Source: a virus
Taxonomy: Duplodnaviria > Heunggongvirae > Uroviricota > Caudoviricetes
Virus record (IMG/VR): IMGVR_UViG_2671180279_000001
Length of the DNA stretch: 15,355 nucleotides
Strand: one strand, 5' to 3'
Part shown: one piece after another, positions 1 through 15,355 of the stretch
Layout: each line of letters begins with the position of its first letter
Position numbering within the stretch: position 1 is the first letter of the stretch
Made by a program: the position numbers and the translations under genes
Notes under the pieces: model-generated
The model's database searches: none
What the model was told of the DNA's origin: nothing
What the model saw: only the letters and a program-made list of their open reading frames with translations

Positions 1-282
1 TTCGGTGAACGCACTATGGCGACGCTGGGGCGTCTTATGAGCCTGCTGTCACCCTTTGACGTGGTGATATGGATGACGGATGGCTGGCCGCTGTATGAAT
101 CCCGCCTGAAGGGAAAGCTGCACGTAATCAGCAAGCGATATACGCAGCGAATTGAGCGGCATAACCTGAATCTGAGGCAGCACCTGGCACGGCTGGGACG
201 GAAGTCGCTGTCGTTCTCAAAATCGGTGGAGCTGCATGACAAAGTCATCGGGCATTATCTGAACATAAAACACTATCAATAA
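1..282 (+). CDS. insB: IS1 transposase InsB, C-terminal part (5' end outside window)
   Basis: Frame 1 reads [34 protein letters not shown]...HYLNIKHYQ*, recognised as the InsB C-terminus; the ORF is open to the window start. Confidence 0.9.
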
Positions 283-297
283 GTTGGAGTCATTACC
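1..297 (+). mobile_element. IS1 right end (partial element, continues upstream of the window)
   Basis: Sequence ends ...CATAAAACACTATCAATAAGTTGGAGTCATTACC at 297, which matches the IS1 terminal inverted repeat as I recall it; contains the 3' part of insB. Confidence 0.93.
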
Positions 298-862
298 ACT
301 GCGCCAGTTCGCCAGGCTTCGCGCGGGAATAAATTTTGTTGCCGGAAGCGTCATAAGCAACGATCCTCCCTTCTTCCACTTTGAATGCCTGCCCGAAGCG
401 GGCTTGTAATAAATCTGCCGGGATCGCAATTTTATCGGCAATATATTTTGAACCCGCAAAACTACCGCCAATCATAGAATCGTAAAGCTGCTTCTCCAGC
501 ATCTGAGAGCGTTGCTTTTCTTCATCTAATTGCTGCTGAAAATTTTTCGTAATTTCTGCCTTAACCTGGTCAACCTGTCCCGCATCGAGCAGCTTTTTCT
601 GGTCGATTTTTGACAGCATTTCCAGTGCCTCGATCGCCTTCTTCGGGTCTTCGATAGCGGCAAACTTAGCCAGTTTTTCCTCTGCAGCTTCTTTAGCCAG
701 GCGATGATTTTTTGCCTCGCCATTAAGCTCTGTAATTTTTTTTGTCGCCAGCGGTGCATCGAAGCCAATTTCTTTACCATCGTCGTGCACATAAACTGGC
801 AGGCCAGCAGTATCAATTTCTGCGTATTGTTTTCCGTTAATCTCGACCGTTTTCAGTTTCAT
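293..862 (-). CDS. Putative head scaffolding-like protein (charged, coiled-coil-like); C-terminus apparently truncated or replaced by the IS1 insertion
   Basis: ORF MKLKTVEINGKQYAEIDTAGLPVYVHDDGKEIGFD... is rich in K/E/A/Q, typical of scaffolds, and sits immediately after the head morphogenesis gene. The last Trp codon (296-298) and the stop codon (293-295) lie inside or across the IS1 terminus (291-297). The upstream in-frame ATG at 934 lies inside a hairpin, so the start at 862 is preferred. Confidence 0.5.
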   Translation of the reverse strand: MKLKTVEINGKQYAEIDTAGLPVYVHDDGKEIGFDAPLATKKITELNGEAKNHRLAKEAAEEKLAKFAAIEDPKKAIEALEMLSKIDQKKLLDAGQVDQVKAEITKNFQQQLDEEKQRSQMLEKQLYDSMIGGSFAGSKYIADKIAIPADLLQARFGQAFKVEEGRIVAYDASGNKIYSRAKPGELAQW

Positions 863-920
863 ATTAGTACCTGGTTTAAGTCTTCCGACAGTTACGCTGC
901 TCACCATCCGGATCGCAGCA

Positions 921-946
921 ATAAAAAAGGCCACCCGAAGGTAGCC
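921..946 (-). terminator. Hairpin plus U-tract between head morphogenesis and scaffold genes (possible intrinsic terminator or attenuator)
   Basis: Minus strand reads GGCTACC-TTCG-GGTGGCC followed by TTTTTTAT; a 7-bp stem with one G-U pair and a TTCG tetraloop. Confidence 0.35.
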
Positions 947-966
947 TGTTGTAATAAATGATTTAT

Positions 967-2082
967 TTAAATCCCTGCTTTTCTGAATACCTGTGCATCA
1001 CGCTCACGGAGCTGCTTCAGCGTCAGCCATTCGCCTTTATCGGTGTAAAATTCATCTGGCGACATACCACCATCCCGAATCAGCTTTGCTCGGGTTTCCC
1101 CCACAATCTGTTTTTGTCTGGTGTAAGGCTGACGCAAAAACCATTCCCTGTAGGTTGTATCTCCGGCCACCACGCCATCCATGCTGGCCCGCTCAGCCGG
1201 GGAAATATCGCGAACATCAATACCCAGTTCCTTCGCTGATTTCAGAATGAACGTTTCCGTTGAGCGGCAGCAGAAATGAATTTTTCCCGGCCCCTGCAAA
1301 TAAGGCACGCTGTGACCTACAGGTTTATTATTCAGCGTATATTTGAGGCGATCCCTGATTCGACATTGTGGCGTAGTACGATTATCAAGCGTTGATAACC
1401 ATTGCTTACCCTTAATCAAATCATTATTCGCGCTGGCAAAACTCTCACGGGCAGTAGCAGCAAGATGTCCAACCGCTGTTTTTGCAATGCTGGCCGCATT
1501 AGCCCGGCTCATCTGCAATGCACCATCCTGAAATCCCTTACTGACATGTCCCCGAATTTTTCTTGCGATCTGCTCATTGGTATCCCCCAGCAAAAAACCC
1601 TGACGCACTGTATTTGTTATGCGTCTGAGCCGATCCGCCTCAAGATCTGAGGCCCACTCACTGAGCAGTCGTCCCTGGAATGGTCGCGCCATTGCAGCGG
1701 CATAAAGTGCATCAGGAGAGATACCAACCAGAGGGTGAACATCAGCAACAAAATCAGGTAGCATAGAATCAAACAGACTTAACTGATAACCAGCCTCATA
1801 AATTGCCAGCTCGTTCAGCTCTCCGGAGAGACTGGTAAACATGCTGTTAATAGCAGTGCGGTTAACCTTTCTGACGCTCGCCAGAAGTGACTCCAGGCGC
1901 TTAACGGTAAAATTACCTGGATCGAGGCTGTCCAGTGCTATCAGCAGGCGAGCAGTAAGTTCCGCATCGCTGTCATTCAGTATTTTCACCATTCTGGCAG
2001 CCACGCCAGTGCTATAGCGGGATATCCAGACTGCATGAGCAATTGATTCATCACGCAGCCGTTCATTCACGGTTTGCATCAT
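967..2082 (-). CDS. Phage head morphogenesis protein (Mu F / SPP1 gp7-like minor head protein)
   Basis: 371-aa ORF placed directly after the portal gene (20-nt overlap), the usual portal/Mu-F-like arrangement; contains an LDNRTTPQCR segment resembling the Mu F-domain motif as I recall it. Confidence 0.7.
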   Translation of the reverse strand: MMQTVNERLRDESIAHAVWISRYSTGVAARMVKILNDSDAELTARLLIALDSLDPGNFTVKRLESLLASVRKVNRTAINSMFTSLSGELNELAIYEAGYQLSLFDSMLPDFVADVHPLVGISPDALYAAAMARPFQGRLLSEWASDLEADRLRRITNTVRQGFLLGDTNEQIARKIRGHVSKGFQDGALQMSRANAASIAKTAVGHLAATARESFASANNDLIKGKQWLSTLDNRTTPQCRIRDRLKYTLNNKPVGHSVPYLQGPGKIHFCCRSTETFILKSAKELGIDVRDISPAERASMDGVVAGDTTYREWFLRQPYTRQKQIVGETRAKLIRDGGMSPDEFYTDKGEWLTLKQLRERDAQVFRKAGI

Positions 2083-3469
2083 TGATTTCCATCAGCATTA
2101 CACTCTGATTTTTTAATTCATCGATCACTTCCTCTGGACGGGAATCCTGATCGATAAATTTCAACGCCTGCAACACCCGAACCGCATCAATCTGACGTAT
2201 ATCACCGCCCTGACGCAATGACTGAACAGCCAGCGCGGAGGATGAGTCAAACACCTGGGCAGATACATCCAGTTCAGTGCGCACATCCACATTGCCACCG
2301 CAACTCTCTCCGATCCATTCCGCCATTATCTGGAGAATATTATCGAGGGCATCTTCGAGGGAGTTCGCCATTGTATAAAGCGGCGAGTTTTCCTGCATTC
2401 GCTCTTCATTAGTCTGATCAACAGATTTGGTGGATGTATTTTCAGCACGCAGAAGTTTAGCGCCGGCATGACGCATCTGATTTTCCAGCTTCTCAAGTGA
2501 TGTTTCGCCAGATTCTATCGCTGCGCCACTATGTTCAACATATTCGAGGCCATTTTTTGTTCTGTCCTCAAAAATCGTAGCGGTGGATGCACCAACCGTC
2601 AGTTCTTCATTCCTGTCCAGCCCGTAGGCCACCAGCAATGGAACGCGGGCAACATGAAGAATATTGTCCTGCTCGCTCTGGCTTTGCCAGTGCTTGATAT
2701 TCAGCAAGCCAAGATTAAGCAATGGCGGTGTACCACGCATAAATCCTGTTTTCTTCGTGTACAGTGTTACCAGAGGAATATCATCACGGCTGGTATTCCA
2801 TGACTCATGAAGCGTCCAGACAGATTCGCCATTAGTGCCTTCGCTACGTCGATAAATTTCAACTCGACGGGGCATAATATGGCGGATCTGCTCCACCTTC
2901 TTCTGCCCGAAATCATCACCATCAATAATGATGACCTCTTTTATACGCAAATCAGTGAGAACAACTTTCCCTTTTTCAACTTTCGATTTCCATCCAATAA
3001 CCTGGCGTGGATTCAGCATCGTAACGTACGGACGACCACCGGTCGCGTTTTCATCGGCTTTTGTACGAATCTCTTTCATATCCGTTCGTGGATAGTCCAC
3101 CAGCGCATGTGCCACACCATACTGAAATGCGAGGCTGAAAAATTGCTGCGCCCACACATCCAGTCGGCTCCCCTCCATGTCGATATTTTCTGCATATTCC
3201 CTGATTTTTGCCGGCGTTTCCTCACTCAATACTGTCGGCTCTGCAAATATGCGCCCAATATTTTGCTTGATGCTTTCTTCATACACAGGAAGTAGCGTAG
3301 CCACAGACAGGCGTTTTTTATAAGCGTCTTCATCTTCGTTAGGCCATTTTGGGAGATAATTTTCCCCCTGCCTGCGCATTTCAAGCGTACCGCCCATCAG
3401 TGCGTCGTTAATATCCCACGCCTCCAGCATATCGTTATAGTCGAGGTTGGGTGTTGATATATCAGCCAT
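2063..3469 (-). CDS. Phage portal protein
   Basis: 468-aa ORF immediately downstream of the large terminase (stop and start 2 nt apart), acidic C-terminus; size and position are typical of a portal. Confidence 0.8.
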   Translation of the reverse strand: MADISTPNLDYNDMLEAWDINDALMGGTLEMRRQGENYLPKWPNEDEDAYKKRLSVATLLPVYEESIKQNIGRIFAEPTVLSEETPAKIREYAENIDMEGSRLDVWAQQFFSLAFQYGVAHALVDYPRTDMKEIRTKADENATGGRPYVTMLNPRQVIGWKSKVEKGKVVLTDLRIKEVIIIDGDDFGQKKVEQIRHIMPRRVEIYRRSEGTNGESVWTLHESWNTSRDDIPLVTLYTKKTGFMRGTPPLLNLGLLNIKHWQSQSEQDNILHVARVPLLVAYGLDRNEELTVGASTATIFEDRTKNGLEYVEHSGAAIESGETSLEKLENQMRHAGAKLLRAENTSTKSVDQTNEERMQENSPLYTMANSLEDALDNILQIMAEWIGESCGGNVDVRTELDVSAQVFDSSSALAVQSLRQGGDIRQIDAVRVLQALKFIDQDSRPEEVIDELKNQSVMLMEINDANRE

Positions 3470-3471
3470 AA

Positions 3472-4779
3472 TTAAATCCGAAGTGATGTGACTCTTCCGG
3501 TCGGTTTGACAATAGGGAATTGCTTAACGATGAAATAACCTCCGGCATCATTCGGGTGATCATTGCCAGATTTTTTATCAGGCTCCCCCTTCTCATCCCA
3601 GACCTGTTGCTCCAGAGATTCGGCATATAACGGGCAACGCTTCACATTAACTTTATAGCGACGCTCACCATTGGCATTGCAGAACATTGCATTCATTGAG
3701 TTAACGCGATCTTTTACTGGCGGGTTCGAGCTGTTCACCACAACGTTAAAACCAGCCTGCTTAAGCTGGGCTATATCCGTCGTACTTGCGTTACTTGATT
3801 TTCTGGAATCCCCGGAAGCATCTGGATAAATATAAATTTCCCTCACTTTCCGGTAATCATTCCCATCATACAGCCAGAAGCGTTCTTTAATGATGCGGAT
3901 CATATCCGGCGTATCGTAGGCATTGATGATTTCAGTTACCGCACATGGAAGCCCCAAACGCAGCACATGGACGATTCCCGCCATCTTTCCAACGTTAAAA
4001 TCCATCCCAATATAAATCGGCTCCCCTGGCTGCTCCACTTCTTCGCAATTATTCAGTTTCCGGTCAAACTGATGGTAAACAGTACCACTTGTCAGGTTAG
4101 TAAACTGTCCTCGAAGATAGGCTTTAATCAGCTCTGGAGGGTATGATTCAAGAAGCGAAGGAATGTAATCTGCTGGCAGGTTCTTTTCATTATCGAAAGT
4201 AGATGCCTGCACCAGACCATACAGTGAGGCCAGCTCTGTTTTTTCACGCACGGCTTTAACAAACTGCTCGTAGACAAATTTGAATCCTTCCGGCGTGGTT
4301 GTAACGTCAATACCGTTGCGAAGTCCATCAATCTTATAACGCATACGTGCAATTATCTTGCGCCACGCCGTTCTGGCTTTTTCCTTCGGCAAAATGTCCA
4401 GTTCATCCACCAACGCATTACCAATTTTGAAACCGACGATCGTTTGTGGCTTCTCCATCGATCTGCAGATAGTGGTTCCCCGATACTGGCGTCCGTAATA
4501 AAAGTGAACCTCTTTATTTCCCTCATTAATTTTTACGTTCAATCCCCAGTCAGCAGCAACTTCTTCTACTGTAGGGTAAAAAATATCGCGAATTTGGGGA
4601 TACGTTGGCGCAAAATATCCCTGATTTATACCTGGATGCTCCCAAATCCCCTTGCATATGCCGCCACACCCAACCCATATTTTGCCCGAGCCAAAACCAG
4701 CAATATAGGCTTTAAATTTATGGGGCATTGAAAGAAATCGCGCCTGAGGCACATTAAGCGTCGGAGAGATCATCTTCAT
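3472..4779 (-). CDS. terL: Terminase large subunit
   Basis: N-terminal Walker A-like AGFGSGK; C-terminal nuclease-like acidic motifs (GMDFN, YPDASGD). Overlaps the small-terminase stop. The ORF track begins at a GTG at 4782; the ATG at 4773 has the best spacing to an AAGGAG Shine-Dalgarno, so the exact start is uncertain. Confidence 0.85.
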   Translation of the reverse strand: MKMISPTLNVPQARFLSMPHKFKAYIAGFGSGKIWVGCGGICKGIWEHPGINQGYFAPTYPQIRDIFYPTVEEVAADWGLNVKINEGNKEVHFYYGRQYRGTTICRSMEKPQTIVGFKIGNALVDELDILPKEKARTAWRKIIARMRYKIDGLRNGIDVTTTPEGFKFVYEQFVKAVREKTELASLYGLVQASTFDNEKNLPADYIPSLLESYPPELIKAYLRGQFTNLTSGTVYHQFDRKLNNCEEVEQPGEPIYIGMDFNVGKMAGIVHVLRLGLPCAVTEIINAYDTPDMIRIIKERFWLYDGNDYRKVREIYIYPDASGDSRKSSNASTTDIAQLKQAGFNVVVNSSNPPVKDRVNSMNAMFCNANGERRYKVNVKRCPLYAESLEQQVWDEKGEPDKKSGNDHPNDAGGYFIVKQFPIVKPTGRVTSLRI

Positions 4780-5848
4780 CACTCCTTACTCTGGCATCAA
4801 CCACATTAATATTGATCGCCACAGGCTGGGGATGTTCATTATCTTCCACCGTTTCGATCTCTTTGCGCAGCTTCTGGTTTTCCATTCTGCGCCGTTCAAT
4901 TTCCAGTTCCTGTAGCCGTTTATCTGCACATAAAGCCCCGCCAGCAGAAAACAAACGCAACAATTCACGCCGGGCGGCAGCCTTATCCTCCAGCAGGATC
5001 TCAACGCCGAATTTTCCGAATTTTGCCCCTGCATATAATTGCCGCGCATCCCCATCAAGCAGAGTGGTATCAGCCATATAAAGCTGTCCCGTTCCCTCAC
5101 CGCAGCACTTCGGGCAGTCCGGATTGGGTATGGCGTTATCAACAAAGCCGAGGCCTCCATATTCCGGTTCGGGTTTGCCATCTCTGGAAGCCTGCGCCGC
5201 TGCCTTGTCGAATTCTGCTATATCGCGCCACTGGTAGAGATGATTCTCGCCCCAGCAATAACGGCAGTTAACACGGCGAAATTGTGCAAGCTGATTGGGG
5301 TCGGCCAGGACAATAGCCATCAACTGACTCACTAGTAAATCCAGGTCTGCGGTATAGCGTTTCTGGTACTGATTGCGGAAGTAGCTGATAGCGCGAAAAA
5401 CCCTGGCATTTCTAAGCATACGACTGGCGTTGCTGTTAGCTGTCGCACCTTGCCCCTCATAACCGGCTAGTCGGTACGCCTCTGTCGGCTTTTTACCCTG
5501 AGCAACAAGCATCGCAAACTTAGCCTGCTGGTCAGAAATGCCGAATTCATCGGGACAGAACGAAAATTCCTCCGCGTCGCCCTCATTCAGGCCCGCATCG
5601 AATACTGGCTTTTTTTCCTGAGATTTTTCGTTCCGCTTTTGTGCAGTCTGCGCAGATTTTTTCTGCGCACTTTTTTGCGCAGTTTTGCACATTTCTGTCT
5701 GCGCATTTTTCGGAGTTTTTTTGATGTAACGACGGGCTGTTGCGTAATTCAGTCCCCTTGCTTCACACCATGCCACCGGAGATATACCGGAGCGGGTGTA
5801 TTCAGCAATATACTCCTGCTGCAACGCCCCCCAGTCCGGTCTGCTCAT
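4754..5848 (-). CDS. terS: Terminase small subunit, unusually long (364 aa), with N-terminal HTH-like region, AQK-repeat linker and Cys-rich C-terminal region
   Basis: Motif KKPTEAYRLAGYEGQGATANSNASRMLRNARV resembles the conserved small-terminase (Terminase_2-like) signature; lies immediately upstream of and overlapping terL; contains CRYC...CPKCC. Confidence 0.7.
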   Translation of the reverse strand: MSRPDWGALQQEYIAEYTRSGISPVAWCEARGLNYATARRYIKKTPKNAQTEMCKTAQKSAQKKSAQTAQKRNEKSQEKKPVFDAGLNEGDAEEFSFCPDEFGISDQQAKFAMLVAQGKKPTEAYRLAGYEGQGATANSNASRMLRNARVFRAISYFRNQYQKRYTADLDLLVSQLMAIVLADPNQLAQFRRVNCRYCWGENHLYQWRDIAEFDKAAAQASRDGKPEPEYGGLGFVDNAIPNPDCPKCCGEGTGQLYMADTTLLDGDARQLYAGAKFGKFGVEILLEDKAAARRELLRLFSAGGALCADKRLQELEIERRRMENQKLRKEIETVEDNEHPQPVAININVVDARVRSDEDDLSDA

Positions 5849-5851
5849 CAG

Positions 5852-6103
5852 TTAGTCCTGATTTTTATCCACCCTGAGTAGTTCGCGCAGAGCAAAGGCA
5901 TCCCCTTTTCTGGCAAGCTTAAACAATGCCGCTCGTAACTCGGCTTCACCTTTCGCTCTGCCCTTACGGATGGCCGCATAAAAATCTGTCATTGCTTCCC
6001 GATTTTCTTTCAGTCGGTTCAGATCAACATCCAGAACGTCAGCGATTTGTTGTGCAGTCATCCGGCACGCTGCCAGAGACTCGACTTTCGAATACGGAAT
6101 CAT
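5852..6103 (-). CDS. Hypothetical small protein with HTH-like segment (83 aa)
   Basis: ORF with a G-rich Shine-Dalgarno (GGGGGTGA) 4 nt before the ATG; TAQQIADVLDVDLNRL looks helix-turn-helix-like; stop is 3 nt before the terS start. Confidence 0.4.
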   Translation of the reverse strand: MIPYSKVESLAACRMTAQQIADVLDVDLNRLKENREAMTDFYAAIRKGRAKGEAELRAALFKLARKGDAFALRELLRVDKNQD

Positions 6104-6971
6104 TTGTCACCCCCATTGATATGCAGGGTGTCTTCTTCCTGTATTTTTCGTGAAGGATTTTTACTGCAGCGTTGTTCCAGGTGACCTGATGGTGAATGCG
6201 TTTATGGCTGGCACCCATCAGTGAGATTTTTACGCACGACGGCGCATACATGACGGAGTAAAAACTTTTAACGTAGGTTCCGGAATCCAGATACAGCTCG
6301 GTCATTCCGCCGCTGTTTTTCTGCGTCTGTTTCTGCCCTAACTGGACAGCACCGATCGTCATAAACAATTCACCACAGCGACCGAGATTCGTGTACGTAT
6401 TCACATCCTCGTTAATGCGCCCCATGAATGAGAACGGTCGATCAACCGAACAGATAAAGCTGTTCATTGCCTTGCGTTTCACCCACGAAGCATGGCCGCC
6501 ATTGTCACCAAGAAAATCCCCGCCCTGCGACATAGCGATGGAAAGAGCAGGTATTGATTCGTAGTACGCCAGCATTTCAGAAAGGATCGCATCCAGTTTC
6601 CTTATCGGAAAATAGGCCTGGTCATAGTTGCGATCCACCCGAAACTGGAACTCGTGATAATCATCATCGAGCTGAATGAAGTATTTACACCCGACCAGTT
6701 TTGCCAGGTCGAAACAGGCATTACGGGCGTAAAAAATTGAGCGGCGGTCACAGAAATTATCGGCTTCGTCAAAACGACTGGCGATATCGGCTTTGGAAAA
6801 CACCAGCACCTGTTCACCAAATTCAGCCATGTACTGATTCCGTGTCTTATCTTCATCATCAACAACGATAAAAATTTTCCCGGTATAGCCAGCACGACGC
6901 AACGTCCGGTAAGTCAGAACTTTGTCCGGTCGCCCGTGAGTCAGAATAAAGGCGCAAAAATCATCACGCAT
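6039..6971 (-). CDS. Uncharacterised 310-aa protein, possibly Rossmann-like/GT-A-like fold; translationally coupled to the upstream ParB-like gene
   Basis: Start MRDDFCAF at 6971 is preceded by GAGGAGGAGGA (formed by the EEEE codons of the ParB-like gene) and overlaps that gene's stop as ATGCGTGA. Beta-strand-like hydrophobic runs are followed by acidic motifs (IFIVVDDED, YFIQLDDDY). I found no methyltransferase (D/NPPY), P-loop or PP-loop motif. Confidence 0.5.
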   Translation of the reverse strand: MRDDFCAFILTHGRPDKVLTYRTLRRAGYTGKIFIVVDDEDKTRNQYMAEFGEQVLVFSKADIASRFDEADNFCDRRSIFYARNACFDLAKLVGCKYFIQLDDDYHEFQFRVDRNYDQAYFPIRKLDAILSEMLAYYESIPALSIAMSQGGDFLGDNGGHASWVKRKAMNSFICSVDRPFSFMGRINEDVNTYTNLGRCGELFMTIGAVQLGQKQTQKNSGGMTELYLDSGTYVKSFYSVMYAPSCVKISLMGASHKRIHHQVTWNNAAVKILHEKYRKKTPCISMGVTNDSVFESRVSGSVPDDCTTNR

Positions 6972-7755
6972 ATTCCTCCTCCTCACCACCATGCATGATC
7001 TCCACCATGCGCTGCGTCATCCGGACAAATCCATTTTCAATAGCCTGCTGATAATCAATGATCACCAGCGCCGACTCCTCGAAAAAACACTGAATTTCAG
7101 AGGGGGCGTGAGCGTAATAGTCCGCAATTCTGCTGAAATTAAACACCGTGTGACGTTCTGCCGCACACAGGAGGAATTTCTCAATATCAGGCTCAAGGGA
7201 CGCCGAACGTATCCGGCTGATCAGCTCCTGAGTTTTCGTATCGTCGTACAGTTCACTGATATCCGGTTTACCGCCCGACGGCTCATAAACAGGCGTATCA
7301 ATTTTCGTCGTATACGGCTCCTCCTCATTTCCTGTACCGGGCAAAACATCCGTCAACAGTTCATCAATTTCTGTCGGGATGAAGCCTGTCAGGGAGACAT
7401 CAAAATCAGCATTGATTAGGTCCGACAGCTCCATCCGCAACAGATCTTCATCCCAGCCAGCATTCATCGGCAGGCGATTATCTGCCAGGCGGTACGCCTT
7501 TTTCTGCTCATCCGTCAGGCCAGACAGAACAATGACCGGAACAGAATCCATTTTGAGCATTTCAGCCGCCATAACACGACCGTGACCCGCAATAATTTCG
7601 CCCTTTTCGTCAATCAGCACCGGATTAGTCCAGCCGAATTGCTTAATACTTTCTACCAGTTGTGCCACCTGCTCAGGGCTGTGCGTCCTGGCGTTGTGCG
7701 CATACGGTGACAATTCTTGTAATGGGCGATAGACTATCTTTAATTTCTCGCTCAT
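6964..7755 (-). CDS. ParB N-terminal domain (ParB/sulfiredoxin-like) protein
   Basis: N-terminal 100 aa (IVYRPLQELSPYAHNARTH...IIAGHGRVMAAEML...VPVIVL) matches the ParB/Srx-fold pattern with a GHGR variant of the GERR box; C-terminal 150 aa unassigned. The position after Rz-trkG matches the ynaK/ydaY slot of the K-12 Rac prophage as I remember it (unverified). Confidence 0.7.
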   Translation of the reverse strand: MSEKLKIVYRPLQELSPYAHNARTHSPEQVAQLVESIKQFGWTNPVLIDEKGEIIAGHGRVMAAEMLKMDSVPVIVLSGLTDEQKKAYRLADNRLPMNAGWDEDLLRMELSDLINADFDVSLTGFIPTEIDELLTDVLPGTGNEEEPYTTKIDTPVYEPSGGKPDISELYDDTKTQELISRIRSASLEPDIEKFLLCAAERHTVFNFSRIADYYAHAPSEIQCFFEESALVIIDYQQAIENGFVRMTQRMVEIMHGGEEEEYA

Positions 7756-7767
7756 ACAGCCTTGCTT

Positions 7768-7805
7768 TATGAATAAAACGCACCCCAGCAGCCAGTGCTA
7801 CTGGG
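7768..7805 (-). terminator. Putative intrinsic terminator downstream of trkG
   Basis: Minus strand reads CCCCAG-(12 nt)-CTGGGG followed by TGCGTTTTATT; it sits between the trkG stop and the ParB-like start. Confidence 0.45.
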
Positions 7806-7892
7806 GACGGAGGGGTTGCTGGTAAAGTTAGGTATTGGATCAATGAGTGAGTCAACATAATATTAAACTCACAATTATAAATCAGCCATATA

Positions 7893-9368
7893 TTAGGAGC
7901 GCCAAAAAAAACCTGAAAACAATATAATAACAGGATAAATTTCAAGGCGACCAAGAATCATAGCTATGCACATTAAACATTTTGCAATGTCATTAAGCAC
8001 TCCGAATGACGATGCAGTAGCCCCAAAACCTAATCCCATATTATTAATACATGCAGCCACTGTTGCAAATGATGTAAGAAAATCATATCCCATACCATTT
8101 AACACCAGTATAAAAAACACCGTGAAGAGAGTATAAAGAAAAAAGAAACTCCATACAGACCTCATTACACGATCTGTAACTATCTTCCCTCCTACATTTA
8201 CACTCAACAACGCTCTGGGATGAGAAAGCTGATTTATCTCGTGTTTGCTTTGTTTGAAAAGTATAAGAAATCGAAGTGACTTAATTCCACCACAAGTTGA
8301 ACCTATACATCCCCCAAAGAAACTTGACAACAGCAAAAACACTATCGTGTGCGTGGGCCAACTTGCATAATCCTGCGTAGCTAAACCATTATCAGTGAGC
8401 ATGGAGCTGGCAAGAAAAAACGAATGAATAAAACTTCCATGCAAGTCATACATACCTATATGCCAGACCTGGAAAGAGGTAACAATGATCACCCCTAAGG
8501 CTATTAACAGAAAGAAACGAAGTTCAATATCTCTGATTAAAGGTTTTATCGTTTTCCTGCTAATAACAATATACCAAAGAGTGAAGTTGAAAGCCGATAG
8601 CAGGGAAAAAGAACCAGCCACCAGCTCAACCAAATAGTTATTAAAATATCCGATACTCTCGCTATGAGTTGAGAAACCACCAAGCGAAACTGTGGAAATC
8701 CCGTGACAAATAGCATCAAACAAAGGCATTCCTGCAAGTCTATAACAGACAATACAAGCAATACCTAATAAAGAATAAGTTATCCACAGTGTCCGTGACG
8801 TATCGGCCAGGCGGGGAGTGAGTTTGTCATCCTTAAATGGCCCCGGCATTTCTGACTGATAAAGCTTTGCACCACCAATACCCAATAATGGCAATACAGC
8901 AACCGCCAGAACAATAACTCCTAAACCACCTATAAAATTTAACTGTGACCGATAGTACAAATATGCCCGAGGTAATGAACTAACATCATCAATTACAGTT
9001 GCTCCTGTTGTTGTTATTCCAGAAACCCCTTCAAACAGAGCATCAATGAACGTTAAATTAAGTTCTGAGTCAATCCATAAAGGGAATGCACTAATAACAG
9101 AAAACAAAATCCAAAACATTACAATTATAATAAACCCATCACGGGTACGTAATTGAATGCCAGATTTCTTAGTTGTATACCACGCTCCGCCACCAATGCA
9201 AAAAAATATAACGAAAGTTATAAAGAAAACGAACAGGCTTTTTTCTTTATAAAACAATGCTACAACCATTGGTGGCAACATTGAAAGACTATAGAGCCAA
9301 ACCAGGAACCCACACATATGAGTAACAACTCTTACATGAGATGTATTCATATCTAAATATTCTTTCAA
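7893..9368 (-). CDS. trkG: TrkH/TrkG-family potassium uptake protein (prophage cargo gene)
   Basis: Polytopic membrane protein with selectivity-filter-like glycine motifs (GITTTGATV, GGCIGSTCGGIK, NNMGLGFG); sequence from MNTSHVRVVTH... matches my recollection of E. coli TrkG of the Rac prophage. Strongly AT-rich relative to its neighbours. The start is either a TTG at 9368 with an AGGTGG Shine-Dalgarno or the ATG at 9350. Confidence 0.9.
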   Translation of the reverse strand: MKEYLDMNTSHVRVVTHMCGFLVWLYSLSMLPPMVVALFYKEKSLFVFFITFVIFFCIGGGAWYTTKKSGIQLRTRDGFIIIVMFWILFSVISAFPLWIDSELNLTFIDALFEGVSGITTTGATVIDDVSSLPRAYLYYRSQLNFIGGLGVIVLAVAVLPLLGIGGAKLYQSEMPGPFKDDKLTPRLADTSRTLWITYSLLGIACIVCYRLAGMPLFDAICHGISTVSLGGFSTHSESIGYFNNYLVELVAGSFSLLSAFNFTLWYIVISRKTIKPLIRDIELRFFLLIALGVIIVTSFQVWHIGMYDLHGSFIHSFFLASSMLTDNGLATQDYASWPTHTIVFLLLSSFFGGCIGSTCGGIKSLRFLILFKQSKHEINQLSHPRALLSVNVGGKIVTDRVMRSVWSFFFLYTLFTVFFILVLNGMGYDFLTSFATVAACINNMGLGFGATASSFGVLNDIAKCLMCIAMILGRLEIYPVIILFSGFFWRS

Positions 9369-9396
9369 TTATAACCACCTTGCTGCAATATTATGA

Positions 9397-9430
9397 TTAT
9401 ACTGTATAAAATTTAACTCCTCTTAGATCT
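9397..9430 (-). promoter_or_regulatory. Candidate sigma-70 promoter for trkG (-10 TATAAT at 9397-9402; -35 poorly defined)
   Basis: Minus strand reads cagTATAATcataatattgcagcAAGGTGGttataaTTG; a perfect -10 hexamer about 20 nt upstream of the Shine-Dalgarno. Confidence 0.3.
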
Positions 9431-9487
9431 TACTTCACTGTTCCTTATGAAACAATCATCAAAATGAATCATATTGTAGTTAAGATT

Positions 9488-9952
9488 TTACTTTAAACAC
9501 TGCTCGGTTATGTATTGCTGAGCACCTTCAAGTTGGGCCTGCATCATTACCAGTCGTTCCCGGAGGGTGAAATAATCCCGTTCAGCGGTGTCTGCCAGTC
9601 GGGGGGAGGCTGCATTATCCACGCCGGAGGCGGTGGTGGCTTCACGCACTGACTGACAGACTGCTTTGATGTGCAACCGACGACGACCAGCGGCAACATC
9701 ATCACGCAGAACATCATTTTCAGCTTTCGCATCAGCTAACTCCTTCGTGTATTTTGCATCGAGCGCAGCAACATCACGCTGACGCATCTGCATGTCAGTA
9801 ATTGCCGCGTTCGCCAGCTTCAGTTCTCTGGCATTTTTGTCGCGCTGTTCTTTGTAGGCGATGGCGTTATCACGGTAATGATTAACACCCCATGACAGGC
9901 AGACGACGATGCAGATAACCAGAGCGGAGATAATCGCGGTTACTCTGTTCAT
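9488..9952 (-). CDS. Rz: i-spanin Rz
   Basis: [76 protein letters not shown]... is near-identical to lambda/phage-21-type Rz as recalled; the ATG at 9950-9952 overlaps the endolysin stop as ATGA. The ORF track's GTG at 9964 is probably not the start. Confidence 0.92.
9547..9732 (-). CDS. Rz1: o-spanin Rz1 (embedded in Rz in the +1 frame)
   Basis: [57 protein letters not shown]...; lipobox VVGC and proline-rich region characteristic of Rz1. Confidence 0.88.
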
Positions 9953-10446
9953 TGCTGACCCCACAAACAGATTTCACGCTCAATCTCACGACGAGTCATG
10001 AGACCTTTCCATTGCTTACCGCCAGCATATGTCCAGCGACGTAGCTGATCACATGCGCCTTTGATATCGCCCTGGTTTATTTTGCGAAGAAGCGTCGATG
10101 TTCTGAAATTGCCAGCACCCACGTTGTAAACGAATGAGTAAAGAGCGCCGCGCGTTGTTTCCGGTATATCGACTTTGATGTACGGGTTAATTTGTCTGGC
10201 GACCGTGGCAAGGTCTTTATTCAGGAGGGCTTTGCATTCTGCTTTGGTATACGTTTTACCGAGCATGATGTCTTTTCCTGTATGCCCGTGACATACAGTC
10301 CATACACCAACAATATCTTTGTATGGTATGTAGCTGACACCTTCCAGACCATCGTTACCACTTGGGCCAGTGATTAACACTGATGCTATAGCAATTGCTC
10401 CGCCACCAATAGCAGCAGCAACGACTTTTCGTAATGATGGAGGCAT
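9949..10446 (-). CDS. R: SAR endolysin (phage-21 R / RrrD-like lysozyme)
   Basis: [33 protein letters not shown]... is a Gly/Ala-rich N-terminal signal-anchor-release domain followed by a T4-lysozyme-like domain; matches DLP12 RrrD / phage 21 R as recalled; start overlaps the holin stop as TAATG. Confidence 0.92.
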
Positions 10447-10661
10447 TATTCACCTCTCGCAGCCTTGCGCTTATCTTCTTTAATCTTGAAATAAAGGTTT
10501 GTCAGGTACGTCAGCAGGCCAAATACCAGACTACCCAGCACACCGATTGCAGCCCACTGTGACGGAGTTACTCTATCGAGCAACTGTAAAAACCAGTAGC
10601 CAGCACTGCCTGCGGAGGTGCCGTAGGCAATGCCTGTTGAAATTTTGTCCATGGATTTCAT
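10446..10661 (-). CDS. S: Class II pinholin (phage-21 S21 / EssD-like) with dual-start motif MKSM
   Basis: 71-aa product [71 protein letters not shown] matches S21 as recalled; GGAGGTGAGG Shine-Dalgarno precedes the ATG at 10659-10661, and a second start (MDK) lies at 10650-10652. The 90-aa N-terminal extension in the ORF track is not supported. Confidence 0.88.
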
Positions 10662-10758
10662 AGCCTCACCTCCGCACGGAACGGATGGCATAGTTATTAT
10701 GTGTAGGCTTTCAGACACATCAATCAGAGCCTTAATTGATATATATGCTGGAGACGAT

Positions 10759-10787
10759 GCAATATAAAAAGCTCGCCGTAGCGAGCT
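10759..10787 (-). terminator. Intrinsic terminator downstream of the lipoprotein pair
   Basis: Minus strand reads AGCTCGC-TACG-GCGAGCT followed by TTTTTATATTG (perfect 7-bp stem). Confidence 0.6.
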
Positions 10788-10912
10788 AATAAAATGTATT
10801 TCTCTGATATTATGTTTATTTGTATTAGCTCAGACTTGACATCACAGGTTTCGTATATAGAACATCATCAAATCTGTCAGTTTGCTATGAATGAGATATA
10901 GTAATTGAAGAG

Positions 10913-11308
10913 CTAACCTCGCATGTCAAAGCCAGATTTCTGAAAATCTCTGTAGACTTCCGGATTGTTGAAGGCCGGAAATTTGGCTTTATGAGCTGCG
11001 GACTTTATCGCTTCGCAATAGGCTTTATCACCGTTACTGGTAGATATTTTTAACGCCGTGCCATCCTGAGAGAATTCCATATGCAACCTGCATTTTTTCC
11101 CTTTCCAGTTATGCGGCTCATCAAGTTTGGCATTAATTGCAGCTCTGATTCCCCGCGCTTGCGCCCCCCATTCATCCTGATCATCCCAGCGTCCTGAACT
11201 GCAACTACCTGTAGCAGTAGTTTTGTGGCAATCTGAAGGGTGTAAAGGTGTGCATCCCGCAACAAAACCGACCCAAAAAGTCAACATAACGATTTTCTTT
11301 AATCCCAC
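10913..11308 (-). CDS. Predicted outer-membrane lipoprotein with diverged TolA C-terminal (domain III)-like domain
   Basis: GTG start with GAGGAG Shine-Dalgarno; signal peptide MGLKKIVMLTFWVGFVAGC with lipobox VAGC and Thr at +2; C-terminal region GKKCRLHMEFSQDGTALKISTSNGDKAYCEAIKSAAHKAKFPAFNNPEVYRDFQ shares the spacing and two Cys of the downstream paralog and of TolA domain III. Confidence 0.7.
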   Translation of the reverse strand: MGLKKIVMLTFWVGFVAGCTPLHPSDCHKTTATGSCSSGRWDDQDEWGAQARGIRAAINAKLDEPHNWKGKKCRLHMEFSQDGTALKISTSNGDKAYCEAIKSAAHKAKFPAFNNPEVYRDFQKSGFDMRG

Positions 11309-11458
11309 TTCTTGCTCCTCAATCCATTAAAATCTCAGCAATAGTAGTTGTTACGTCCGCCACTGGCTCAGAGCTGACTATCCGCTAAATTTAGCTCAGT
11401 GCCGTAGCTGTGTCAGAACAAACCTAAGCCGAAACCGTTTATTACAAAACAATAAATA

Positions 11459-11887
11459 TCAGGGTTTAAAATCCAGCACCCCATTTTGAAATACTTTATA
11501 TACTTCCGGCGAAGGGGGGGCAGGTATATCAGCATTCTTTATCGCATTCATCGCTTCACGACATAAATCGAGGTCTCCACTTTCTCTTTTAACCTCCAGT
11601 AGAAGGCCATTCGGGGCCATATGCATTCTCAGTGTACACTCTTTTCCTGAATACTTACTCGCATCCCCGAACTGTTTTTCGATGGCGCTCTTGATTTGAT
11701 GGGCATACAGACGGATATCCTCACTAACATCAGAAGTACGTTCAGATGAACTCACATACTGTGTCTCTATTGCTTTATCGGAGTAATATGATGTACGGTC
11801 ATGATAATTTGTCGATACAGCATCAGTGCACCCGATAATAATCCCACTAATAATCAACGTAAGAATTGATGCGCTACGAAAACCCAT
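11459..11887 (-). CDS. Predicted outer-membrane lipoprotein carrying a TolA C-terminal (domain III)-like domain
   Basis: Signal peptide MGFRSASILTLIISGIIIGC with lipobox IIGC and Thr at +2; C-terminal 80 aa YAHQIKSAIEKQFGDASKYSGKECTLRMHMAPNGLLLEVKRESGDLDLCREAMNAIKNADIPAPPSPEVYKVFQNGVLDFKP align colinearly with the end of chromosomal E. coli TolA as recalled (...YAGQIKSAIESKFYDASSYAGKTCTLRIKLAPDGMLLDIKPEGGDPALCQAA...IPKPPSQAVYEVFKNAPLDFKP), both ending in LDFKP; GAGGA Shine-Dalgarno. Confidence 0.85.
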   Translation of the reverse strand: MGFRSASILTLIISGIIIGCTDAVSTNYHDRTSYYSDKAIETQYVSSSERTSDVSEDIRLYAHQIKSAIEKQFGDASKYSGKECTLRMHMAPNGLLLEVKRESGDLDLCREAMNAIKNADIPAPPSPEVYKVFQNGVLDFKP

Positions 11888-11917
11888 TTTTCCTCACATA
11901 TGTCATATAGTAAAGGA

Positions 11918-11947
11918 TTATATATACCGTTGTTTTGGACGCTCAAA
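11918..11947 (-). promoter_or_regulatory. Candidate sigma-70 promoter for the lipoprotein pair (TTGAGC-18 nt-TATAAT)
   Basis: Minus strand: -35 TTGAGC (11942-11947), 18-nt spacer, -10 TATAAT (11918-11923), about 30 nt upstream of the ATG at 11887. Confidence 0.4.
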
Positions 11948-12473
11948 CAGCGAATCAGATCAAATAAAACGCACATTTGTTAACATTTACACAAAGTCTG
12001 CGTGGGATATTCTGAAAGAATATCCATAATGTGGAGAGAATCTATTGAAGTGCATGGTGCCGGGTGCCTCCCGGTGAACAAAATGTTCGTGATACCTGTC
12101 GGCGACAGAAAAGGTTAATGGTATCACCCCACCGCACAGGGGGATTCACCATGCAGGAGTTTTCTTAGCAAACTCACTGCGCGCCCGGCAACTCCCAACC
12201 ACATAAAATGCGGAGTTTGTGGTATTTATGCATATAACTCGCAGGAATTATCTTAAAAAACTGATGTCGATCCGGATTAAAAAGAAGCAGGTCATCATCA
12301 GATGACTGGAAAAAAGGAAAACAAAAAATACTCATCATACAGTTTTGATTGCAGGGATGAGCCTGCTATGCACAATATGCAGAATATAAGCAAGATAAAA
12401 ATATGCAGGCATATTATTTCGGATTTTGTTATTAACACAACCTTTTTAATAATCATTTGGCATACAATAAACC

Positions 12474-12504
12474 AGCCCAAAAAGAACCGCCTAAACAGGC
12501 GGTT
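12474..12504 (-). terminator. Intrinsic terminator-like hairpin (minus strand)
   Basis: AACCGCCT-GTTT-AGGCGGTT (8-bp stem) followed on the minus strand by CTTTTTGGG. Confidence 0.45.
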
Positions 12505-12823
12505 GGTCAATACAAAGGATGCTTCGTCTTTATTATAGTAATCTGAGGCGTCGGGTGTCTTGTATCAGACAACATATTGTCCCGCTAAACAGCGAATTAC
12601 AAACCACCCTGCAATGATCTCTCATCTCATTTTATATGAGTTGACGACATCAGGATAACGCATCATCAGCCCCTGCCAAGAAATATCAAAACTCCCGCCA
12701 GCAATGTGTTATCACAATATTGTAAAAAAAACACAGCACCGAAACTATAACTGGTCTCTGTTATAATTTGGAGCAGAAAGACCAGTTGCCCAACTAGCAG
12801 CATTCTCCCCTGCTTTCCTGACG

Positions 12824-12852
12824 TAAAAAAACCGCATTAAGCGGTTTTTTTA
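12824..12852. terminator. Bidirectional intrinsic terminator; on the minus strand a tR'-like terminator downstream of the Q gene
   Basis: AAAAAAACCGC-ATTAA-GCGGTTTTTTT: perfect stem flanked by an A7 and a T7 run, about 80-100 nt downstream of the Q stop (12932), the classic position of tR' in lambdoid late regions. Confidence 0.7.
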
Positions 12853-12931
12853 CGATGTCCATGTCTGCAATCCGCCTCGCGATACAGCTTTGCGAAGCAT
12901 AGCAAAATTGAAGCAGTTTATACGTAAGAAA

Positions 12932-13474
12932 TCAAGCCATTTTCTCAGCAAATGATTCACGCATGGGAATATATAGGGCATACTCAGCAACAGCTAACCA
13001 ATTAGCAATCCGTTTTTCGCATGTGCTAAAACACCACTCTGGGTGTGCATCATTTAGCAATTCAGCCATTTTGCGCTTAGTCATCCCCCGCCCTTCATAG
13101 CGTTGCCGGAGAATGCAAATCAATCCTGGATGCTCTGCCAGCACCTCACTTATGACTCGATCAATACATAACGCCTCTGCATCAGTACAATGCGCCAGCC
13201 AGCTCTTTTGCTTGCCGTTGATCATCTCTCGCAAAAACGCTTCCAGCTCAGCTTTCTCTATTCCCGCTTTTTTCATTCTGCGCAGGGCTTCATTAATGGC
13301 TGTTTTCGTCAGTTTTTTGGATGCCAACAACTGATTGAACATATTCCCTGACCTGCCACCGCCAATATACGACCAGCGCCCCCACATACGTAGTTTTCCC
13401 TGAATCCAGACACTTTCCAGCGTGGTGAGGCGAAGGTGTTCTCCGCTTTTTCCTGTATTCGTTGGGTAAATCAT
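12932..13474 (-). CDS. Putative late-gene antitermination protein Q (Q-like, non-lambda type)
   Basis: 180-aa ORF immediately upstream of the tR'-like terminator and the lysis cassette; N-terminal RMWGRW motif resembles the WG-W motif of Q-family proteins (recalled from DLP12 QuuD); start overlaps the upstream stop as ATGA. Confidence 0.55.
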   Translation of the reverse strand: MIYPTNTGKSGEHLRLTTLESVWIQGKLRMWGRWSYIGGGRSGNMFNQLLASKKLTKTAINEALRRMKKAGIEKAELEAFLREMINGKQKSWLAHCTDAEALCIDRVISEVLAEHPGLICILRQRYEGRGMTKRKMAELLNDAHPEWCFSTCEKRIANWLAVAEYALYIPMRESFAEKMA

Positions 13475-13761
13475 AAATGACCTTTCTTTCTCCAGATTTC
13501 TTGTGTGCGAAAAACCCCTTCAGCATGCATCAGGCGCAATTCTTCTTTGGTGTAATCGCTGGTTTTTACCCGCCCGTCGATTAGATCGTGGCATGAGCTA
13601 CAGGCTATCGCCGCCTGCATATCGTGTGGTTTTGTCGCTGTTCCGCACGTCCCCGCCAGCCTGTAATGCGCCAGCACAGAGGTTTCGGGATTGTGATTGC
13701 AGTAGCCAGGGATTCTGATCTGGCACATCTGGCCTTTAGCCGCTTTACGTAAATTCACCAT
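13471..13761 (-). CDS. DUF1364 / YbcO-like phage protein (putative nuclease, Cys-rich)
   Basis: MVNLRKAAKGQMCQIRIPGYCNHNPETSVLAHYRLAGTCGTATKPHDMQAAIACSSCHDLIDGR... is closely similar to DLP12 YbcO as recalled (…LRKAARGRECQVRIPGVCNGNPETSVLAH…); coupled to flanking genes by TAATG/ATGA overlaps. Confidence 0.75.
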   Translation of the reverse strand: MVNLRKAAKGQMCQIRIPGYCNHNPETSVLAHYRLAGTCGTATKPHDMQAAIACSSCHDLIDGRVKTSDYTKEELRLMHAEGVFRTQEIWRKKGHL

Positions 13762-14360
13762 TACGCAAACTCCAGTAGTTGTGCGGCCACATTTTCAACT
13801 TCCTCCTGAGAGGAGAATTTACGGAACAGAATCCAGTTCCACAGCACATTCAGTACAGATTTATAAACCTGCTGAAACTCGACTTCGTCCATATTCGCAA
13901 AAGCGATGGATTTTGCCCGACGCCCACGGCTACCGTCCGGATAAATATGCTCGGTGTAAAATCCGGCCTGAATGGTTACCCACTCGCGGAAAGCCTCAAA
14001 CGACTTTAGCAACGCCGTATCCCGGGTTCTACGAGTCGCAACGGTGTTAAGGTATTGCTCTGCGGCATCACTCAGGGCTGGCGTGTGTTCCCGACCAACT
14101 GATTCGCACAGGTAATCAACGAAACCAGACAGCAGTTCTCGTTCGCGAGGCGTGATCGCCCCACCGACCGGAGTCCAGTAATCGAATCCCAGTTGCAGGA
14201 GTTTGAAAAAACGCTTGTGGAATGCGTAGTTACGCACACGCTTAAAGTCTGCGTGTATCCACTCACCTATTTTGATTTGATGCAGAAAATCGCAACTCTC
14301 CGGCGTCGCCGGGAGAAGTAAACCAGAAGAAGTTTGTTTGACCAGTTGTATATGCGCCAT
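13761..14360 (-). CDS. Nin-region phage protein, DUF1367-like (assignment from memory, weak)
   Basis: 199-aa ORF translationally coupled to the YbcO-like gene; its position upstream of YbcO-like and Q matches lambdoid nin regions. Confidence 0.45.
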   Translation of the reverse strand: MAHIQLVKQTSSGLLLPATPESCDFLHQIKIGEWIHADFKRVRNYAFHKRFFKLLQLGFDYWTPVGGAITPRERELLSGFVDYLCESVGREHTPALSDAAEQYLNTVATRRTRDTALLKSFEAFREWVTIQAGFYTEHIYPDGSRGRRAKSIAFANMDEVEFQQVYKSVLNVLWNWILFRKFSSQEEVENVAAQLLEFA

Positions 14361-14633
14361 TTCTCAATCTCTCGATGGCGCAGTGCAGCAGATGCCAGTT
14401 GTTCAGGCTGACGTATAAAGTATAAATAAACTGGTTCCAGTGTAAAGCCCCCACCTTAATGGAATAAAAACCAAACAACAGATTGCTGGGATACAAACAA
14501 CGCTTATTATTAAAAGCGGTTAAACAAATTAAATTTTAATGTTATGCAAATTTGTCAGATCACCATAATATCTCATTTGAAAACCGCTGAAATAACAATC
14601 CTATCAGGATTAATCATATTAAGGTGAGTAAAT

Positions 14634-14720
14634 ATGGAAAACAACAAATCTGCACATTACGCTCCTTTTTTATCTGTAATACTTTTTGTTTTTTGCTGTG
14701 TATGGGCATTATTTTTATAA
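14634..14720 (+). CDS. Candidate small hydrophobic protein (28 aa) with strong RBS
   Basis: AAGGTGAG Shine-Dalgarno 6 nt upstream of the ATG at 14634; product MENNKSAHYAPFLSVILFVFCCVWALFL has a polar N-terminus and one predicted transmembrane helix; absent from the ORF track because of its length. Confidence 0.3.
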   Translation: MENNKSAHYAPFLSVILFVFCCVWALFL

Positions 14721-14828
14721 AAATATTCACAGATAAAATAAACTCGCCGAATCAGGTTAAGTGTGGGTGCGTTGAGGATGCCTGACACATCAGAGGCGGC
14801 GAGGGATTTCTCCCTCGCCTAGTCACTC

Positions 14829-14984
14829 TTACTCCTCAGGTTCGTAAGCTGTGAAGACAGCGACCTCCGTCTGACCGGTTCGGATTCGCACCTCGCAGAG
14901 GTCTTTCCTCGTTACCAGTGCCGTCACTATGACGGTTAAACAGATGACAATCAGTGCGACTAACATCGCCTTTTGCTGCTTCAT
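14829..14984 (-). CDS. hokD: Hok/Gef-family type I toxin (HokD/RelF-like)
   Basis: 51-aa product MKQQKAMLVALIVICLTVIVTALVTRKDLCEVRIRTGQTEVAVFTAYEPEE matches HokD/RelF as recalled; AAGGAG Shine-Dalgarno 9 nt upstream; a GGCGAGGGA-GAAA-TCCCTCGCC hairpin (14791-14812) just 3' of the stop is consistent with hok mRNA 3' structure. Confidence 0.85.
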   Translation of the reverse strand: MKQQKAMLVALIVICLTVIVTALVTRKDLCEVRIRTGQTEVAVFTAYEPEE

Positions 14985-15057
14985 AGCCTGCTTCTCCTTG
15001 CCTTCCGGCGCGTAAGAGGCTAACCTACATGTGCAAAGCATGAAATTGGCCTCAGAT

Positions 15058-15355
15058 TGTACTGACCCCAAAAAGTTGGACAGTTAAACACGAGGCATAT
15101 AGGTCTGATTCCGATATTCAATTGGAGTCAGACCTTTTAATTTCAGGCTAATTCTTCTGCTGTTGTAGTATTCAATATATTCCGTAACAGCATCCTTCAG
15201 TTCGCTTATATTACTGAACTCATCAAGATAAAAACACTCCGACTTTAAGGTTCCAAAGAAACACTCCACCACAGCATTATCCAGACAATTGCCTTTTCTG
15301 GACATGCTTTGTTTAATACCATGTTCTTTAAGGATATTTTGATATCTTCTCATAC
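15058..15355 (-). mobile_element. IS3-family insertion sequence (IS150-like), end of element; continues past window end
   Basis: Terminus TGTACTGACCCCAAAAAGTTGGACAG starts at 15058 with TG (IS3-family ends are TG...CA); contains the transposase C-terminus on the minus strand. Confidence 0.85.
15084..15355 (-). CDS. IS3-family transposase (OrfB), C-terminal part; N-terminus outside window
   Basis: ...[31 protein letters not shown]...[28 protein letters not shown] is the conserved C-terminal region of IS3-family DDE transposases; reading frame open to the window edge. Confidence 0.85.

Follow-up and report, generated by a model that had tools for sequence, protein, structure and literature searches.

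At the start of its packaging operon, an intact Rac-type prophage carries two overlapping genes, one for a 310-aa glycosyltransferase of the TET-associated glycosyltransferase (TAGT) family and one for a 263-aa ParB-like protein ending in a newly described adaptor module; an adaptor gene lies immediately upstream of the TAGT gene in 93 of 100 dereplicated TAGT loci, as detected with a custom HMM. Both genes are carried by the 15,355-nucleotide stretch of Caudoviricetes DNA that was analysed here (IMG/VR record IMGVR_UViG_2671180279_000001), hereafter the window. Tentatively, and with slightly less than even confidence, we propose that the two proteins assemble into a ParB-tethered enzyme of two subunits, which adds sugar to phage DNA once it has been replicated, at about the time of packaging, and uses an acceptor other than the classical 5hmC or 5hmU. 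The module is widespread and strongly conserved, no hydroxymethyl source was found beside it, and it points either to a new acceptor or to an unexpected role for the family.

Gene organization and the TAGT-family glycosyltransferase

Both open reading frames named in the initial annotation are present on the minus strand of the window (Table 1). The transferase gene was taken to run from the ATG at 6971 to the stop at 6039, not from an in-frame ATG at 6992 that yields a 317-aa version in the ORF listing, because homologues begin with MRDDF. The ParB-like protein ends in HGGEEEEYA, and its poly-Glu codons contain the Shine-Dalgarno sequence GAGGAGGAGGA of the transferase gene; the two genes overlap by 8 nt (ATGCGTGA) within the junction GGTGGTGAGGAGGAGGAATATGCGTGA, an arrangement that had been recognised from the outset. 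Each protein has thousands of homologues in database searches, and in 89 of 93 independent loci the two genes again overlap, so that a chance arrangement of ORFs can be set aside.

A terminator-like hairpin, with a 10-bp stem including 7 GC pairs followed by TGCGTTTTAT, separates the ParB-like gene from the trkG moron, and no convincing promoter for the gene pair was seen in Rac by consensus scan. At the other end, the last ~29 residues of the transferase (282-310) are non-conserved and overlap an 83-aa ORF (69 aa in the RefSeq call, a hypothetical protein in the SE11 annotation), which is followed by the TerS and TerL genes. The pair is therefore upstream of the terminase genes, as had been proposed, but not literally adjacent to them.

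Table 1. Features of the gene pair and its neighbourhood (positions in the window)
Feature	Position	Strand	Basis
Terminator-like hairpin, trkG moron/ParB-like gene interval	7783..7806	-	Consensus scan only
ParB-like/adaptor gene, 263 aa (full-length ynaK)	6964..7755	-	ORF translation, Pfam ParB_N, phrog_620
ParB/Srx N-domain (residues 1-95) and helical extension (96-135)	7351..7755	-	AF2, Foldseek, alignment
Acidic linker, predicted disordered (residues 136-170)	7246..7350	-	pLDDT <50
Motif Y148-T-x-K-I-x-x-P155-x-Y157-E-P in linker	7279-7314	-	Partner alignments
C-terminal helical adaptor domain (residues 171-255)	6991..7245	-	Custom HMM; without Pfam model
Translational-coupling junction	6964..6984	-	GAGGAGGAGGA 6984-6974, ATG 6971-6969, TGA 6966-6964
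TAGT-family GT-A glycosyltransferase gene, 310 aa	6039..6971	-	Pfam PF20691, phrog_842
Conserved core of transferase (residues 1-281)	6129-6971	-	
DDD of transferase (residues 102-104)	6660-6668	-	
Small ORF, 83 aa, between gene pair and TerS	5852..6103	-	phrog_309 'terminase small subunit', 8.3e-23
TerS gene (4754-5848) and TerL gene (3472-4782)	3472..5848	-	Pfam Terminase_2, Terminase_6N, Terminase_6C

The 310-aa protein, initially described as uncharacterised and without a family, matches the named Pfam family TAGT (PF20691; 121.1 bits, cut-off 27.5, E = 7.6e-35, residues 8-222) and phrog_842 (1.1e-103) and, judged by these profiles and by its predicted structure, is a TAGT enzyme of the GT-A fold, in keeping with the earlier guess of a GT-A nucleotide-sugar transferase. 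The family is said to have been defined by Iyer et al. in 2013. The AF2 model of the protein has a pLDDT of 71.6 overall, with values >90 in the N-terminal half and a poorly resolved C-terminal third. In Foldseek searches against the PDB, it matched the GT-A enzymes K4CP, SunS, and SpsA (E about 1e-4), and the peptide- or protein-modifying GT-A enzymes SunS/ThuS, glycogenin, and collagen GalT were among the matches; against the BFVD viral library, it matched TAGT models with an E-value of 1.6e-25 and TM scores of 0.76-0.83. A C-terminal extension of ~60 aa is conserved yet lies outside the Pfam model.

The acidic motifs noted initially as DDED and DDD were located at residues 35-42 (IVVDDEDK) and 100-105 (QLDDDY), respectively. 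Among 32 homologues sharing 59-82% identity, R14, D102-D104, and N187-E188-D189 are invariant. R14, the DDD, and the ED match the R...DDD...EDY/F active-site motifs published for phage 5hmC glycosyltransferases and JGT (bioRxiv 10.1101/2023.12.21.572611), a match that was counted in favour of a catalytic-subunit role; the residue following ED is Val, versus Tyr or Phe in the published ED(Y/F) motif. The characterised relatives act on DNA, i.e. phage GT-A enzymes on 5hmC (Burke 2021; Pyle 2024) and trypanosome JGT on 5hmU, and a T6-type TAGT has been proposed to attach a second glucose on glucosyl-5hmC. In some members of the subfamily the TAGT is fused to another TAGT or to a methyltransferase, sulfotransferase, or P-loop domain.

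With a pI of 8.6, the core of the transferase is basic, and its contrast with the acidic ParB-like partner (pI 4.5) was counted in favour of the two-subunit proposal. No obvious hydrophobic or membrane segment was seen in the transferase by eye, and the protein has no match among the PADLOC defence families. A seroconversion-type envelope glycosyltransferase was ruled out on the lack of an obvious membrane segment and on a genomic context that is never envelope-related.

The ParB-like protein, its adaptor module, and their distribution

The 263-aa protein, named 'ParB/Srx family N-terminal domain-containing protein' in RefSeq, matches Pfam ParB_N (PF02195; 28.9 bits, cut-off 26.3) and phrog_620 (8.5e-91). 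Its AF2 model has a pLDDT of 68.3 overall and of about 82-93 over residues 11-90; it was built on a shallower alignment than the 89-sequence partner set and gives the adaptor domain low confidence. The best Foldseek matches of the N-domain were M. xanthus ParB-CTPgammaS, Noc, B. subtilis ParB-CDP, PadC, and KorB, with Srx also among the matches (E down to 1.4e-6). The sequence GHGR at residues 57-60 aligns to GERR of Noc/ParB, with an invariant R60, His58 in place of the catalytic Glu, and Gly59 in place of the first Arg. The ParB/sulfiredoxin-fold domain with a GHGR variant described in the initial annotation is thus borne out. The replacement of the catalytic Glu weighs against the proposal, as do the moderate quality of both AF2 models and the poor resolution of the C-terminal third of the transferase and of the adaptor domain.

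Over its first 137 aa, the protein shares 30-57% identity with the N-terminal part of phage DNA methyltransferases. Matches to PADLOC MTase_II (2.2e-38, positions 13-151 of 436) and phrog_498 (1e-50) cover only the N-terminal 141-144 residues. These results agree with the link between ParB-N domains and DNA-modifying enzymes that had been put forward at the start. The 263-aa protein itself has no Pfam match to a methyltransferase domain, and neither an HTH nor another recognisable DNA-binding domain was found in it by Pfam or in the AF2 model. It is strongly acidic, with a net charge of about -25; this charge, together with the lack of a recognisable DNA-binding domain, weighs against the proposal. 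The protein scores 38.5 against TIGR00180, below the NCBIfam cut-off of 58.45, and no ParA is present in the 42-kb Rac prophage stretch of E. coli SE11. A partition function was ruled out on the missing HTH, the missing ParA, and the TIGR00180 score, GenBank names such as 'chromosome (plasmid) partitioning protein' notwithstanding.

The constant partner of TAGT, as judged from sequence profiles and alignments, is not the ParB domain but the YTxKIxxPxYEP motif together with the helical domain of ~90 aa. Y148, P155, and Y157 of the motif are each at least 90% conserved among 89 diverse partners and invariant in a 49-sequence alignment. A profile of the adaptor domain, which is a previously unannotated domain, gave 712 matches; among the 120 listed, nearly all are stand-alone proteins of ~130 aa without a Pfam domain. 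Stand-alone adaptors of this kind, which lack ParB, also sit directly upstream of a TAGT. Against PDB sequences the domain had only chance-level matches (E of 0.006 or worse), and in PHROGs it is placed only in the ParB-adaptor family phrog_620. The conserved pairing anticipated initially therefore stands, but it is tied to the C-terminal module and not to the ParB domain itself.

The 100 loci derive from many bacterial phyla, an archaeal MAG, and the halovirus HHTV-2, and a stop-start overlap of 4-20 nt between the partner and TAGT genes is present in 89 of the 93 paired loci. The initial annotation had allowed that the 310-aa protein might have no enzymatic fold and no conserved pairing; a GT-A fold and this near-universal pairing were found instead. 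ParB-fused versions of the adaptor lie upstream of TerS/TerL, whereas stand-alone versions lie within replication modules, with DnaN-like clamps or replication genes next door. Of the 149 genes at downstream positions +1 and +2, about 59 or more encode TerL, in a tally that rests on Pfam counts, the iterative TerL search missing gpA-type and other terminases; the Pfam types of the downstream TerL vary (Terminase_6N, Terminase_3, GpA, and T7-like). The adaptor-TAGT-terminase order was also found in phi jlb1 and NTR1, and non-integrated phage genomes with the pair include Vibrio phage pv27, Nocardia phage NTR1, and HHTV-2. The setting is in every case one of DNA transactions, which was counted in favour of the proposal, as were the near-universal pairing and the ParB module shared with DNA methyltransferases.

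The full 2.1-kb region was found in 867 of 5426 complete E. coli genomes (about one in six). In K-12, for which ynaK and ydaY had been suggested as a degraded equivalent, ynaK does correspond to the ParB-like gene, of which it comprises codons 1-87, but ydaY is a tail-region gene and not a transferase remnant; the glycosyltransferase gene has been deleted outright. Nothing functional was found in the literature on ynaK/ydaY. Because K-12 lacks the transferase, a clean gain-of-function test is possible in that strain.

Proposed mechanism, acceptor, and alternative readings

According to the proposal, both genes would give rise to one heteromeric enzyme of the intact Rac-type prophage. The 310-aa protein would be its catalytic subunit, a GT-A, DxD-type, NDP-sugar-dependent enzyme of the TAGT/JGT family, and the 263-aa protein an obligate partner whose YTxKIxxPxYEP motif and helical domain may bind or activate the transferase. 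The N-terminal ParB/Srx domain, of an NTP-binding type, may couple the enzyme to double-stranded phage DNA, a suggestion modelled on the ParB proteins that activate phage thymine dioxygenases. It weighs against the proposal that, in the sole ParB-activator system studied, mutation of the NTP-binding residues made little difference and a stable complex could not be captured (PMC13229309). The overlap of the two genes at the head of the packaging operon would allow the subunits to be translated in a fixed ratio, and phage DNA would be glycosylated after replication, at about the time of packaging. The most plausible purpose of such glycosylation would be the blunting of host restriction. Modified DNA, should this be the product, would matter for the evasion of restriction, including Type IV systems, for the sequencing of prophage DNA, and for enzyme tools for DNA labelling.

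Neither the annotation of the 42-kb Rac stretch examined in E. coli SE11 nor that of the complete phi jlb1 genome (38 kb) contains a TET/JBP, a ThyS-type hydroxymethylase, or a further glycosyltransferase. TET/JBP and ThyS are likewise lacking within +-8 kb of three stand-alone adaptor loci and from the top-25 family lists for 269 upstream ORFs of 78 loci, an exclusion that covers 8 kb upstream and the annotated genomes, not every whole genome. To our knowledge, E. coli produces neither 5hmC nor 5hmU, and we know of no modified base in Rac-type phages, the latter being a point against the proposal. Since the pair is not accompanied by an enzyme that produces hydroxymethyl-pyrimidines, the acceptor is probably not classical 5hmC or 5hmU.

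A more specific possibility, which we consider doubtful, is that sugar is transferred in an adaptor-dependent manner straight onto canonical, unmodified DNA, i.e. onto a base N or O, the backbone, or the ends made during packaging, with no prior hydroxymethylation. It weighs against the main proposal, too, that unmodified DNA offers a hydroxyl acceptor only at its ends and that, as far as we know, N-glycosylation of a base by a GT-A enzyme would be unprecedented. As far as we know, DNA glycosylation begins with a hydroxymethyl-pyrimidine or hydroxy-pyrimidine, as in T-even phages, base J, and the TET-linked phage pathways. A sugar on unmodified DNA would, if true, represent a new chemical class of DNA modification, which about one-sixth of complete E. 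coli genomes would carry in intact form and which would also occur in temperate phages of haloarchaea and of many bacterial phyla.

The acceptor may instead be a protein, either the adaptor itself (at a Tyr or Thr of YTxKIxxPxYEP, by self-priming of the glycogenin type) or a packaging or virion protein from adjacent genes; we regard this as unlikely. It would fit the host's lack of a hydroxylated DNA base, the strong conservation of Y148, P155, and Y157 in a predicted disordered segment, and the presence of SunS/ThuS, glycogenin, and collagen GalT among the structural matches. GREB1, a TAGT-family member, O-GlcNAcylates ER-alpha (PMC7968844), which favours a protein acceptor and weighs against our proposal. 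A docking peptide, however, equally predicts a conserved motif in a disordered linker, and the ParB module of the partner is the one fused to DNA methyltransferases. Moreover, stand-alone adaptors are located among replication genes and not structural genes, and the terminase is unlikely as a specific acceptor, given that the downstream terminases come from several Pfam families.

Transfer of sugar in the manner of a classical TAGT, onto 5-hydroxymethyl-pyrimidines or onto a sugar already in place, supplied by enzymes whose genes lie at another site in the phage or in the host, appears improbable. The names of the Pfam and PHROG families and what is known of the activities of relatives point in this direction, C5-cytosine methylases make up 8 of 134 upstream ORFs in one scanned set, and the domain fusions within the subfamily suggest elaboration of a glycan. 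The searches for TET/JBP, hydroxymethylases, and other glycosyltransferases described above all argue against it, however, as does the apparent lack of 5hmC and 5hmU in E. coli.

Similarly improbable is a role of the ParB-like protein mainly as a packaging accessory or nuclease, in pac-site marking or terminase loading, with the transferase serving the envelope or a metabolite. The constant position of the pair before TerS/TerL and database names of the 'ParB-like nuclease' kind are consistent with such a role, and, according to PMC8256090, Iyer et al. 2013 proposed that modification machinery is guided to DNA by ParB proteins during packaging. Nevertheless, the conserved C-terminal adaptor also occurs in proteins that lack ParB and in loci that lack a neighbouring terminase, the two genes overlap and are hardly ever found apart, the transferase has no membrane segment that is obvious by eye, and the ParB module is fused to DNA methyltransferases, not to terminases.

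Finally, a pair serving the lysogen, as a prophage defence that glycosylates incoming DNA or as a toxin-antitoxin-like couple in which the acidic protein encoded upstream inhibits the basic enzyme encoded downstream, would resemble toxin-antitoxin organisation in its small acidic protein gene overlapping a basic enzyme gene and would accord with the suggestion of Pyle et al. that prophage glycosyltransferases are possible anti-phage factors, but it is highly improbable given that the genes lie inside late, packaging, or replication operons, including those of the non-integrated pv27, NTR1, and HHTV-2, that the transferase matches no PADLOC defence family, and that the Rac pair follows a terminator-like hairpin with no convincing promoter seen.

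Comparison with known systems

Partition ParB proteins (TIGR00180) share with the Rac protein the fold of the N-domain and the last Arg of the GERR box, whereas the Rac protein has no HTH or parS-binding domain and no ParA and carries GHGR for GERR. The transferase resembles other TAGT enzymes, i.e. the phage 5hmC glycosyltransferases and the T2/T6 beta-glucosyl-HMC-alpha-glucosyltransferase and, distantly, JGT and GREB1, in its Pfam/PHROG membership, its GT-A fold, and its R/DDD/ED motifs, and the phage enzymes also in being phage-encoded. It differs from them in that no TET/JBP or hydroxymethylase partner was detected, in having a translationally coupled adaptor subunit (obligate, in the proposal), in the conserved C-terminal extension beyond the Pfam model, and in the fixed placement of the pair before a terminase or in replication modules.

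Residues 1-141 of the Rac protein are, over their full length, homologous to the ParB-N::DNA methyltransferase fusions of phages and prophages (phrog_498, MTase_II; Kaljevic et al. 2025, PMC12704722), which share the temperate-phage habitat. In the Rac-type pair, by contrast, the effector is a separate enzyme of different chemistry, linked via the adaptor domain.

A parallel in organization is seen with 5mYOX176/ParB176 (O'Toole et al., PNAS 2026, PMC13229309), in which an orphan ParB homologue is encoded beside a post-replicative DNA-modifying enzyme. By its published description, that ParB shares with the Rac protein, as modelled by AF2, an N-domain of nucleotide-binding type, a short helical segment, a long disordered linker, a C-terminal domain, and the lack of an HTH, and it has the same top structural matches (M. 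xanthus and Caulobacter ParB). The 5mYOX-activating ParBs are needed specifically on dsDNA (PMC13229309). The enzyme there is an Fe/2OG dioxygenase and here a glycosyltransferase, and the C-terminal module found here also exists without ParB. TAGT-family glycosyltransferases join the thymine dioxygenases as the second class of enzyme that seemingly depends on a repurposed ParB.

The transferase and its overlapping partner gene

The 310-aa product of the downstream gene belongs to a known family, in a configuration not described before. It matches Pfam PF20691 'TET-associated glycosyltransferase' (TAGT; E 7.6e-35, 121 bits vs. a cut-off of 27.5) and phrog_842 (1e-103), and its AlphaFold2 model (mean pLDDT 71.6; >90 across most of residues 1-150) resembles PDB structures of GT-A enzymes (chondroitin polymerase, SunS/ThuS, SpsA, and glycogenin among them) and predicted viral TAGT proteins (TM 0.7-0.8). 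The Pfam and Foldseek matches bear out the GT-A fold guessed in the initial annotation. Residues R14, D102-D104, and E188-D189, invariant in homologues with 59-82% identity, correspond to the R...DDD...EDY/F active-site motifs of 5hmC-glycosylating phage GT-A enzymes and of trypanosome JGT (bioRxiv 10.1101/2023.12.21.572611). Conservation of the core extends to about residue 281; the final ~29 residues are found in the E. coli version only and overlap the next ORF. A search of 1.84 billion representatives retrieved 1324 relatives at E 0.001 or better, and some members of the subfamily are fused to a second TAGT, a class-I methyltransferase, a sulfotransferase, or an N-terminal P-loop (GxxxxGKS) domain (homologues P0248, P0250, P0284, P0267/P0268, and P0271/P0306/P0319), which is suggestive of glycans elaborated by methylation or sulfation, or of a kinase step.

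The junction between the two genes is GGTGGTGAGGAGGAGGAATATGCGTGA, an overlap of 8 nt, and the Shine-Dalgarno sequence of the transferase gene is formed by Glu codons in the acidic tail of the 263-aa ParB-like protein. A longer, 317-aa reading of the transferase ORF is not favoured because the homologues start at the same MRDDF. The ORF bounds, the junction, and a Noc/ParB alignment agree with the earlier description of the ORFs, the poly-Glu Shine-Dalgarno sequence, the overlap, and the GHGR motif.

Loci were fetched with a diverse transferase alignment, 80 from viruses and 80 from a one-genome-per-species collection (Enterobacterales, Bacteroidota, Clostridia, Veillonella, Kiritimatiellia, Acidobacteriota, Planctomycetota, Patescibacteria, and an archaeal MAG), and 100 were left once near-identical E. 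coli copies had been removed. A gene detected by an HMM built on residues 141-263 of the window's ParB-like protein lies immediately upstream of the transferase gene, on the same strand, in 93 of these, so that the pairing proposed previously is conserved. The remaining loci comprise three without upstream DNA, three with this gene 0.8-3.2 kb upstream, and one with a ParB-N ORF only. In 89 of the 93 loci the two genes overlap by 4-20 nt, from the transferase start to the stop codon of the upstream gene, most commonly by 11 or 8.

ParB_N was recognised by Pfam in 51 of 89 partners; ten others, scanned singly, mostly gave weak scores, and a minority had no N-domain at all. Nearly all partners share the motif Y-T-x-K-I-x-x-P-x-Y-E-P and a subsequent helical domain (FLxxAAxRHxVFNYxKIAEYYAHA...SALVIIDFxKAIENG); Y148, P155, and Y157 are at least 90% conserved in the 89 partners and invariant in a 49-sequence alignment. 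A profile of this region retrieves 712 proteins, and nearly all of the 120 matches listed are stand-alone proteins of ~130 aa without a Pfam domain. Each of the three stand-alone genes looked up is followed directly by a TAGT gene, and Vibrio phage pv27 has a 139-aa version in the same position. Since motif and helical domain are kept in nearly all partners and also occur alone, the obligate partner of the transferase subfamily is a new adaptor module that often carries a ParB domain at its N-terminal end. The module matched no Pfam model in a Pfam scan and had no relative in a PDB sequence search.

The model of the 263-aa protein consists of a ParB/Srx N-domain (residues 1-95; pLDDT ~82-93 over 11-90), a helical extension (103-134), an acidic disordered linker (136-170; pLDDT <50), and a C-terminal helical domain (172-255) of low to moderate confidence. 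Its best Foldseek matches in the PDB are the CTP/CDP-bound ParB proteins of M. xanthus and B. subtilis, together with Noc, PadC, and KorB, in agreement with the ParB/sulfiredoxin fold suggested initially. GHGR (residues 57-60) aligns to GERR of Noc/ParB, with the catalytic Glu replaced by His and the first Arg by Gly; the last Arg is retained and invariant in the family. Homology to the module at the N-terminus of phage DNA methyltransferases (phrog_498, 1.2e-50; PADLOC MTase_II, 2.2e-38) extends over the whole of residues 1-141, which share 30-57% identity with 528 phage records, roughly half of the 60 listed being annotated as methyltransferases. The whole protein is strongly acidic (pI 4.5, net charge about -25) and the transferase core basic (pI 8.6). 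Identity as a partition ParB was rejected: the protein has no HTH, no ParA is nearby, and its TIGR00180 score is under the cut-off.

Prophage setting and distribution

The window corresponds to the late region of a lambdoid, Rac-type E. coli prophage; on the (-) strand the order is Q-like region, lysis genes, trkG, gene pair, 83-aa ORF, TerS, TerL, portal, and minor head protein. A terminator-like hairpin separates trkG from the pair, and late transcription would need read-through. The 83-aa ORF matches only the middle part of the terminase-small-subunit PHROG phrog_309, as if a DNA-binding piece of TerS were encoded apart from the 364-aa TerS. Given the transposase fragments at both ends of the window, the head genes of this copy may be disrupted. 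The SE11 equivalents of two lipoprotein-like ORFs are annotated as TolA C-terminal-domain proteins; these ORFs may be morons affecting the envelope or colicin/phage entry.

Features of the window and of loci with stand-alone adaptors
Feature	Coordinates	Strand	Remarks
ParB-like ORF	7755-6964	-	263 aa
Transferase ORF	6971-6039	-	310 aa; ATG at 6971, stop at 6039
83-aa ORF	5852-6103	-	good GGGGGTG Shine-Dalgarno; 65-nt overlap with non-conserved transferase tail
Terminator-like hairpin	7806-7783	-	strong; follows trkG, 28 nt ahead of ParB-like start
trkG moron	9368-7893	-	low GC, 0.37-0.40 vs. 0.48-0.50 in neighbours
Lysis genes	10718-9488	-	
Two small paralogous lipoprotein-like ORFs	10913-11308, 11459-11887	-	between lysis cassette and DUF1133 gene
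Transposase fragment, left end	16-282	+	abuts head-region gene 293-934; resembles the C-terminal part of IS1 InsB
Transposase fragment, right end	15084-15353	-	matches IS3-family transposase at the same SE11 place
DnaN-like beta sliding clamp after transferase	L108:5114-6193; L112:8871-9959; L145:9071-10153; L148:2182-3240		four fetched loci; adaptor without ParB domain

A 2.1-kb stretch around the pair is present in 1610 of 5426 complete E. coli genomes (867 with at least 80% coverage). The K-12 slot ynaK/ydaY had been regarded as degraded, which holds for ynaK: MG1655 retains only the first 87 codons of the full gene. The truncated gene is joined by a deletion to ydaY, a tail-region gene that lies between the tail-tube and tape-measure genes in the intact SE11 prophage, and K-12 therefore has none of the transferase gene.

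RefSeq names the genes 'ynaK / ParB/Srx family N-terminal domain-containing protein' and 'hypothetical protein'. In deposited phage genomes (ON470581 and relatives, ON032529) the former is labelled 'chromosome (plasmid) partitioning protein', and some such records label the transferase 'beta-glucosyl-HMC-alpha-glucosyltransferase', transferred from T2/T6 via remote clustering; both labels are unjustified for these phages.

Genomic neighbourhoods and acceptor enzymes

ParB-fused versions are typically followed by TerS and TerL. Among 149 genes scanned with Pfam at positions +1 and +2 downstream, the TerL-type hits were Terminase_6N (28), Terminase_3 (21), GpA_nuclease (8), Terminase-T7_RNaseH-like (4), and TerL_ATPase (2); the position before the terminase is constant though terminases vary in Pfam type. 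The order is ParB-like 024, TAGT 025, TerS 026, and TerL 027 in Lactobacillus phage phi jlb1, and orf1, orf2, and TerL in Nocardia phage NTR1; in halovirus HHTV-2, TerL lies 3 kb downstream of the pair (gp21 and gp22). Stand-alone adaptor versions are located in replication modules. A DnaN-like sliding-clamp gene directly follows the transferase in all four stand-alone genome loci with enough downstream DNA, which raises the question of whether a replication clamp takes the place of the ParB 'clamp' in these versions; the genes flanking other stand-alone loci encode DnaB, DNA polymerase A, primase, RecT/RecA, or SNF2 helicase.

Characterised relatives depend on 5hmC, 5hmU, or a sugar that one of these already bears. 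In the SE11 Rac prophage, the 42 kb analysed, recE through to the tail genes, contain no TET/JBP, thymidylate-synthase-like hydroxymethylase, or methyltransferase, and no 5hmC/5hmU-making enzyme is annotated in the complete phi jlb1 genome or was found within 8 kb either side of three stand-alone loci. For the 8 kb upstream of 78 loci, 269 ORFs of 170 aa or more were scanned, the commonest families being DNA methylases (N6_N4 in 11, C5 in 8) and replication/recombination proteins; Tet_JBP and Thymidylat_synt were in neither top-25 family list of these ORFs. Acceptor-making enzymes are rare or absent near the pair, a bound that covers the scanned neighbourhoods rather than whole genomes.

A putative two-subunit DNA glycosyltransferase

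The best-supported reading, drawn from sequence comparisons, is that the pair would constitute a two-subunit, post-replicative DNA glycosyltransferase with the 310-aa protein as putative catalytic subunit. Near-universal adjacency, gene overlap, and opposite charges suggest that the adaptor module binds or activates the transferase; homology to the methyltransferase-fused module and the 5mYOX precedent suggest that the ParB module couples the enzyme to DNA. Action on newly made phage DNA would fit a gene pair that opens the packaging operon or, in the stand-alone form, has a sliding clamp for a neighbour. The most interesting question is the identity of the acceptor. Glycosylation of a protein instead of DNA is a rival that has in its favour the GREB1 precedent (PMC7968844) and the invariant tyrosines of the disordered motif. 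Alternatively, the pair could act classically on hydroxymethyl-pyrimidines made elsewhere, the ParB-like protein could be a packaging accessory, or the pair could have a lysogen-side defence or toxin-antitoxin role.

Our literature search found no experimental work on any glycosyltransferase that depends on ParB or an adaptor. Phage GT-A enzymes of the TAGT family glycosylate 5hmC, and ~65% of mined glycosyltransferase contigs, which have no neighbouring 5mYOX/ThyS, were put aside because their link to DNA was less obvious, and ParB-like neighbours received no more than a passing mention (bioRxiv 10.1101/2023.12.21.572611). Prophages are enriched in orphan ParB-CTPase folds fused to methyltransferases, and these folds bind CTP or ATP (PMC12704722); Iyer et al. 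2013, as cited in PMC8256090, put forward the idea that modification enzymes are directed by ParB in the course of packaging. A phage thymine dioxygenase is activated, on dsDNA specifically, by a ParB homologue that has N- and C-terminal domains joined by a linker but lacks a DNA-binding domain; the ParB-dependent dioxygenase subclass is associated with kinases and amino-acid transferases, whereas the ParB-independent subclass is associated with glycosyltransferases (PMC13229309).

Follow-up and report, generated by a model that had tools for sequence, protein, structure and literature searches.

Why would a phage carry copies of one end of a host protein? The window analysed here, a stretch of 15,355 nucleotides of viral DNA (IMG/VR record IMGVR_UViG_2671180279_000001), raises this question because a lambdoid E. 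coli prophage encodes two small predicted outer-membrane lipoproteins that resemble the tip of host TolA, to which colicins and filamentous phages attach in order to get into the cell. ORF-A (11459-11887, minus strand) is a 142-aa predicted outer-membrane lipoprotein with a C-terminal copy of TolA domain III (TolAIII), and ORF-B (10913-11308, minus strand), of 131 aa, is likewise predicted to be an outer-membrane lipoprotein, its TolAIII domain being diverged; the initial annotation had placed both ORFs here, and both were verified in the sequence. The two proteins have a common architecture, i.e. a lipoprotein signal peptide is followed by a short linker and TolA domain III. The ribosome-binding site of ORF-A, GAGGAAAA, lies 5 nt upstream of its ATG; ORF-B has GTG as start codon with GAGGAG upstream.

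Profile searches for TolA_C similarity were significant for both ORFs: Pfam TolA_C (PF06519; gathering cut-off 25) matched ORF-A with 82.6 bits (E=2.4e-23) and ORF-B with 54.6 bits (E=1.3e-14). Using phmmer on PDB sequences, in which the TolA domain III entries 1s62, 3qdp, 1tol and 2x9a were matched, residues 55-142 of ORF-A aligned ungapped to E. coli TolA domain III (E~5e-28) and residues 51-129 of ORF-B aligned with E~5e-9. In an ungapped alignment with E. coli TolA 334-421, ORF-A has the same residue at 52 of 88 positions (59%), whereas ORF-B matches TolA at 27 of 79 (34%). The cysteine pairs C84/C109 of ORF-A and C73/C98 of ORF-B are in register with C363/C388 of TolA, the spacing being 25 in all three proteins; moreover, the C-terminus LDFKP is common to ORF-A and TolA, and the motif PEVY..FQ is found in ORF-A and ORF-B alike. 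The alignment of the ORF-A C terminus to TolA domain III, both cysteines and LDFKP included, is thus borne out, as is the description of ORF-B as the more diverged protein that retains the cysteine spacing and PEVY..FQ.

AF2 models of the TolAIII-like domains of ORF-A (residues 51-142; 11462-11737, minus strand) and ORF-B had pLDDT values above 90. The top Foldseek matches were 3qdp, 2x9a_B and 1tol, and superposition on solved TolAIII gave rmsd values of 0.6-1.7 Å for ORF-A and 1.1-1.3 Å for ORF-B. The ORF-A model matched 2x9a_B with an rmsd of 0.6 Å and a TM score of 0.96, and g3p-bound TolAIII at 0.6-0.7 Å. The Foldseek comparison of both predicted structures therefore agrees with mimicry of TolA domain III also at the level of the fold.

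TolA domain III docks TolB, g3p and colicins A (ColA) and N (ColN), CpoB binds to domain II, and direct contact with Pal is disputed (PMC7391070); accordingly, the initial listing of TolB, Pal and CpoB as partners of domain III holds for TolB, fails for CpoB and is disputed for Pal. To compare binding surfaces, ligand interface residues from PMC3365938 and PMC4339652 were mapped onto ORF-A and ORF-B by alignment. Helix 1 of ORF-A (DI..YA.QIKSAIE), in which 11 of 16 residues are identical to TolA, and strand beta3 (LDFKP) align with the g3p/ColN/TolB site, and D139 and K141 of ORF-A correspond to D418 and K420 of TolA, the backbone amides of which carry the binding of g3p, ColN and TolB (PMC4339652). 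The ColA site, LLDIKP at TolA 375-380, is LLEVKR in ORF-A, with K379 and K396 retained and K368 replaced by H. Strand beta3 of ORF-B is FDMRG as opposed to LDFKP, i.e. the Asp is conserved, Lys is replaced by Arg and the other positions have diverged, and the counterpart of the ColA site is TALKIS. On this mapping, ORF-A appears to be a near-faithful copy of the TolA binding module; the two proteins differ strongly on their putative binding faces, and their ligand ranges are probably different.

The signal peptide and lipobox of ORF-A (11828-11887, minus strand) read MGFRSASILTLIISGIIIGC, with Cys20 followed by Thr at +2 and Asp at +3. The lipoboxes of ORF-A (IIGC, Cys20) and ORF-B (VAGC, Cys19) both satisfy a PROSITE PS51257-type rule (K/R within the first 7 residues, a hydrophobic core, a lipobox [LVI..][..][AGS]C and the Cys at 15-35). 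The same pattern is found in 114 of 120 members of the ORF-B family and 22 of 27 full-length members of the ORF-A family, and the Cys and lipobox are retained in 65-91% ORF-A variants (LTAGC, LTTGC). Asp at +2 is the established inner-membrane retention signal in E. coli; since the +2 residue is Thr in both proteins, and A, T, S, G, V, Q, N and similar but D in none across both families, default outer-membrane sorting is predicted for ORF-A and ORF-B, in line with what their lipoboxes and +2 Thr had suggested at the outset.

These signal peptides take the place of the membrane anchor and domain II of TolA, as had been proposed. Against the full-length TolA model NF007065, ORF-A (107.8) and ORF-B (53.7) both scored under the cut-off of 213 with alignments confined to model positions 293-386 of 387; TIGR02794 scored 75.6 against ORF-A, which is above the cut-off of 59.45, yet only positions 265-362 of 362 were covered. 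Because only the C-terminal part of the models is covered, and because the N-terminal 50 (ORF-A) and 41 (ORF-B) residues consist of the signal peptide and a linker that is disordered in the AF2 models, we conclude that ORF-A and ORF-B are not TolA orthologues and that 'TolA' and 'tolA pseudogene', as used by RefSeq, are misleading names.

The pair lies between the gene in the Q position (12932-13474, minus strand; DUF1133 with a weak Phage_antitermQ match) and a phage-21-type holin (10446-10718, minus strand; RefSeq essD at 10446-10661), which is followed by a SAR-type lysozyme and intact Rz/Rz1 spanins. An STnc100-family prophage sRNA element (11998-12184, minus strand; Rfam RF02076, 86.6 bits, gathering score 47) is located directly upstream of ORF-A; this sRNA family is described in bioRxiv 10.64898/2026.05.13.724894. 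A search for tRNA genes in the gap between Q and holin found none. In Stx-phage-like late regions, ORF-A variants are found in the stx-like slot upstream of nanS-p, and the Qin-like phage mEp460_ev081 carries the ORF-A/ORF-B pair between Q and holin. Thus, the suggestion of a moron-like position is supported: the genes are present or absent between related phages, occupy a fixed slot and have a terminator.

The same suggestion had included an own promoter and terminator. An intrinsic-terminator-like hairpin (10787..10770, AGCTCGC-TACG-GCGAGCT, with a UACG loop, a U tract and -13 kcal/mol; 10760-10787 overall, minus strand) is indeed located 3' of ORF-B, about 100 nt before the holin. The sigma-70-like promoter candidate for ORF-A and ORF-B (11917-11946, minus strand; TTGAGC-18-TATAAT) is a mere consensus match (10 of 12 positions); it is identical in mEp460_ev081, and the -10 is TGTAAT in a 94%-identical relative and in the loci of the 91% variant. 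ORF-B lacks a conserved upstream region of its own. Given that the promoter candidate is a consensus match and is weakened in one allele, the genes may be expressed mostly late and under the control of Q. A check for SOS control found no LexA box near ORF-A or ORF-B. For a 'TolA'-type gene of prophage CP-933O, EDL933_2012, a 32-fold induction by ciprofloxacin was reported (PMC11125564); the names in that study are RAST-style, and its authors may have meant the neighbouring holin.

The initial annotation described tandem paralogs in a self-contained cassette, which is misleading. ORF-A and ORF-B are identical at 25 of 79 positions (32%), and a recent tandem duplication is rejected by this identity, by the separate distributions of the two genes and by ORF-A being nearer to TolA than to ORF-B. 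Several prophage backbones carry a solitary ORF-A relative between Q and holin, and all ORF-A relatives found are directly upstream of lysis genes. ORF-A with the upstream sRNA-like element also occurs without ORF-B, the homology ending exactly at the ORF-A stop codon, and tblastn detected no ORF-B remnant beside solitary ORF-A variants. ORF-B relatives occur alone on pO157, on I-complex plasmids, where the relaxase gene nikB immediately precedes them, and on the chromosomes of many Enterobacterales genera, at sites that vary; the copies on pO157 and on I-complex plasmids are members of the ORF-B family (88% nucleotide identity), and the unit common to plasmids and other genera consists of the RBS and ORF only (11343-10910). 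Side by side, the two genes were found only in this E. coli/Shigella prophage block, and the segment exchanged between prophage backbones (~12080 to ~10440) comprises ORF-A, ORF-B and the holin, with the recombination junction at ~12080 falling within the STnc100-family element. Altogether, comparison of these loci indicates that ORF-A and ORF-B were brought together from separate distributions and move independently.

ORF-A and ORF-B also have more distant relatives, and the lipoprotein-TolAIII proteins that stand alone make up a family that is large and as yet unstudied. Among the best 150 representatives of 50%-identity clusters, 81 are 100-190 aa long, and 53-57 of these 81 have a lipobox. 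Distant stand-alone TolA_C lipoproteins are paired twice with secreted stand-alone TonB_C proteins: once on Klebsiella ColRNAI plasmids, beside a colicin-like tRNase/immunity/lysis operon, and once on Klebsiella chromosomes, the two pairings having 28-30% mutual identity and reversed gene order. On the Klebsiella plasmid, one perfect LexA box separates the bacteriocin gene from the TolA_C/TonB_C side. Plasmid copies are named 'cell envelope integrity TolA C-terminal domain-containing protein' or 'tolA family protein' in RefSeq and fall into phrog_5772, which PHROGs lists as 'unknown function'. The PADLOC defence-system library has no match to ORF-A or ORF-B, and a full-text literature search returned nothing on TolA-like genes of mobile elements; all three sources agree with the initial remark that no function of such a prophage pair is described.

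What, then, might the pair do? We propose, with a probability of about 0.5, that ORF-A and ORF-B are unpowered, outer-membrane-tethered decoys that would capture group A colicins and filamentous-phage g3p. Both proteins would be exported, receive a lipid anchor and end up on the inner face of the outer membrane, where each would present an isolated TolA domain III at the end of a flexible linker of ~20-30 residues; as they have neither an inner-membrane anchor nor domain II, coupling to the TolQR motor would be impossible. Two exposed beta-sheet edges are predicted to be offered for strand addition, as used by TolAIII ligands, i.e. the beta3 and helix 1 edge for g3p-N1 of filamentous phages, colicin N and the TolB N terminus, and the beta2 edge for colicin A. 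Located beneath the outer membrane, the decoys could reach an incoming colicin translocation domain, or g3p borne on a retracting pilus, ahead of TolA and hold it in a dead-end complex, and the lysogen would thereby withstand Tol-dependent colicins as well as filamentous phages. Homology, fold, the cysteine pair, the lipoprotein signals, selection, mobility and the moron-like position are observed in the sequences, whereas we infer that the proteins are lipidated and reach the outer membrane, that they bind ligands, that lysogens express them and that these cells are protected.

Laboratory precedents exist for such competition. Levengood-Freyermuth, Click and Webster reportedly observed in 1993 that excess periplasmic TolAIII renders wild-type cells tolerant to colicins E1, E2, E3 and A; it is said to leave cells leaky as well, so that a decoy may carry a cost. 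Conversely, periplasmic g3p-N1 sequesters TolA, makes cells resistant to colicin A and lowers phage uptake by 4 logs (PMC10424213). Moreover, the published affinities of TolAIII, about 1 µM for ColN and about 12 µM for g3p-N1 as compared with 40-200 µM for TolB (PMC4339652, PMC7391070), favour a decoy at little cost, since ColN and g3p-N1 bind tighter than TolB. Circumstantial support for a decoy comes from the pairing with TonB C-domains, the bacteriocin-plasmid context and the presence of relatives on plasmids with pili that attract TolA-dependent phages. Ff-type phages require conjugative pili, and any benefit against phages would therefore be limited to pilus-bearing hosts. Further points argue against the decoy: the promoter candidate leaves room for mainly late expression; a lysis role would also fit the position of ORF-A relatives, which lie only upstream of lysis genes and in a moving block that includes the holin; the putative binding edges of ORF-B (FDMRG, TALKIS) have diverged; and PADLOC gives no match.

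The main rival to the decoy is dampening of Tol-Pal through TolB, which we consider rather unlikely. Here the mimics would bind the TolB N terminus at the outer membrane, compete with TolA and lower Tol-Pal activity, and the benefit would lie in a looser outer membrane, with more vesicles, periplasmic leakage or easier outer-membrane rupture and phage release once Q turns on the late operon. The location just 5' of holin, SAR-type lysozyme and Rz/Rz1 within the late transcription unit, the exchange of ORF-A, ORF-B and holin as a single block, the restriction of every ORF-A relative found to the Q-to-holin slot and the leakage that excess periplasmic TolAIII reportedly causes all point in this direction. 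Similarly, the beta3 part of the TolB site is identical in ORF-A, TolA point mutants that lose strand addition have a full tol phenotype (PMC4339652), and modulated TolB interactions could regulate vesicle production according to a review of Tol-Pal (PMC7391070). However, the TolAIII-TolB affinity is so weak (40-200 µM) that damping would need large amounts of protein; with Rz/Rz1 intact, no outer-membrane-disruption function is missing; and a terminator separates ORF-B from the holin. Moreover, ORF-B relatives and other family members reside on plasmids and chromosomes without nearby lysis genes, and the TonB_C pairing has no obvious link to lysis; the ecology of the ORF-B relatives and these pairings fit a benefit to the host rather than lysis.

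A neofunctionalised TolAIII fold, i.e. a strand-addition adaptor for another partner unrelated to the Tol ligands (for instance a protein of the outer membrane, a factor in conjugation or entry exclusion, or a segment resembling a TonB box), is an improbable reading and concerns chiefly ORF-B. Strand addition to TolAIII is promiscuous (PMC4339652), ORF-B has altered binding edges and matches TolA at just 34% of positions, and its relatives lie directly 3' of the relaxase in I-complex transfer regions. In addition, the most constrained part of ORF-B is the linker (residues 20-48), a conserved Cys-loop with two extra Cys and RWDDQDEWG, for which dN/dS is 0.02-0.09 as compared with 0.06-0.17 for the whole gene. 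On the other hand, ORF-B preserves the fold, the disulfide and the beta3 D128/R130 pattern, ORF-A is too near TolA for changed specificity to be the simplest reading, and the gene contexts, which vary greatly, offer no candidate partner.

Purifying selection acts on both genes, with dN/dS in the ORF-A domain being 0.12-0.26 (against the 91% and 66% variants), and the RefSeq label of ORF-A is therefore wrong. PGAP/RefSeq annotates it as an incomplete tolA ('tolA pseudogene, missing N-terminus'), a label that stems from the full-length TolA model matching the C-terminal end alone. That the genes are decaying, non-functional fragments of a captured tolA gene, as the label implies and as some disrupted or frameshifted copies might suggest, is highly improbable, being contradicted by dN/dS far under 1 for both genes, by the completeness of ORF-A, with RBS, signal peptide and lipobox conserved across 65-100% variants, and by the occurrence of the block at ≥99% identity in 771 of 5426 complete E. 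coli genomes. A C7 homopolymer within ORF-A (11514-11520, minus strand; G7 on the plus strand) lies in the codons for PAPPSP, and frameshift variants of ORF-A (P0009-P0017, 156-163 aa) have lost the last helix and strand beta3. Whatever the function of ORF-A, the pseudogene label conceals a conserved gene.

Extending the decoy reading beyond this locus, we tentatively suggest that mobile elements of Enterobacterales carry a large, hitherto unrecognised class of import-hub decoys, i.e. TolAIII copies tethered to the outer membrane, sometimes accompanied by a secreted copy of the TonB C-domain. Bacteriocins and phages hijack two energised import routes, Tol and Ton. If true, such decoys would catch invaders on their way to these machines and so confer a toxin-agnostic tolerance, both to entire classes of bacteriocins and to filamentous phages that depend on pili (and to TonB-dependent phages), and ORF-A/ORF-B would be a two-specificity version present in ~1/7 of complete E. 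coli genomes. Colicin immunity is normally toxin-specific, with one immunity protein per colicin, and known prophage exclusion lipoproteins block an outer-membrane receptor; a mobile decoy of a shared periplasmic entry hub would amount to broad-spectrum protection. Such protection could influence how E. coli strains of the gut compete (the block being present in 771 of the 5426 genomes and ORF-B relatives on pO157 and I-complex resistance plasmids), change the outcome of colicin- or phage-based therapy and shield conjugative plasmids from filamentous phages that exploit their pili. For research on Tol-Pal, the proteins would be natural competitive inhibitors of the TolA-TolB contact.

ORF-A and ORF-B share fold and disulfide with E. 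coli TolA domain III (PF06519; 1S62, 3QDP, 1TOL, 2X9A). By contrast, TolA has an inner-membrane anchor, domain II, coupling to TolQR and the proton motive force and a location in the tol-pal operon, none of which applies to ORF-A and ORF-B, which instead have a lipoprotein signal peptide and are prophage- and plasmid-borne. The stand-alone TolA_C lipoproteins on ColRNAI, MPF_I, pO157 and I-complex plasmids have the same lipobox-linker-TolAIII architecture; these plasmid copies are solitary or paired with TonB_C, whereas ORF-A and ORF-B lie side by side in the prophage. In the laboratory systems with periplasmic TolAIII or g3p-N1, a free unpowered partner competes with the TolA-ligand contact, as proposed for ORF-A and ORF-B; however, those proteins are engineered, soluble and over-produced, while ORF-A and ORF-B are natural, predicted to be lipid-anchored and known from sequence. 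Finally, mobile elements encode outer-membrane lipoprotein exclusion factors, including Llp of T5, Cor of phi80/N15, TraT of F and Bor of lambda. These are small accessory outer-membrane lipoproteins that protect the carrier cell against incoming phages or DNA, much as is proposed for ORF-A and ORF-B; they are unrelated in sequence and act on FhuA, OmpA or serum resistance, whereas ORF-A and ORF-B are proposed to mimic a periplasmic import hub.

The genes around ORF-A and ORF-B were named by Pfam. In the window, which derives from a lambdoid, Rac-like prophage, ORF-A (11459-11887, minus strand, 142 aa) and ORF-B (10913-11308, minus strand, 131 aa) lie in the interval from the Q-position gene (12932-13474; DUF1133 with a weak Phage_antitermQ match) to the lysis genes, i.e. 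a phage-21-type holin (10446-10718), a lysozyme (9949-10446), Rz (9488-9964) and Rz1 (9547-9732). The lysis genes are separated from the head genes by the potassium transporter gene trkG (7893-9368, minus strand), an arrangement shared with the Rac prophage. In ECCHD184, the flanks contain ynaK and hokD, with ydaT-like genes farther out, and the window is thus a fuller relative of the Rac prophage of K-12. At 12473-12561, ~400 nt downstream from the Q-position gene, the minus strand carries a promoter-like site (AAGACA-18-TATAAT, 12561..12532) and, after it, a strong terminator-like hairpin (12504..12485); together they are possibly the late promoter and a Q-dependent terminator. Weak isrK-like matches are present at 12770-12898.

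The likeness of both proteins to TolA domain III (TolAIII) described in the initial annotation was borne out by Pfam, by alignment to solved structures and by Foldseek. Both match TolA_C (E=2.4e-23 for ORF-A; E=1.3e-14 for ORF-B). In a search of solved structures, ORF-A residues 55-142 aligned without gaps to E. coli TolA 334-421 (E~5e-28), and ORF-B residues 51-129 also aligned to E. coli TolA (E~5e-9); ORF-A is identical to TolA at 52/88 positions and ORF-B at 27/79, and the two proteins share 25/79 residues. As previously noted, ORF-A ends in LDFKP, and C84/C109 in ORF-A and C73/C98 in ORF-B are in register with the disulfide cysteines C363/C388 of TolA. In AlphaFold2 models, pLDDT is >90 across the domain in both proteins and <50 in the first 50 (ORF-A) or 41 (ORF-B) residues, and the top Foldseek matches of both are TolAIII structures (ORF-A versus 2x9a_B, rmsd 0.6 Å, TM 0.96; ORF-B versus 3qdp, rmsd 1.1 Å, TM 0.92). 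Full-length TolA models match at their C-terminal ends only, and the two proteins have neither a membrane anchor nor domain II; ORF-A and ORF-B were, therefore, rejected as TolA orthologues, with which they share domain III but not the remainder of the protein.

A PROSITE-type lipoprotein rule applied to the N-termini identified a lipobox in both proteins (IIGC with Cys20 in ORF-A; VAGC with Cys19 in ORF-B), in support of the signal peptides assigned earlier. ORF-A variants with identities as low as 65% keep the Cys and the lipobox, and 114 of 120 ORF-B family members have the lipoprotein pattern; Asp at +2 was found in no family member. Because E. coli lipoproteins without Asp at +2 go to the outer membrane (OM), ORF-A and ORF-B are predicted to be sorted to the OM, as the earlier reading also had it.

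ORF-A and ORF-B are genes and not debris. Domain dN/dS for ORF-A is 0.12 versus a 91% variant and 0.26 versus a 66% variant, while whole-gene dN/dS for ORF-B versus twelve genera is 0.06-0.17. Within ORF-B, constraint is strongest in the linker (0.02-0.09), which contains two extra Cys and RWDDQDEWG and over which AlphaFold2 confidence is low. The linker (residues 20-48; 11165-11251) reads C-x-PLHPS-x-CHKTTA-x-GSCSSGRWDDQDEWG, and its S-G-x-W...W-G spacing may resemble that of the TolB box in colicins E9 and A. The start sites look sound: GAGGAAAA precedes the ATG of ORF-A by five bases, and GAGGAG precedes the GTG of ORF-B by six bases. Translated from the GTG, ORF-B has a normal Lys-Lys n-region, which is lost in the RefSeq protein (WP_001348108.1, 124 aa) that begins seven codons later. 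PGAP/RefSeq marks just the last 87 ORF-A codons, as a 'tolA' pseudogene with 'missing N-terminus' (NZ_CP033250.1, locus L001, 12760-13020), a systematic artefact caused by the C-terminal match of the full-length TolA model. We rejected this label because purifying selection acts on ORF-A, a complete ORF that has an RBS, a signal peptide and a lipobox. A 1451-bp block is present at ≥99% identity in 786 records, and ≥80% of it is present in 771 of 5426 complete E. coli genomes; at least 136 additional genomes, including many STEC, carry other ORF-A alleles. ORF-A contains a run of seven C on the coding strand (11514-11520), at which ~27 of ~600 database records have a +/-1 frameshift that gives products of 156-163 aa from which the last helix and the strand that binds ligands are missing; the cause may be phase variation or errors in sequencing.

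ORF-A and ORF-B had been described as a tandem paralog cassette. They do lie side by side; however, they are two mobile genes with separate distributions and not a duplicated pair. ORF-A relatives are nearly limited to E. coli and Shigella, and the 91% and 66% variants are solitary in other prophages, where they occupy the Q-to-holin slot; the Q type differs among these prophages (PF03589 or DUF1133), and some have a Stx-phage-like layout with nanS-p, DUF826 and holin. The prophages with the 66% variant share the late-region layout of Stx phages, with the TolA mimic occupying the toxin slot. In these prophages (L199-L202, 3826-4539), a gene for an AraC-family regulator (HTH_18), itself preceded by a TfpB-like gene, is immediately upstream and nanS-p (DUF1737-SASA) is downstream. 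The ORF-A stop codon is the exact end of homology with the 91% variant loci, in which a remnant of ORF-B was not found.

ORF-B relatives form 368 clusters at 90% identity and are solitary wherever they occur. They occur on the chromosomes of Citrobacter, Enterobacter, Klebsiella, Raoultella, Leclercia, Pantoea, Rouxiella and others, at sites that are not syntenic, and ~600 E. coli/Shigella plasmids (PLSDB records) carry a relative with ~88% nucleotide identity. On a pO157-type plasmid, it is downstream of the psiB-psiA-hok genes (L004, 5815-6246), and on I-complex conjugative plasmids, it immediately follows the nikB relaxase gene (L198, an IncK2/Z plasmid, 5001-5432; also L007/L008). TolA-dependent filamentous phages use the pili of such plasmids as receptors. 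The unit common to ORF-B relatives is just RBS and ORF (11343-10910). Approximately half of ~80 IMG/VR prophage contigs match the window only from ~12080 to ~10440, i.e. ORF-A, ORF-B and holin.

An STnc100-family sRNA element (11998-12184, minus strand; Rfam, 86.6 bits) adjoins ORF-A on its upstream side and travels with it. The upstream recombination junction between prophage backbones (~12080) falls within this element, the outer stems of which are kept across backbones while the centre differs. STnc100 is a known, PasD-related prophage sRNA family (bioRxiv 10.64898/2026.05.13.724894). The U tract found in the family consensus is absent from the last hairpin of the element, making read-through into ORF-A conceivable.

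Published structures and mutagenesis of TolAIII place the binding of colicin N, g3p-N1 and the TolB N-terminus at strand β3 (415-420) plus helix 1, a site in which the D418 and K420 backbone amides have a critical role (PMC4339652; PMC7391070). In ORF-A, the β3 LDFKP is exact, with D139 and K141 at the critical positions, and 11/16 residues of helix 1 are the same. Colicin A binds strand 375-380, with cation-π contacts via K368, K379 and K396 (PMC3365938); ORF-A has LL-E-V-K-R in this strand and keeps K379 and K396, while K368 is replaced by H. ORF-B retains the fold and, in its β3 (FDMRG), the Asp/basic pattern, but has otherwise diverged. The initial annotation also had CpoB and Pal docking on domain III; however, CpoB binds domain II and direct TolAIII-Pal contact is disputed, leaving TolB as the sole host protein firmly known to bind domain III.

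Profile searching across 1.84 billion cluster representatives yielded 593 matches; among the best 150 of these, 81 are 100-190 aa, 53-57 of them with a lipobox. Named family members are from Enterobacterales. In two settings, stand-alone TolA_C lipoproteins are paired with stand-alone TonB_C proteins, Tol and Ton being the two energised import routes that bacteriocins and several phages exploit. On Klebsiella 10-12 kb ColRNAI plasmids, the gene for a 123-aa TolA_C lipoprotein overlaps that for a secreted 121-aa TonB_C protein (L003, NZ_CP107420.1, 6445-7178), and the pair adjoins genes for a colicin-like tRNase, its immunity protein and a lysis protein. A perfect LexA box (L003, 7961-7976) is located in a divergent region with the bacteriocin gene on one side and TolA_C/TonB_C on the other. 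On Klebsiella chromosomes, a secreted TonB_C protein precedes an ORF-B-family member with 47-53% identity (L034-L037, ~4517-5399). Identity between the two pairings is only 28-30%, and the gene order is reversed.

The anatomy of ORF-A and ORF-B, i.e. a free TolAIII tethered near the OM without a TolQR link, implies that they would be unpowered competitors. We favour the reading, with a probability of roughly 0.5, that they are decoys protecting the carrier cell, because the binding edges of ORF-A are conserved, many family members occupy sites irrelevant to lysis, and the TonB_C pairing and bacteriocin-plasmid context fit defence against import. Periplasmic TolAIII reportedly causes colicin tolerance. 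Periplasmic g3p-N1, which sequesters TolA, gives the mirror phenotype of colicin A resistance and reduced phage uptake (PMC10424213). Moreover, invaders bind TolAIII with affinities in the micromolar range versus 40-200 µM for the TolB contact (PMC4339652; PMC7391070), and a decoy in moderate quantity would be expected to capture invaders at little cost to Tol-Pal.

The main rival is that Tol-Pal is deliberately dampened via TolB, which would loosen the OM at late expression; the late-operon position and the linkage to the holin fit this possibility, but it is made doubtful by the intact spanins, the terminator ahead of the holin and the non-phage contexts of relatives. That ORF-B has changed partner is unlikely. 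That the two proteins are non-functional is highly improbable.

Database names are homology-based ('TolA C-terminal domain-containing protein', 'tolA family protein'), and PHROGs lists phrog_5772 as 'unknown function'. Neither protein had a match in defence libraries, and literature searches did not find a study of TolA-like proteins of mobile elements. Altogether, we hypothesize that a mobile-element lipoprotein mimics a periplasmic import hub, which would be a variation on two known themes: the exclusion lipoproteins of mobile elements and the laboratory-made dominant-negative TolAIII.

What the first reader, a model, noticed from the sequence alone, without database searches (positions are those of the whole stretch)
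14634..14720. Unannotated 28-aa hydrophobic ORF with a near-consensus RBS in the AT-rich region downstream of hok
AAGGTGAG sits 6 nt upstream of the ATG, and the product MENNKSAHYAPFLSVILFVFCCVWALFL has a polar N-terminus and a single transmembrane-like segment, an architecture typical of small membrane proteins and type I toxins. It is convergent with hok in an otherwise ORF-poor 470-bp AT-rich stretch.
Basis: seen in the sequence. Interest (0 to 1): 0.42.

Follow-up and report, generated by a model that had tools for sequence, protein, structure and literature searches.

The report
Unannotated conserved 28-codon prophage membrane-peptide gene
The 28-codon reading frame next to hok is very probably a real, never-annotated gene for a tiny membrane peptide, carried on its own ~260-bp cassette in Rac-like prophages of about a fifth of complete E. 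coli genomes; what it does is unknown.

Summary
The ORF is at 14634-14720 (+), as described. It encodes MENNKSAHYAPFLSVILFVFCCVWALFL and has a 6-nt perfect Shine-Dalgarno core (AGGTGA) 6 nt upstream.

On one sequence this is weak evidence. Comparison makes it strong. The region occurs in 1188 of 5426 complete E. coli genomes. No record shown annotates it, and none of six variants looked up is in a 15-billion-protein collection.

About 175 relatives were sampled by upstream DNA alone, at 74-100% identity. Every one not cut by a contig end keeps the same 28 codons, start and stop, with no indel. Across 26 haplotypes there are 29 synonymous and 31 nonsynonymous changes (omega about 0.27, p about 8e-7). 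No other frame is open in all of them.

The gene is independent of hok. A core of about 225 bp recurs with four different right neighbours (hok, the iteS peptidase, a DUF1971 gene, a tail-fibre region) and at least three left neighbours. The core holds a hairpin, a promoter-like block with fixed 16-nt spacing, a 5' UTR hairpin, the SD and the ORF. Hok- and iteS-linked copies add a shared terminator hairpin, giving about 260 bp.

I read it as a moron encoding a single-pass inner-membrane microprotein. A type I toxin role is possible but untested. It is a new family of a known kind, of moderate interest.

The parts
14634..14720 (+). 28-codon ORF plus TAA stop, encoding MENNKSAHYAPFLSVILFVFCCVWALFL: a polar 9-residue head and a 19-residue hydrophobic segment.
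   Evidence: Intact in all 26 nucleotide haplotypes from 274 locus entries, with omega about 0.27 and p about 8e-7, and the only frame open in every haplotype. Hydropathy.
14621..14628 (+). Shine-Dalgarno AAGGTGAG; the AGGTGA core is a 6-nt match to the anti-SD complement.
   Evidence: A purine-rich SD is kept in all lineages, though weaker in some: TAAGGTGAG, TAAAGTGAG, TAAGGTGGT, TAAGGTAGT.
14526..14571 (+). Putative promoter of the ORF (inferred): an A/T-rich UP-like block at 14526-14543, a weak -35-like ATGCAA at 14544-14549, a 16-nt spacer, and a -10-like TAATAT at 14566-14571. The predicted start of transcription is about 14578.
   Evidence: In 52 unique upstream sequences, ATG[C/A/T]AA, 16 nt, TA[A/G][T/C]AT is kept in 50. 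The spacer sequence varies but its length is fixed (alignments). The consensus scan did not call it, because its -35 is weak.
14597..14611 (+). Small 5' UTR hairpin, AATCC-TATCA-GGATT.
   Evidence: 92.9% of cells are paired. One pair covaries C-G/U-A at 7:6. The G.U and U.G variants pair only on the + strand RNA. The helix is short and the sequences closely related, so the support is weak.
14501..14518 (.). Conserved 5-bp hairpin (CGCTT-ATTATTAA-AAGCG) at the left edge of the cassette. Its function and strand are undetermined.
   Evidence: Compensatory changes: G-C to A-T in L208 (CACTT/AAGTG) and C-G to T-A in L012. Single-step G.U intermediates occur on either strand. The scan calls it terminator-like on the - strand.
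14613..14640 (-). Promoter-like site on the opposite strand, TTTCCA-16-TATGAT, overlapping the start codon. Together with the 14518-14501 hairpin it could give an antisense RNA of about 105 nt. Hypothetical.
   Evidence: Called in the window, L008 and L009. It matches only 9 of 12 positions, the number of sites does not exceed shuffles, and its -35 is fixed by the coding sequence.
14740..14758 (.). Remnant of the bidirectional terminator hairpin shared with the convergent neighbour. The window has AAACTCGCCGAATCAGGTT; most relatives have AAACCCGCCGAAGCGGGTT.
   Evidence: the hairpin is intact in most hok-linked copies and in all 34 iteS-linked copies, and degenerate in the window variant. It is called as a + strand terminator in L009 and as a - strand terminator in L008.
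14498..14758 (+). The whole cassette (moron-like unit): hairpin, promoter block, 5' UTR, SD, ORF and terminator. The minimal core shared with the most distant lineage is 14498-14722.
   Evidence: Homology with the L208 lineage is limited to this stretch. Flanks differ on both sides.

Best explanation
The ORF is a genuine, translated, previously unannotated gene. It is carried on a self-contained, horizontally exchanged cassette of about 225-260 bp (a 'moron') in Rac-like lambdoid prophages of Escherichia and Shigella.

**Shown**
- The 28-codon frame is under purifying selection at the protein level.
- It is retained with identical start and stop across three sequence lineages.
- It travels with its own upstream region, independently of the genes on either side.

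**Inferred**
- It is transcribed from its own weak sigma-70 promoter: an A/T-rich UP-like block, ATGCAA, 16 nt, TAATAT, with a start near 14578. Translation uses the AGGTGA Shine-Dalgarno sequence. Transcription ends at a hairpin shared with the convergent neighbour.
- It points against the phage early-right transcription (hok, then DUF1367, DUF1364 and the Q-like gene). It should therefore be expressed mainly from the repressed prophage and damped by transcriptional interference after induction.
- The product is a tail-anchored, single-pass inner-membrane microprotein. The polar head (MENNKSAHY) would face the cytoplasm and residues 10-28 would span the membrane.

**Most likely mode of action (speculative)**
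It binds or perturbs a membrane component of the host or of an incoming phage. This fits its fixed place at the edge of a prophage slot that otherwise holds hok, IteS, AbiL-like and other candidate defence genes.

**Rough probabilities**
- Real translated gene: 0.85.
- Membrane-inserted: 0.75.
- Autonomous transcription unit: 0.6.
- Exclusion or defence-related role: 0.3.
- Membrane-damaging toxin: 0.2.
For: **Reading frame**
- All 13 relatives fetched by DNA similarity (74-96% identity) have the intact ORF with no indel, while the flanks carry indels.
- Among 120 viral contigs sampled by an upstream DNA pattern that lies outside the ORF, 3 are chance matches and 2 are cut by an end. All 115 others have the intact 28-codon ORF.
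- Among 62 metagenome contigs sampled the same way, 61 are intact and 1 is cut by the contig end.

**Selection**
- 26 haplotypes give 29 synonymous and 31 nonsynonymous events on a minimum spanning tree, over 16.8 synonymous and 67.2 nonsynonymous sites.
- Omega is 0.27 and binomial p is 8e-7.
- The other frames give omega 0.57-1.13 and contain stops. The exception is the antisense frame that shares third positions (0.32), which has stops in 21 of 26 haplotypes.
- Segregating sites: ORF 36%, upstream 73%, downstream 83%. Codon positions 1/2/3 carry 5/9/17.

**Autonomy**
- Four junction types occur on the right and at least three on the left.
- Homology with the L208 lineage, which sits next to tail-fibre genes, is limited to about 14498-14722.
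- G+C is 29% in the ORF and 37% in the stretch. Differing G+C, plus a gene's own promoter and terminator, is how morons are defined (PMC3594210).

**Expression signals**
- Promoter-like hexamers at a fixed 16-nt spacing occur in 50 of 52 unique upstream sequences.
- An SD is kept in all lineages.
- The 5' UTR hairpin shows covariation and + strand-only wobble pairs.
- A + strand terminator lies right after the ORF in the iteS-linked copies, and the same stem occurs in the hok-linked copies.

**Membrane character**
- Mean hydropathy is 2.57 over 19 residues.

**Why it went unannotated**
- From my own knowledge, 87 nt is below the 90-nt minimum of Prodigal.
- None of the six commonest variants looked up is in the 15-billion-protein collection.
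Against: - There is no direct evidence of transcription or translation. I found no ribosome-profiling or RNA data for a strain that carries the ORF.
- The proposed promoter has a poor -35, and the consensus scan did not call it.
- In the window itself the terminator hairpin is degenerate.
- The predicted mRNA fold is not unusually stable (z = -1.1).
- The selection test rests on only 60 inferred changes in closely related sequences. It uses a spanning tree rather than a phylogenetic codon model, and recombination could distort the event counts.
- T-rich DNA gives hydrophobic peptides by composition alone, a point also made in PMC11188072.
- Variability along the predicted helix shows no helical periodicity (p = 0.49). 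There is therefore no sign of a conserved interaction face.
- The functional part (exclusion or modulation) has no support beyond genomic position.
Confidence: 0.6

Rival explanations
1. Type I toxin-antitoxin module. The peptide would be a membrane-depolarising toxin. Its synthesis would be held down by an antisense RNA of about 105 nt. That RNA would start at the - strand promoter-like site (14640-14613), end at the 14518-14501 hairpin, and overlap the 5' end of the toxin mRNA by about 30 nt.
For: - The size and architecture resemble those of ShoB, DinQ, TisB, ZorO and Ibs, as far as I recall them.
- A - strand promoter-like site and a - strand terminator-like hairpin are called at the same relative positions in the window, L008 and L009.
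- The hairpin shows compensatory changes.
- The cassette moves as a small autonomous unit.
Against: - The - strand promoter-like site matches only 9 of 12 positions and is no more frequent than in shuffles.
- Its -35 is dictated by codons 1-3, so its conservation says nothing.
- In the L011 lineage the spacing drops to 15 nt.
- The hairpin is a weak 5-bp A/T-rich stem, and in L208 no U-tract follows it.
- The SD is not clearly sequestered, and the mRNA fold has z = -1.1.
- The polar head is strongly conserved: M1, N3, N4 and H8 are invariant across all 26 haplotypes and E2 varies only to Gly. This is not what simple membrane damage would require.
- No family model matches.
Confidence: 0.2
2. 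Not a gene. The stretch would be conserved as non-coding DNA. It could be a recombination 'linker' at a mosaic boundary, or regulatory DNA/RNA for the neighbouring phage operon. The open frame would then be a by-product.
For: - The block just upstream of the ORF (14501-14550) is even more conserved than the ORF: 22% of sites segregate. Part of that is ascertainment by the search pattern.
- The cassette lies exactly at mosaic junctions.
- There is no expression evidence.
Against: - Substitutions follow the codon pattern of this frame only, with omega 0.27 and p 8e-7.
- Third positions carry 17 of 31 segregating sites.
- There is no indel in 87 nt, while both flanks have many.
- Start, stop and SD are kept in three lineages that are 74-80% identical.
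Confidence: 0.12
3. Regulatory leader or uORF, or a lipoprotein or secreted signal peptide. Either translation of the ORF would control a downstream + strand gene, or the peptide would be processed and exported.
For: - In the DUF1971-linked lineage a + strand gene follows about 450 nt downstream.
- There are weak hits to lipoprotein and spanin signal-peptide models: NF033515 at E = 0.046 and phrog_6073 at E = 0.24.
Against: - In most contexts the next gene is convergent, and a terminator follows the ORF.
- No canonical lipobox exists in most variants (FVFC, FVLC).
- The peptide ends inside the hydrophobic segment, so there is no mature domain.
- The family hits are far below the curated cut-offs.
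Confidence: 0.05

Closest known systems
Phage morons (for example the HK97 gene 15 moron; lambda bor and lom)
   Same: It is a small independent unit inserted between conserved phage modules. Its G+C differs from the neighbours. It has an inferred promoter and terminator of its own. It is oriented so that it can be expressed from the repressed prophage, and it has been exchanged horizontally between phages (definition in PMC3594210).
   Different: It is far smaller than described morons: about 225-260 bp with a 28-codon gene. Expression from the lysogen and any host benefit are untested.
Enterobacterial type I toxins (Hok/Gef, ShoB, DinQ, TisB, ZorO, Ibs)
   Same: It is a hydrophobic peptide of under 30 residues with one predicted membrane helix. 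It sits in an A/T-rich intergenic unit and has a candidate antisense promoter.
   Different: There is no sequence or family match: the Pfam, NCBIfam and PHROG scans gave nothing significant. No antitoxin RNA is demonstrated. The SD is not evidently sequestered. Toxicity is untested. It lies next to a real Hok gene but is not part of that module.
Small regulatory inner-membrane proteins of E. coli (MgtS, AcrZ, PmrR, KdpF, CydX class)
   Same: Length of 26-49 aa, a single transmembrane segment, and conservation at the protein level. This class acts by binding a larger membrane protein (my own knowledge).
   Different: Those proteins are chromosomal, and most are co-transcribed with or regulated alongside their partner. 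This one is prophage-borne with no constant neighbour, and no partner is known.
Conserved intergenic microprotein families of Enterobacteriaceae (Entero67K set, PMC11188072)
   Same: It is an intergenic smORF of 15-70 codons, under purifying selection, hydrophobic and unannotated.
   Different: The peptide strings were not found in the supplementary files held for that paper. Whether it is one of the 67,297 clusters is therefore unknown.

Membership tests
Hok/Gef toxin family (PF01848) | Sequence match to the family model. | tested here: not met
   A Pfam scan at E up to 10 gives only a chance Sec20 hit at E = 0.36. The NCBIfam and PHROG scans also give no Hok hit.
Type I toxin-antitoxin system | Small hydrophobic membrane peptide. 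| tested here: met
   28 aa; residues 10-28 have mean hydropathy 2.57.
Type I toxin-antitoxin system | Antisense RNA antitoxin that overlaps or pairs with the toxin mRNA. | tested here: inconclusive
   A - strand promoter-like site and a terminator-like hairpin recur. They are weak and not above shuffles, and no RNA data are available.
Type I toxin-antitoxin system | Toxicity of the peptide when over-produced. | not testable with these tools
   This needs an expression experiment.
Type I toxin-antitoxin system | Structured mRNA that limits translation. | tested here: inconclusive
   The + strand fold of 14570-14770 gives -37.5 kcal/mol, z = -1.08. Only a 5-bp 5' UTR hairpin is supported.
Phage moron | Present in some related phages and absent from or replaced in others, with variable neighbours. 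| tested here: met
   There are four right and at least three left junction types. It is absent from the K-12 Qin region examined, which has rem at the equivalent place.
Phage moron | Base composition different from the surrounding genes. | tested here: met
   The ORF is 29% G+C and the spacer 37%. The flanking coding DNA looks markedly G+C-richer in the sequence, but I did not compute its composition.
Phage moron | Own promoter and terminator. | tested here: inconclusive
   Conserved hexamers at a fixed 16-nt spacing occur in 50 of 52 sequences. A terminator hairpin follows the ORF. However, the consensus scan did not call the promoter, and no transcript ends have been mapped.
Phage moron | Expression from the repressed prophage. 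| not testable with these tools
   This needs RNA or protein data from a lysogen.
Bacterial lipoprotein or signal peptide | A lipobox [LVI][ASTVI][GAS]C, or a signal peptidase I site followed by a mature domain. | tested here: not met
   Most variants read FVFC or FVLC before the Cys, and the peptide ends 6-8 residues after it. The model hits are below their cut-offs.

The most novel reading that the evidence does not exclude
The cassette would be a new, extremely compact selfish or defensive module. It would consist of a 28-residue membrane toxin or phage-exclusion peptide with a cis-encoded antisense RNA, packed into about 225-260 bp and moving as an autonomous moron. It would also form the conserved left anchor of a defence-gene hotspot in Rac-like prophages, where hok, IteS, AbiL-like and other cargo are exchanged. 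Its own conserved sequence would then help recombinational swapping of defence cargo.
Probability: 0.15. Interest if true: 0.65.

Novelty: new member of a known kind. Interest (0 to 1): 0.4.

Why it matters
- **Annotation gap.** If translated, this gene is present in roughly a fifth of complete E. coli genomes yet is missing from every annotated record I examined and, for six variants looked up, from a 15-billion-protein collection. By my own knowledge of gene callers, the likely reason is that it is 3 nt shorter than a common minimum gene length.
- **Experimental use.** It gives a concrete, easily testable microprotein at a prophage position where defence genes are exchanged.
- **Hotspot landmark.** It offers a sequence landmark for finding that hotspot: the cassette on one side and the replication genes on the other.
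- **Limit.** Conserved hydrophobic intergenic smORFs are already known to be very numerous in Enterobacteriaceae. This is an addition to a known class, not a new principle.

Tried and rejected
- **Part of the hok/sok module: rejected.** The hok mRNA fold closes its 5'-3' pairing near 14770. The cassette also occurs without hok.
- **Known RNA family in the spacer: none.** At gathering threshold the only hit in the window is STnc100, elsewhere. At E up to 5 the only relevant hit is a sub-threshold sok match upstream of hok.
- **Protein family searches: nothing significant** in Pfam, NCBIfam or PHROGs.
- **Exact look-up of six variants among 15 billion proteins: none found**. The homology search of that collection refuses queries under 40 aa. 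The profile search and the structure prediction need at least 30 aa, so I did not run them.
- **Literature: no hits.** Full-text searches for the peptide string found nothing. Supplement searches of the Sakai smORF paper, the Enterobacteriaceae microproteome paper and the human-microbiome small-gene paper also found nothing.
- **Conserved helix face as a sign of a protein partner: rejected.** Variability shows no helical periodicity (p = 0.49).
- **Lipoprotein reading: rejected**, because most variants have no lipobox.
- **Terminal repeats that would mark a transposable mini-element: none convincing.** Only short A/T-rich matches turned up.
- **Strand of the 14501-14518 hairpin: left open.** Single-step G.U variants occur on both strands.
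- **Other ORFs of the stretch.** The frames overlapping the ORF (the 53-aa GTG ORF on the + strand and the 38- and 43-aa ORFs on the - strand) contain stops in many relatives. The region of the 27-aa ORF at 14544-14627 carries indels in relatives.
- **K-12 lacks the cassette** in the Qin region examined, so K-12 ribosome-profiling data cannot be used.

Full report
**What is in the window**

The ORF runs from ATG 14634 to TAA 14718-14720 on the + strand and encodes MENNKSAHYAPFLSVILFVFCCVWALFL. AAGGTGAG lies at 14621-14628. Its AGGTGA core matches the anti-SD complement perfectly over 6 nt and ends 6 nt before the ATG. An in-frame TGA inside the SD prevents any N-terminal extension.

All neighbouring genes are on the - strand:
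- an IS3-family transposase fragment (15084-15353);
- hokD (14829-14984);
- the 468-bp spacer of 37% G+C that holds the ORF;
- genes for DUF1367 (13761-14360), DUF1364 and a DUF1133/Q-like protein.

A related complete phage shows the wider layout: replication genes, variable cargo, this spacer, DUF1367, YbcO, Q, lysis genes and trkG. That is a Rac-like lambdoid prophage.

**Is the single-sequence observation more than chance?**

Only weakly. In dinucleotide shuffles of the spacer, 12% contain an ATG ORF of at least 28 aa with an SD match of at least 5 nt. Only 0.2% also have a hydrophobic window. T-rich DNA produces hydrophobic peptides anyway. The mechanical ORF list shows several other short ORFs in the stretch, so 'ORF-poor' is loose wording.

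**Comparative test of the reading frame**

The 261 bp around the ORF occur in 1188 of 5426 complete E. coli genomes, at 74-100% identity. None of the records listed has a feature there.

I fetched 13 relatives spread over that identity range.
- All keep the 28 codons, the same start and stop, and have no indel, while the flanks carry several indels.
- In the 76%-identity lineage the ORF is 83-85% identical to the window, against 67-69% for the 134 nt upstream.

To avoid ascertainment through the peptide, I then sampled by an upstream DNA pattern that lies outside the ORF.
- Viral contigs (120): 3 are chance matches, 2 are cut by an end, and all 115 others have the intact ORF.
- Metagenome contigs (62): 61 are intact and 1 is cut by the contig end.

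Pooled, there are 26 nucleotide haplotypes.
- On a minimum spanning tree there are 29 synonymous and 31 nonsynonymous changes, over 16.8 and 67.2 sites. Omega is 0.27 and p is 8e-7.
- No other frame is open in all haplotypes.
- The other frames give omega 0.57-1.13. The exception is the antisense frame that shares third positions (0.32), which has stops in 21 of 26 haplotypes.
- Segregating sites are 36% in the ORF, 73% upstream and 83% downstream. By codon position they number 5, 9 and 17.

**The unit is autonomous and not part of hok**

The hok mRNA fold closes its long-range 5'-3' pairing near 14770. The same ORF, with its upstream region, also occurs without hok.

Right-hand neighbours:
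- the 3' end of hok;
- the S8 anti-phage peptidase gene iteS;
- a DUF1971/TehB-like gene;
- in the L208 lineage, a region next to tail-fibre genes.

Left-hand neighbours:
- DUF1367;
- a 92-aa hypothetical protein plus DUF968;
- unrelated DNA.

Homology between the window and the L208 lineage is confined to about 14498-14722. No match to the 28-aa peptide or the conserved upstream motif was found in the K-12 Qin region I examined, which has rem at the equivalent position.

**Signals inside the cassette**

1. *Left-edge hairpin.* A 5-bp hairpin at 14501-14518 shows two compensatory changes.
2. *Promoter-like block.* A highly conserved A/T-rich block is followed by ATG[C/A/T]AA, exactly 16 nt of variable sequence, and TA[A/G][T/C]AT. 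This holds in 50 of 52 unique upstream sequences. I read this as an UP element, a weak -35 and a -10. The consensus scan did not call it, so it remains an inference.
3. *5' UTR hairpin.* The hairpin at 14597-14611 has 92.9% of cells paired and one covarying pair. Its wobble variants pair only on the + strand.
4. *Shine-Dalgarno.* An SD is kept in all lineages.
5. *Terminator.* About 20 nt after the stop lies the hairpin AAACCCGC-NNNN-GCGGGTT. It is shared by hok-linked and iteS-linked copies. It is called as a + strand terminator in L009 and as a - strand terminator in L008. In the window variant this hairpin is degenerate.

Differing G+C content together with a gene's own promoter and terminator is how a moron is defined (PMC3594210).

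**What it most likely is**

It is a translated microprotein gene on a moron. The product is predicted to be a single-pass membrane peptide, with mean hydropathy 2.57 over residues 10-28.

The ORF points against the phage early-right transcription. It should therefore be expressed mainly in the lysogen. This is an inference.

Function is unknown. Its position suggests a membrane-level role linked to exclusion or defence. It sits at the fixed left edge of a slot that holds hok, IteS, an AbiLi/AbiLii pair and other candidate defence proteins. That is only guilt by association.

**The type I toxin reading**

A - strand promoter-like site (TTTCCA-16-TATGAT, 14640-14613) and the - strand terminator-like hairpin recur in relatives. 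Together they would give an antisense RNA of about 105 nt that overlaps the 5' end of the mRNA.

The evidence is weak:
- the site matches 9 of 12 positions and is not above shuffles;
- its -35 is fixed by coding;
- the stem is weak;
- no U-tract follows the hairpin in L208;
- the mRNA fold is unremarkable.

I give this reading about 0.2.

**Is it known?**

- Pfam, NCBIfam and PHROGs give no hit.
- None of six variants looked up is in a 15-billion-protein collection.
- No paper, and none of the supplements I could search, holds the peptide.
- Only four phage records, all induced E. coli prophages, encode it, and none annotates it.
- From my own knowledge, 87 nt is below the 90-nt minimum of Prodigal, which would explain the gap.
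- The kind is well known. 67,297 intergenic smORF clusters under purifying selection, mostly hydrophobic, have been reported in Enterobacteriaceae (PMC11188072).

**Verdict**

The toxin idea is untested and the link to hok is incidental. This is a new family of a known kind, of moderate interest.

Noticed in passing
window 14760-15355, and the right flanks of L009-L015, L111, L150, L165: The DNA to the right of the cassette is a variable cargo slot in Rac-like prophages. It lies between the replication genes and the DUF1367/Q module. It holds hokD, the S8 anti-phage peptidase IteS, a DUF1971/TehB-like gene, an AbiLi/AbiLii-like pair, a 689-aa NTPase (weak PDC-M36A hit), an 824-aa protein (weak DrmMI-like N-terminus), and IS insertions.
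   Followed up: partly
window 14419-14446 (- strand): A promoter-like site, TTTACA-16-TATACT (10 of 12), points into the DUF1367 gene. Its hexamers and spacing are conserved even where the downstream gene is replaced by a 92-aa hypothetical protein plus DUF968. The spacer sequence varies. A strong-looking promoter in front of the nin/Q-like module of a prophage is unexpected.
   Followed up: partly
window 14501-14550: This is the most conserved non-coding block of the spacer. It holds the hairpin CGCTT-ATTATTAA-AAGCG with compensatory changes, followed by an invariant block AAATTA[A/C]ATTTTAATGTTATG that contains the palindrome ATTAAA-T-TTTAAT. Its function is unknown; it could be an UP element, a binding site or a weak terminator.
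   Followed up: partly
window 14740-14758: The terminator hairpin shared by hok and the small ORF is mutated in the window variant (ACTCGCCGAATCAGGT against ACCCGCCGAAGCGGGT in most relatives). It is also degraded in several lineages where hok is disrupted.
   Followed up: partly
window 11998-12184 (- strand): A full-length match to the Rfam sRNA family STnc100 (86.6 bits against a gathering score of 47). It lies between the Q-like gene and the lysis region.
   Followed up: no
window 14979-15081 (- strand): A sub-threshold match to the Rfam 'sok antitoxin' model (35.5 bits against a gathering score of 59) in the hok leader. An IS3-family transposase fragment begins immediately beyond it, at 15084.
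   Followed up: no
L208, L277, L279: This is a third lineage of the cassette, 78% identical over about 228 bp. It sits next to tail-fibre and tail-fibre-assembly genes in a phage whose flanks match no complete E. coli genome. Some copies have Gly instead of Glu at residue 2. The host is unidentified.
   Followed up: partly
window 14668-14687 and 14719-14738: A 20-nt inverted repeat, 80% complementary, pairs the middle of the ORF with the DNA just after its stop codon. Its significance is unknown.
   Followed up: no

Follow-up and report, generated by a model that had tools for sequence, protein, structure and literature searches.

The hok gene, its leader and the adjoining IS150

The window, by which we mean the whole stretch of viral DNA that was analyzed (15,355 nt; IMG/VR record IMGVR_UViG_2671180279_000001), carries near its end an intact hok toxin gene on the minus strand and, a short distance upstream of it, the right end of an IS150 element. 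The hok ORF runs from 14984 to 14829 (51 codons and a stop codon at 14829-14831), and its 51-aa product (MKQQKAMLVALIV...EPEE) is of the HokD type, differing from K-12 HokD in one residue. The protein matches the Pfam family PF01848 (HOK_GEF) with 83.6 bits (E 7e-24; cut-off 22), and the identical gene in strain ECCHD184 (locus L001) is labeled hokD by PGAP. Together with the ORF list, these results bear out the original prediction of an intact hok ORF with its ATG at 14984. The 3' hairpin, which had also been described as intact, is present at 14798-14819 (minus strand). This GC-rich hairpin of the 3' UTR (GGCGAGGGATTTCTCCCTCGCC, sense GGCGAGGGAGAAAUCCCUCGCC) forms in both of the predicted folds, that of the intact L001 mRNA and that of the chimera present in the window. 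At the 3' end of the hok mRNA, an fbi (fold-back inhibition) element was read from the sequence at 14765-14777 (minus strand); its sense sequence, CCUCAACGCACCC, and the 5' tac of the intact leader, GGGUGCUUGAGG, are complementary. The fbi element had not been named earlier.

The mok reading frame (15041 to 14829, minus strand; 70 codons) is in frame with hok and begins with an ATG at 15041, 19 codons upstream of that of hok. Its SD, GAGG, is found at 15053..15050 (minus strand), 4 nt from the end of the IS (15058) on the hok side, and the SD of hok, GGAG, at 14997..14994 (minus strand). The mok region corresponds to about positions 84-157 of the Rfam model RF01794, a model that is named 'sok' yet describes the sense-strand hok leader.

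The distance from the hok ATG to the IS is exactly 73 nt (14985-15057). From 15058 to 15355, where the window stops inside the element, the sequence (minus strand; IRR TGTACTGACCCCAAAAAGTTGGAC...) is identical at 298 of 298 positions to the last 298 nt of E. coli K-12 IS150, so the visible part of the element consists of its right end and the junction on the hok side. The terminus at 15058 begins TGTACTGACCCC and has the terminal inverted repeat TGTACTG... An IS3-family element with its terminus at 15058, 73 nt upstream of hok, had been predicted from the sequence, and the element can now be named IS150. The 3' end of its orfB (15353 to 15084, minus strand; stop codon at 15084-15086) encodes the 89-aa C terminus of a DDE (rve) transposase, which matches rve_2 with 81.2 bits and rve_3 with 50.6 bits. 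The sequence of IS150 and its promoter are said to have been described by Schwartz et al. in 1988. The transposase reads toward mok/hok; that the orientation would permit outward transcription from the IS into hok, as had been suggested, is thus correct; an outward promoter at the IS150 3' end has been reported (PMC11101190).

The neighborhood is a defective lambdoid prophage beside trkG, in which the terminase, head, and lysis genes are followed by a Q-like DUF1133 gene, by DUF1364 and DUF1367, and then by hok.

The uninterrupted allele and the cut in its leader

Close relatives carry this site empty. The locus of ECCHD184 (L001) is 100% identical to the window over 14560-15057 and then continues into unrelated, non-IS sequence, and several complete genomes, such as that of strain H7, are 100% identical to positions 1-15058 of the window in one piece. 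Because identical relatives have empty sites, the presence of IS150 at hok is the result of an insertion. The flank in the window has undergone no decay relative to the uninterrupted relatives, and, judged from these sequences, the insertion is recent and strain-specific.

In the intact relatives, RF01794 (gathering score, 59 bits) matches the 175 nt that end at the hok start codon, with 116.5 bits for L001 and 119.9 bits for L002. The hok promoter of L001, TTGGCG-17-TAGAAT, is sigma-70-like and lies 7 nt upstream of the first base matched by the model; it is located past the insertion point, on the side that is cut off by IS150. Pairing of the two ends through tac and fbi is characteristic of hok mRNAs, as known from the R1 system. 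In the MFE fold of the 400-nt L001 mRNA, nt 1-12 (GGGUGCUUGAGG) pair with the 3' CCUCAACGCACCC (z = -7.2), and the native Sok of L001 is predicted to fold into a 9-nt tail and a long hairpin, followed by UUUUCUCU. The RF01794 score, the promoter, and the tac-fbi pairing therefore indicate that the uninterrupted allele is a canonical hok/sok locus. The possibility that the native locus also has only about 70 nt upstream of hok, with the IS lying beyond its regulation, fails when the alleles are compared, because the native leader is 175 nt long and is itself cut by the IS.

The insertion point is at about nt 97 of the 175-nt leader, a position that falls, on the other strand, in the 5' arm of the Sok terminator hairpin. 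The IS enters this arm after GGCCUCAGAU, and the 3-bp target starts 1 nt after GCCTC, a conserved block complementary to the mok SD. At the gathering threshold, no match to RF01794 was found in the window; a permissive re-scan gave 38.1 bits, with an alignment that is good only at about model positions 79-157. Set against the gathering score of 59 bits and the scores of the intact relatives, this value therefore marks the locus as an interrupted member. Separated from mok-hok are the hok promoter, the 5' tac/anti-tac stem, and the first hairpins; the tac sequence GGGTGCTTGAGG was not found in the window, in which fbi is present. From 15058 onward, the Sok stem-loop, U-tract, and terminator are replaced by IS150, and the window does not hold a complete sok gene. 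We are almost certain that IS150 sits at this position in a canonical hok leader.

What stays on the hok side is considerable. The first ~25 nt of the truncated sok are kept at 15033-15057 (plus strand; the start is inferred to within 2 nt on either side) and take in the single-stranded 5' tail that serves in recognition as well as the beginning of the terminator stem. The retained sok promoter lies at 14998-15026 (plus strand), with the -35 element TTGCCT at 14998-15003, a 17-nt spacer, and the -10 element TAACCT at 15021-15026. The original prediction had pointed to 14985-15057 as the place to look for a sok-like antisense promoter; one can be assigned there by positional homology only, to the R1-type TTGCGC-17-TATCCT, but its -10 element is weak, and in a consensus promoter scan it fell under the threshold. 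When the 85 nt nearest the IS were aligned for eight different hok loci (A1), the invariant blocks were TTG (the start of the sok -35 element), GTAAGAGGC followed by TAnnnT (the sok -10 element), CAT (the complement of the mok ATG), and GCCTC, and all of them fall within the 73 nt of the window. The retained elements, namely, the mok SD and ATG, the hok SD and ORF, the 3' hairpin, fbi, and the sok promoter, are 100% identical to those of the uninterrupted relatives. The proposed removal of the upstream regulation by the IS is therefore correct for the hok promoter, the 5' tac/anti-tac stem, and the Sok terminator, which are cut off, but not for the mok SD and ATG, the hok SD, the sok promoter, and ~25 nt of Sok, which are kept.

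A preferred IS150 site in hok leaders

A full 1443-bp IS150 is present at the homologous position in seven other loci, with distinct target duplications. These are another prophage hokD allele (L004, duplication CTT), a sister allele of the window with a truncated hok (L011, 1443-bp IS150, duplication GAT), hokC (L005 and L013, GGT), hokB (L012, GTT), hokA (L016, CTT/CACTT), an R1-type plasmid hok (L014, TGG), and a second plasmid Hok (L015, GGT). The duplication begins 1 nt after GCCTC in most loci and 2 nt after it in hokB, and the size of the Sok hairpin has no influence on the position of insertion. Frameshifted IS150 transposases are annotated in L004 and L005.

A 146-nt junction query was covered to at least 80% in 1575 of the 5426 complete E. 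coli genomes, and among evenly sampled matches of the junction search about half of the records with an IS150 right end carry a copy at the hok site; the survey was seeded with the junction and thus shows that the GCCTC site is hit repeatedly, not that other positions in hok leaders are spared. Eight loci shared one orientation, and an orientation-specific insertion was considered, but it was rejected, as a synthetic query joining the leader to IRL revealed the opposite orientation in 105 genomes. Clean insertions of this kind at the same site are found in a hokA allele (L019, CTT) and in a plasmid (L017, GGT). The hok-leader site is preferred, and the orientation is not fixed. On visual inspection, the subterminal part of IS150 has short stretches in common with the R1 leader (ATGCCTCGTG, GGGGCTAT); the remaining target loci do not conserve them.

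IS150 insertions in hokB/sokB of the Lenski lines were reportedly described by Woods et al. in 2006. Position 16972 of REL606 is exactly the GGT triplet of hokC, and de novo IS150 insertions at 16972 have been reported in three evolved lineages, together with another de novo insertion at 16989, which is the 3' base of the hairpin (PMC5419217). These events are independent of our junction-seeded searches. The hokE and mokB insertion coordinates given in the same paper fail to map to those genes in the RefSeq sequence of REL606, and the hokC coordinate alone was used. In addition, sokE::IS150 has been found in >400 isolates and sokA::IS150 in MG1655 (PMC11551753), and hok/sok genes are among those that adjoin mobile-element insertion hotspots (bioRxiv 10.1101/527788). 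The view that IS insertion at hok loci follows a recurring pattern is in agreement with all three reports and with the genome counts.

Expected effect on hok expression

With the hok promoter and tac displaced, the normal hok mRNA would no longer be made, fbi would be left without a partner, and the toxin would effectively be silenced. We favor silencing because the normal hok mRNA has lost its promoter and tac. In the R1 hok/sok system, tac is needed for activation. The statement as a whole, that IS150 has split a canonical prophage hok leader and that the toxin is effectively silenced, seems to us rather probable. According to this model, the far side of the insertion would hold the rest of a 1443-bp IS150, the GAT duplication, and then TAATGTTAAGCG...GGGGCTTTTCTC...CAAGCACCC with the TTGGCG/TAGAAT promoter.

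Weak transcription starting at the 3' end of IS150, or transcription that runs on out of the transposase gene, might still give a mok-hok RNA without tac. In the predicted fold of the chimera in the window, fbi is unpaired, the mok start region (SD and ATG) is still paired with the 3' UTR, and the mok SD also pairs with a GCCUCG segment of IS150. By a consensus scan, no outward promoter was found on the hok strand in the last 300 nt of IS150, and a relaxed scan returned only a hybrid formed at the junction, CTGTCC-16-TACA|AT. It has been reported that an outward-facing promoter at the IS150 3' end has a modest, inconsistent, and often undetectable activity, with outward transcription in 12 of 55 downstream regions (PMC11101190).

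On the other strand, the retained sok promoter would fire into the IS and would probably yield a chimeric antisense RNA that ends at a hairpin of IS150. This 15-bp hairpin (15101-15145, plus strand, that is, the strand of sok), which is followed by TTTTAATTTCA, is a candidate surrogate terminator. In the predicted RNA of 15033-15145, the hairpin followed by UUUUAAUUUCA is terminator-like, and a terminator scan gave one match (15101-15145) against 0.6 expected by chance, so that it is a mediocre candidate. The fold of this RNA has an energy of -40.9 kcal/mol (z = -7.25), and in it the Sok GGCCUC pairs with GAGGC of IS150. Such a chimeric Sok-IS150 RNA of ~110 nt would be fully complementary to any IS-to-hok read-through RNA and would oppose residual transcripts.

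It has also been found that sokE::IS150 has a genetic phenotype, that this phenotype is relieved by sokE+, and that the insertion can revert (PMC11551753). Because of this phenotype and its reversion, there is real uncertainty over silencing, and IS150 insertions of this type need be neither neutral nor completely silencing. The 'taming' of the toxin by IS150 is a plausible reading of the anatomy of the locus and of what is known of R1 hok/sok.

Two other origins have to be considered for what is seen in the window. One is that it is a relBE-hokD (relBEF) locus whose upstream partners or regulation were removed or replaced by the IS, a reading suggested by the comparison with relBEF in the original prediction. 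The product is indeed a HokD-type protein one residue away from K-12 HokD, and K-12 relE lies 71 nt upstream of hokD. However, the homology to K-12 ends at 14998, 14 nt upstream of the ATG, positions 14999-15057 are hok leader and not relE-proximal sequence, and the empty-site relatives run into a full hok leader and promoter without relBE. The alignment with the empty-site relatives refutes the relBEF origin, to which we give practically no credence. The other is an assembly artifact, in which the hok-IS150 junction would be a misjoin at a repeat at the end of a contig. The window stops after 298 nt of a multicopy IS, and the exact junction was absent from 5,426 complete E. coli genomes, in which the best matches (95.9-96.2%) belong to other alleles; nor was it found in a genome collection with one genome per species or in viral contigs. 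A metagenome scan returned one contig, L007, that holds the identical 24-nt junction. The far flank of L007 is an R1-plasmid-type hok leader without a target duplication and does not match the allele of the window; the contig is a recombinant generated through IS150 or else a chimera of the assembly, and it was rejected as a guide to the far junction of the window. Against a misjoin, the junction in the window coincides exactly with the end of IS150 and lies where the element has repeatedly inserted, the sister allele L011 in a finished genome has IS150 at the same position with a clean GAT duplication, and L007 contains the identical junction independently. We therefore regard an artifact as very improbable.

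If the insertion is real, its effect might differ from silencing in two ways. The outward promoter of IS150 or the hybrid at the junction might drive mok-hok and, with a crippled Sok, lead to low-level or conditional Hok with physiological effects. In favor of such rewiring, the IS150 3' end faces hok, outward transcription was detected in 12 of the 55 regions mentioned above (PMC11101190), the junction creates the hexamer TACAAT with a weak -35 element CTGTCC at 16-nt spacing, the mok SD and ATG, the hok SD, and the ORF are all intact, and the phenotype of sokE::IS150 is measurable and relieved by sokE+ (PMC11551753). However, transcription driven by IS150 is modest and often undetectable (PMC11101190), the chimera lacks tac, and its predicted fold holds the mok start region on the 3' UTR and the mok SD on IS sequence. 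The sok promoter and the Sok 5' tail are also kept, the read-through RNA would be fully complementary to the chimeric antisense RNA, and the arrangement is stably carried at other hok loci by ~29% of complete E. coli genomes. Rewiring thus appears quite unlikely to us. Alternatively, chromosomal and prophage hok/sok loci might be inert even when intact, and the insertion would then only mirror the target preference of IS150. The K-12 loci have been termed 'putatively inactivated' (PMC11551753), and the use of the site in either orientation fits an insertion bias better than a specific selected outcome. A neutral hit is nevertheless unlikely, considering that the intact allele has every canonical element (promoter, an RF01794 score of 116.5 bits, strong tac-fbi pairing, and ORF) and is conserved at at least 99% in 76 records, that Hok homologues are toxic when overexpressed (bioRxiv 10.1101/527788), and that sokE::IS150 is not phenotypically neutral (PMC11551753).

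We therefore keep silencing as the preferred reading. A wider proposal would be that IS150 has an intrinsic, nearly site-specific preference for the 5' arm of the Sok terminator (target 1-3 nt after GCCTC), the 3' base of the hairpin being a secondary site, that hok loci, carried by conjugative plasmids and prophages, are safe landing pads which aid its spread, and that, in the orientation found in the window, the terminal GAGGC and the 15-bp hairpin of the IS rebuild the stem and terminator of the truncated Sok, so that a chimeric antitoxin RNA persists; as a whole, we consider this proposal doubtful.

The class of event, IS150 entering the sok/hok leader, is already documented, and the window is a fresh instance of it in a prophage hokD-type allele, not a new system. 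The insertion explains why a hokD-type gene stands beside an IS with a leader of just 73 nt, and it corrects the expectation of an upstream relBE. The event is recent and strain-specific, and it would inactivate or rewire a prophage hok/sok module that is canonical in all other respects. One site in the leader, defined at the nucleotide level, gathers IS150 in the hokA, hokB, hokC, prophage hokD-type, and plasmid hok loci, and recombination takes place between the IS150 copies of different hok loci, of which the hokD-IS150-hokB junction of L018 is an example. These observations bear on the annotation of hok/sok loci as intact or disrupted, on the interpretation of 'parallel' IS150 mutations in evolution experiments, in which mutational bias and selection are hard to separate, and on the understanding of IS-mediated chromosomal rearrangements. 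Only the site preference across hok paralogues and the possible chimeric Sok may be worth more work.

Comparison with known systems

The closest parallels are other hok loci that have received IS150. In sokE::IS150, found in XL1-Blue and in >400 natural isolates (PMC11551753), and in sokA/hokA of MG1655, IS150 in the sok/leader region likewise splits hok from its 5' regulation, and in the natural hokA alleles L016 and L019 it has used the homologous target 1 nt after GCCTC. Unlike the sokE and hokA loci, the allele of the window is prophage borne and of the hokD type. In K-12 hokA, IS150 has the opposite orientation, lies 32 nt from the ATG, and has no target duplication, and this missing duplication indicates a secondary deletion.

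The hokC::IS150 allele of 266917_2 (L005), like that of the evolved REL4536 lines (PMC5419217), shares with the window the orientation of the IS, the 73-nt gap, and the position in the Sok terminator arm. However, hokC is a core-genome locus between dnaJ and nhaA. Its flanks are ~80-85% similar to those of the window and its duplication is GGT instead of GAT; the hokC insertion is therefore an independent event.

Plasmid R1 hok/sok (parB) has the same promoter, tac, mok, Sok target, hok, and fbi as the intact allele, as indicated by RF01794 and the tac-fbi pairing, and in the intact allele the sok promoter overlaps the hok SD region as it does in R1. The window differs from R1 in that its mok shares the frame of hok, which is also the case in the chromosomal loci, in that the locus is in a defective prophage, and in that the copy is interrupted; in some R1-type plasmids, too, this site is occupied by IS150 (L014).

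The K-12 Qin relBE-hokD (relF) locus resembles the window in its nearly identical Hok, in the same hok SD, ORF, and 3' UTR, and in the type of prophage neighborhood, upstream of the Q gene. In Qin, however, the place of the mok/sok leader is taken by relE, starting 14 nt before the ATG, whereas the window continues with the hok leader and then IS150. The arrangement of relBE-hokD in K-12 is a derived one.

Position of IS150 in hok leaders

In hokA, hokB, hokC, the prophage hokD-type loci and plasmid hok, IS150 was found at a single homologous position (window 15055-15058; L004, L005, L011-L019; positions 16972/16989 in REL606). The 3-bp target starts 1-3 nt past the conserved GCCTC, the complement of the mok SD, and lies within the 5' arm of the terminator of Sok, the antisense RNA to the hok leader. 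The target duplications differ among the hok loci. A secondary IS150 site is the 3' base of the Sok terminator hairpin. Both orientations of the element occur at the leader site: in a survey seeded with the window's junction, the right end (IRR) faced hok in 1575 of 5426 complete E. coli genomes; a separate search found the reverse orientation at hok leaders in 105.

A chimeric Sok-IS150 RNA is predicted at window 15033-15145 (+), with a fold z of −7.25. In the model, the 5' tail of Sok would be retained and its GGCCUC would pair with GAGGC of IS150. The 15-bp IS150 hairpin (15101-15135) together with UUUUAAUUUCA is a candidate surrogate terminator that could end this putative transcript.

Other features of the window and the hok 3' region

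Chromosomal hokC and an unrelated plasmid hok locus both carry an IS186/IS421-type element about 80-190 nt past the stop of hok (1160-2264 in the hokC locus L013, 1150-2262 in the plasmid locus L015, and 15443-16555 in REL606). This arrangement suggests that the hok 3' UTR is a second IS-specific hotspot; in the window, the hok 3' UTR is uninterrupted. A hydrophobic ORF of 28 aa (MENNKSAHYAPFLSVILFVFCCVWALFL; 14634-14720, +), preceded by a strong SD (AAGGTGAG), lies in the AT-rich sequence that separates the 3' end of hok from the DUF1367 gene. This ORF has no NCBIfam match and carries no annotation in strain ECCHD184, whose locus is identical; it might encode a small membrane peptide or be open by chance. 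Further away, downstream of the prophage Q-like antiterminator gene, an Rfam match to the STnc100 sRNA (11998-12184, −; 86.6 bits; gathering score, 47) was observed, which is also present in ECCHD184.

Possible rearrangements and published coordinates

Two junctions combine different hok leaders around one IS150. In L018 (NZ_CP027591.1 2514736-2519295), a single copy without target duplication has a prophage hokD-type leader on one side and an inverted hokB leader on the other, which looks like the product of recombination (inversion) between two IS150 copies, each earlier inserted in its own hok leader. The same junction is found in nine chromosomes (H200-H208), several of them from cattle. 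In the metagenome contig L007 (ERZ773248 NODE-4735, 1-1560), the target duplication is also absent; the left flank is a prophage hokD-type leader joined exactly at the window's site, and on the right an R1-plasmid-type hok leader starts 7 nt past the site used in the R1-type plasmid locus L014. Either a plasmid and a prophage recombined through IS150 to give this structure, or the contig is an assembly chimera.

When Table 3 of PMC5419217 was compared with the RefSeq sequence of REL606 (NC_012967.1), only the hokC coordinates, of the hokE, mokB and hokC insertions, mapped as printed. The position given for insA-7/hokE (582,237) falls inside cusA and that for trg/mokB (1,272,468) inside chaB, and the rows or columns of the table seem to be shifted.

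Comparison with hokA of K-12

In hokA of K-12 MG1655 (3720448-3722111), IS150 lies in the opposite orientation, just 32 nt from the ATG, and is not flanked by a duplication. Compared with a natural hokA::IS150 allele (L019), about 41 nt of leader beside IRL is missing. The K-12 arrangement is consistent with an IS-adjacent deletion in an element that had first inserted in the common site or close to it.
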